From positions 53,258,001 through 53,322,000 of the forward strand of contig OZ260665.1 in assembly GCA_965285935.1 (NCBI GenBank): a stretch of DNA of 64,000 bases. Reading direction: 5' to 3'. The notes under the pieces are model-generated. The model had not been told where the DNA came from. It was given only the letters and a program-made list of their open reading frames with translations, and did no database searches. The translations under genes and the position numbers were made by a program. This DNA is from Ophelia neglecta (lineage: Eukaryota). Shown one piece after another: positions 1 to 64,000 of this stretch. Position 1 is the first letter of the stretch; every line of letters starts with the position of its first letter.

Positions 1-668
1 TGCAGCTACGAAAATATTAACTACTGTTAAGGTTTCTTAGGTAAAGACACAATGAATTATTCTCACCGCGATTATATAGTTTACTAAAGTAGAATCACAC
101 ATGATATTTTACGTTTCAAACAAAGTAGAGTGAGCCGGAATTACCCTCACATCCTGTTAGGTCTGCTGTTTTTGCTGGTGTGTAGCTCATGTTATTTGAT
201 ATGACTTTGGCATCAGCTTGGAATACATATCATATTATTGTTCATTTCATCTACGACTAGTTTATGTTTAAAAGCATTTTCCTAAGCAATTGCATAGTAT
301 ATACATTATCAAAAAATATCTAGCCTTTCACTTGTGAACTTCGAGTTCACATTTCCGTTTTTATGTATTGTTTATCACATATTTGTGTTTGCTCATTAAG
401 GAATCTGCTAAAAGAAAATAGATTTGCAATAGATTAATTTTGGAAACCATGCTTTTTGCCAAGGACACATCTGAAATTAAAGCGGTTCTGGGCTCTGTGT
501 CAGTGAGATAAAAGAAGTTTTTAGAAGCCTGCATCATTGTTTCTCTTGGTGACACACGCATGAAACCAAGTTCAGGAAATCAATTAATAGTTATTTGTTG
601 CAATGAAGTTGCTTTATTCATTTCCTAATTTCCTCTGAAAACCTCTCATTTATCTCTAAAGTAATACA

Positions 669-700
669 ACTAATAATTTGCAGTACTTTCTTCTTTACAG
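669..700 (+). promoter_or_regulatory. Probable 3' splice acceptor of the exon carrying CHST-like copy 1 (exon would start at 701)
   Basis: CTAAT branch-like motif near 670, pyrimidine tract TACTTTCTTCTTTAC and AG at 699-700, 152 nt upstream of the ATG. A similar acceptor precedes copy 2. Confidence 0.55.
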
Positions 701-852
701 AAGTCAAGCTCATTGGTTCTTCTGGCTACAGTCGGTTTCGTTATAGCCATGCTGTTGCGTATATCATAACACCATGGTATGCAGTATACTTTAAATCGTG
801 TATTAGAGGTTTTTATGGGAAAATAAGTCAATTAAACTGTATCGGAGATGCT

Positions 853-1839
853 ATGCTTGGTCGACATTTAGAAACGGCAAAACAGTCTGTTACCAATACA
901 GTCAAAGGAAAATCCCGGAAAAAGGTCAAAGGGTCATATTTCCGCCTTGGGATTAAAAGACGCCCATTTCAGAATCGCCTTATTACGGTTTGTTTTTTGT
1001 GTTTGTGCTATTCTTTTTACATGCTGTATCTCACTTCTCTTTTTCCTGGGGAAGGAAAACAGGAAAATGATGTGACAAAGAGCCATCCAACTCCTGGGAA
1101 GAGAAGTCGCTCTGCTATCTGGAACAATCCCGTCTTACGACAAGAGGACAGGCGAGTGGTAGTCTTGGTAGTCGACCACGACGCTGACCCCGAACCCTTA
1201 GAGACCCTATTTAAAATTCATTCTCGAGTGTTATTCTTCGAGGAACCAATTCAAATTGTCTCACATATAGCAATGCCTCCATGGACAGGATACGAATCTG
1301 ATCTGCTTACCAGCCTCATGGCTTGTGACAAGAGTGCCTTGCCCCACTTGGTTGACCTTGCTAATCATCAGTTGCTGGACCCTGGAGATTCTCCCTGGTG
1401 TAGCCCGCGTCCCAGACAAATCATCAACAACAAGGACGTAATTTGTAGACCACCATCCAAATTACGATTTGTCAAGCTGTGTCGGTCTAACCATATTGCC
1501 ATTAAAATGAGCAAATTGTCTGACTTGGCTAGATTGATTAACATCAATGAATTTCACAAAGGATGTTGTATGAACGTTGTACACATATCGAGTTCACCAA
1601 ATAGCACTAATAATGTGTTGTTTGCTGTAAGAGATTCCCTTGCTAAAGAAGAAGCAACTCTATACCCCATTGATAATTACAGGAACTATAACCACGAGTG
1701 GTTTGCAACAGGAAACATATTGGGCAAAGTTTTCGAATTATACAATTTCCTAGATTTGTACATAGATAACAGGACTATTGAATGGCTTGCGTCAGTGGGA
1801 GTTACATATAGGATTCCAACCTTTAAAGGTTTCCCGTAA
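853..1839 (+). CDS. Carbohydrate 6-O-sulfotransferase (CHST1/3-7 family)-like type II membrane protein, copy 1; PAPS-binding motifs degenerate
   Basis: 328-aa ORF with a basic N-tail and one TM segment (LITVCFLCLCYSFYMLYL). Family-like blocks in the expected order: LFKIHSRVLFFEEP (cf. LFNQHxDVFYLFEP), DLLTSLMACD (cf. DLLRSLYDCD), LCRSNHIAIK (cf. ACRxxSHVAIK), KVFELYNFLDLYIDNRTIEWL (cf. KTEEIYGFLGIPLDSHVARWI). Clear paralogue at 20769. Confidence 0.85.
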   Translation: MLGRHLETAKQSVTNTVKGKSRKKVKGSYFRLGIKRRPFQNRLITVCFLCLCYSFYMLYLTSLFPGEGKQENDVTKSHPTPGKRSRSAIWNNPVLRQEDRRVVVLVVDHDADPEPLETLFKIHSRVLFFEEPIQIVSHIAMPPWTGYESDLLTSLMACDKSALPHLVDLANHQLLDPGDSPWCSPRPRQIINNKDVICRPPSKLRFVKLCRSNHIAIKMSKLSDLARLININEFHKGCCMNVVHISSSPNSTNNVLFAVRDSLAKEEATLYPIDNYRNYNHEWFATGNILGKVFELYNFLDLYIDNRTIEWLASVGVTYRIPTFKGFP

Positions 1840-3926
1840 TCATTCCAGTCAGCCGAACATCAGATGAACAAAAGCAATTAGCATTGCCTACTGGAAATAC
1901 ATGAGACTCTTGCTGAACTCGTTAGCATTCAAAAGCCAGTTTCATAAGACATGAAAGCTGGTTCAACCGTATGGCTGACCCTTACCAATCTACTGTCGTA
2001 CTGCCCTTTAAAGTATATTTATTTTTGTATTCTACGTGAGTACCTTTAGCACAAGAGAAAGAGTGCTTTGATAAACGATTTATACACCACTCCCGTAAGC
2101 CTTTAGTTTGGTATAACACTACAAATCACACTCATATCTCGTAATCAAGATACATTAATCATTTCGAATACGGAGATGTATATATAATTTGACATATGCA
2201 AACCTAATGATTTTCTCATCTACTAGCTTAACCATGGATTGATATTGTCGCGTGTCCGCTGATGGTATTAGTTCTGACTCCTATGCTAGTCACGCCAAGG
2301 TTAATAAACACTTCAAGCACTAGACCAAACTGCTGATGACAGCACACTAGCACCCTTCCTACCTTACTCTTTTCACGGCTTGTCTCTTTTGCTCATGAGT
2401 TGTCTGCTCTGCCGTTAAGAGTGCTTCTATGTGAGTGAGGGCTTTGAATCTCAATAGAGTCGGTTTTTACCTAGTAACACAGTAAAATTCAACGTTGTTT
2501 TCAATAGCCCCGTGGCTTGCCCATTGGCTAATATTGGAACGAAAATTTAATTGTCGTATACATCACGTCTTGAAACATTGCGATTATTTATTATCGCTAT
2601 TCCATACATATCAGCAGAGTGTCTTCACGAAACGAACACATAATATGTGAAAGCCTGTCTAAAAATTTAAAGTTACAGACAGTCAAAATATATAATACAG
2701 TAAAAAACCAATGTAAAAGAGATTTTACTGTTATTGCCGACTGATGAAGTGTCGAGAGGTCATTCTTATTCTGTTCACCAAGAAGCTTCAACTCAAATGT
2801 AAAATCGATGCCTTTAAACATGCTATCAATGTTCTGATTGCTATAATGTTTGAATAAATACAGTGTATTATGGTGAGTGACCGATGCTTTTTCTTTGCTT
2901 GTCTCGGCTCCTCAATTGAGACTGGTTGATCTCAATACTTACTCTCTAAGTACAAATGAAATGGAATTGTGAGACGTTTCGATTTCATTGGCAGGAGTTG
3001 AAAGGGACTGATATTTAATGAGTGTCTGTTTTAGCTCAATTTGTAACTTTGTTACATTTGCCGTTCAATCAACTAAGAATTTGTACTGCCTACCCGGTAT
3101 TCGTTCCCTTTTCCCCATAAGATAATACCCCATTGCATCTCCAAAGAAAACTAAGAACACATGAACTTTGAATAATGTCTGGGTATTGGTTTGATACCAT
3201 TATGACACCCAGAAGAGAAAAGTCGACATTGAAATTCCCGCTAACAAGTTATAACTTTCATATGCGCAGATGAAGGTGTTATTGCCACAAGATAAATGTG
3301 TTATACAGAGACAAGCAAGCCTTAGCTGATTAAAATATGAGCCCATATGCGTTATTATTAGAGAGATTGGTCAACGAATGATATATCCTTGTATAAAGTG
3401 TTTCTCTTGTTTGGACAAAGGACAAATCTATTTTATTGCCAAACAACTTATAATAGAATAACATTATACTGAATGCAAAATATGTACAGCAATATCAGTA
3501 TGGCTAATATAATATGATAAACACATGTAAGTACAAAATGAACTGCCAAGAATTTTGTGATCGAGTTGCCGGAACAGGTCAAAAGAAGGTCCAATTAACG
3601 GCTATAGGCTACCATTTGAATTATTAGAAAGCGTAGGACAATGAATTATGAAATTTAATTTATCAGTCGGTTAATCTACATTCATTACAATCCTTAAGGG
3701 AAACATATTATTTCTTAACTGGTTTACCTATCAGGACAACCCAGCCCATTCCATCACTGTCGACCACTTAACTATATTCACCCTGACGGTCAGACCTTGA
3801 GCTTGCGGTAAATATCTCATTAAATAGCCATAGATTACCTGTCATTTATTGAGAACCTCTGCAACAAAGGCATGAATAACATGTTTAAACTGAGAGTTAT
3901 ATATCAAAGGCAATATCAGATTTGAA

Positions 3927-5052
3927 TTAAAGGTGTATCGTATCGGATACGATATCTTTGCCCTTTGATAGTTTCTCAATCATAATAAAAAGTTCTGCAA
4001 AATATAGATCAGCAAAAAAAAGCAAATAATCTAGATGACTAAAGTATTTTGATCAAGAGCTTCCAACTGGCTACATTCATGCCAAATTTTACGAAAATCG
4101 GTCAGTAAACAGCTAAGATACGGCAATTTGAACTTTTCAAGGTCATGGCGTGATCTTGATTTTCAAAGTTCATCAACCAGATGAGATTAGTCCCAAGACC
4201 TTCTAACTGGATACATTCAAATTTGATGAAAATTGGTCCATAAATGGCTGAATTACAGGCATTTAAAATTTGCAAGGTCACGGTGTGACCTTGATTTTAG
4301 AAGTAGGTCAACCAGATAATTTTTGGGCTGAAGCCTTCCGAACTGGCTACATTTGTGCCACATTTTACGGGAATCGGTCAATAAACGGCTGAGATATAGC
4401 CATTTAAAATTTTCAATGTCACGGACTTACCTTGATTTTCAAAGTAGGTCAATTAGATAATTTTGATCAGAAGACTTTTTTACTGGCTACATTCGTGCCA
4501 AATTTTGCAGAAATCGGTCAGTAAACGGCTGAGATATAGCCATTTGAAATTTTCAATGTCACAGTTTGACCTTGATTTTAAAAGTAGGTCAATAAGATAA
4601 CTTTGGTCAGAAGACTTTCTAACTGGCTACATCCGTGCCAAATTTTGTGGAAATCGGTCAGTAAACAGCTGATATATAGCCATTTAAAATTTTCAATGTC
4701 ACGGTTTGACCTTGATTTTGAAAGTAGGTCAATTAGATAATTTGGGCCGAAGACTTTTAAACCGGCTACATTCGTGCCAAATTTTTCTGAAATCCGTCAG
4801 TAAACAGCTGAGATATAGCCATTTGAAATTTTCAAGGTTACGGTGTGACCTAAATTTTTGAAGTAGGTCAACCAAAAGTTAAAGGCCTCGAGCCATTGTC
4901 CTTATTTAGGTTCTCACCAAAGATCATCGAAATCGGCCAAGTGATTCTTGAGATATCTTGCAGACAGATGCACAGACACACAGACGGACGGACACACAGA
5001 CGGACATGACAAAAAACATAATCTTTGCCCCCATAGGGGGGCAAAGATAATC
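3927..5052 (-). mobile_element. Non-autonomous Helentron-associated element (HINE / DINE-1 / pearl-like)
   Basis: Read on the - strand: 5' subTIR ATCTTTGCCC with an adjacent inverted copy (hairpin 5021-5048), GTCY/GTGT microsatellite (about 4960-5006), central 140-bp tandem array, 3' subTIR (ATCTTTGCCC on + at 3954-3963) and terminal palindrome TATCGTATC-G-GATACGATA (3936-3954). Confidence 0.8.
4050..4880. repeat. Tandem array of six ~140-bp units inside the HINE
   Basis: Anchor CTGGCTACAT-like motif recurs at 4067, 4207, 4343, 4483, 4623 and 4762; units share GAAATCGGTCAGTAAAC and GACCTTGATTTT.AAAGTAGGTCAA. Confidence 0.92.
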
Positions 5053-5161
5053 ATAGGCCAAAGACTATAAGTGCACCAAATGTCGATTATACGCGAGATT
5101 GGATTGGGTTGGCAAGCCGCCCCAACTTCCTTTTGTTAGAAGCCAATCATCGGTGAAATAT

Positions 5162-5190
5162 CCCCCCCCCTCCTCCCCCCCCCCCCCCCC
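5162..5190. repeat. Poly-C tract (G-quadruplex-capable on - strand)
   Basis: 29-nt almost pure C run. Confidence 0.85.
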
Positions 5191-7144
5191 AACATCCTTG
5201 TAACTTCCGCCATGGATTTCATGCTTTAGCAGGTCGATCAGCAGATATAAAATATTATAAACACATTGTGCAAATATTTTTGAACGAGTGGAAAATGCCC
5301 AACTGGATGCGAGGGATAAATGGAGGGTATACACACAAGAGAACGATTTCTGAAAATTCTTAGTTTCATTTAATACCTCAATTCCCAAACTTAGTTTATG
5401 ATAAAAACACAATTGCCTTTTTATTATTTAACTATAGGATTAATGATACTTTGTCAGTAAATTATTTATCGTATAACATCTGTTAACAGGGTGATGAACA
5501 ACGAATCATCATGGTTAACAAGAAAGTAATTGCTCTAGTTTGTGAATTATTCAAATCACTCACAGCAAGAGCAAAGAGCACAAAGTGTTCAATTAAGATT
5601 CCAAACAGAAGATAGAAGCTTTGAGTTGAAATAAGTTCAGACGTTTCATCATAATCTATCAATGCCACTATTAATGAGGCTAGATAACAAGTACAAATTC
5701 TGAAAAGGATGACTGGCGATAAGATCTTGAAGATGGGGTGCATCCATAGCAGGAACTCGGGATAGGAAAGTAAATGTAAGGAATGAAGGGATAAAGTATT
5801 CAGAGATATGTGAATGATTCGCGGCAAAAACAATGGATTGGTGACTTCAGAAGTAGACGGAAGTAATAAAATAACTTCACGGTAAATTTAATGACTGAAC
5901 CTTGAGATGATCTCAGACAATTAAATTCCCGTAGGTGGGTCTTTTTCTTGACTGTGGTTTGTTCTCTTATATAACCAAAATGCTCATTTCTGAGTTTTTT
6001 TATTACTTATAGTCGCCTGGTAGTCAAGATTTTAACTTAGGCCAGGTTCCAAGGACTATTTTTCCAAAATAAACCACAAACGTCACATTTACGGTACTCA
6101 TTTTTGTTCATGTGTAAACCTGATTATGCTTTCGAATGTATTGCACGACAATATAAAAGGAATCAAATATTGCCAATATTGACATTATTGTAGTAATCTA
6201 AAATTGAATTGCAATCTATGAAAAAATATCTTATTATTCCTCATTCCACAACGAAGAGTATATGAATGGATTGGATTGTAAACGCGGCTAAAATAGATTG
6301 TGCTTATACATATGCATTAATTCTGTTTCTATAAGTACTGTCATAACAAGGGCTAGCGAATTTGCTCAAGTATAGTTCTGTGTTAAAATAAGTATTAATT
6401 ATAACTTTATGAAATGTTAGATTATGAGATGTCAAATTCAACCAAGATTACAATTTCGGCTGCGCTACTTTTATTTGGCTTACAAAACACTGGAACAGTA
6501 ACGTTAAACAGCAGTTAAACCATTCTTATGGAACTTCCGCCCGGTAAACAGACCTGTATATATTTATAGAATCATTAAATTGGGTGGGCTGGGTAAATGC
6601 ACAACTAGGCCTACTATTAATGACACGAAATTAGGTTACACACTATCCCCGAATTCACTCGACCAGGTGACACCAGGAACCCCAGAAATCCCTTGAACAA
6701 CAGTTGGGACCAGGAACAAGTCCCTCTTTAACCACAATTATAATAATGTATCGCAATTGACATACTAATAGTGAAAGTCAGTGAACGATTATCATGTGCT
6801 TAGTATGAGCAGGTTGAGCCATTGTAGCCTGCTTACTCTATAACAGTGGATTTGAAATGTTTCTATTAAGTACATCTGCCTTTTCAATTATCTTCTCTCG
6901 ATTGATATACTTATCTCTAGATACTGATATGTAATTCAATTGTGTAGCCTGGAAAGCAAACACTCTATATGCACATGTGATCTAATTTTTGTTAAATGTC
7001 TTTCCAATTTCATACGCTCATTCATCTGGCCAAATTATATCACCAATTAATAGGTCATAGCCTTTATTCATGACAAAAGTGCGTCTTGAAACTGCATCTA
7101 TGACATTCGGCATAAATATGAATTTTGATGAACAAACCAAAATG

Positions 7145-7323
7145 TAGTGAAACCTGCCTTAAAGACCACCTCTATAATCAGACCACCTGTAAAATTCAGA
7201 CCACTAATATGACGCCCATTCTGTATACTTTCAGTGTTGAATGACCTTTCTAAACAGACCACCTCTGAAATCAGACCAGCATTTTCCAGACCCTTGGGTG
7301 TTCTTAATCCACAGGTTTCACTG
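7145..7323 (+). mobile_element. Tc1/mariner (pogo/Tigger-like) MITE, copy 1
   Basis: TIRs (T)AGTGAAACCTG ... CAGGTTTCACTG followed by TA; internal AGACCAC repeats; homologous over its full length to 49433-49609. Confidence 0.82.
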
Positions 7324-9447
7324 TATGTGGAAATTTAACAATTCCGTACACAGTAGACCTACTAGCTTTTATTATCCGTATATATGATGGACAGTGCAGA
7401 CAAGTTGATAGCAAGTTAAAGTCTAAGTGATGCACAGAAGGCTCCAGTCGGCTGGCTTCCTTAGCCTCTCATACATCCCACACATCAACATGCAAGACCT
7501 TATCGGTTTTTCTTTCCCTATTCGTGAAATGGCAACATGTTTTTTGCTTTTGAAGATTTTGGTAGTCACCCAGCTCCACTGGAAGCTACCAAAGGAATAT
7601 TATTCTGGTTGCATCTCACAAACCATTTGATGTCAACTTTTGCATCATGCAACCTTTAGCTTTTAGTGCATAAGCTTGGATCTGATTTGAGAAACCAGCA
7701 TACCAACATTGGTTTACTTTAAAAAGTCTCACTGTGATGTTCTGTTTAGTTTCTTCAGATGCAGATTTGAATGTATAACTACCATGCAAGACCTCTGCCT
7801 GTGAGAGAGCATATTCTTGTTGACTTTTTTGACATTATGCCTTATATGACATTTCCACTGGTTTTAAGTGCCAATTAAATTTACCAGAGACTAATAACGG
7901 AAGTAAGTTTTATGTATTTAGGAGCGTGTTTGTGACGCATGCCCAAACGGCATTAAGTGGCAATGAATGGATGAGCTAAATCCCGAGTCGGGAGTCTCCA
8001 GACACTTTATGAAAGATTGTCGCCATTATTTCTACCCTATCGGCGAGTTAGACTCCAATGGGACTGTGATATGCTTCCAAAGCTTTTTCGTGACTTAGCA
8101 AGACTTTCTCCCTTAAGGCTGCATGAGCTCCGAAGTGTCTGAAAGTTGTTGTGACACTACGTTATGTCTTGATAGGAAACCACAGGATTAGTCTCCCGCA
8201 GTCCGCTGGATATGACGATAAAACATCGTCAATCAAATACAGTATATTCAGATTTAATGGATATTGGACTGGAGGGAGCAATTAACCACACCCAAGTCGC
8301 TATACCTGTATAATCAACAAAGGGTTAAACAGCAGTCAATTCACGTCAAACGTAATACAACTTCAGAGAGTACGCAATTGAGCTGGTTCTTATTATGTAC
8401 AGTACCATAGAACCCTAGCTAGCAATACTTTTGAGCCCTTTCAGTGATCAATTCACGTTTAAGTTGTATATGATTATTATTGTGTTTTTCTGATATCTAT
8501 GCAGTATATAAGAAATGAACACTAGAATCGTGGCCACTTGCTTATATTTGGATGTTCACTTGCAATGATGGAGAGTACGTCAAACAAACAAAATTTCTTT
8601 TGCGTGCCTTCATGCTCAGTATTGACATTTAAGCCTTCATGCGAGTTGGCGACTTGTCCAGAGTTGAGCCGACATGCTTTCTCTGACGCACAAACAATGG
8701 AGAAAGAACGTGATGCCCACCAGACAGAGACCTCTTCGGTGCCATCAGCCGAGAGACATTGATCTGTACACGTGATTACCGTGACAAAACAATCACTCTT
8801 TTGGTCAGAGACGTCAAACACAACTAAGACAAATTATGTTCTACCCTGACCAAGGCTGGGAAATTGATCTCCCATGAATGCAGCAATTTGATACAAGTAG
8901 TATGGATTTGTGTTTGGCTTAGTTCAGCTTATCCAAATCACTGAATGTTCTTAAACTGTCCCAAATTTTGTCACCTTATATTATCTTGCAAATCAATCTT
9001 AGATCCTCAATTAACACAATGAATAACAACAATATTCACGGTCGACTCAATAAAGACCCGTGTTAACTATATACATTCTAGATTACACAATTCACATTTC
9101 GTCATGAATGTAGACCTACAATTTCTAAAGCAATGTTCCTCAAATTGACTGCCATCTCAGGTAGGCGGCTATATCTGACAGGAAAAAAGAGGCAAATCCT
9201 GACAAGAAAATAAGATAATACACAGCCTAAGCCCTTACGTAAAATTGCTGGAATTATCATTTGATCATAAATTGAGTAAACTGTATTTTTCGACAGTTTC
9301 ATGAAACCCTTTCGCAGCCGACTTCCCATTATCAATGTCAACGTTGATCCACTAGTTCCAAAGCATTTTAGGAGACCTTAATGGACATGACACTATAAAT
9401 GACTTATGAGGCCTGTGCTGACTGCATCTAAGCAATACATAACAAGA

Positions 9448-9541
9448 GGGAGTGGGGGATGGGTGGGGTGTGTGTGAGCAGGTGAGTTGGGGGAGGGGAG
9501 ACGGTTTGAGTGGAATGAGTTGAGTGGGTGGGGTAGGAGGG
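9448..9541 (+). other. G-rich tract with a canonical G-quadruplex motif
   Basis: GGGAGTGGGGGATGGGTGGGG at 9448-9468 fits four G3+ runs with short loops; more G runs follow. Confidence 0.6.
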
Positions 9542-11529
9542 CTACAAGATCACTTTCAAACCTTTTTCTAAAATATTATCAACATCCAATTTTTTACTCA
9601 AAGGTAGTAGCAATAAATTTACAAGGAAAAAATAATAATTTTACATCATAAACAGTTATGATGGTGATTTGTGTCAGGGCTGAAGCCAGGAAAAAATAGC
9701 TTATATATAAGCAGCTGTCCAGTATAAACAATAAATATAACGTGAAAATTTAGTGCGTACATGGTAGGCCTATAGATGTGCTACTGTGTAATGTTTAACC
9801 TTAATTGGATATAGTTGCCGCGATTTCCAGAGAAGAAACTCAGTCTAGATAAATGAATCTGTTAATTGATCGAAAGTCCAAGTTAGGCATTTGTTGAGGT
9901 GTTATGAAACACAAAATATTTTGGACTTTAGCCAGATTTAATTCATCTTTAAATCGGTTCCATGGACTGCGATTAATGTTAATGGGAATTTAAACTGGCA
10001 TTTTCTTCAATCGCAAACACCATAGCACGGATATGAAATAAACCCTATAATCACCCCACTCCCTTATCTAAATCCCCGCATGGAGCGTGTTTGTACCTGG
10101 AAAACAGTTCAAGCGTCTTTTCTTTTTACAAAACGGATGGGCTTTCATTTTAAGTGCCCCACTTTGGGCACAACCAAACACCGGATGTCCGTCTTGTACA
10201 AAGCATTGCGCGTTCTTCTGCCGGCAGTGACGTCAAACAATCCAAGCCGTCTCGAATGCTGTGCCCATTCATGAAATGTCAATATTCCTTGAGCCCCCGG
10301 CGGATGGTGAAGGCACAGAGCCCCGTGATTGAAAGTCACTGGAGGAAATTGGGGACGCACAGAAACAAATGACTTTTTCTATTTTTTAGCACGGAGCGGA
10401 AACGCTTCGGGCTTCAATGAATAAACACTAAATTCTAGTGCAATATATTACAATAATGGCGTTCTACGTAGGCTATTGTAATTCATGTTGTTTCCATTTT
10501 TCAGTCTATCTTGACTTTAACGGTGTGATATCTGAATTTTTAAAGAGACCTCTGGTAAAAGCGCAATAGTTATAAGATTGCCCTATTGTACCTAACTCCT
10601 TTTATATATATAGGCAAACCGATGTCATGTCATCAGTGATAGGCCTATGTGAGGAGAGGCGCTCTTTGCTACAGATTGGTAGGATGAAAATATAATTATT
10701 ATGGGCTTAGTCCTTTATCTAGACTTACGCTCACAGAGCATATGCAAAAGAAAATTAGGGTACTGAAATTTCCACCCAGCATTCTGCCAAGTTGATATTT
10801 GTGTTATTTTTTGTTATGTCTATATTTATATCTTTCGCGTCTACAAGAGCATCTCTCCCTGGTGTTCTCTATCAATGGGGGAACCCTGGTATCTACAAGA
10901 TTCTACATAATTGCATGTCACCGCAACCAAGATTAGAAACTGGTTTGATGAATCTCTGGCACTTGGACAGCTAGAAAAGAATGAGTGTCCATTGATTGCC
11001 CTCATCGCTGAAGGAATTGGAGATGAAACAAGGATTTGTTTACTAAAGAACCAGATATAAGTGGGATCCTGACAGATGAAGAAACTCATAAAAAGCAGTT
11101 GAAATGATATAGATCCCGATATAATTGTTCATTGAAAAGACACATTATGCGTAGATGGGGATAGAATATTCATAGGCAATTGAAAGCTTTTCTGGTGATT
11201 GATCCCATTAAAACATAAGAGATAACGACACCAGATTACTATGATAAAAAGTTCAGTTAGAAACACTATGTCTAGGAATGTCCGCCACTCATAGGCTAAT
11301 CGTTGTGAAACAGAATTGGTCAATTCAAAGTGGTAATTAATTTTTCCTTGTCTAATTACGATTTCCCAAAAAAATGTTTTGATTTAGTCCAATGAGTAAT
11401 TACTTACGGAAGGTTTAAAGGGTCACAGAGGAAAAGTGGAATTAAGAAAGCAAAATTATGACAAGCGTATGACGGAATTGAAGCCTAAGAGTTCCAGGAG
11501 TAATAAGAAATAAAATGTGATATTTCAAT

Positions 11530-11950
11530 ATTTTCCTAAAGACGAAAATACGAGTTTTAACCAACGAATCTCGTCCTTCTAAAAGTCGAAATAAGGATAG
11601 AGAAAAAAACTAGAAATGATCGGGGCAAAAATTAAATAAACTGAAAAATTATTATCGAATTCACGAGGAAAAAACCCGAAATTACGAAAGCGAAAAATCG
11701 ACATTAAGAGAAAGGTCACGAATTTAAGTTTAGGACTCAAAATTAAGTGTTTTAAAATCGAAATAACTAGAAAAATCACAAAATTAGCATAAACGCTACA
11801 TTTTGTCTTTCGCAAACTGAAGATTACGAGTAAAACAAGGAAATTTCCTGGTAGTAACTCGAAATTTCGTTTTTCCAAGAAACGAAATTAAAAGAAAAAA
11901 CCATAAATAACGAGAGAAAGAATGTATATGTTTACGATTAAATTTGAAAA
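11530..11950. repeat. Degenerate A-rich short-period tandem repeat (CGAAAT/ACGAG motifs)
   Basis: Recurrent AAAGTCGAAAT, CGAAATTACGA and AAATCGAAAT variants with strong A skew and locally high CpG. Confidence 0.5.
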
Positions 11951-13400
11951 AAACGTCTTTTGGTAAGTAGGGGGAGCGGGCAAGACAAATTGAAATTCAT
12001 AAATGTCTCGTATTCAAGAGATCACTACCTAGTGGACGTGATGTCAGGATTAGATGCTTGCTTATACCGGAAATTATTGTTGTTAGAATTTTGACATTAA
12101 CGTAAGCGAAAAGTGCAAATTTTGGCTACAGATGAGCAAATAATTATGAAAAATTTGCAATTATTAGCAATTACTTAGAAATAGGAAAGATTTGTGTGAG
12201 AGTTCAGAGTAACTTGGAACTGAATAAAGTGTTTTTAAACCAAGGTTTTCCTAATATGTTAAGCAATATTTGAATAAATAGAATACCCCCGTCCCCCCGA
12301 CCCCTCCCCCTTATACATAAACACTTATAGTACCAGTTTGAAAATCAAAGTTTAACGAAATTTATAGCCTTGTCCCAGCATGGGCCCGTTCCTTGTATTA
12401 ATTATTAATTAATCAGCAAGACATGTACACCCTCCCACAGTGTACGTTGATTTAATTAGGTAGGCTTATTATATAAATCGATAATAATTATAGTCCTAGT
12501 AGACCGTATCGATTAATGATTAAACATTACCAAGTTGCAGTTAAGCTATGCTTTGTTGACTAGACCCCTATGTCTCCTTGTACCATGCTATTCTCTCGAA
12601 TGACAGGTCATGACATCATTGAAGAACACCCAATGTGCTCTTAAGCGAAAACTACTTAACGTGCATTAACTTAAAGTACCACAAGCTGTAAAAGCAGCTG
12701 TAGACTCCCCAGGGTGCGTGAATCGGAAAGCTTCAAGTGGTACATGCTCATCTCAAAGACTTGTTGGCATGACGATCAATGGATATATATACGCAATATA
12801 TAGAACGACGGTTACAGGCTGGGTTACTGAGCAGGTGATGTCAACAAAGGAAATACATTTGATTCAATCTAGGCAAAATATTTTTATTGCCCAAGCAGAA
12901 AAACATGGAATAATAATGAACGAGCAGTCATGCTTTGTTTAATCCTATCTGAATGTACGTCTTTGCGCTACCAAAAAGTACCAAGCAGTATAGAAAAACG
13001 CAGATGGCTCGCAGGTGGTTTTTAAGCCCGCACATTACTTTAAAAACACCATTAACTTTCGGATATTATTGTGCCGAAGATGTCGATTCGCGGTTTATGT
13101 TACAAATTCATACTCTGGCTTATATAAGTGTTCTAATTAAATCATCCATGCGGTTATTAAAACATGGGGTTTAATTCAAGCTGTATTCATTCCTTTTCCA
13201 CGAAACAGGTTTATTAGAAAGAACACATAATATGCCATTATGAAGTTCTCATGAACGATCTGTGTCATAGTGAGACTAATTGGAAAACAAAGCTTCTTTG
13301 TAATGGTGGATAATGTTATTAAACTGATGAGGGGTCGGGGTGCCAGGCGACATCGGAAGCATTTTTCATCGAGCATCTCAAATCGACTATGTTGGAATCG

Positions 13401-13637
13401 GAAGCAGCTCCTTCCATCTTCAGCCCTCTGTAATCAGCTCATTAAATCTGTAGGCGGCGGTTATTAGCTTCTTCCATCTATATGTACCTGTAAGCAGCTC
13501 CTCCCATTTGTAGGCGTCTTTAAGAAGCTCCTTCCATTTGTAGGCGTCTTTAAGCAGCTCCTTCCATTTTTAGGCGTCTTTAAGCAGTTCCTTCCATTTG
13601 TAGGCGTCTGTAAGCAGTTCCTTCCATCTGAAGGCGG
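13401..13637. repeat. 30-bp minisatellite, ~8 units
   Basis: Consensus TAAGCAGCTCCTTCCATTTGTAGGCGTCTT in exact 30-nt register; four near-perfect units at 13491-13610 with more diverged units on the left. Confidence 0.95.
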
Positions 13638-14420
13638 ATACGGGTGACGCTCGACTTTGTGCTCATGCCCATATAACAAATCACACAGGCCATGTCGCAT
13701 GTACATGGGTAAATACAGTGTTTAGGATTTCAACTTTGATTAGCATCATGGTGCATGCTCAGGAGCAATATGTGGATATAACAAAATGGAATATCTTTAG
13801 TTGTTATTTCACCATTGCCCTCACGACGGTATAGGAAGGTTGTAGGTCGTGGCAAATACCCATTGCCAAGCAAAGGTGGTGTCGTTTATGAACAGACCCG
13901 TCATACCAACCAAATGCGTAAAATTCTACTTTAGGACTCAATAGAGGTCGAATAAGCTGGTATGTTTGTCACATGTTTGCATCTGTACTCTGAGAGTTTC
14001 TTGATTCATACTCAGATGGTTACTCAAAGGCCCTTTCCGCCGCCTCTACGTTCTCTATGCTTTCGGCCAGGCCTCCGTGTAAAGCCACGTAATACATTAG
14101 TCGCCATAGTTTGTAGTGTTTTGTGTCCAAAGTTATCTAAGTCATAATCCCATATAAATTGCATCGTGAAAATCCCATTCTTTCAAAAGCCCCTATCCGA
14201 GCTGTGTGCTTATGTCAAAAAAGTCATTAGGTAACATTGTGGTGAATGCCTGTCCACTAGCCGATGTGAAACAAGGATGCAGGACAACAATGTTTTTTTT
14301 TTGTAATCGGATTAATATAACTGATATAAATGATAATCAGACTTTTGATTTAACAATATAGCTCTCATGGCATCGGAATATTGTTAAATCGCCTTATATA
14401 TGTACAAAGTTAGACTGTTC

Positions 14421-14636
14421 GTTCCTGACGATTTCAGTCCGATTTAATGGACTATTCTAGATTAAAGATATTGCTTCGTCTGCCGGGTAGCCACCCCCGT
14501 ATTTTAGCTTTGGGCTAGGGATTAGCTATGTGGACCTGTGACTGGGTTCCTGATGATTTCGGACCGATTAAATTAACTATTCTTGATTAATGACTTTGCT
14601 TTGTCTGCCGGGTATACTTTTAAGTGTTTTTAGCTT
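14421..14636. repeat. Diverged tandem duplication, period 125 bp
   Basis: GTTCCTGA.GATTTC...CCGATT.AAT..ACTATTCT.GATTAA...GTCTGCCGGGTA at 14421 and 14546. Confidence 0.8.
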
Positions 14637-17600
14637 GTGCGTATAGTTAACTTTACCTGATCTACCGGGCATAAGAAAGAACATGCATGGCTTGAACTTA
14701 CATGAGGAAAAGAAAAAAAGCTCAAATGAACCAATTAATATATGTGAATAAGGCAAGATTCCATACAAACTACACGTATATACAAACAATCTAAATATCA
14801 GAAATATGTACGTGTGCGATTTTAGGTGACTGGAAGCTTTCAGGGGGAATCATCGATGGCCATGTTTATATTTCGGTGCACATGCCCATTAGTGAAGAGA
14901 GCTTTCTTCTGTAAATTTCCACCTAATTACCCTGACTCGTGGTATCCTTGGCCAAGACCGACGAAACACGGGAAAATAAAAAAAGTTAATTATTGTATTC
15001 CGACAAGTACCTAGTCCTCTCAGCGCCCTCTGCTTACGAGTAAGCGTATTTATAAAACAAAAGTGTGCCTTACGGAAACAAATGCTTTAAAAATCGGACA
15101 TCTAATACAAAGAGCCAGAAGAATTCTATACACTCCGTGGGACCCTCAGTCCGTCTCAGGACGACATTGCACATAAGATGGCTGTCCAATTGCACACAAA
15201 AAAAGAGGGAGTGTAATTACAAGAACGAAAGTAGTCGTTCACTCAATGACAAAACAAGACGCAAAGAACAAGCAACTGGAGCATTAATCAAGAGTTGACT
15301 GATGTTTGTGCCATTATAACGTATAGGCAAGACAATGTTCCGTCTCCGAGTAGGAGAGTAAACATGCCTTGAAGCTCCTCTAGATTTAGTAATATGAAGA
15401 CCCGGAATAAAGTATTATATATTAACCTTTTAGAATGAAAAAATGTACCTGTCCTCCTGCTCATGGTTTGTCTACATATTATTTTATAACTTTATAACAT
15501 GTTTAATGTTATAAGAAATTGGTTCACACTCTTTGTTACTCACTCCGAATGTCTCGGCACTTGAACACCATAGAGCGGTGACTATCAGCATTGGAATTTA
15601 AAGACAAAACTCGTGGCCATTCAGCTTTGTAACTACCTCGACTAGGCTACATCTCGGCTTCTACTATGTGAAAAGCCAAAAACAGCATGAGTTATTACCA
15701 ATATAACCCAAGAGTATAAGTAGTACCCTTTTGTCGCCTGTTAGTCTAAGTGTATTGCCTTGGTGGGAATCATTATATATAATCAACCGTTTGTCCTCGA
15801 AGGATACCTCTTACAATTGACAGGTTGGTAAACTCTTTCGACCAACAGCAGCTTGACATTTTGCCCACACTGGTCCTAAGTTCAGCATTAATGAAGACCG
15901 TGGGCATGATAGATCAATAGATAGAAGCGGTTATGCAGACAAGCATGAACCAAAACACTCCCACGAACACACCGGCGTCATAAGATGACCCTGAATTGCG
16001 TTTTACGAAGAAAACCTCCTCGCTATAGATTATTCAACATCTTTGAATAGTTTGAGCCTTAAGAGGCATATTAGCATGCTGCAAATATTGAAGAGTGATA
16101 CAACATATTTTGTGCATTAAGAGAAGTGTGGTTTGGGATGTATTATTGACTGGTGACATGTAAGCAGACTGATTGACACACCATAAGAAATAGTTAGCCC
16201 CCATGCAGACGCATCATTGGTACAAAATATTGTTAAACCTTCGTTATTATTCGTTAATTACAATGTTTTGATTTATTTAAATTGTATAGAATGGAAACGT
16301 ATAATTTGGTGTGCAGGTTCCTGCTCAAAGAGGTTTTGAGCCTCACTTGCCCGCGGATTGATTTGCTATATTGTGGCAGATTTCGATTTCGTAGTAGGCA
16401 ATATGTCTTAAGCCGCAAACATGCTAAATATAGTTATTTGTGGATTTAAGCCAGGCATACTGTACCCAATAGGTTGTATATAACCAATATCTTTGTTTTT
16501 TCTGCAGGGTAAGTTGATGAACACTTTGGTATCAAATTTCTTTTACTTTAATCATTATCGTGGAATCATATTTTTCTTCTTCTCAAAATATTTTTTTTTT
16601 CTTAGATCCCAGATTCATATTTCTTTCAACAGAAATCAGTTAGGTTTTTTAGAGATCTGTATGAGCCCCTGTTATCAAATGGTTGCTGCCTAAGACAAAA
16701 TGCTGAAGTCATCTTTTTACCAGTTTCAATCTCTAAGCCTACCTTTTTTGTGTGAACACAAAACTCATAGGCCTAAGAGTAGATGATCTTTCTGCAAGAT
16801 CCAGTTTCGTAAAGCTATTAAGCATAGCTTGCCGGCGGTATTCCCGGCAATCTCACTCTCAAGCGGCAAAACAAGAAATATTAGTACATTTTAAAGTCAA
16901 TTACAATACTTTGATATTGTTGGTCAGAAGACACGTTTGATGTTGGTACGCTAGCTATGCTCTACACATTACAAAAAAACACAAAAGCAGTTTTTTTTCA
17001 CGACAGGCAGAGGCTTTTCACCAGCGGAACAAACACAGCAGCAAGATATTTGAGACCGTAGAGGGTTTATCAGCCAATCGACAATCTAGGAGCTGACTCC
17101 ACGCTGCCTCCGTTGACTGGGAGTGACAACGCCAGTAGAGCTACTTTACACATGGTAAAAATGAATAATCGGAAATAATCGAGCACAAACATCCATAAAA
17201 GATTCAATAATGCCTTGTACTTTGTTTTCACCTTCGTGGCTAGTCTACAACAGCTCAAGATAACAAGTCTTCTGACTATAGAGCACCGGCAAACATGAAC
17301 AAACTCGAAGTGCCCAAGGCAAAACCCACCTCATCATCTAACCGTAACACTGTTATAAAACCTGCAGAAACCATCCCAACGGCGACTGAAACACAGAAAC
17401 ACAATTTACAACAGGCTCGTCTGAGAAACTAATTGGCAGGATGGACAAATGGGTATGTGTATAGTTGATAACTACGTTTATGTGCGTGCCTTCGAGCATG
17501 GGAAAACAACTAAGATTAAAAGGGCATCCAGTTTAGCAGACTCGATGTAGAAATCACTAGTGTAGGCCTTCTACACTAAAATGTGAGATTTTGGGTGTTT

Positions 17601-20599
17601 TTTTGGCGAACATAGGAACAAATATGATTCTGACTAAAAGATATATAACCACACCTCCTCTTCTTGGAATGTTCAAAGAAATATTATTTCTGATAGGCGT
17701 TTTTATTTCTTTGTTAATACTGGCAATTTGGAAAACAGAAAATAAGATAATGCTAAAACAATGACCGCAAAGAAGCCTAATCCCTGGATGGGCGTGTGTA
17801 ATATAACAAGAAAAGACAAATGGATATAAAAATAAAGTCATTATCATCCAAATAGTGTCACTCCGGTGCATTTTATATTCATATTAAGGTCATATCCCAT
17901 GGGCCTGGCAAGTTGTATAAAGACGATAATTTATGGGGAAATCCATTGTCCCGCCGTCAGGGTAATAGGCATATATATCAAATAACAATTCCTTCCTTCA
18001 TTGTGGTATTCGTAAACTGTTTATAAGTGAAATTTGAATAGGCCTGTATTGTGCCAGTATTAAAATGCCAGATGATTGTTCAGCACTTGGCAGTTCGAGT
18101 TACTAATTGAACGTATTCTCCATAAAACACCAAACGCGGGAGTGGATAGCCAGGTAAAACGCTGTATCCACTTTTTATTACGCAACTAACAACGAATTAT
18201 GATCATTTTTAAATGAGAAAAATAAATAAAACAGTTTTACTCCAAATATGTAAATACTATAAAATACGCTGTTCACCTGCCTGACTATGACCAAAACACT
18301 CAGATGACAGGGTGTATCATTTTCATTGCACGCACAAAAATATATTCAGCTTCCTTTCTATTTACATACTGTATTTATTGCACTATTATTGGCTGATGAA
18401 TTGTCTTTGTCTCTCGGTATCCACTCCCAGCCGTTTTTTGGCGGATATTGGAACAAGGGGCAGTGCAAAACAACAAAAATAAATCAATCTACGCTCAGAC
18501 AAATGTGCCTGTTACTATTATATCTCTACATGTTTCAATTGCAAGTATATTATTGAAAGAAGTGAGTGAAGACCCGGCAGACACTGCAATATCATTGCTC
18601 AGGAAATATCAAATAATTTGGCCCGACTTTATCGGGAACCAATTCAGATGCGGGGAACCAGAGTGGGTCGAAGAATATTTTTCCGTTTATGTAAGAGTAG
18701 ATATTCTTAATTCTTAATAAAATATCGATAGTTTTTTCTGTCTGAGTCACATGGACCAGCCGTTCACAGACCTTCTCTTAACCGCAATACACACTCATCT
18801 CAAGCAGACATGATTATCCGTCACAGTGATGACTCGTTTGAGTTTGTAAGATGATCTTCCAATTCGCAATTGCGCATTGAAGACAATTTTTCCTGCGGAG
18901 TACATATATATCCTGTGTTCTCAGGAAGAGGCAAACAATAATTTAACATCACGAAGCTACAGTGTTATACTTAACTTATTCTACATCGCATTGAACACTG
19001 CCAGGACAAAAGAAAAAGACACCTCGATTGTTTAATTTAAATTAATAGACAGAGTTTGTACAAACCTATAAAGTAAGAAGTAGCTACTTAATCGATGAAA
19101 AGGAAAGGCTGCTAAGACAAGCATTTGCTTATTTCTTAATACATCCACTAAAATGAATTTGGACGAACTAGGCTATTGTGAAAGTAGCCGCTGTCAATTG
19201 TGTATAAAACCAGTTTTACCAAGAAATTGCCTGCTGCAACATTGGTAATTGAGTAGCTTCAAGTCTGCATGAGCGCTGACTGCATAGCTCCAGTGTGCTT
19301 GTCCGAAGTAGCGACGCCGCCAGGCTGACGCTAGAGACACGAGCCATTATCAAAAGACACACTGTGACCGTCAGTCATATCGTAGCTCTAACAGCTAGGA
19401 AGGAATAGCACGGCGTTATTTCTTCATTAAGCAAAGTTGGTGTCAACTTTTCATTATATTTGGCGAGGTAAATGTAATACCATTGGAGGGTAGACGCCCG
19501 TCCGGTTGTTGTGCATGAGGACATGAATGTTTTGTGCATCTGTGAATGTTTACTAACAAACTTTCCATTATTGATTGCACACTTATTGTTGGTTATCGAC
19601 CCTAACAAATTCACCAGTAAGGAGGCACACACTCTTGACTCCTGAAGGAAAGCTTTAGCTTATATTTGGATGCCCAAAATATAAGATCATATTGCTGACA
19701 ACTCGGATCCATATGGATATGATTTTAATAAGTAATGATGAATTTAGCAGCACTGCCTCACGGGTACACTCTGGATGGAATAAAATCATCGTTCATTGGC
19801 GTATTACGAGTGATCGGCCCATACACTCATTGCAGAAATTGCAATCTGTCCAGCCAGCTTTATTTTGATTATCTACTGATATGGTGAAATCCATATATGC
19901 TAAGGCACCAAGAACAAGGTAACTCTGTAACTCGACCACGAGTTTGTTCAAGTGAAAAATTATTTCAAATTTCTGGTGAGTTCATATTCTACATATTCTC
20001 AAGACTTCTTTGATACATATTTCGTAAAAGATATTAAATTATTAATCATCAGATATATGAATACAAATTCCTTTAGAATTTCTATCTGATGATTTGTAGT
20101 GATAACATAGACATTTTATTTTCCCGATGGCCAATTTCATCAAACCAGGTTAATTACTTAATTTAAATCAAAGTATGCCAGGACAGTATGTTCCTGATTT
20201 GATTTATGAAAAGAGAAGTGTGAGCAAAATAATGTTTTCATCAACACTATCGAATATTAATAAAGGAGTACAAACGTCGAAGCTTATCACGGCATAGTCG
20301 TATAGGCTCAAACTTTATAGTAGTACACTAGCCTGAAGCGGCTTAGTTACGCAGAGAATATATTGCTCGTTTCGGCCAAACTCTTTCTCGGAGGAATTTT
20401 TTTTCCAAAAAACTAAAGTTTAATTTTCGAAAAGTTACAATCCCATTCGTGGTTGAACGACCAGAAAGTGGGTTTTCCGGGGCACTATAACAAGATGCAG
20501 TAGTTACTTCACTGAAAGGAAGTTCATTTATATTTCACCCCAGCTGTTCCAGTTCGAGCCTTTGAAAATGTATGGTTTCCATTCCGCAATATAAATATA

Positions 20600-20633
20600 T
20601 GTTGTGATTTTGCAACATTTTATGTCGTTGCAG
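20600..20633 (+). promoter_or_regulatory. Probable 3' splice acceptor of the exon carrying CHST-like copy 2 (exon would start at 20634)
   Basis: T-rich tract ending TTTTATGTCGTTGCAG|G, 135 nt upstream of the ATG, similar spacing to copy 1. Confidence 0.5.
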
Positions 20634-20768
20634 GAAATCACGTAGTCTTCATGGTGCGGGAGATTCCTATTTAAACTTGGTCCACCGTATTCTACGTTAA
20701 ACGGCTTACCAGCGTTTAATAATATGGATATCTTATAAGGGAACTTCTTCACCTGACCCGGAGATGAT

Positions 20769-21788
20769 ATGCTTTTGAGGCAACTAAATGTGGTAAAAAG
20801 AGTCAAAGTTAAACCGAAATCCAAACAGAGGACAATAGTGGCTTATTTCCTCTGTGGGTTTATAAGACGTTCATTGCAAACACGTTTGATAACGGTGTGT
20901 TTATTGGGTTTGTGCTTTCCATTTTACATGTTGTATCTTAACCATAATATAACTCATCTGGAAGGAAAACAGGAAGAAAGCGAGATGAGCCAGCCAGCTG
21001 CAACTAAAAATCGCTCTCTTGTCTTCAGTAACAACGTGCTGCGAGGAGAGGACAGGCGGATGGTGGTCTTCCTATTGGACAGTGACGCTAACCCCGAACC
21101 CGTTGAGACCTTATTGAAATCTCATTCCCGGGTCGTTTTCGTCGATGAACCTACTCAACTGGCCTCCAATTTAGCCAATTCTTTCCCAGCCGTAGACAGA
21201 TCCAATCTGCTTACCAGCCTCATGGCTTGTGACAAGAGTGCCTTGCCCCACTTGGTTGACCTTGCTAACGATCAGTTGCTGGACCCTGGAGATTCTCCCT
21301 GGTGTAGCCCGCGTCTAAGACAAATCAACAACAACAAGGATGTATTTTGTAGACCACCATCCAAGCAACGATTTGTCAAGCTGTGTCGGTCTAACCATAT
21401 TGTCGTTAAAATGAGCAATTTCTCTGAATTGGCTAGATTGATTAACACAAACGAATTTCATAAAGAGACTCGCTTCAAAATCGTTCACATTTCGCTGATG
21501 CAGAACAACGTAAGCAATATAATATCGTTACTTGCTGGCGACGCCACAAATGATCCAAAACCAGACCAGTACAGGAACTATTACTGTGATTGGTTTACAT
21601 CAGGAAACACGATGGGCAAAGTTTTGGAATTATACAATTTCTTAGACTTTTATCTCGATAACTGGACTATTGGATGGCTCGCGTCTTTGGGAGTTACATA
21701 TAGGATTCCCAATTATGTGGTTGACGTTCCCCAAACTGTACCAGCACATAGAAACCAGCATTTACATCTGCCCATTGAAAAAACTTGA
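20769..21788 (+). CDS. Carbohydrate 6-O-sulfotransferase (CHST1/3-7 family)-like type II membrane protein, copy 2; PAPS-binding motifs degenerate
   Basis: 339-aa ORF collinear with 853-1839 (roughly 55% identity by eye). TM LITVCLLGLCFPFYMLYL; blocks LLKSHSRVVFVDEP, LLTSLMACD, LCRSNHIVVK, FKIVHI, KVLELYNFLDFYLD; several N-glycosylation sequons (NIT, NRS, NFS, NVS, NWT). Confidence 0.88.
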   Translation: MLLRQLNVVKRVKVKPKSKQRTIVAYFLCGFIRRSLQTRLITVCLLGLCFPFYMLYLNHNITHLEGKQEESEMSQPAATKNRSLVFSNNVLRGEDRRMVVFLLDSDANPEPVETLLKSHSRVVFVDEPTQLASNLANSFPAVDRSNLLTSLMACDKSALPHLVDLANDQLLDPGDSPWCSPRLRQINNNKDVFCRPPSKQRFVKLCRSNHIVVKMSNFSELARLINTNEFHKETRFKIVHISLMQNNVSNIISLLAGDATNDPKPDQYRNYYCDWFTSGNTMGKVLELYNFLDFYLDNWTIGWLASLGVTYRIPNYVVDVPQTVPAHRNQHLHLPIEKT

Positions 21789-21890
21789 GCATATCAAACC
21801 GAAAGTGTGTCATCGTATATAAAACATTTATTTCTGGAAGTCTTTCAAGTCAATTTTTATTGATATGTTTTTATTTAATAATAATTAAAA

Positions 21891-21896
21891 AATAAA
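21891..21896 (+). terminator. Candidate polyadenylation signal of CHST-like copy 2
   Basis: AATAAA about 100 nt after the stop, in a U-rich context; weak evidence in AT-rich DNA. Confidence 0.3.
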
Positions 21897-24800
21897 ATTT
21901 AGACCAATATAATGTGAGCCCTAGTTAATGTGAACTCCGCGATTAATTTCGAGCTCCGTTTCTGCATTTGCAATATTCGCCCAATGTATTCTGTGAATTG
22001 GTCAGGAAGTCCTGTGGCCCGTATACGGCCCAGGGCCCGAGTAGGGCTAAATGCCCTGTAGGGCAATGCCTGAATCAGTGTTCATGTCGGTGGTGCTTCC
22101 AAGTGAGACCTACTCCGCAAACCTGTTCAGATTAGCACAGTAAGATACCGGCTGCGATCCTACCTTTTTTACCAGTGTCATTCTTGATTCTATGTGTTAC
22201 ACTTGTTTATTTACCGTCTCTCGATTATTTTCGCTTGATGTACCTTTAATAGATATATTATACTCTTCTGTAAGGAGGCATACAGGCAAATAAATAAACA
22301 AAGACCTTGGTATCGTTGGCGACTGTTCAGCAAATGTCTGTATAACTTAGGGTACATTGATACGGCCTATATGTGCCAAAAAGACTATTCCTGATTCAAT
22401 GTCGCACTATATCTCACCCCAGTGGGGGAAGATCACATTCACAGCCTTCTCATCCTCATAAAAAGACAAGTCAACTGCACCCCCCAATAATAAATTAAAC
22501 CCATATAGTCATCACCTCCTCAAACACTATGGGTATAAGTGAATTCCATATAGCTCTACACCGAGTCCGAAGATGTTGTTCGTTGTTCGATCAAAACGTC
22601 ATATTAAAAGTTATGGTTTTGCTCGGTAATCCATTAAAGCAATATGACTGTTCATAGTAATTTTCAATTTATAGACCTTTTATAACGTTTCTATCAACGT
22701 AAATTTCTGGATCAGGATTCCATTCGAATAATAAGAGGATGAATCGACATTAAGCTAGGCGACGACCCGTTTCATCAATAAGGAAGGAGCAAGAGGTGAA
22801 GCGAGTCTCGCATTATATTGAAACATTGGGCGATTACCTAGAAATGCCTTGGTGTCTGTATGTGACACGTTTGCTATTTTTTGTTGAAAAGAGTTTCTCC
22901 GTTATCTGAGATCCAACAATGTGTTTGTTAGAATAAGGGGTATTTAAATTAGGGTCAATGGGGAGGGTAAACTGAAATATGCAACAGCAACAAAAATAAT
23001 CCTCTAACACAAACAAATTATCACTTTCGATAAGAAAATACGTGCGTCGGTCTGTTTAAACTACTAAAACCCAATGTTTGAAATAACACAAACAGCTGCC
23101 TTTTTTACTGATCAAGGCGTAGAATCAACAAGAACACGACAAATGATTGATTAACGATTCTCAAATCTCAGCAACTGCATCATGAACACGAGAAGGTGTT
23201 GAATAATTTAGTTTGGTGTCACTTTCTTTATTGCCTCTAGTCGTAATCAAGGTTATATTTTTTCTCACGTCGCGTTGTACCCTTATATGTTTCAGTCTGC
23301 TGTAATTTAAACAATTGAGAGTTTGTCTGATGAGATAATACCTCTTGGTTTCATTCTTCTCTGCCATTAGAAATACTGGTGATTTGTGAACTGATCTCAT
23401 TCATGAGCCGCCCTGTAATTAATGTTACACGGCAATAAAATACCATTTGAATGGAATCGATTGGCATTGGAAAAGACATGAAACTTATTGCCAAGCAATG
23501 AAAGCAACTTCTTTGTGTGGAACAACAACGAAAACTAGCTGGCGTTTTTCTTACATGAAGTCACTGTTTTATGACTAGCAATGATTACCGCCCTTTTATA
23601 TACATACTTCAACTGCCGGAAAAAAAACACTGAGTCGAAAAACAACCTCCCTGTTGGCTTTTTCGTCGATCAAAGAGATAATTTGATCTGGTGACTAGAT
23701 GATAATACGATGTCTTCAAGAGCGATAAATTGTTGCTTCACAGAATGCAAACAATTATCGTAATTATAACGTCATCTTTTGCAACTAATTTGGGATTTGC
23801 AAACATCATAGGTCACATTGGTGGATAAAAGTTGTTGTTTGTGGCTGAGTCCTCATGATGTCATGTAGGATATACAAAAATGACCTTATAAGGTGGTAGA
23901 ATGTAACTAGTGCAATGTCACGGCTAGAGTATGTAAAGCAAGATAATCAAAAAGGTCATTAGAGTCAGCATCACAGCAATCTGCTTTTGATTAAAAGCGG
24001 AAGTGTGGAGCCTCGTGGAGGTAAATCCTGGAATTAGAGCACTTGACTTATCAAACCTGTCTCCAGCCCTTTCCCAACCTTAAATCTAACCCTCAGCTCT
24101 AACCCTAGCTTGTTGACCGTTGTGTTTTCACACTTAAGTTTTCTGTGTACTAACCTGACTAATACCACGCCCCCATTTAATCAATTGGGTGTTTGGCACT
24201 GATGTTACTCAGGCAACCGGAAGTTAGGAACCTTATCCATGTTATATATCACGTAGAAAATATTCGAGCTCATATAGGACGACATTTTTCTTGTGTCTGA
24301 CTATGCAGATGGACAAAATATGGCAAATGTGCTGTAGCGGATACTAAAAATGAAATCATACTTGGACGTGACCAACATTTATTTAAGAAATGTAATTCGA
24401 ATTGGAGCCACAACATCTGACAAACATTCGGGCAACAGTCGCCGAATTTGAGGTAAAATTAACAGCTGACTATACAAACAATTGGCACAACACATAATTT
24501 AAAACCTTTCTTTTTATATGTATATATGTAATGCATATATAGATAAATATTCCAGTTACACTTTCAAACAAGTATTGTCAAACCAAATAGGTTGCCCCGA
24601 AGTAAATTGAGTTGCTCCAGCTCATGGACAACCAAAAACAACTTCTCAAGCAGCTGCCTGCAAAAGTATGTTCAATAACATTGAAGGAAAAGATAATAAT
24701 GCAGGAACAAATGGAATTTGTAAAAATTGTGGCTTTTCGTCTTGACAGCAAATGCCACTGAAACCTCAAAGCTTTACGCTAATCTGAAGACGACTGATGT

Positions 24801-26779
24801 GATGTGGCCCGTTAGGAGACAATCTGAACAGGAAACATAACTTCAAAAACGACCCAGATAATACCGAGAGTACTCATTAACACTGTGTTTTCACAAATGC
24901 TATCGATTGTAAACTTAGACATGCTTAACGAGGGCTAACGCTGAGTTACGTTAGAATGTCTGTTCATATTACATAGAAATGATCTCTAGACCGAGAATAT
25001 AAGTGAATTCCAAATGATGTGTTATAACTGCAGGCCAATTTCCGGTCTGAAAATACACCTCTTGGCTTAAATCAAATGTTGCTTTTATCCAACCATCACT
25101 TTGTGAAGAGAGAACAAAGTCATTTTATTCTATGAATATTTAAACACCAATGAAAGTCATTCGGCGCTTATTTAAGACACCATTGTCGTTTTCAACCCCG
25201 TTTCATAAGCTCGTGGCTTAATTGTGTATTTGGAGTATGGCACTGATCTTTTTCATATGGACAATAAACCCCCTGGCCTCAGTGCTATGCTACTTAGCTT
25301 TTGTAACTAGATAGAAAATACATATAAGAAGTATTTGACTTAGCATACGTGTATACAAAATGCCACTCCGCCTGTATAAACTATTGTGCAAAGAAATAAG
25401 AACCAACTTCACTATTTGCACCGTCGAAACACATTTTGATTTTTGTTCTTAGGTGTACCTCCGGATGGGACTAATATTTTGAAGATTTTATTTGATGGGT
25501 TCAGATTATTTTGATTTTGTTATTCCTAGCCACATCTTACGGTATTGTATGAAATCTTTTGCAACTACTGAGAGCTTCCATAAAACTAAAGATATGGTGA
25601 TAAACACATTTTACCGGATTTCTCTGGGGAACCATGGTTGGTCCTGGATATGCGATAAGTAACTGATAGTTTTGAATAAAAATGAATTAGCTGGATAATA
25701 TGGATAAATCGTGAGGAATCAGCATCATTACAGGGCTGTTGAAAGCTCAATGTCTTATATGTAACCACGAGATGGGGAAAATGGTGCACTTTGGTCTAGC
25801 TTCCTCTAGGCATATATGGTTCAAACACTATACAATTCAAAGTAGCCGTTTTTTGTTTCCAGAATTCTGCGCCCGTTTGTTGAAATCTCAATCGGCATTG
25901 GCGGTAAACTTTTCTCACATCACGTTTGTAGAACAATCGAGAGAGTTGCAGGAAATATCTGCCTGAAAATTACGAACAGAAGAAGCTGCTCAGTCAATGC
26001 CAAAGGAAGGTGGCTATGACAAGCAATTGGTAAATTCCAGTTTAGTTCAGATCTCAGACGTTTCGTTCTCGTCGATATATCATGCTGGGAAGCGTAACCG
26101 TTTTCCAGCAATGCATTAAAGAAGATTATAAGTAAACCAGAGTGAGCATTGAATGCTGACTCCCGAGAAGATTGAGGGAGTAACAGAGTAATAGCCGCTG
26201 TGTTGTTGAGAAATGTTTTCGCTGACACAATTTGTGTCTAATTGACACCCTGTGATCTCCCCTGCTCGTTCGATAAAAGGGAGTGGTGATAGGGGAAAAA
26301 AGATAGCGTCAAACGTGCGACAACTCTAGATCTGAGCCACTCCCGACCACATAGTTAGCCTCTCATTAGCCATCGTACCATCCACGAAACTCAACAAGGT
26401 TACGGTAATAACATGTTATATTGGTACATCTAAATTTGTTCAGTCATTGCATAAGCAAGGTTTATATTAACATTTCTTATTTATTCTACCAGTGAAAAAA
26501 AAACTATTTGTGGCTATAGGCTCCTCTGAAAATCGTCAAATCATGGACCCGGCTTTTATTTTTGCGCATTTGTGATTATTCGATTATTCAAGAAAATATT
26601 AATATTGCACTGCTATTGTAAATAATTGTGCCTATAATACTAACTGGTTAACAAGTAGGAATTTACATTCCTTGAGGAGAACATTGACTTATAGTTGGAT
26701 GTGCAATCGGAGAAACAGTGAAACTTGTGAATTTGAACCACCCAAGAGATAGGAAAATACTGGTGTCATTATGAAGTTG

Positions 26780-26866
26780 GTCTGGTTAGCACAGAAAGTG
26801 TAAAATTATGATCTTCTAGTTAGAGGTCTGAATGGACAGGTGGTCTGAATATGGACGCGGTCTTGG
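26780..26866 (-). mobile_element. Degenerate fragment of the same Tc1/mariner MITE family
   Basis: Reverse complement AAGACCGCGTCCATATTCAGACCACCTGTCCATTCAGACC matches AAGACCACCTCTATAAGCAGACCACCTGTCAATTCAGACC of the 49433 copy; TIRs lost. Confidence 0.55.
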
Positions 26867-29412
26867 ATGGTCTTGGCGGCGTTATCAACAGGGTATAAAA
26901 GAAATTATTTTATCGATTATTTGAAAACACTTGAAAATATTCGCCTTATACTAACGCACACCATGGCTACATTGGCAATATTATGTTTTTCAAACTTGGC
27001 TATATATTAGACCTGTAAGAAAAATATTTGCCAGGCCTACTAGACGTATGAATTCTAAACAGGTTACAGAAAAAACACCTTCCGCCATTAGTTTGTTCGC
27101 TAGAATGAGTGTGCACAATAATGTATTTTGCAGAAATTTATCTCCTGTGTAAATTGCTTGATTATGGTCGTCATATTTATAAGATACTGGCCGAACTACC
27201 AGCTTTCTTTCTACATAAAGGATTACTATCTAATGACCTTCACTTGTTTTCTTTGTGGCATAAACAAAGATTTCCAGACACTTGGAACAATTATTGGTGG
27301 GAAGAATTGCCAGTCAAGTGTATATTTATCGCGCCATAAACTAACAAGGGAGCAGAATATTCCAATGTTGACAATTACATAGCCTTCTGATGTACATGTT
27401 GCTCTGCACACCTTGATTGCATTTTGTGTTTCTTCTCCCAAACGCCCTTGAAGTAGACACGAACATTTCATTAGCAACAGTCATGCTTGTACAGGAAATC
27501 GCCAACATTGTTACTCCTGGTGCAGAAAGTTCCCATTTCGCCAGCCTAGAAAATATATACAACACACATATAAATGGTTTTCATTTATGTAACAGACTCA
27601 TTAAATTCGTATCATATGGATATGTTATGAGGACATATATTTAACTACCTCGATAGTTAATAAACCTTTGTCGTCGCAGTCTTGAGCCATTACCTAAAGG
27701 GCTTTTCAGTCGCCATTTTAAACTTTATCGGTACCCCTCGCCGTTAAGCTAAGACACAAGGAGATTTTTCCGCTTTCCGCTGCCGATATCAAAAATTGTG
27801 CTTATTTAAAGAGTGTAACCTTTCACTATGTACTATATCACTTAGTCACGGTAATCACTTGCTGCATGGAAATCAAATAAATATGTGCTCTATTTAGAGT
27901 CTAACTATACCTAGTAAAATATTTTTAATTGATTGAATTTACTTCCAAAACAAAGTTAACCTTTATGATTTTTAATGAAAAATTAAATATTTTATACTTA
28001 ACAATTAAGTATTGAAAATGTAAGAAATGTTTAGAATAATGAGCAGTTTAGTATTTAGAATGGTAGATATGTTTGGAATAATATGCAGTTTAGTGTTATC
28101 ATTATACATAATTCAGATAATATCCATCTAAACATTTAATTGCTAATTCGGACAATATTATATGGTCACTTTAGCTTACATCGAATTTTTCTTCAATTAC
28201 CCTACTGCGTATTTGTCCTTTTATTTAATTAAATTAATCACTTTAATATATTTTAATTTGTTGCAGAAGCCGAAAAGTTAAAATATGTCATCGATTAAGT
28301 AACTGAAAATAGGATGGACAAAAATCACGAGCCCCGATTTATGTCCACGAATAAATATAAAAGGGTTTGAGCCAGTATGCTTAAGCCCGAAGAATGCCAT
28401 CCTGTAGTCCTAAGTTCTGGGGAGAGAATAATAGGAGGAAGACAGCAATAAGGTATACAACGCCGTCGTGCTCTTAATGGGAAACCTTTTGTATTAAGAC
28501 AGAGCAAAGGAACCAAATGTAAAAAAGAGCTTTTCAATCCCCAAACACAATTACTTTACTTTTAGTGGTGGAGAATCGAGATTAGCACTTCCTGTACAAG
28601 CTGTCGCTGCGCTAGAATTTATTGTCCTAGGCTATTTACAAGTCGTTGATGACATAAAAGCCATGTCTTCCTTGTATTTAAGTTGGGGGAAGATATTTAT
28701 TCCCCATATTATTAATACAAGTTCGCTTTCCACATACTCTTGAATATCCAGAAACGAAATGGCATAAGTAGGACAAGCGCATCCCTCATGAATTCCTTTG
28801 CCCGTTTTGCGTATGATTTTCGTAATTTCGAGGACTTTTTATTCGTGAAAAATCACAATAAATGCTCGTTACACTTAAGCTACTATTTTTGACGCAAATA
28901 TTGTGATACATAGTTGTAAATATACACAAGACATTAAGATCATGTAACTGAAAGTGGCTGCATTTCTTCGGATTACCCTCCTTTAACTGAGGTTTTTATT
29001 TGGTCAATGCTTGACTGTATACTTAGTCGGGAAAGGTGAAAAATTCAAAAACTGTCTAATTCACGCGATCAAATTAATGTGATTAATATGGTCAAGTATA
29101 AATCTAATTATATCATTATTTGAAATTATACTTCAAATTGTTTAAGATGTAAATCAGGTTGCTGCGAGAAGTAAGAAGGTAATTTCCATGTTATATGTCA
29201 TGTCATAATGTCTATTTTTGAATGATTATTCAAATATCATGCATTTAAACCGGAGAATACACCATTTTCATTAAGAAATGGTACACATTTTTATGAATGT
29301 GTGTGTTTTTGGCAACACCTATGTCCCAATCTTCGCCACTTCCAATTTTAATTAAAAATCAATGGAAACAAGGCGATGTTTCTTACTAGCCCAATTATGT
29401 TGCAATCCGAAG

Positions 29413-29569
29413 TATCATTACCAGACAGTAAGGACCGAGAGCGTACACAAAACTGCAACACACTAAAGAATAGAAAAGACATCACACCACCTTTTTATAT
29501 CATTATCAGACAGTAAGGACCGAGAGCGTACATCAGATCTGCAACACACTGAAGTATAGAAAAGACATC
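29413..29569. repeat. Tandem duplication, period 85 bp
   Basis: TATCATTA.CAGACAGTAAGGACCGAGAGCGTACA...CTGCAACACACT.AAG.ATAGAAAAGACATC at 29413 and 29498. Confidence 0.92.
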
Positions 29570-31769
29570 CATCTTCCATGTGATTCACATTCCCTTGCCC
29601 TAATCGTCTCATTATTGTGGCAAATCGAAATTTAAAAGTGTATTTCCATAGAGTATTATTACATTTTTCAAGCTCCAGACCTTCATTCAAACTACACATT
29701 ATACATGCTATTTTAATTACCAGAAAACACCAGTCGAGTGATAATTAAAAGGTAAACGAGGGATATCACAAAACTTTCACATCTTCGAACAAAATATTCC
29801 TTTGATTACAAGTCCGTTATATGATTTATTTGTTTACCAATAATGTGCAGGTTTAAGTTCTGAGAATTCACTGACGCTCCTTCTTTATTGCCCTCCGAAG
29901 CTTCAGGTTACCGCCGATCTGTCATTGACTGATACGGCTGCAAGAGACCCATGGGTATAAATGAATATGGAATAATGGCATAAGTGAATATAGGTCAGCC
30001 ATGTTCTTGCTGTACTAATGTTTCCAGGGAAACACTTTGAATTCCTTGGACATTTCTGGCCTCATTCAGGCATTGTCAGCACTTCTTGGGCATTCGAATA
30101 TTGCAACTCATCAAGCTTCATTGACAGTGATATGAAGGAACTTTGCAATGCAGCGAAGTAGGGCATTGAATGGTAACTTTAAGACATCTAGCAAAAAGCC
30201 TTCCTAATCCAAAAAGTGGAAATCGGTTTCTAAATGATTTGCATATCATCTCAGTCTGCTTTTGTCCTCTGTTTATCTTGTCTTGAAGCCTTTATGTGTT
30301 TATCATTGAAATTATCTTCTGTTAAAATGGTGATATTCCTGATTTTTTTAATTCCTATTCGTCATTTAACTAGCAATGTATTTCTATATATCTGAATTTT
30401 GTTATGCAAAGTTGGTTTAGTTTGAATCACTTTATTATACCACTTTACCCAAGGGGCATGCAATCAACGCATATAGATTATTGACAGTTTACTTTCCCGA
30501 ATCATAACAACAATAAACACAAGACAGATAAAGAGTGGAACTGGAAAATGACAAAAAAAAAAGAATTAAAAGAAAAAAATGACACACGACTGGTGAATTA
30601 ACCAATACATTAAAAACTTCCATGTTTGCAGGACAAGACACAATAGAGAGAGTAAAACGTGTAATAAATGTATGCCACAACATATATTTAAACTGTTTAT
30701 ACCTGGAGCAAAGTTGAGTAGCACGGGTCTTTCATTAAATATAGAGTTCAATTAAACACGATTCGGATTGTTCATCTTTATTCCGTTGTATATTCCTACA
30801 CATGTAACCCGACTAATAATATTATTAGGGACTGAACATGTTACAGATTGGCATCTTAAGTTATTTAGTAGATTTAAGTCACCGGCTATGCCACACAGCA
30901 ATAATGCTTTCAGAGTGAAATGTGTGGATACATATATATCGGTTTTAGTTTACTCTCGTTGAGAACCTTCTTTTTATTTGATACAGGCTTTCTTGCTTTA
31001 AACTCAGTTACTTCCAGGATTTGGTAATGCAATGATGAATTATTTGTCGTCCTAAGGATATCTAGTGATGTTGTTTGATAAATGAATTTCTTGTTTCCGA
31101 CCACTGTACACGGCGGTTTTCATGGTTAAGTGCAGCAAGAGCAAGGCCAAGAACACTTCAGTTTTTAAGCCTGGCACGAGGCCGTGTGTGTTGACACCGA
31201 TGCAATCCATTTATAAGACTAAATGAAGATGCGAACGTCATTAGTTCCTGGGATCTATTGGTACTTACACCAAGGAATCCTGATATTTGCTGGGATTAAT
31301 CGGTCTGATATGATTACCTAGGTTACAACCATTTTAGGGCATATGTGGCAGTATGGAATCCTGGGCTCTATTTAATGCAACCACTAAATCCAGGGCCGGT
31401 GTCATAATAAATGTGCTTCTAACATAGGCTTAGTCAAGTGGAAATGGATCCTGTTAAAACGTATTCATGTTTCATTAAATCGGAAACATTTACATATAAC
31501 CAAGCTCTTAGAGGCCTAGCGGGTAAACGCCAAGCAAAGAATATGACTAGATTTGTTTTGAAAATTTGCTACTGAAATCTGAAAGTCGCGTCTTACTATT
31601 TTGAGAACATATTTTTATACTTTTTAAAGGGGAGCCCTTGCTCAATTATTCAAGTGGCCCTTATAAATCTAGGTTTACTTCGAGGAATGGTCCCTGTATC
31701 ATAAAATGACGTAATTAATAATAGGTTGAGCATGTTTAAAAACGCAGAGTTTGCCACGGCCATTTGCTC

Positions 31770-32065
31770 AATCGAGCAATGCCCTGCAGTCACATTGCCT
31801 GGTGTCGTGGTTCCCCGGGGGCCTGGTCAGGTAGTGGGTTAGGGTCTGTGAGCAGGGTATCAAGCAACCGCTATAACGACGTCTTTTCAAAAAGGATATT
31901 ATGCTTTGGTCGGTGGATGAAATGCCCAAAGGCAATGCATTGGTCCTTTGTGGAAATGGCAAATCCTGACAAGACTTCAAAGGGAACTTGTCGTGATATA
32001 TGGCTTTTGTATATATTTAGCAGACGTAGGGGGCTGATCATAAAAATGACAAATGGCATGACTGT
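31770..32065 (-). mobile_element. Possible decayed Penelope-like retroelement fragment (RT-to-GIY-YIG linker)
   Basis: Frameshifted pieces MPFVIF..PLRLLNIYKSH / FPQR / AF..HRPKHN / PGNHDTRQCDC fall in the order of the PLE linker (PFVxTY..L..I.KH...FP.P..AFRRPKN...PG..C..C). Weak. Confidence 0.3.
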
Positions 32066-35000
32066 TGCTTGAAATTGAGCTTGTGGAGAAAAATTGGTTT
32101 TATCCAGGAATAAATGAATACGATATGAATAATTAAGCTTTGCAGGAGTAGTAACAAATGTACAAATATTGTTCCTTTGAAACTACATTTGGTTTACATG
32201 GCCCTTTGCTTTTTGTCGACCAAGAAACACATGTCAAGTCAATCTTAAGAAGGATCAGTAGTGATTTTTCGTTTTTTTAAATATCTGCCTGCATCAATTA
32301 GTGATTAAAAAGTATGAAGTGGAGATTAAAATTAACAACATAAAATTTTAACAAGGACACAACAAGGCCTGCACTCATGTACCGTGATCCTTTACGGTTT
32401 TTGGGTTCATGAATTAAAATAACTACAGTGATAATGAAACTTATTTCTGGTGGACGAATTTAATTTTAAACTAGCACACTTATAGTACGCGTACCATTAC
32501 TTCCAAACAAGAGCTTCCATGCAGTTACTACCGATTTGGCCATTTACGAGAGTCACTAATAGAATAAAATTCAATCAGCCAATTTCATTTTTTATAAGCA
32601 GGACAAGACTTGATTGTATGATCAATACAACCAACTGCCAGTAACAAACTTTCGCATACAAACAATTTCTAGATTTTGTGGTAGTTGACATCATTTTCCC
32701 TGGATTTTTATGTATAAGTAGGTCTTAAACTTTTTATTGTGTAAATCAGACAAAAGCAGCTTATAACCTTGGATTAACATATTAGGCAAATGATCTCTTT
32801 TTAATGCCCTGAAATAACTTTTACTACCGTGGCCTCGCAGCTCTATCAATGAGTTTCCATTTTTAACGACGGGTAGGTATTCCCAAGTGCCGCGGGCGTG
32901 ATCCTGGGAAGATTACCAAGATGAGTTATACTCTCCTGACTATGAGTCAGTACGGCGTTCTGCTTCATCTAAGAGTGCTTTGGCGAACACATCTCCAACA
33001 GACGCGAAAAAAGTGTGCGGCGTTAAAAGGCTTAACACTTGAAAACATACCTGAATTCAAACGCACATCACTTTATCCAGCAGTTTAAAGAACATGCTTT
33101 ACAATTAATTTTTTCAGATCCCAACAGCTAGGCCCATTTAAAAATGATGCACAAAACAAATAGTAATTTTCCATTATCCTTCCTATAAATTGTGGTTTCC
33201 TCAGACTAGATGTAGGTGGATAAGTTAGAAGTCAATTTGAAATATAAACTGGCTTAAAAACAAAGCCCAAGCCTTGATTGAATCAATTGATTAAATCTTT
33301 TTCGTAGAATAGGTATATCTTAGATGTTAAGTCCTTTGACATTTTCTTCGACTATATCGCGGAATAATTATAATACCATGAAATGTGAATAAAGCAACGA
33401 ATACAAGTAATTGTAAATAAATGTTATTATAAAGTGAATGGTCTTGTAAAAACCTGATTTGGGCAAAAGTAAGCAATTCCAATCTACATCACATAGGAGT
33501 AATAAGTATATTAAACCTATATATTGAGGCATGTCGTATCGTGTCAGATGAACAGCATCATTTTCCTAATATCAAGGTTCAGTGCATGTTTTTCCGGCTT
33601 GCCTTAAATGAGTTTACTATTTGAATTTGACATTTTTCACACAATATCAGTAGATATCAAAGATCGCGGATCATTGGCTGAATATACTACAGTACGATTC
33701 TCAAGTTAGAAGTAAAACGCAGGACTTTCACCTGAAAAAAAAGATTAAGTGAAAACATCAAAAAGGATATATAATTGTTGGAATATTTCTTTCAGTATGT
33801 ATAATGATCCAATCCATCTAAAGGAGCAAGTACCCCATTGTTAACTTAAGGAAATAATTGAAAATAAAACCTGCAGAAAGACCATCTTCTGTTTCAATCA
33901 TCATTTTTACCATTACGACCGACAAACTGGTAGAATAAATTGGTTTCCAGAGCAATGTAATGAATGAAATGGAGACCTTCCATTGGGTTGGATTGTGCAC
34001 ATGAAATCCCTTCTCCTTCAGCCTCCTTATTGCCGTTTTTGTTTGCGAACGTGGCTTGTTTTCCGAAAAGGACAATATTCGTAACTCAAGATATGATTCA
34101 ATGTTGAAACTGATTTGGGCGCCTTATATGAGCAACCGTGATAACCCAGTGCGCCTGTCCTGAATTGACAAACACGTACTGCAAAAGTGTGTTTTACATT
34201 ACTGGCAAAACCACACATATTCTATCTACTCTTATGAGAACCAGTCACATGCAAAATTAGCTTCTTTTATAATTAACAGAAAAGAGCAAAACAACAGAAA
34301 ATTGCCAAACATTTTGAATGGGATTTCAAATCGAATTCCAGGATATGCACGGGACAAAATTATGTGGGTGTCTAATGGCTTATTGCACAAATCAAATAGG
34401 CTGGAAATAACAGTCTTAAAAACCTCATTCTATGAAACCCACAAAGTTAAACAGCGAATTGTAGTTCAAGCAAAATACAGAAACAAAACTTTGGATTGTT
34501 TGGTAATTTAAGTTTATGGTGAACATGCATGATGTAGGCTGCTTAAACCTTTTCAATTTCCTCAGTTTTGTTGAATGATACTTCATTCTATTCACCAGCA
34601 TACTTAATGGGAAATATTAGGGAAATGTCTAATGCGATTATTTGAGGGGGAAGTGGTCTTTGTGCGACCAAACAAATGAAATTTACTTCTGCTGGCCGGA
34701 GCGATAGTGGCAAACAATCTAATTACTCCGAAGAGGAAATGCCGACGGAAAACTCTCCGGCAGAAATCCTGCATTTTTCCAACCCAAACTCTGGGACCTC
34801 AAACTCAATTTGACGGCCAATACTCACAGTGCTCAGCTGTTTTACCCCCATGAAATTACTAACTCTGTAAAGGTCCTAACATGAATTGACATGCTGACTT
34901 ATAAGTGGGAGTGGATGTGGCCTTCAGTGTGCTGCTGATGACAAGTGACTGGATTTCCAATCAGATTCCAGACCACTCCGTGCCCTTTCGGGAGGAGTGT

Positions 35001-35644
35001 AGGTCGGCGTCGTTTAGAAGAGGTTAGTACATAGACCTGGCTACATTTCAGATTGAGTAAATCGATAATTACGACTGAGCATGAGTTCGATGACGATCAC
35101 TCTCTTATACACTACACTCCGCACCCGTCACTACACTGGCTCAAATACAACATTTTAAAGTCCATTGGAGCGAAAAACCTTTTGATTTTACTGATGAAAA
35201 AGTTCCTTCCCTCATCTCATTCCATGTTTAGCATTAGTAAAAGAAACGCCAGAAGATGCTGAGTATATGACACTGCAGGCCCTAAGCTGAAAAGGTGATA
35301 ACTTTCAGCCACATAGTAATTTAGTGTGATTATCCGTGACAACTGCAACTACAAATGATACTTTTGAATTCTGCATAAGACTGGTCCTACAGCGTTAGGC
35401 AAAAATGTCTGTAGGCCTTTTAGCAATCATACGCCACATACATCTTTCTTTTTTCAATTAATAAGTTATATTAATGGTGTCAGTTCGTCCCAGGTATGTT
35501 CCTCATAATTAAGGATATTCAAATAGCTGAATGCAGGTCTGGAATTGTGTCCTTGAAACAGGGCTTTCTATAACTCTAAATATGCCCCAATAATTAGCAA
35601 AAAATGACGAAATGGTTAATGACAAAAAATTCAATTTGGGAACA

Positions 35645-35880
35645 TTTCTCAGGAATAGGCTTTCAATTTGTCTAATAACCGGCAAACATTCTTTGCCTCA
35701 ATCAATATTTGTCTTATTGAAAAATAGCGGTGGAAGAAGTTGGCTTCGTGGCATTTTAATTGCCAAGGGAGTGTGCCAGGTTCTTTGGGTATTTATCTTG
35801 TCAATGAAATCCCTCTGTACGTCAGTCTCATCAATGCCGTTCTTGCTTATGGAAGGGAAATATTTGTTCAGAAAGGGCAA
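35645..35880 (-). mobile_element. Decayed LINE (CR1/L2-like) ORF2 fragment just upstream of the RT domain
   Basis: FLNKYFPSI... followed, after a frameshift, by IEAKNVCRLLDKLKAYS, resembling the LN.YF.SI ... I...EV..LL..LK..K signature. Confidence 0.4.
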
Positions 35881-38800
35881 AAATTATAACTGACAACATC
35901 ACTGAAAGTCTATACCATTCAAATAAGTGTTTATAGATATTAAGTTGCACGACAGTAAATATATCAATTCCAATGGCGTTGGCCACGAAAAATAAATGTT
36001 GGAAATGTAAAGATGTTCCAAATTAATCATTTACGACAAGGGCTGTTTATCAATACTGCCCCTTCTTGAGGAGCGAGCAGGCTCTTATCCTGTTGACCCG
36101 GGAGGCCGATACCCACACTGACTAACATCAATATTGAAATCAGAATCAATAAAAAGAACAGCAGGGAGCTAAATGGACATTGCTGTCTTATATAACAAGG
36201 GCCCTTATACAATTAATGGTAATCATAAATTTCATTTAACTGACCACACGTACATCTACCATTCCTTAAATTGATAAAAAAAACACTTGGTTGAAACATT
36301 ATACTTGAAATCTAACCAAGGGTTTTTGCTATTTAAGCCTGTGATTAGTTTAAAATATAAATCAGTACATGCATAACTTTATTATTATCCAATGACAGGC
36401 TTAAGCGGGTCAACAATTTTACAGGCACTTAATTTGGCATCTATGGACGGACGCTCTGTAGAGTGATATTAACGGTTAAGTGTGACCTTAATCGACCTAA
36501 TGCACATTTTATTTTGGCTACGAATGTGCATAAAAACTCGCATTGAGTAGCCCTGGAAACCTTGCACTGTCCTTTAACCGATGCCAGCTGTACAGACCAA
36601 TGAATAATAATGAGCAATTACGCTGACGCCACCGAATCATTGATTCATTGATTGTGCAATAAAGAAAAAATTCTTTTGAAATTCAAAAGAAGAATTAAAC
36701 TGTTCATCATATTTTATAGAAATTGATGCATGACAACTTGCAAAATCATTCCAGAGTAGAGATACATGCTGTACCAAATATATTTGGTATATTGGCACAG
36801 GAGATTTTACTGTCTTGGTATGCTCAATAATAAAAGCTCCATATTGTATTGAATCCATTTTCTGCCCATCACAAGTAGCCAATTTTCGTAATAGGGCAGG
36901 GACCCATGTGTCATTTTATCGTGAATTGAGCGCCTCTATGATTCCTAGTGGGCACATTATCACCCGTGGCACATTGGCGATTGTTCGTTGAGTGGGCCAA
37001 GCAGTGAAGCTCGATAAACAACCAATGGAAGGATTGATAAATGTTCACCATGCAATTGTTAGCCAAGGTGGCCCGAGGCAACAGTATTGAGTCGTTGAAT
37101 AATTGACCTACCGTATTCAAATCAAATTGGGCAACACAGTTGGACATAAGATGACATACTGTGTTTATACCCTGTCATCCAAAATGACTCATTGGTTATA
37201 TTCCCAAAGACAGAGGGCGTGGATGAGTCCCGTATTGGAAAGGAACTCCCATCCCTGACGCCACTGATAATCTAATTCGTAAACCCGGACCTATAACTAA
37301 ATACCATCTGTATAATGTGCTTGTTGGTTCCCGCCACATCACAGTTCCTCATGATTATATGGTACAAATAACGAGTACAACGAGCTATTCTTAATTACAT
37401 TGTTTTTTCTGCCGAGCATTAACTCCCTTTTTTCATAGAGTTTTTTCAGCGTATCACGCTAAGACGTTGATGCTTCCTTAATTTCTCCCCAAACTCTTTA
37501 CTTTCCTGCTTGTTCGGCTGTACTTTGAACAAAAATGTAGTTATGTACTGAATAGTTATGGGCCAAAGTCTCCTGGTGTCATCACTCTGGCAATTTTTTT
37601 TATTAAACTACCAAAGCTCACGTCTTTCTATTTGCTCACCATACACTTTTTGAAGCTGAAACTGAATCCATGAACCTTTACAGTATAAACCAGCTCAACT
37701 GTTGTTGCTCAATTACAAGGTGTTCCTAAGGAGCATGCACCTGTCATAGAGCAATATTTGAAACCTTATTTATATATTACGTATAATTTAAGATCAGTAT
37801 ATCAAACATGAGCTTTGACACAAATTTCGTGCATTATTTTCTGATGTACTGCATAATCGTTTTCTACGAATCTCATATATTTATCAGAGTATGCCAGCAA
37901 GGTTCTAATTTGTATATGTTTTAATGTGGCTCTATTCCTCAAACCTATAAAAACACACTCGCATTGATGTCATCCATACTGAGGTGAAAATGAACTTACA
38001 TAGATTGTTGTGGATCGTGGAGAGAATAATTGCGCTAGAACAAGCTGTCACTTGTTACAGGTAGCAGTCTATAATTTTTTTACTAGTAGTAATAATTTTC
38101 TTTGCTAAAGATAGCTTACTTTCACACAAAGGCAATATAATTAAGGTCTGTGGCAAGAAATCATTGACGCACCTCCCTACTGCAAGGCCAACTTAAAGAT
38201 GTTGTTTCTTAAAATTTACAAGAATATTTATAATAAAGTCAGCTTAATGAGCTTCAGATCCTAAGGAGCTGCTTTTCGCATATTTTATTCGCATATTAAA
38301 CACCACTAGGCGTATGCTGCTTTATTGACAAAAATAACCTGAGGACGTTATCTCGAGCGTAACTATGCAAATTTATATTGCTTTTGAGCGTTTCATGTTT
38401 GTGAGCTATAATTCTGATGGAGGGTAATGTTTAAACCTAGCTAATTTCATTAGAAACAAAAAAAAACTATGTGGCTGGCTATGGTCACACAAAAGCCCTT
38501 TGTTTTTGGCCTTAGTGATCACAATGAAATAATCTGAGCCGTGTGGGAATTCGACAGATATATAGTTTGTTGCTCTTAAACCAGGATTATACAATTTTGC
38601 ACCTTCTAGCTGATAAGAAACCACTTTCCATTGGCCAAGCCATTAATAGTTTAGACCTAGTCCTCTTTATAACCTAATGTGTAAAAAACTTCCCGGAATC
38701 TCCCACTCTATCTTCTTAATGGATTTGGTAGTTGGTGATTACATAATCGGTTCCCATAGTTGTAAATCTACAAGTCCACATGGCACGCAAAAAGAAAAGC

Positions 38801-41800
38801 CTTCGGTAAGAATGGGGATTAGCTTTGTTTGGGTTTTTGCTGCTTACGACATTTGGTAACATTCACTTGTCTGCTGGAAAAGGATCAATAGGAAATTGCG
38901 CTATTAAAAAATCTCAAGACAGAATCGAAGTATGTGAGCGAAATGTGCTTGAAAACAAGCAGCTTGTCACTCGATTTGTCAGATAACCATACTTGAATAC
39001 TTCACCCTTCAGGATTGACGGGATTCCATGTCTTTATTTTATTGCCTTTCATAACAGATCGCAGTTAGAGGTAACCAATCCTAATGGCCTATGATGACTT
39101 ATGACTGATACTCCGCCTTTCCTGCCTGGATGAAATTTATTAAACGCATCGCCTGGTGAATCATGGGAAACAAATTACACGTAACGCTTCACAGTGCAGA
39201 TAAGTTCCGTATCACGCTCGTGATGCAAACAACGGTCTTCTCGGCGGACGACTTCCATTACATCGTTGGGAGAAGATTGAGCAAACGGTTAGTCGCAAAT
39301 GTAAATTTGTCGAAAGATACACTAAAGTAGTTAAGAAACTGTAACTACATCCCAGGTATGGTAAACGGCCACAATGTTGTTAGAATCAAAGGGCATCATG
39401 AAAGTAACGTGTTTAAAGACGCTTTATTGTGTCGCGCTTTACTTATAGCGTGAAGTTTTTTTTCTTCTTCGATGTACTTATTTATGTCATGATCATGCAA
39501 ATCCAGAGATATCACAGAACGAAAAGCAGTATAGCATTCATAGACACATTTTTTTTAAACAAAACATTATTGAATGCTATATAAACTTTATATGCACGAG
39601 AAACCTTGATACAAAATATTGCGGTTCAAATTAAAACAATTGTACATCTGTATACATCCCCAACATGGCACACAGGTGGATTGAAAGTTGATCTCAGTAA
39701 CTCTCAATGGCAATCATCGTTTTTATGCAAATGTTCTATACATTTCTTAAATTGAAATTCCGCTCCTCATATACCAAACCCTTTTTTACAATCGATGAAT
39801 TTAAGAACTTCCTTACACAACACTGAGTTGCAAACCTTTTAACAAATGAAAACCCATCGATTGACAATAAGAGTCCCACTTTGATATTGTTTTCAAATTG
39901 TGATTCCGTATTCTCCTTGAAGAAAAAGATAAGTATCTTGTAAGTTGATAAAAACCACCAGAAACCCTTCGCCATGTCTCCTCGTATTGAAGAAAAACCT
40001 AGAGGGGCAATTTCAGAAATTACTTAGCTAGAAAATGTGTGCTTGGGAAATGTTAACTTATACTTTGTGGTGTCAGAAGATACCTCTAGCAATTGGGCAG
40101 TCTAATGTGTCTTGCTAAGAGGGAAAGCGTGGCGTGGTCTGAATTCAAAAGTAAGCCAGTGAGTGCAATATCTGCAGGCAAACGAGCTGACTAGGATGCA
40201 TAAGACTAGTCGAATATAAAATAAACTTATTGAAAAATTGCAAGCCACTGCTTTAATGTCGGTGTCTTGACCAGCAAAGTGATTTACCGTATAAGCAGCA
40301 AGTGGGGGGCCCGAGGGGATTTGATCCAACATTCCTTCAAGAGCTTCATCGTTTTATACCATAGTAAGAGGATTGTAATATCAGTCAGCTGATTAAAAGG
40401 TGTAATTCTCTAAAAAGAGAGAATATTCAAAAGGTATTGGCTGTATTTCAATTCACTAATATAATACTGCCCACTGTGAGATGAACAAATGCAGAAACTC
40501 GATTGTCCCATAAACGAATAGTGCTATACGAACTCGAGTAAAGCAGTTATTATGAGTATACGGTTATTATAGGTTATAGTACTTTTTAAACATAGTCCTG
40601 TATAGAATCTTAACACGTAGTCTACACAATGAATAATATTTAAGAATGGCGTAATAATTATATGCTTTATCCCCCTATACATATTTCTTCATTTTTAACA
40701 TTTTGTAATTTTCCTGTTTGTATGGTTGTTTGTTTAGCGCTGCAGAGAGTGGAGGAAATAAAAAACAAATAATAATCAAGTAATAATATTATTATGGTAA
40801 AGCTAGAAATAAATTTGAGCCAAAAGATTTTCGATGCTTGAAGCATGTCTAGCAGTTTGCTGTCATTTTAGGTTTGCATTAGATAAAGTTGTGGTATAAA
40901 TCGGCTTCCATGGCAATGCGTTGATTTTGCATAGGGGCCCTCTCCTCAACAGTATGCTCACTGTGCCTCCTTGGCGTTCTTGTTTGAGAAAGGCCACTTT
41001 TATTCACTCGAAAAGGTCAAAAGATTGTAACAGAAGACATCATAACTTATCGTGTCAATCAATATCAACGCCACTTTAGGATCCATTTTAAGTAGCGACC
41101 ATATCGACCCAGTATCGTCCTGTCCTTCTAACCAAACAATGTGATAGAACTGGGGAATGGCAAACATTTGAAATGTAAAGATATTCCAAAGTTAACATTT
41201 ACTTTCATGGCAGGCAGTATGAACGACAAATGGCCAGACGAGAGCAATCGGAGGCCTTTTTGTGAAAACCAACTCTTTAGAACCAAACATTGTTTGCAAT
41301 ATTGAAAAGGCGAGGGAATTAAATTATGCAGACGTAAACTTTGCATGTGAAAAATGAGGGTCATTTTACAACTAGGTTCAAGACGAACCATGCAAATAAG
41401 TCCCAATCAATCAATAATGATGTTTGGTCCGTTGGTTGAAATAAAGGGAATTCCATGTAATGGATATTTTAAAAATCAAACAAACACACAATATACTGTC
41501 TCCTGTTGTCGGTAAGTGGACATAGTTTATGATTGTTAATGCTAAAGTCGTCATTTTTACTTCTGTTCCCATACGGGTCCTCTGCTAAATCGTGATCCAA
41601 CCGCTATTTATTTTTGAGGTAGATTTCCTTATTTGAGCCTTGATGGGGCATGGACAATTGGTAACCCAGGGATGGAATCTGAGCAGCTGTATATAAATAG
41701 CTAGTGGAAAGTTGGACAAAAGCGCAGCATGACAAGACTATCGATAGTATCCCAAGGCAACAGATATCACCGACTTGGTTGTCTGTTTATTGAAATACTG

Positions 41801-41957
41801 TAAGATCTTATTGTACCGCGAGACATGATTCGACACCACCTGTAATTGATTTCACTCTCGATCATCAAACAGTGATTACTGGTTTCCAATTGAATGATGT
41901 TCATGAATCCCGAGCAGGGGATCAAAATACTGGGAATGTCAGGCCCTGTCAGTCTAA

Positions 41958-42296
41958 GGCAAACAGTTATACTTAAGAAAAGCTCGGGGGAATCAGCTAG
42001 GCATGAGCATTTCCGGTGCAAACAGCTAGGCAAGGAAGACTCGGCGGCAAACAGCTAGGCATGGAAAGCTCTGAGAAATAGCTAAGGTAAAGTAAACTGC
42101 GGTGCAATCATCTAGGGTAAGCAGAGAATCAGGGCAAGCAGCAGCTAGGCAATGGATATCCGCGGCAAAAAAACTAGACTTCAAAAATTCCAGGGCAAAC
42201 AGCTAACCAATAGAAACTCTTGGGTAAACAGCTGGAGATGGAAAACCATGGGCAAACAATAAGGCATGGTGAGCTCCAGGGCAAACAGGGGCAAAT
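41958..42296. repeat. Degenerate ~29-bp minisatellite with conserved core GCAAACAGCTAGGCA
   Basis: About 11 core variants (GCAAACAGCTAGGCA, AATCAGCTAGGCA, GCAGCAGCTAGGCA, GTAAACAGCTGG, GCAAACAATAAGGCA) at roughly 28-32 nt spacing with variable linkers. Confidence 0.75.
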
Positions 42297-44237
42297 ATCT
42301 GCGCGAAATGTACAGGCATAAAAGCTTATTAAATAGATCTTCAAATTTGAAACCTGTATTATATATTTACTCTTTATAAAAGAAAGACAAACATAAATAT
42401 CATATGCATTGGTGGTTATCAAAATTTTCATGTGAAATATGAATGCATCACACATCTATGATCAAACTTCCCTTGTGAGCTAACAACCCTGTAAACCCAT
42501 ACACATCCTTAGCCGGTTTTAGGCTACATTCGAAAAGGTGGGAAACATTATTTTTTGGTAGAATTAGGTTTGTTGCGATCGTTGGACGGAAATCATTGTT
42601 AATTGGCTGGTGCAATAGTGACATACAATGTATTTAATCCACAGAGGGAACTGTCTGCAAAATTATAAACGACTTGAAGCAACGTTAAGTTTGTACCCAG
42701 TTCTTATACTATGTAACAGATGCCAAAATGATATACCTGGGTTAGGTTCATGTGATAAATACCCTGAATGGAGCTGACTCTACTCGACTAAGTATGATCG
42801 ATGACTGAATAAATGCAGTCTGGGGCCTCGGTGTACTCGTGATGGACACCGAGATAATGGTTCTAGCAAGTGTCTTAATTTTCTAAACAGCCTCCAGTTC
42901 ATTTGGCCATGGTGCCCTTTCGAAAACTGAAGAGGTCGGCTAATTGTCCTCGTCTTAGGCAGGCCCAAGAGGACATATATGACAACATTAGTATTGGAAA
43001 ACTCGACAATAATCTTGCGGATAGGCTCTATTTGTCCTACGAAAACACTGCGAAGTAATGGGACTGATTTTTTCCTTGAAACCCATATCTCACGTTTCTT
43101 TCTACCCCACCTCTTAGACCATGGAATGTTTGTGTTTCTATGTATTTCAGTCACGAAGGTGTATATTATTGAAATCAAGTAGGGTGCATAGCCCGGCTAT
43201 GAAACTTTTTTTTCAATAGACAACCCGACAATTACCAGTACATCTAATTTGACAGCGCGAATTTCGTCGATTCTCTGATGCATGAGACGCTGTGGTACCT
43301 ATATCTGGGTGTCCCTGGAACTCTCTAGAACCAACAAAAATGGCTTCCAACAATATTAACAAACGACACTACTATGTTCGAGGCCGATAGAATTCTGCAC
43401 TTAGGGCAACAACACATAATTTTTGAAATATCATTCAGTCACTTTTCTGCTTTGTTTGGAATAGCTCCCTGACTGTCCCTCTCAAGTCATACGTCTGGTG
43501 GGGTCTCGAAGTTAACATTAATTTGGCAAAAAGCAGATAGCAAAGGCCCTCAATAATAATAGCAAATAAACAGAACTGAGTTAATAACATTATTTCGGTG
43601 TATAGTTCGTCTGTGATTTACCGGTGGTGTTAATCCGATTACTTACAAAACCGCTGCATTCCTTAAGCTGTCGTTTAACTCAGAAATAATCGGGAGCAAA
43701 ATCATTGATGGTAAGGGATTGCTCAGAAAAAAGGGACTCGAATGAATTTGAATATATCAGACATAATATTTAGCTCGCTTATCCTCTGGGCCAATGTGAT
43801 TTTTTCCGGTTAGCCCTGAATTTCAGGTTTGTAGTCCCGTTTGCATTAGGAAGAGTACTTTAAGTAAACGATAAGAATATGATAGACATTAAAAGGACAA
43901 ATATACCTTACTGAATCATATTGATAAAGATACAAGGCGGAGCAGCCAAGATTTCCCAACAACAAATAATGCACCTGGAACTGATCTCAGCTGCCAAATG
44001 ATTGCTTTAGAGTAAGAGTGTACATGCCATGGACGTGGCACCGCCAAGAATTATCGCTAAATTTTATATTAGAAGCGCATAAAACTGTATACACGTTTTT
44101 ATTTCATTTGCGCATGTGGAATGCATCACAACCATAGAGTGTAAAAGAGGGCAATCAACACACTTTCGAGGCAAATATAACAATAATATGATGAGACCCA
44201 TCCGCAATTGATAATTAAATGGAAACATTAATATCAT

Positions 44238-45385
44238 CGTGGTGTTTGTATTAGGAACAGAGGTACCTGTTTTTATACTGCTTTAAATGTTTCAGTAGTA
44301 ACGATGATTCAGAAAGTAGTTATGTGTTAATTTACTCAATGACACGCTGTTTTGCTACCTTGCTTATTTTGTGCGCAATGTTAATTGAATTTAAGATAAA
44401 GATAAATAATAATTAAAAGCCTCGGGGCGGATCCAGGGGGGGGGGGCAGGGGCCTGCCCCCCCCCACCCACAATCCACAATTTTTTTTATTACTCTGAAC
44501 AAGCCCATCTAGGCGCCAAAAACATGGCAACTAGATGCATGTATGTACCCACCCCAGCTTCTGCCCCCCCCCCCCCCCCCCGCTTTTCAATTCCTACACA
44601 TGGAGTGGGCCCCTCCCTGGAAATTCCTGGATCCGCCCCTGAAGCCAGTCCTTAACTTGCACAAAATAAAAGAAGGTGTCCAGTAAAAATAAAATAAATA
44701 AGAAGGCGATCTATAAAGGCCTATATATTCATATTTATTCTTGTCGAATAATTGAACAACAGTATTATGAAGCCACAAAGTTGATTCTTAAATGCGACCG
44801 CCATATGACCAGATTCCGGTTGGATTGAACTATATTACACCCGTCATGGACTTAATTTCGGTTAATTGAAGTTGGGGAATATTAAGATCAACCTGTTCAA
44901 TTGGCACTAACAAAAATAGGAAAATGCCTTAATCCACAATTCATTTTCAAATCGAATTATATTTAAGGGGAGTTATAAGGAACAGAAATATATATTTTAT
45001 TCCTCTGAATTTTTCCAGTAGCAACAACGATTTTAAATACAGTATTCTTGGTGACGTTATACTATGAACGTACTATATGTCTTAGAAACAGAATAATCTG
45101 TTTTATACTGATTTATATATTTTTTAGTTGTTAAGATGACTTTTAAAAAGTATTTCTCTTTTAATGACTTGGTATTTAAATACGTTATTATGAAGGTGGT
45201 GTGTGTTTAGGAACAGAAGTATCTGTTTTAAACTGCTTTTTATTTTTTCAGTAATAACGATGATAAAAAAAATAGTTCAGCGTTATCGATGATGCGCTAA
45301 GAACGTGGTGTTTGTTCAGGAACAGAGGTATCTGTTTTATAATGCTTTATAGGTTTCAGTAGTAACAACAATTTAAAAAGTATAG
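44238..45385. repeat. Degenerate ~110-bp repeat: one copy at 44238 plus four tandem copies at about 44975-45385
   Basis: Shared GTGGTGTTTG..TAGGAACAGA.GTATCTGTTTTATACTG.TTT...TTTCAGTAGTAAC.A.GAT motif. Confidence 0.7.
44422..44641. mobile_element. MITE with GGGGCGGATCCAGG terminal inverted repeats (probably hAT-derived)
   Basis: GGGGCGGATCCAGG at 44424 and CCTGGATCCGCCCCTG ending at 44641; internal G/C runs; AAGCC on both flanks as a partial TSD. Confidence 0.75.
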
Positions 45386-48300
45386 GCCTACCGCTGTTTG
45401 TATACTTTGTTATACAATCTATTTTGCATTTTGTTTATTATTACAAATTTATCGTGTGAAAAATATTGTCGAGCACGTTTATTATCAAACTGATAAGCAG
45501 AATAATGTTCTACTTTCAGAGGTATCTGAACTAGGGCGTTATCTGGGTCGCAATAATTCCCATGCATTTAACTCCATCGGATCCATGAATATACTATTAA
45601 AGGCATCCAATAAATATACGTCCTTATCTACTGCGGTGGGCATCAATGCTACCTACTTTAGAATGATCTTGGACTTTACCTTCAATGTGGTATTTTAGCA
45701 CTGTAAGTGTAGCTTCCATTTGCGTGATATGTGCCCAAAATAATCTTCGCTATTGCGGCTTTGGTGATGTCCTTTAGTCAGTCAATAAATAATGATAGTT
45801 AAGGCGTAAGTGTGCCTACTCTTATGACTGCACAGCCTGACTTTTTATTACTATTTTTTAAACTGTGCATAGATGAAAAGGTCTGTGTGCCTACATATTT
45901 TGTATAAAAAAAACGACCAGGCTGGTGACTACAGTCACAGGAGAAGCGAACTATTAACTTAAAAATATCGCGTGAAAAAGTGCCATTTAAATGTAAACTA
46001 TCTTGTTAGTGCATTAAGCCTACTAACGGCAAAGATATTACCTCCTTAAAACCTGCAATTGACATGACATGACAGAAAGGACCATGACAGAAAGATCTAT
46101 TGAGTTAGAATCAGGTCTGAACTGGTCAAGCTTGTAAACGTCTAACGCATATTATCATTTTAGACTACATCATTTGGCCCGCGTTAGCTAAAGAAAGGTT
46201 AAAAAAGGTCGAAAAAAATAATATCAATTGAAATGATTGAAATCACAAGTCTAATATTAAAGGCGTTGATTAATGTTGACAAATATTTTGATCGGAATTC
46301 ATTACTTACACCCCGCTAGAAGTGTTGAATTCAATACGCCTATCACCTATACAAGGCGTTGAGTATTTCTAGAACGTACGATTAGCGTGTCAATGACAAA
46401 TACAAACAACGCATTCTATCAAAATGGCCATGATCCGTGTTTAGTTTTATAAACAGGTTTTCTGAAACCAATACTTAAGATGATAACATGCTTTGGTCGA
46501 ATAACAAATAGGATTGATATTGTATACAAATGAATAAGGTATAGAGTTCTGCTATAACATGCAATAGGCCGATATTGATACAATAGCTTTGGATTGCCAA
46601 ATTGGTTGTTATAGGGCACAAGTATAATTACCTTCTCATAATTCATGCCTAGGTGCTGCGTTAAGATTGCTAGAGCTTTAAAGTTAGTGTAACTTTAGTC
46701 ATAAATAAGTGGGCACCTAATTTATGTTATAGATTCTTGCGTAGATTACACATGGTTTGTTCTTGATAAAACTACGCCCATTAAAATTGAGGTTTTTGAT
46801 TTAAATGAAAAAACAAGGGGTCTGGAGATAATCGTACGTTACCCAAAGACAGATGCTCTATAGATGTGCAAATCGGTAGTGAAATATATATGTAGACGAG
46901 GGATGTTTTTATTTATTTTGGAGTCCATCGAAAGTATATGCTCTTTTCAATCCAGAAAATATGTTCTTGTGGGATTAAACAGAATAATTGATCGTATTGA
47001 TGAGCGGGAACCTTTATGCATTATTAAATTAAAACATGAACCAGTGCCACCCTAAATGAGTATCGGATTTTAATGGATAGTTTCTTTACCGAAAATAACT
47101 TGCATCATGCGGTTTATGCATGAGGTAACCTCGATCCCAACCAATTTTTTTATTAGAACCTGTCTCTACTCGTGATTTTTTTGAGCTATACATAGAAAGT
47201 TCGGTCTATTATGAGTCACCATGGTGTGAAAACTTATAGTTTCTTTTGTAAACGATCATAACTTTCCCCCGGATCTATATGTGCAGTCTCTTGATAATTA
47301 TCCAAACTCATTCGATTACAACATGCACCTTACTTCATAATTATAGCACTGACAAAACACTTAAATATTACATGGCACTGAGAAAACACGAGAAAGCTTC
47401 AGGAAAGTAAACACATTTATAACAATGACCATAATGTACACCAGATTTCTGTCTTTAGGCAAACCCATGACTTGTTTTCAATGTAAAGTCCATATCGCAG
47501 TCAACCGAAAGCAATTAAAGTGTTGACAGTTATTCCTGAAACCTTCGGTAAAAGAAAGTGTAAATATCATTGAAATAACAAATGCATCTCGGAGTTAAAG
47601 TAGCATTTGGCCATTTTTCCACAGTATATTTATCAGTATTAGCAATAAGTGTAGACTAAGTATGTATGCATAAAAATTCTATCCTCAAAGTCTGGCAATT
47701 AAGCAGAAATTTCGCACCATGCGACCGGTTTTTGCCATTAACATGTCTCATGCTCGTCTTAAAGTTCTTTCTTATTATCTGTAGCAATTGTCAAATATTC
47801 ATGCTAAGGCATGTTTTATTACACTTTTGAAACGGCGCTTGTTTTTATTACAAGACCTGTTTTACCAAATTTGTTATCAATATTAAAGCATGTCAATTTC
47901 TGAAGGGTAAAAGATTCACAGGCGTAAAAGAATATTCCCCGGTACACAATCTTTCTACGACGCAAAAACACATCTATGTGCTGCTAGCATTCTTCTTAAA
48001 TCAAAAGGACATTCTTATAGCCTTGTCCCATCACATCCGTTGCGCACATTCTTTGTAGAGGTGCCACCACAAAACATATGTCATGTGATCAAACGCTTGT
48101 CTGCTATTTCGCGCACACTAGCTTGTTCCGCATGCATGAATTTTCTCAATAGTCGCCAGACCGGGTTCAAAGAAAAGCACTGAATACTGCAAATGCCGTG
48201 AAAACAAAGAATCTTGTTTACAGGGATGCGAAAAAATAAGAATTTTAGCGGCACTTTGGGTTTTTTCTGTGTGCTTTTTGGTACTCTGCCCGAGATACCT

Positions 48301-49432
48301 GGCAAAAGGATTCACTGCTTATAACTTTATGTCTTGAAGAAGTAGATTTGGCTTGCTTGTCAGGCCATAATAACAGACCCAGGGGCTAAGTTTTATATGA
48401 AGGAAAACATACCCTTATAGAGTCCTTCTAATGTCACTCGGTACAAATAATGTTCAGTCTGTCGTTTAAGATATATACACATCCGTTCGCAGTGTGAAAA
48501 ACTAGATTTTCTTGACTTCACATTCCTACAGTCTTTGACATTTCAGACAAGAATTCAATTTCAAATTATTAATTCAGTGATCAATTGAAGAAAGCTTCGC
48601 CTGGTCGCAACTGTTTGCCCACCCCTAATTCACGTCACCCATAAAGACACACCTTTGGAATCAATGGCAAGCAGACATGTTTTTGTGCAGTATTTCATTA
48701 GTGCAACTTAGTCTATTATTTCATTTTTATCATATTTCATTCCAAGAGTCAAACATGGCCAAAAAGCTGTTCCATATAGAAACAGGCGGAAGAAGTATTC
48801 CTAAGTAGGCATATACTAACTTACCGATTTTAATGAAAAGCAGTAAAAAAAATTCAATGAACTGGACAAGACATACGAGTAAATCGTCAATGCAAGATGA
48901 TATTTGTACGAAAAAATGTATGCAAGCTTATTATAATATCTGGATGATGGATTACCAGATCTCGTGTTTAGCATTATTGCTGAAAGCTCTTTTGGCTCCA
49001 GACACAACCAAGAGACTTTCCAAACAATGGGAACCTTCACCGTAAATAACGATGTTTAGAATAATCACAACATGTTGAATTCGACGGTGTTTAGTCTGAT
49101 GACCAGTTTGAGAGATAATGACATGTGTTGCCCCGAGAAACGTAGACATCCTCCCACCGGGTTTACGATCCATTGATATATGGAAAGTACGTTAGGTGAC
49201 CTTTCATATTAGGCCTACGTGCATGTCATGTTACTTGTTGCATCCTACTAAAAAACGGTAGAGCCCCCACGGGTTATTGTCTCTTAGGTAAAATAGACAT
49301 AAACAACATAAGCCGAAATAAAGGCATAGGCAATGGATTTTATCTGTTTCGAATTACTGTTTGGTTAGTACGCTTTAGGGATAAAAAGATTTGTCATTTA
49401 CCCACTATGTATAATCATACATGTACTATATA

Positions 49433-49609
49433 TAGTGAAACCTGCCTTTAAGACCACCTCTATAAGCAGACCACCTGTCAATTCAGACCACTACTATGAA
49501 GACCATGCTGTATAATTTCTATGTTAAATAGCCTGTCTAAACAGACCAATTCTGATATAGGCAAGCAATATCCAGTCCCTTTGGTGGTCTTAATTCACAG
49601 GTTTAACTG
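49433..49609 (+). mobile_element. Tc1/mariner (pogo/Tigger-like) MITE, copy 2
   Basis: TA|TAGTGAAACCTG ... CAGGTTTAACTG|TA with TA target duplication; homologous to 7145-7323. Confidence 0.85.
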
Positions 49610-50490
49610 TACATAAGTATTTAGTGCCCTTGTTGGTCACTAGGTCACATATACGTATCAGGACTTTTCTAGCTTAATGCGACGCGTGTTCACCATTTTT
49701 TTTTATAAACGAAGTTTAAAGAATAAGGGAATATGCATTTCAGCAATTTTGATTGTGTGTCGGCAGAATACAAATGTATGAATTATATCAAAGGTTGCTT
49801 CTGCTTCTCAAAACAATAGGGCCAGTCAAATAATTATCGTACTATTCGTGGAATTTCTTTGCGCTTATTGCCATACAAACATTAGACTCATGTTTTTATG
49901 GAAACTTGTGATCACTTTTCCCAAAGCAAGAATGAATAGTATTAAAGATTGACAAGGCGGGCATGTAAACTGACAAAAGTAAGAACACGTGTGAACTTAC
50001 AATACATATTCATTGTTCATTAGCAAATTATGGCCGTTTTTTGGTGAACAGCTGGTAGGATCGACTATTTTCTTGGATGTGCTAATGAAAAGGTTTATAT
50101 ATAAACAACTATTGCCTGTTTGGGAAAGATACCTGAATTTAAATTCATTGCCTGTAGGATTTTAAGTAAAAAAAATCAACTGTAAGCCCTAACGTCAGAT
50201 GATTGCTAATCATGTGAAGTAGAATATGATATGCGAAGCGTATCTCATTAGGAAAATCGCATCTACGTGGTTGTACCACAGATAACGTGTTGTTTTCTAA
50301 TAGTTGACGGAGCTCTCAACTGACGCGTGATTCGCAAATACCCCGAATGTGATCATATTGAGATCCTTTGCCAAACCGTCTGTGTGTGTTTCTTAATAAG
50401 TCCCTATTGATAAATTGCAGATGTCTGACACAGGCTTAACAATAACCTTTATTACGATATATACAACTGGCGTTCCCCATACAGCCAACG

Positions 50491-50512
50491 CCCCCCCCCC
50501 CCCCCCCCCCCC
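50491..50512. repeat. C22 homopolymer about 720 bp upstream of the NNMT-like start
   Basis: 22 consecutive C. Confidence 0.9.
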
Positions 50513-51207
50513 TTCAACACAGCCGCAAATACAGACTGTGTGGATTTGACGCAGAAAATAATCTCTGAGAAAATAATGCCTAATCCAATGATTGCAACCG
50601 GCAGTAAAACATCGTAGACACACGAAACCAACGGCAAAACAACCCTAACGTTAAGGATAAACCCAGCAGCCATACAGAATGATAGCTTTTCAGGAGTCGC
50701 CCGTATTTCAGGAGGACAAAATATCAGCTTGTAGGAAGTATATGAAGAAACAAAATATGTGTGAAGAATGCCCCAATTTGTCTAATGTACTGGACAGACA
50801 TTAATAGCTCTTAATAATCTGATAACTATCATGCCATTCACTTATCATAGGAACAGCCCTAACTTGGGGAAATTATTGCCGTCCACCCAATTTATGTGCA
50901 TAGCGAGACCGCTACCACCACCACGCTGTGCAGCACGGCACTCATAGATACACGTCCGGACCAAATGTGGTCGAGTTTTGTTCAGATCTCTTTTAACAGC
51001 CGGCTTTTTCCCAGATCAGGAGTAACGTTAGTCAACACATCGCTTCGGACGTTTTTTAACACTCTTACCGCTTATAACCTATCAGAACCATATAGCCTAG
51101 TGGTTGGGTGGTGCATTGCGCACTGTATTCTGACAGTTGGATACATTGACATATAAGTGAGGTTTGCGGCTTTTACACCGTAGACTAACACTAGATAGGC
51201 CAGGGCC

Positions 51208-51231
51208 ATGCCGCGTATCCCGGCCCCGTAA
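51208..51231 (+). promoter_or_regulatory. Upstream ORF MPRIPAP*, in frame with the NNMT-like ATG and ending 3 nt before it
   Basis: GCC ATG CCG CGT ATC CCG GCC CCG TAA GAC ATG GCC; G at -3 for the uATG. Confidence 0.55.
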
Positions 51232-51234
51232 GAC

Positions 51235-51355
51235 ATGGCCTTACACCCCGGGAAGAATGGGGTAGCAACGCCCCTGTCGCGGTCCGTGGCCGGCCCCACG
51301 GAGGGGGACTTCCTGCAAAATGCCCTGGGCATGCTGCATAACACCTTCTCGTCAG
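51235..51355 (+). CDS. NNMT/PNMT/TEMT-family methyltransferase-like gene, first coding exon (MALHPGKNGVATPLSRSVAGPTEGDFLQNALGMLHNTFSS-G)
   Basis: GC-rich exon with GACATGG start and strong donor CAG|GTAAG after 51355 (phase 1). FLQNALGMLHNTFSSG aligns with NNMT ILKHLLKNLFKIFCLDG and joins in frame to the exon at 62819. Confidence 0.78.
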
Positions 51356-54300
51356 GTAAGCCACTTCAATTAACAGGCCTAATCTCTCCTATAAACTATC
51401 TCTTTCCTACCTATAATTCATTACATTTGCTTAGCTCAAAACCTCTGCAAACATCGAAAAGCTCCGGTAGCCAGGGACTTTATGTACACGCTTAGGGCAC
51501 ATATATCAGAAATTCGTGGCATTTTGACCATGCATTCCGAATGCCAAAAACCTCGACTAGGCCTCGGATGTCCCTGTTTCCGAATGACCGAAATATATGT
51601 AATGCCTTCTATCTGGTTTAATAACCTTTACCTTAGAGCACTTACAGCGCTTTGTACTCGATTCGGTGGTTATTTTCACACCCCTTGCCATAATTATATG
51701 CGCGTCCCAATTTTAAAGTATATCATAACTACACTATTGACATCCCATATCAATCTGTCGTTTAAGGCTGAACATCAATCCATTCTATGGAGTACGTCAA
51801 TCTTCACTTGTTAACATTACTAAATCCATTTGGCTAGTATTTTAGTAGGCCTGTATATATAGGCCTAAGTTAAAGGGTATATTAAATGACTTCATTATTG
51901 ATAACAAATAAGAAGTGACAGGTTAAAAAATTAATGTAACGTAATGTATTGTATATTTTATAAATGGCTTAACTGCTGCGTGCTAGTCTGAGCTGTACCA
52001 TGGCTATTCATATTGAACACTAGAGTCTAGCAACAACCTGTACGTTCAAGATTAATTCCATATAAAATAACTACCACTTAGTCGTAGGCCTAGCTCGATA
52101 ATGATCTCATCCACTCTGTACGGGAATTAAATCAATTACTTAACCAGCTAATCAGTTATATCTACCACCCCCCACCCCCACCCCCAACCCGAGCACCACC
52201 TCCTAGATTGCAGCACAGGAGGAAATTACTCAATGAGTCAGATTATTTAACCTTTAGATGGCATTCGACAATTCTTTTTTCAAATTCCACATTGTTGAGC
52301 AGAAGATTTAGATACATATATAAACATGTCTACCCTCAATGTGAGCTCGGAAAATGTATGATCCAAAAAATCTTCAGATGTTTTATCTACGTGGTCCTGA
52401 GTCGGCTCTAAAGATAAGGTTTTCTGACCAGTTTTAGCTAGTGAGTGTACTGTTCAGATGGTGTATACCAGGCGACAAAAAGTTCTTGTTTACTATTGTC
52501 TGGTAACTATGGGATGCAGCACGTATGTACAATGAGCCATTGACAATTTCCAATCGCAATGGTTTTGTTAAATGAGAGTTTGGGACATCAATATTTTCTG
52601 TACGTTGATCAGAATAATAAGACATTATATTCGTAAAAAGAAGATCAACCTGTATTGGCATTAAGCCAGACTTTTACTTTTTACAGATGTTAAATGCTAA
52701 GGATTGGTCAAAAAAATGTTTGTTTTTAGGGGATGCACGTGGGAGAAATAAGTTGAATACCTTTACTTATGCATATTATCTTTCACCAATCACATTGTAC
52801 AGCCAAAAGCTATCAATCAAACCTGAATGATCATTGTGGTAGTGACTGCCAAAATATCTGACCAATTTCTTTATAATGCCGTGAGATAAAATAATTATGT
52901 TAGTTTCGTGTCAAAAAAGGCCAGAGGATACTGCTCGAGACCGAATTTATTGTCAAGGAAAATATATACGTGTTCTGCCCAGCCTTTGATCGGGGGTCTA
53001 GCCGATGAGAGTTATTTATGATTGTGCCAGTCTCCACCCGTTGGCACAACATAAGTAGTCAACATCGCAGTTATAGGCCTACTTCTAATAATAAGATAAA
53101 ACCTGGATCAGTGCTCGGGGATTCTGCCAAATTATGGGAGTATGAGGTGCTGAACATATGTGCGTTCGAGTTTTTTCAGGCATATTTATAAATACCAAAG
53201 TGCCAGGACCAGAAAATAGTGTTTTCGTAAATGATCCAGTTGTCTGAGCTTGGACTATAACTATGTGGATAGGTGGAGGTGGAGTCACATTGCCATCCGG
53301 GGGTCCAGACATTGCCTTCTTGACCGTAAACAACTCAGACTCTATTCAAGTCTTTAAGCAAAACCTCTTAACCTCAATTGGTCTAATTTCAAAAGAATGA
53401 TAAATGCGAGCATGTGTTAAACTATAGGCAATGAAATTGACGGATCGATGCCTAGTTTATGAGATTTCTTGAAATCGATATTACCTCAAAAGCATGATGC
53501 CTTTCTAACATGTCTACATGATGTAGATATAGGCCTAGCTATGACAAAAAAAGGTCTGCAATAATTCAGCTAGCAATAGATGTTAGCTTATAGTGATTGA
53601 GACATGCTTACATCGCTGAAATTGCTATCTGACCACTTGAGACGGCAATAATTCTCCAACTGACCAAAGTGCAAAGGTATACATATAATTGGTCTCACGC
53701 GATAAGCTGTTTATAATAACCAGGTACCTATAGTAAGGGAATCAAATCAATGACTTTAATGTCTCACCTAGAGAGGGAGGCTATGAGCCTTTTAGAAATA
53801 AATAGGCATGCACAGTACGTCACACAATGTAATATGTATAATTAATATATATGTATAGCTTCATTTCAATTAATTATCTTGCAATATATGTACGTCTTAG
53901 GCAATTCGGTTTTAAACCGTGATTCCCATATAATACACTAGGCAATGAACGATATAACAACTTGGTGTTTATTTAATAACGTTGAGCGATCTCAATTTCG
54001 ACCGCGTGATTTCCGACCTGGTTTTGATAGAACCATGCTATAGGCCTATCTGTTATATGTAGTTCTATATGCCTCTGTAGTGGTTTGATATGGACTGTGA
54101 ACAAACCCAAATCTCACGGGCCTGTACATTGGGCCATGTGAGGTACGTGGGGTTCCTTTAGGAGACCGCTGAACCTAAGGGAGACTGGTCAATAGTCAAG
54201 GTTACCAACAATAAAATAGTACATCATAGGCATTGGGAAAGGTGCAAAATGTTTATGGAGCGTTGCTAATGATGAACACATCGGTGCAAGTGCTATTTGC

Positions 54301-55647
54301 ATCAAAATGATATCAATGCCAATTAATTCCCATAACCTCTTTACCATATTCCTTAACTAGTAGGTCTAGAAGCATTTGATATTGTAATCCTAAACATTAC
54401 GGTTACCTGCATCAGTCCCTTAACACGATCATAAACATGCCATCGATTTTAATTCAATGGTTTTGAATTTCATTCCATTGCCCTAGATGTGTAGCAGCTG
54501 CGCGGCCAAGCTATTTATCTTATCCAAAATAATTATTAGTTTAGGTAGAACATCAACCCAATTCTGTTCGTTTTATTTTTACATTCTGTGGGAGAGTTGA
54601 TATTTAAAAGCAGACGACAACCCCACATCACCTAGGCCTACATTGATGGGCATAAACAGTTCTCTGTACACTTCTGCTGTTTTCTTAGCTTTTGTCATCC
54701 CAACCGTCTTTTCTGCCTCATTGAATACACGAGCTTATTCTTTGCACTGATGAATAACTAAGGATGCCTATGTACTGGTTTCTATCGAATACTTAAGGCA
54801 TTATGTTGTAATTATGAATGCAAGGGAAATTCTGTTAGTAAGCATTAATTGGAAAAACAGCTCCAGGCGTACATGTTCGCGATAGGTGTGCATGGTACAT
54901 CATACACACAGGGCAAATTTATTGGTACTCCGAAGTTTTATAGTAAGGCCGGTGGAAATTATTATTTAACTGGAAAACTTCTTGTCATAGAAGTAAATAA
55001 CTGAAAAAGGTAGTAACCTCTGCTGCTAGAATCAACTATGTACGTTCCTAAGTTTTAATATAACATTTCAGAACGCATGAAATATGTGACACATATCTAT
55101 ATGATGGATGAGTGGTGTTGCATTATTGCCTTGCCAGACACTGACAGCCACCATTAAGGTTTTAACAATTGTTGCACAATAATTATCTGCAAAACACAGT
55201 TTTTTTCTGCTTGTGCCGTCAACATAGTACTAATATAAACTATCTGGAAGCCTGTGGGAAAACTGTTGAATGTGAACATCCCACCTTGCCTAATGAGGTG
55301 CATATGGGAGTAAGGAAAGGTTCTTCCAATTGTACCCAAACGTGTCAGGATATTACTGGGCCTACCTATAATATTGTTATAGGTGTTTTACAGCTAAAAT
55401 GACAATAGTTGTCGGCCAAACTAGTGTACAATGTCAGGCTCTGCTCGATATCTACACTTATTTATCTTTGTCCGGTCTTTGCACCTTTCTGTTTAGTTGT
55501 CAAACAAGAAGATATGACCTCGGCTGTAGTACTGTCAATTCTGAAGATTCTTGGTGGTACGTGAAAACTACCAGTACACAATGACTAGTGGTGACTGTTG
55601 GTCGTATTTTCGTAATCATAACTAGAATTTAGTCTATCAAAACGAAT

Positions 55648-55745
55648 GGGTATGTAGCACAATGGATAGAGTCGCCGGTATCGCTGGGTTAGGTGGATGG
55701 TACCGCAAGGGCTGTGTGTTCGAGTCCTAGCCAAGTAACAACCAC
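55648..55745 (+). mobile_element. tRNA-derived SINE head / tRNA pseudogene
   Basis: Pol III A-box TAGCACAATGG (55655) and B-box GTTCGAGTCC (55718); acceptor stem cannot pair, so not a functional tRNA; A-rich sequence follows. Confidence 0.55.
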
Positions 55746-57689
55746 ATATGAAATTTCAAAAAAACGGTAAAACAGTACGAATATCAAATATGAACAATAA
55801 TAATTTTACACGAATGTATAAATGAAGACCAGAGATATGGTCTGGCAGTTATTCATATAGACACGATTTCTAAAGATAAACTATTGAAATCTTTGTAACC
55901 TACCCTTACCGTTTCAGGAAAATAACAAACACATTTAGCTTTCATTATTTTTTTTTTATTGTCCCTTCTCTAGAAGAAGGAATTCGATGAATAATTGACG
56001 AGTACTTAAATTATCAACTTAACCATGAATGCTTCCATATAATTTCTAATAAAATATTAGGAAAATGGGGCCTAGGCCTTAATTTGGGAAGTAGGCCTTA
56101 AGGTTGGGGGAATTAAGCATATTCGCCAGCCTATACAGAGTTGTCGAAGTAACCAAAAGCGATTTTGTTCGATTTTGTGCTGTATAATTTACTTCCAACA
56201 AAACATGAGACGACTTTTTATGACACACAGAAAGTGCTGCCCCACCTAGAGATTGGGTGGGCGTGAATACTATATACCTCAGAAGCAAGCCAAGCCACGA
56301 GAGCTGGTAGGGACTCGCATGACGTATTGGGTATCAATTATACTACAAATATGACCTTGAAATGGCACTTGTTGGAAAAACATTGCTCGCTGGTACTAAC
56401 ATGACAACTGGATACTGTTACAAGTAATCACGCTATAAACTTATTTTATGTTATTACATTCTAGAAAAGGAACTGTTTATATTTGTTGTATTCGGATCGC
56501 ATATTATTAATGTATACAACGACAATTACCAAGTTATCTTATTAACACAATTGATAAAGACGAAAACATTATTGTGAAATAATTAAATGATGGATATGGA
56601 CGATATGATATTACTTTTCTGAAGGTGTTTACCTGTAGAGAAGTTACTGAGACCGGCTTCCTTTGAACAGAACCCACCTTAAAATAAAATAAAAAGTACA
56701 TGTCATTGGATGTTATAGATCAGACATGGCAATGTATGTAACAATTTAAAACAAAAGCAAAAATTACATATAAAGAGTGGGCAACAGTACAGTGCAATCC
56801 TGTGGTGGGCTAATGATTTCAAAACAGTAGCCTAGCAGTGCATAAATAATACATTAAGCTGCTTTAATGTTATGTAAAAGAGCCATCTCCTACTTAACGC
56901 ATGGCTTGTTATTGTAAACATTGCCTTAAAATTAAATCTTTGATGTGAGCCTACATAGCAATGAAGCAATCAATGGTGTATGTTGTAGTTCAGGTAAATG
57001 TATAAACTTAATTTGATATCCCTTGTGCATGGTTGCATGGTAACTTCATATCTGAGAGACGTAAATATGCATTTCCTGACTAATTTGCCTGCATGCCTAC
57101 CAGGGGAAGGCCTGGAGCCAGGAGGCATTTTCATTACTCCTGAACAAAAAGTTTGCCAAGTGCGATTTATATTGAATGTGATGTAAAAAGAAAGAATCAT
57201 AAATAGATAAAGTTGTGCACAAACATGTTTGGTCGTAGTTGCATGGAAGCAACTAGTAGGGAATGCATCATTATTGCAAAAATGCAAGAGATTTGCATAA
57301 ATATCTGGATAAAGACAGTAGCCTTACTGTATGTGTCGAGACATGCTTGGTTATTTGAAGTAGGCTATTGGGTCTGAGTTTATCTCTTTAAATGTGACAT
57401 AAAATGACAAAAAATAATCTCCGTTTATAAACAGAACAAGTAGCTTTTAATCCCCTAATTTCCTAAACATGTTTAAGACCCAAATGGACCATATGGTGTT
57501 TATGTGTCCTAAAATGTTTGGTTAGAACACCAATCACTCTATTAATTCTGATTCTGTCAGGGTTTTTTTTTATTTTGACGAGCAACGCGACAGTTTCTGT
57601 AGCATATGTATTCATTTCACATTTGGTTATTTGAAGTATTTAAATATTTTGTAATCGACTGTCTTAACATCTGCTCATTCAGTTTGGCT

Positions 57690-57880
57690 TAACACTTGTT
57701 TGGAAACAATAAGTCGTTTTTTGTCAAGTGATGGCGCTCGTCCTATTATAATATTTGTGCCCTCCAATGCCAAGTATTTCCAGGCCCCTAGCCATATTGG
57801 AGAGGTACAAAGGCGCAGAGTCTCATTAATACGTGAACTGTCAGCCGTAATTACTGTGTTCGAAATTATAAATACCCATG
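57690..57880 (+). mobile_element. Decayed CR1-type LINE ORF2 C-terminal fragment
   Basis: Frameshifted ARPII..., LAILE(R)/VQRRRVSLIRELS, ITVFEIIN resemble the CR1 consensus VRPILEY...LERVQRRATKLI.EL...L...FKI.N. Confidence 0.5.
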
Positions 57881-59171
57881 TGGCAGGTGACTGAAAGTGA
57901 TTTAGTTTCACCAGGATCTTGGCTCTAGCTCTGTCGATGAACAAATTACCAGTTGTCTTTTTTTGTCTTATAATTTACCTATGATCAAAGCTTGATATCT
58001 GACAAAACGTCAGCCTGGCTCGGCAAAGTTGAGAAATACGCAGAAAAGCTATGGGGCCTATATTTGCCAAAGATACATGTTGTCTCTAGGCGCATATAGC
58101 CTAGATGGGATTGTAATGTCCTTTGTAGATGGAGATTCTGATGTTTGTTTAGGCGGAAAAAACCCGAATTTCAATGCGTCACAACAGTTTTTCTCTTTAA
58201 GAACAACCAAATTTGTTTTATATGCACTAAGCACACTATATTTTGAACAATAAACATTTCTCTGTCGACATAGGTCATTTTCGCCCAATAAGTAGACTCG
58301 GTAGGCTTATAATAATCTTTGAAGTCAAAAAATATGTGTGGAATGAAGATAAAAACTCGTATATTATGCGTAACTTAAACAATACAAACAACGTAAACAA
58401 ATAGAAATTATATGTTTTTAGAATTTAGATATTTTTCTTAAATATTAACTTTTGAGCCTGCAGTCCGATGCGTTCAATTCATTTCTTCGTGCAGGGAGGC
58501 GACGTTTTCATTTCACTTCAATGGTCTGTCAAGAAGAAAGCACTGTATAAATTTGCAATTGTAGCCACTTTCCTTGCCATTCAAAATAGGGCGATTGGCG
58601 ACTGAACAAATAGGGACTTTTGTGATATTCTCATGCCGACAAAATAACTGTTTGTAATTTCCAGCTTTATTGGAGCCATATATCAATAACAAAAATTGCA
58701 GTGTCTATACACTAATGGGGAGATTTATTTCTTCCTTATACCACCAAGGAACCAGACTTTAACTAGAGCCAGAGGACCGTCCTGGTTGAATCAGGTATTT
58801 CACGACTGATCTGACTTAAACATGTTGAAACAATTCACCATCGGCTTATGGTATAGTTAAATAAACTTTAAGCATTAACCTAGGGATGACTTTAACAAGC
58901 AAGAAATTAATAACCATCATATCGTTGGCTATTAAATAAATCATTTGTGTGACACAAGAATGAGCACAATTCAAAGCACAACCAATCTACCACTAAACTT
59001 GGGTTCCCTCGAATTAGTCTAATCAGCAACATGTGATCATCAGAGGGGTAAAGCCGTCATGCTCAATCCTAACTATCATGACAGACAGTAAGTGAAACCA
59101 GGGCCTCCTTTCCAACAACAACAACAAAAACAACAAGACACGACCTTGACCTCGGGAGCCCTATCACGATC

Positions 59172-59455
59172 TGTCTCAAACAGGACAGTTGTCAGGAGCA
59201 ATTAAATACTTACGATTATTTGGCTGTCCTCGAGTGCTGTAGACAGACGATAAATTGATAATTAATACAATGACTGGGATTATAAATTGACCACCCAGTT
59301 AAAAGAAATCAATCCAAGTCAAAGATGTCTTGTCTGATCTAGGACAGTTTTCGGAGACAAATACCTACTTACGATAATTTTGCTGTTGATAAAGTTGATA
59401 ATTTATACATTGACTAGGACTAAGATTGACCATCCCAGAGAAAAGAAAACAATCA
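59172..59455. repeat. Diverged tandem duplication, period ~159 bp
   Basis: AGGACAGTT...TACTTACGAT.ATTT.GCTGT...TTGATAATT.ATACA.TGACT.GGA...ATTGACCA...AAAAGAAA.CAATC at 59182 and 59341. Confidence 0.75.
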
Positions 59456-62400
59456 CTGTCAAAGCTGCATTACAGCGGAAACTTATATTGGTCAGTTACG
59501 AATAACAGCCTAAATTTTAATTTGCTAGAAGTTATGTTTACTTTTTTTTTACTGATGATGATGTTGAAGAAGCTGGGATACAAAATTCTTATATCCCAGG
59601 AAGAAGGAGAGAAACTCAGAATCATAGCTTTAAGCATCCAATGAGAAAGTTGGCTATGTGACAAATGTTTTTGAGCAGTGTGATATATGGTATTTTTGTG
59701 GGATAACTGTGTATTATGTTTACCCATAGATCAATTCAGAGTTGGCCTAAAGATGACACATGTCCTAGGGTTCAATTGTTGGTGTAGTTGGTAAATGACT
59801 GGACATGTAGATTTCTACCAGGTCGTATTTAATAACTGCTGTGGGTCTGGTGTATGATGGCGTGCCAGTGTCTGTTTGTGTTGTCCTATAAAGGCGAGGA
59901 TGAAAGCGCCTATTACACATTTTATGTCTACAAAAGGCTCTGAATATCCAGTTGACATGGACGGTTTAAACATAACCAGGCTGTGCCAATTTCAAGTACA
60001 TGGAAGGGTTGTTTGGATCATTAGTTTCTTGTCTGAATGCTTTTCTTGTATAAAGACTTTTCTCACATCAATTTTTTAAGTGGTCCATGAAAAAATATAT
60101 GTATGTTATTTAATTATCGGCCTTAGGTCATATATATCTAGATGTGGCTTATAAAAAGGTATTGGTAGTCCACAAAACTATATAGTTGACTGTCATGATG
60201 TGATCACGAGGTTACTGTCAAGTTCTATTTGTTTGCTGCATATCGGTAAAAAAAACGAATGCAACGACATAAATAGGACATTGTCGATATTTCACCTATT
60301 AATTATTTTAAGTGACTTCGTTTATAGGTCGCTACATTTAAAACCGAAAGATGTGACAAGTTATTTTAGATGGTCACAGAGCACGTTTTCAGGCGGCCTA
60401 CGGAGAGGTACATTTGTGGTTAATAGCCAATATGAAAACATTTTTAAGTGTTTGCCCTGATACGTGGAGGGTAGATGGATTGTTTGACAACATTATGAGC
60501 ATTGTCATTCTCAACTTCACCTTCACTAACTTTCTTATCTCAGGCGTCCTCCCGACCTTTATCATGTTGATCAATATCTTATGGTAACCCACGTGTCAAG
60601 TGTGTGAAGCCACACGTATTTGTTATCAAAATAACCTGTAAGAAAAGGGAAAATCGAATTCAGCATATGTTTTTTAAAATTACTATTAGGCAACCACGTC
60701 TGCTGTTTGTTTTATTATACCATTGGTTCAGTTGATAAACACAAGCATTCGCTTATATAAACCAGCTATTTGATAGTATATGACATAATTCTTAGATGCT
60801 GACAGCCATCGGTATTGTACATATTTTACAATTGAAATGTTGAAATATGTTACCTGTGCAGATCCTTAGTGTTTTATTTTATAAATTAGTCTCTTCTAAT
60901 CATCTTATATGATCAGACTTGAACCGACATTAGAAATTTCTATACGTGTATTACTACATAATGATACATGCTTAAAATAATCAAAAACAATTTTGGTATA
61001 TAAAGGCCTAACATGGAGCGTGCACAATACCTATGTGCATTACACAAAACAGCAAATCATAATAGGCTATTAAAAGTCCCACATCCCTGGGTGTGAATGT
61101 GATGTGTACGAGGACAAGCATCATAAACATATGACTTTACAATGCTTTGTCGCCAGCAAGTCCATATTCCAATCTTTATACAAGGTATAAATCAATAAAA
61201 TGTCTTTCATTTTTATTATGGTGCTAAATTCATATAAATGGGGGCGTGGACGCGAAAAGTGTCCGATTGCAATACCAGTTCTAATAAATAAACAGCATCA
61301 AAAAGAGACACAATTTTCATCATTTTGCCAAATCAATTTTTAACTAATTTAATTTTTGTTCATTCGATTCGGACCTTTAGGATTTCTAAGGGCATATCTC
61401 AGCACTATTTAACCCTTTCACCATGCATCCGTGACCTATATTTTCCTTTTTTTATGTGTAATACGAGTCAATTTTGAGGTACAAAGTAATATTATTCCAA
61501 TCATTGGTAGAATTAATGTTAGTTTCAATTTACGGTGAGGCAAAGTTGCCGCCAGAGATGCTTTAGCACAATCCCTGAGGTAAAAGGTCAATAATACCCT
61601 AAATTAAGGCCATTTTTGCCCCTTTTGCTTCATTTTCAAAAAATCGGCAGATTGTCCTGTTGAAACTTTTGCTGATAGCTCAATATTGATCTGTGGTCAC
61701 TAAATTTGTTGTGGATCATCTAAGGCTGTTGGTCATGATACATCTAGCTTGCATATTTTTTTAATGTCCGAAAACAGCTTCTATAACGACCATAATTGAT
61801 CATTTAATCCAATATGATGCATAAAAACTTATATTTTTGCATAAAAGTACCCGATTCTGTTGCCATGGATAAAATTTCAGGATATGTTTCTTAAGCAGCT
61901 CAAATATATTTGTAGATTAGTATTAGAGCATATCCATGTAATTATTGATATATAAGCATCACCGTATAAATGACAAGACTCCAGAGCTGGAGAGCTGGAG
62001 CATCTTTATTGTAGCCCCGCTGTCAAAGGGAAACTCGTACGAAGTTAATGTGCATCGCAATAGATATTTAGTACCACTTTACATGAATACGCAATATACT
62101 TTATTATATGAAGGCAAGATAACAAATCAAATCAGGGTCCTCTAGAAGACGATCATCAACCACCATGCAAGTTTAGTGAGTTGATGGGACGGTCCCAATA
62201 TAGACTTGGCGTTTAAATGGAACAGCCACGATCACAACTCACATGATATGATATCGTATTGCATTTCATCAACATTTTAATGCCTCATACTGGTTACTAG
62301 GGTTACGTTTACGTTTAACCGAAGTCAAATGATATGTTTTCCGGTGTTCATATCATTGACATTTCGTCTCACACAACTTAAGATCTTGTTTCCATATAAA

Positions 62401-62818
62401 TAAAACATTTTGCTGACGGGGAGTGTGGGGACCAAATCTCTGTGTTTGCCATAAAGCGATAATAATTTTGTCTCGCTTAAATCGACAAGTAAGTGATAAC
62501 ACTGACACGTCTGGCGGTAAGCACGATATTAGCACGGCAAGAAGTCGATATCCTCTACTTTCATATGTAACCATTGCTTAATTGCATTATTGATTTAAAA
62601 ATCAACATTTAGTAAGCATATCAAAGATTAAAAAATAAGAACATGCAATCAATTTCAAAAACGTTAAACAAGCTCGATAATTTACACCAGGAAAATCAAT
62701 GGGAATAAAGGTCTACAGGGGAAGATAGGTCTATATAGGCAGTTAAAACAGAAGCATAGTGTCTAACAATTAAGGGATTAAGTGATCCTGTAGTTTATCT
62801 GTCATTTTCGTTTTTCAG

Positions 62819-63032
62819 GGAAGCACCGAGGCCGTCGCATGCTGGGAGTGGGTATAGGTCCTTATACCTGTGTCTACTCGGTGGCAAGTGCCAGCCGAAT
62901 CTTCCCTCACATCACTATCAGCTGCCAGGCAAGTCACAAGCTCCAGGAGCTGCAGCAATGGGTCGACCGACGGGTCGACATGGGTAGCTGGTCGTCCATA
63001 TTCCAATACATAGCTGGATTAGAAGACAGCGG
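62819..63032 (+). CDS. NNMT/PNMT/TEMT-family methyltransferase-like gene, second coding exon (gene continues beyond the window)
   Basis: Acceptor TTTTTCAG|GG and donor GG|GTAGGT (phase 2). KHRGRRMLGVGIGPYTCVYSVASASRIFPHITISCQASHKLQELQQWVDRRVDMGSWSSIFQYIAGLEDSG aligns with NNMT [68 protein letters not shown]. Confidence 0.85.
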
Positions 63033-64000
63033 GTAGGTTTTCAGCAGTTAAATATATCGCCATTTCTCCTGTTAGCTTGAATTCAATATTCGTATTTTCA
63101 AACTCGCCTTACCATTTTACGGCAGCCATACATATGTTTATGCCAGGCAAAGAAATCGTTTCCTTTACCAGTCACTTATAATTAATATTCATTTTGTATA
63201 AGCCACAATGAATATCTTTCAAAGATCGAGGGTACAGAGTCGGGACAGGTTAGTTAAGGAAAACGGATGTACAAAAGTATTTGCAAGATTAAAAACTGTC
63301 TTCTCTGTCTTCGATTGGTTTTCTTTTTTGTACCATTACAAAACAAATTGCACAAAAATAAGTACTGTCAATTATTATTGGGGAAGCGTTGTGTTTGGAA
63401 AGCAGAGGAGGAGGGCGTGGCCATAAAGGCCGGGGACACTCAACCAACCTCTTTATGTTCCATAAGCAAATGGAAGTTAGATTTCTTTCTTTTTTCGTAA
63501 TATGCATAATACATTTATCAAAGCATCTTTGTTACGCATAGAGTACCATAATAAAAATGAGCATCCTTTATTATGGGAGACTAGACCATAAACCTTTGTA
63601 CTTACACAACACCAATAGTCATAAAATAAACCCAGAGTTTTGCTTATCCAGTATATACGAAATGTCATTTTGCGGGCATCATCTTGAAAAACAAACAACG
63701 GCACTGCGCGCATTTTAAGACCCTTTCAGAATGATATAATTCAATGATTTCTTTATGATCGATGTAATTCAAAACATACTTAAAACAGTTGATGTTTTAT
63801 TGTTCATTCTTTCCTAAAGCACGTACACCAAAATATGCATAACAGATCTTAACCAGTGAATGTTTCAATAAACGTGCAGTAATGTTAAATGGCGAAATAT
63901 GCAGGGAAAATAAAGTGTCTACGCTTCCCATAGACACATACAATAAGATACCAGATGCAATCAAATTGTACAAATGTGTCTTTTATTCTCTATATAAAAT

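What the first reader, a model, noticed from the sequence alone, without database searches (positions are those of the whole stretch)
853..21788. Tandem pair of pseudo-sulfotransferases: CHST fold kept, both PAPS-binding motifs lost
Seen: two open, full-length ORFs with a type II TM anchor and CHST-like blocks in order. Known: Gal/GalNAc/GlcNAc-6-O-sulfotransferases need a 5'-PSB loop (xRSGSSF, just before GQLFNQH) and a 3'-PB motif (VRDPRxxxxS after KVIQL). Here those positions read DHDADPEP / DSDANPEP and VVHISSSPNS / IVHISLMQNN. RYEDL is replaced by YNHEW / YYCDW, the segment between the 3'-PB strand and that motif is shortened, and the usual C-terminal region is absent. Both copies share the losses and have stayed open while diverging substantially, so the loss predates the duplication. 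Inference: a non-catalytic secretory-pathway protein family under selection, for example a glycan-binding lectin, scaffold or regulator of active sulfotransferases.
Basis: partly seen in the sequence, partly recalled or inferred. Interest (0 to 1): 0.8.

Follow-up and report, generated by a model that had tools for sequence, protein, structure and literature searches.

The report
Inactive sulfotransferase-like membrane gene pair
Two neighbouring intronless genes encode membrane-anchored proteins that keep the shape of a sugar-sulfating enzyme but have lost every element that holds the sulfate donor; they belong to a small, unnamed family also found in an annelid worm, so they are probably a new kind of "dead enzyme" that now works by binding rather than catalysis.

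Summary
Window 853-1839 (328 aa) and 20769-21788 (339 aa) are the only long ORFs in the first 24 kb, are 61% identical, and are the only two copies in the 762 Mb genome. Each has a basic cytosolic tail, one hydrophobic anchor and a Cys- and sequon-bearing lumenal domain.

No sulfotransferase HMM detects them: Pfam 0 of 24 family members, PDB sequences none, hhalign to canonical CHSTs E 0.01-0.09. An exhaustive HMMER search found 23 unnamed relatives, including Capitella teleta CAPTEDRAFT_227991.

The 5'-PSB loop is acidic and variable. RDPR...S is absent in 24/24 members but invariant in 20/20 canonical CHSTs. The C-terminal region is missing. So the loss is family-wide and far older than the duplication.

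dN/dS is 0.46 (0.35-0.62), and similarity between the copies stops at the ORF borders. A 270-nt gene-conversion tract covers the core.

Verdict: a real, selected, probably non-catalytic sulfotransferase-fold family. CHST ancestry is likely but not proven. Expression and function are untested.

The parts
853..1839 (+). Gene copy 1: intronless ORF of 328 aa (stop included)
   Evidence: The start codon is supported by the N-terminus ML.R.L, shared with copy 2.
853..978 (+). Copy 1 cytosolic tail, residues 1-42 (13 K+R, 1 D+E)
   Evidence: By the positive-inside rule this implies a type II orientation (inference).
979..1044 (+). Copy 1 signal-anchor / transmembrane helix, residues 43-64
   Evidence: Kyte-Doolittle 19-residue maximum of 1.93 at residue 43. 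AF2 helix 38-63, with mean pLDDT 92-93 over residues 41-60.
1153..1197 (+). Copy 1 beta1 strand (RVVVLVV) plus the former 5'-PSB loop, now DHDADPEP
   Evidence: AF2 gives strand 101-107, a loop, then helix 114-122. hhalign to the TPST-like and HS3ST-like profiles puts the PSB Arg/Lys on D110. The loop is variable and acidic across the family.
1291..1560 (+). Copy 1 side of the gene-conversion tract (residues 147-236). It contains the family's most conserved motifs: LMAC...LVDLAN..LL....PWC and C.PPSK..F..C..NHIA
   Evidence: dS 0.17 inside against 0.6 to over 1 outside. Fourfold sites 28 same / 1 different inside against 23/22 outside, Fisher p = 2e-5. Invariant C158, N171, C183, C198, C210.
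1573..1617 (+). Copy 1 former 3'-PB strand and helix start, now NVVHISSSPNSTNNV
   Evidence: AF2 strand 239-246 followed by helix 249-264. Global hhalign aligns it to IIHYVRDPRAIA. No family member has RDPR.
1678..1761 (+). Copy 1 YRNYNHEWF (position of canonical KYEDL) and ELYNFLDLY helix (position of canonical vY.FLG); E295, N298 and D301 are conserved across the family
20769..21788 (+). Gene copy 2: intronless ORF of 339 aa (stop included)
20886..20939 (+). Copy 2 signal-anchor helix, residues 40-57, preceded by a tail with 11 K+R and 0 D+E
21057..21101 (+). Copy 2 beta1 strand (RMVVFLL) plus the former 5'-PSB loop, now DSDANPEP
21195..21464 (+). Copy 2 side of the gene-conversion tract
21477..21521 (+). 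Copy 2 former 3'-PB position, now KIVHISLMQNNVSNI
21570..21653 (+). Copy 2 YRNYYCDWF and ELYNFLDFY

Best explanation
The two ORFs are functional paralogous genes. They belong to a small, previously undescribed family with no Pfam model, made of type II (or signal-peptide) secretory-pathway proteins.

Their lumenal domain keeps the alpha/beta core of a PAPS-dependent sulfotransferase. It is most like the Gal/GalNAc/GlcNAc-6-O (CHST1-7 / C6OST) type. It is stabilised by four invariant cysteines, which are probably two disulfides.

All three donor-binding elements are gone:
- The 5'-PSB P-loop is an acidic, unconstrained loop.
- The 3'-PB RDPR...S is lost.
- The C-terminal region is deleted.

The proteins therefore most likely cannot bind PAPS or transfer sulfate, and act through binding. 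The family's strongest conservation lies between the two former PAPS motifs (LF.C....L..VDYAN..LL....PWC; C.P.PK..F..C..HHIAV) and in ELFNFLD.Y. In active enzymes this region forms the acceptor side. My preferred mechanism is therefore a Golgi or secreted acceptor-site 'reader', which binds a glycan or an active sulfotransferase or its substrate and so modulates sulfation.

Shown: the genes, topology features, family, fold, motif loss, purifying selection and gene conversion. Inferred: inability to bind PAPS, lumenal location, disulfides and the binding role.
For: Real, selected genes:
- They are the only two long ORFs.
- Omega is 0.46 (95% bootstrap 0.35-0.62; 0 of 500 replicates reached 1), and the neutral chance of staying open is about 0.001 or less at 0.2-0.3 substitutions per site.
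- Nucleotide similarity between the copies is limited to 923-1817 / 20829-21709.
- The seven variants shown inside ORF1 in other haplotypes of the same sample (the listing was truncated) are 2 synonymous, 4 missense and 1 in-frame insertion, with no stop or frameshift.

Family:
- There are 23 hits among 1.84 billion representatives, with shared motifs and seven invariant residues.
- None hits any Pfam sulfotransferase model.
- One cluster includes Capitella teleta CAPTEDRAFT_227991.

Fold:
- The AF2 model has pLDDT 77.6.
- The Foldseek top nine are TPST1/2, probability 0.99-1.0.
- The Atlas top structural match is CHST1 (TM 0.50, 219 aa).
- 28 of 30 language-model neighbours are CHST4/5-like.

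CHST specificity:
- Of six sulfotransferase classes in the same genome, only the CHST class aligns globally and colinearly (212 columns).
- 1 of 60 shuffled nulls reaches the observed score.

Motif loss:
-.
- The definition of the motifs is from 10.1101/667535.
Against: - No HMM-level detection of any sulfotransferase family.
- Full-length hhalign gives E 0.086.
- A distant family member gave no language-model hit.
- No RNA evidence: the only runs holding the locus are genomic.
- Omega of 0.46 is fairly relaxed.
- Loss of activity is inferred from sequence only. Model coordinates could not be inspected, so an unconventional pocket cannot be excluded.
- The complex prediction with a canonical CHST gave no verdict.
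Confidence: 0.6

Rival explanations
1. They are still enzymes. Either they are sulfotransferases that bind PAPS through unconventional residues, or the scaffold has been re-tooled for a different chemistry or donor. It could, for example, use the conserved His (H123, HH before beta3) and the acidic and amide residues (E295, N298, D301, N171).
For: Seven residues are invariant and three nearly invariant over about 20% pairwise identity. They include polar residues N171, N298, D301, E295 and H123, and none of the Asn lies in a sequon. Such conservation is typical of a functional site. The sulfotransferase fold does host non-transferase chemistry, e.g. retinol dehydratase, which appears among the Foldseek hits.
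Against: No basic residue or Gly/Ser/Thr-rich loop is conserved after beta1 (K+R 7%, G 3%). The 3'-PB motif and the whole C-terminal donor-binding region are absent. The conserved DRR precedes beta1 and HH precedes beta3. By the usual geometry of this fold they therefore lie at the edge of the sheet opposite the nucleotide site (inference).
Confidence: 0.15
2. The family is not derived from a sulfotransferase. It is an independent lumenal alpha/beta (P-loop-kinase/Rossmann-like) domain, and its resemblance to CHSTs is a generic fold similarity.
Against: - Sulfotransferases rank first in Foldseek, in the VIA re-ranking, in the VIA exhaustive search and in the Atlas shape search.
- Language-model neighbours are 28/30 CHST.
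- Three sulfotransferase classes align the beta1-loop-alpha1-HPxV element in the same register.
- Only CHST aligns end to end, with five blocks in order.
- The type II anchor plus a Cys-rich lumenal domain encoded by a single exon is the canonical CHST gene architecture (established knowledge; for this genome).
Confidence: 0.15
3. They are decaying or recently dead pseudogenes, or chance ORFs of no function.
For: No expression data. Omega is fairly high at 0.46, and 0.76 in the stem. Four of six SNPs seen in ORF1 are missense.
Against: - Two ORFs of about 330 codons in 38% GC DNA, where no other ORF exceeds 132 aa.
- Silent sites are near saturation outside the conversion tract, yet both frames are intact.
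- Omega is significantly below 1.
- The flanks have diverged beyond detection while the ORFs are 75% identical.
- The indel polymorphism is in frame.
- Intact relatives exist in several other genomes.
Confidence: 0.03

Closest known systems
Carbohydrate 6-O-sulfotransferases (C6OST; CHST1-7 and the expanded invertebrate CHST-like genes, Pfam PF00685/PF13469)
   Same: - Single-exon gene, N-terminal signal anchor, and a Cys-rich lumenal alpha/beta domain.
- Best structural match in the ESM Atlas and the nearest language-model neighbours.
- Colinear blocks beta1 / LF.C....L / C...(I)A.K / hydrophobic beta4 / aromatic-acidic strand / ..Y.FL. helix.
   Different: - No PF00685 or PF13469 hit.
- RxGSSF, RDPRxxxxSR and KYEDL are all absent.
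- About 80 residues of the Cys-rich insert, about 25 residues after the 3'-PB position and about 45-50 C-terminal residues are missing.
- It has its own conserved motifs: VDYAN..LL....PWC, HHIAV, ELFNFLD.Y.
Tyrosylprotein sulfotransferases TPST1/2 (PDB 3AP1, 5WRJ, 8W5Z)
   Different: The TPST PSB loop (PRSGTT) and PAP contacts are not retained. Identity is 8-10%.
FAM20A, the secretory-pathway pseudokinase that activates FAM20C (PMC4421793, PMC5413348)
   Same: This is an analogy of principle. FAM20A is a Golgi/secretory paralogue of an active transferase that lost catalysis, has its own disulfide pattern, is kept by selection, and acts by binding its active relative.
   Different: The fold and chemistry are different. 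FAM20A still binds nucleotide (in an inverted mode), whereas here the donor site appears dismantled. No partner has been identified here (one search gave no verdict).
Capitella teleta CAPTEDRAFT_227991 (UniProt R7TR28, 'uncharacterized protein')
   Same: It is a true family member: same anchor, same motifs, and hhalign E 2e-34 to the family profile, although a near-identical fragment is already in that profile.
   Different: It is only about 22% identical to the window proteins. It carries no annotation and appears in no literature.

Membership tests
[quoted passage not shown] | Pfam Sulfotransfer_1 (PF00685) domain detectable (criterion used in 10.1101/667535) | tested here: not met
   No Pfam hit at E<=10 for either ORF. 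0 of 24 family members hit any sulfotransferase model. The own-genome scans with PF00685 and PF13469 list no match inside the window.
C6OST / CHST1-7 | 5'-PSB motif RxGSSF after beta1 | tested here: not met
   The position reads DHDADPEP / DSDANPEP. No family member has a [RK][ST]G[ST][ST]-type loop, whereas canonical genes of the same genome and of annelids have RGGSSL / RSGSSF.
C6OST / CHST1-7 | 3'-PB motif RDPRxxxxSR | tested here: not met
   Absent in 24/24 family members. RDPR...S is invariant in 20/20 canonical sequences.
C6OST / CHST1-7 | Type II membrane topology with a lumenal catalytic domain | tested here: met
   Basic tail, hydrophobic anchor, and lumenal Cys and N-glycosylation sequons. 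This is prediction only.
C6OST / CHST1-7 | Significant sequence or profile homology to family members | tested here: inconclusive
   hhalign gives E 0.086 for full-length profiles, and E 0.011 local for domain-only profiles. The global alignment is colinear over 212 columns. 1 of 60 shuffled nulls reaches the observed score.
Sulfotransferase fold (P-loop-kinase-like alpha/beta; PAPS-dependent sulfotransferase superfamily) | Five-stranded parallel sheet with strand-loop-helix at the N-terminus, and closest structural neighbours being sulfotransferases | tested here: met
   The AF2 element order matches. Sulfotransferases are top in four structure searches, though the margin over generic folds is small.
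Sulfotransferase (as an enzyme) | PAPS binding and sulfate-transfer activity | not testable with these tools
   This needs PAP/PAPS binding and 35S-transfer assays. Sequence predicts loss.
Pseudoenzyme (inactive homologue retained by selection) | Fold of an enzyme family, essential catalytic or cofactor residues missing, and evidence of purifying selection | tested here: met
   Fold. Motif loss. Selection. Conservation across genomes. Actual inactivity was not assayed.

The most novel reading that the evidence does not exclude
This is the first family of carbohydrate-sulfotransferase-derived pseudoenzymes. It is an ancient lineage, present at least in annelids, of Golgi or secreted proteins. 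They have converted the acceptor side of a CHST into a binding module and regulate glycan sulfation. They could do so as an allosteric partner or competitor of active CHSTs (FAM20A-like), or as a reader of sulfated or unsulfated glycans.
Probability: 0.35. Interest if true: 0.75.

Novelty: new variant of a known kind. Interest (0 to 1): 0.6.

Why it matters
Pseudoenzymes are well documented for kinases, phosphatases, proteases and some glycosyltransferases. I found no described carbohydrate-sulfotransferase-derived pseudoenzyme family in the literature searched. The survey of invertebrate C6OSTs reports that all full-length members keep both PAPS motifs.

This family has no Pfam model and no annotation, and it is invisible to HMM searches with sulfotransferase models. 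Standard pipelines therefore label its members 'hypothetical'. If the proteins regulate or read glycan sulfation, they would be a new control layer in a pathway that is greatly expanded in this genome (at least 99 PF00685 matches).

The family alignment also gives a ready seed for a new family model. The pair itself is a clean example of an old duplication with a later gene-conversion tract over the functional core.

Tried and rejected
- Pfam scans of both ORFs and of all 24 family members found no sulfotransferase hit.
- PDB sequence searches with a single sequence and with the family profile found nothing.
- The word-based homologue search with ORF1 was blank.
- AF2 with the two-sequence alignment was useless, at pLDDT 32.
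- The first two sets of own-genome sulfotransferase loci I fetched were HS3ST-like or other classes, not CHST-type.
- A language-model search with a distant member (P0008) gave no usable hit.
- A local hmmsearch of the family profile against all sulfotransferase ORFs of this genome ranked CHST-like ORFs first, but at insignificant scores with decoys interleaved.
- RNA evidence: no run on record as RNA holds the locus. The three runs that do hold it are genomic DNA of one sample, with even depth over intergenic DNA.
- Logan contigs carrying relatives show no poly(A) or other transcript hallmark.
- Complex prediction of the ORF1 lumenal domain with canonical CHST L043 returned 'no answer' (score 0.00, alignments not used). 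This is no evidence either way.
- An Rfam scan of the window found nothing.
- The other ORFs of 100 aa or more in the window have no Pfam hit.
- Transposable-element origin is rejected: only two copies exist in the genome, and the flanks are dissimilar.
- dN/dS against the closest relative, P0001, is unusable because dS is saturated.
Full report
**What is there.** The window is AT-rich (about 37-38% GC) eukaryotic DNA. It comes from a 762 Mb genome, contig C8. In the first 24 kb only two ORFs reach 120 aa: 853-1839 (+, 328 aa) and 20769-21788 (+, 339 aa). In the whole 64 kb no other ORF exceeds 132 aa. The two proteins are 61% identical over 299 residues. They are the only copies in the genome, whether searched with the protein or with a family profile.

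**Topology.** Each protein begins with a strongly basic tail (13 and 11 K+R against 1 and 0 D+E). A hydrophobic segment of about 20 residues follows (ORF1 43-64, ORF2 40-57). The remaining domain carries N-glycosylation sequons and conserved cysteines. This is the layout of a type II Golgi protein (inference).

**Are they real genes?** Yes, on several independent grounds.
- dN/dS between the copies is 0.46 (bootstrap 95% 0.35-0.62; 0 of 500 replicates reached 1). A neutrally evolving copy would stay open with probability of about 0.001 or less at 0.2-0.3 substitutions per site.
- Nucleotide similarity between the loci (75% over 911 nt) begins and ends inside the ORFs. The flanks are unalignable.
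- The seven variants shown inside ORF1 in other haplotypes of the sequenced sample are two synonymous, four missense and one in-frame 3-nt insertion (the tool's listing was truncated). None is disabling.
- Expression could not be tested. The only public runs holding the locus are genomic libraries of one sample.

**Gene conversion.** The divergence is not uniform. Residues 147-236 (window 1291-1560 and 21195-21464) are 91% identical at nucleotide level, against 65% elsewhere. Fourfold-degenerate sites in identical codons differ at 1 of 29 positions inside the block and at 22 of 45 outside (Fisher p = 2e-5). The duplication is therefore old, with silent sites near saturation. A later gene-conversion tract has homogenised the most conserved core.

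**A family, not a one-off.**
- Pfam, PDB-sequence and word-based searches were blank.
- An exhaustive HMMER search of 1.84 billion representatives with the two-sequence profile found 23 proteins. One was at E 1.6e-55 and the others between 1e-16 and 8e-4.
- Twenty-two of them were aligned with the two window proteins, and they share a distinctive set of motifs: DRRxIVL, LLxxHPxV, LFxCxxxxLxxxVDYANxxLLxxxxPWC, CxPxPKxxFxxxCxxHHIAV, a hydrophobic strand, and ELFNFLDxY. C158, N171, C183, C198, C210, N298 and D301 are invariant at about 20% pairwise identity.
- They are single-exon genes on eukaryotic contigs, with N-terminal anchors or signal-peptide-like segments.
- None of the 24 hits any Pfam sulfotransferase model.
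- Almost all are unnamed. One cluster contains Capitella teleta CAPTEDRAFT_227991 / R7TR28, a 'hypothetical protein'.
- The nearest named relatives of a canonical CHST from this genome are also annelid. The organism is therefore probably an annelid or another poorly sampled lophotrochozoan (inference).

**Fold.** With the 24-sequence alignment AlphaFold2 gives pLDDT 77.6, pTM 0.67 and 145 residues above 90. Its elements are strand 101-107, loop 108-113, helix 114-122, strands at 126-129, 214-219, 239-246 and 276-280, and helices at 147-174, 203-211, 249-264 and 289-314.
- Foldseek against the PDB: the nine best hits are TPST1/2 (E 3e-4 to 1e-3, probability 0.99-1.0), followed by other sulfotransferases and P-loop kinases.
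- No CHST1-7 structure appeared among the PDB matches. Among ESM Atlas models the best match is a 'carbohydrate sulfotransferase 1' cluster (TM 0.50, 219 aligned residues).
- 28 of the 30 nearest language-model neighbours of ORF1 are CHST4/5-like clusters. A distant family member gave no such hit.

**Sequence-level link to CHSTs.** The genome holds at least 99 PF00685 matches. I recovered canonical CHST-type genes from it, including the complete single-exon L043:566-1768 with RGGSSL, RDPRAIAKS and KYEDL. I aligned them with annelid homologues.
- Profile-profile comparison with the new family is not significant for full-length profiles (E 0.086).
- With domain-only profiles the local score reaches E 0.011.
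- The global alignment is colinear over 212 columns. It pairs LMAC..L with LFNC..L, C..NHIAIK with C...I.A.KviR, NVVHIS with IIHYVRDPR, NHEWF with YEDL, and ELYNFLD with vY.FLG.
- One of 60 column-shuffled nulls reaches the observed score.
- Of six sulfotransferase classes from the same genome, only the CHST class gives such a global alignment.
- I read this as suggestive rather than proven CHST ancestry.

**Loss of the donor site.** The C6OST family is defined by PF00685 plus the 5'-PSB motif RxGSSF and the 3'-PB motif RDPRxxxxSR (10.1101/667535).
- Short local profile alignments to the TPST-like and HS3ST-like genes of this genome independently place the strand-loop-helix in the same register. 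The essential PSB Arg (PRSGTT) or Lys (RKCGT) falls on Asp110 of ORF1. This agrees with the AF2 secondary structure.
- Across the family this loop is variable and acidic: K+R 7%, D+E 20%, G 3%.
- RDPR...S is invariant in 20 of 20 canonical sequences and absent in 24 of 24 family members.
- The canonical C-terminal region (f.T.R.N....WR......C..VL..LGY, about 45-50 residues) has no counterpart.
- The losses are thus family-wide and far older than the local duplication.

**Mechanism.** I commit to a non-catalytic sulfotransferase-fold protein of the secretory pathway that works by binding. The argument is that the donor site is dismantled and unconstrained. The strongest conservation lies in the helices and Cys-bonded loops between the former PSB and 3'-PB elements and in the ELFNFLD helix. 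This region is the acceptor side in active enzymes (established knowledge of the fold).

I cannot decide whether the ligand is a glycan (lectin-like) or an active sulfotransferase or its substrate. The latter would resemble the secretory pseudokinase FAM20A, which activates FAM20C (PMC4421793, PMC5413348). The single complex prediction, with canonical CHST L043, returned no verdict and is not evidence.

The rivals, each with its refuting experiment given in its own section, are:
- a re-tooled enzyme (0.15);
- a non-sulfotransferase origin of the fold (0.15);
- dead genes (0.03).

**Novelty.** I found no literature on a CHST-derived pseudoenzyme or on the Capitella protein. A survey of invertebrate C6OSTs reports that all full-length members retain both motifs. 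I classify this as a new variant of a known kind: a pseudoenzyme, here of the carbohydrate sulfotransferase fold, forming a family of its own without a Pfam model.

**Limits.**
- I could not inspect model coordinates, so the residue-level geometry of the former PAPS cleft is inferred from secondary structure and alignments.
The multi-exon CHST genes were used only as single-exon references.

Noticed in passing
window 1291-1560 and 21195-21464: There is a gene-conversion tract between the two paralogues. It is 91% identical at nucleotide level against 65% elsewhere. Fourfold sites are 28 same / 1 different inside against 23/22 outside (Fisher p = 2e-5). The longest identical run is 64 nt, ending at ORF1 codon 171.
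   Followed up: yes
own genome G000 (e.g. C7:95.84-96.01 Mb, C7:92.65-92.77 Mb, C8:85.31-85.41 Mb, C5:19.25-19.30 Mb): There is a very large expansion of intronless Sulfotransfer_1 genes: at least 99 PF00685 matches, many in tandem clusters of SULT-like ORFs of about 250 aa. There are also dozens of CHST-type genes whose 5'-PSB exon is separate from the RDPR/YEDL exon.
   Followed up: partly
window 1366 (ORF1 codon 172) and behind 1645 (codon 265): Polymorphisms are seen in the sequenced sample. H172D changes ORF1 to the residue found in ORF2 and in the closest relative P0001. An in-frame AAG insertion adds a Glu in the variable region after the former 3'-PB strand.
   Followed up: partly
window 4061-4871: A 140-bp tandem repeat (5.8 copies, 81% matches) lies between the two genes. 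A 30-bp repeat array (7.8 copies) lies at 13402-13636.
   Followed up: no
window 51235-63032: Another first-stage note on this window describes an NNMT-family gene with a dismantled SAM-binding site, which would be a second candidate pseudoenzyme about 30 kb downstream. I did not examine it.
   Followed up: no
L033:9764-10777: The closest relative (about 40% identical, on an ENA metagenome-assembly contig) has its hydrophobic anchor in the same open frame, but no ATG upstream of it. Its start codon probably lies on a separate upstream exon, unlike the window genes.
   Followed up: partly
L034/L035 and L036/L037 (ENA sample ERZ26052449): Two very different family members (P0003 and P0008, each about 22% identical to ORF1) occur in one assembly, each on two contigs. 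Other genomes therefore carry several ancient paralogues of the family, whereas this genome has only the one recently interacting pair.
   Followed up: no
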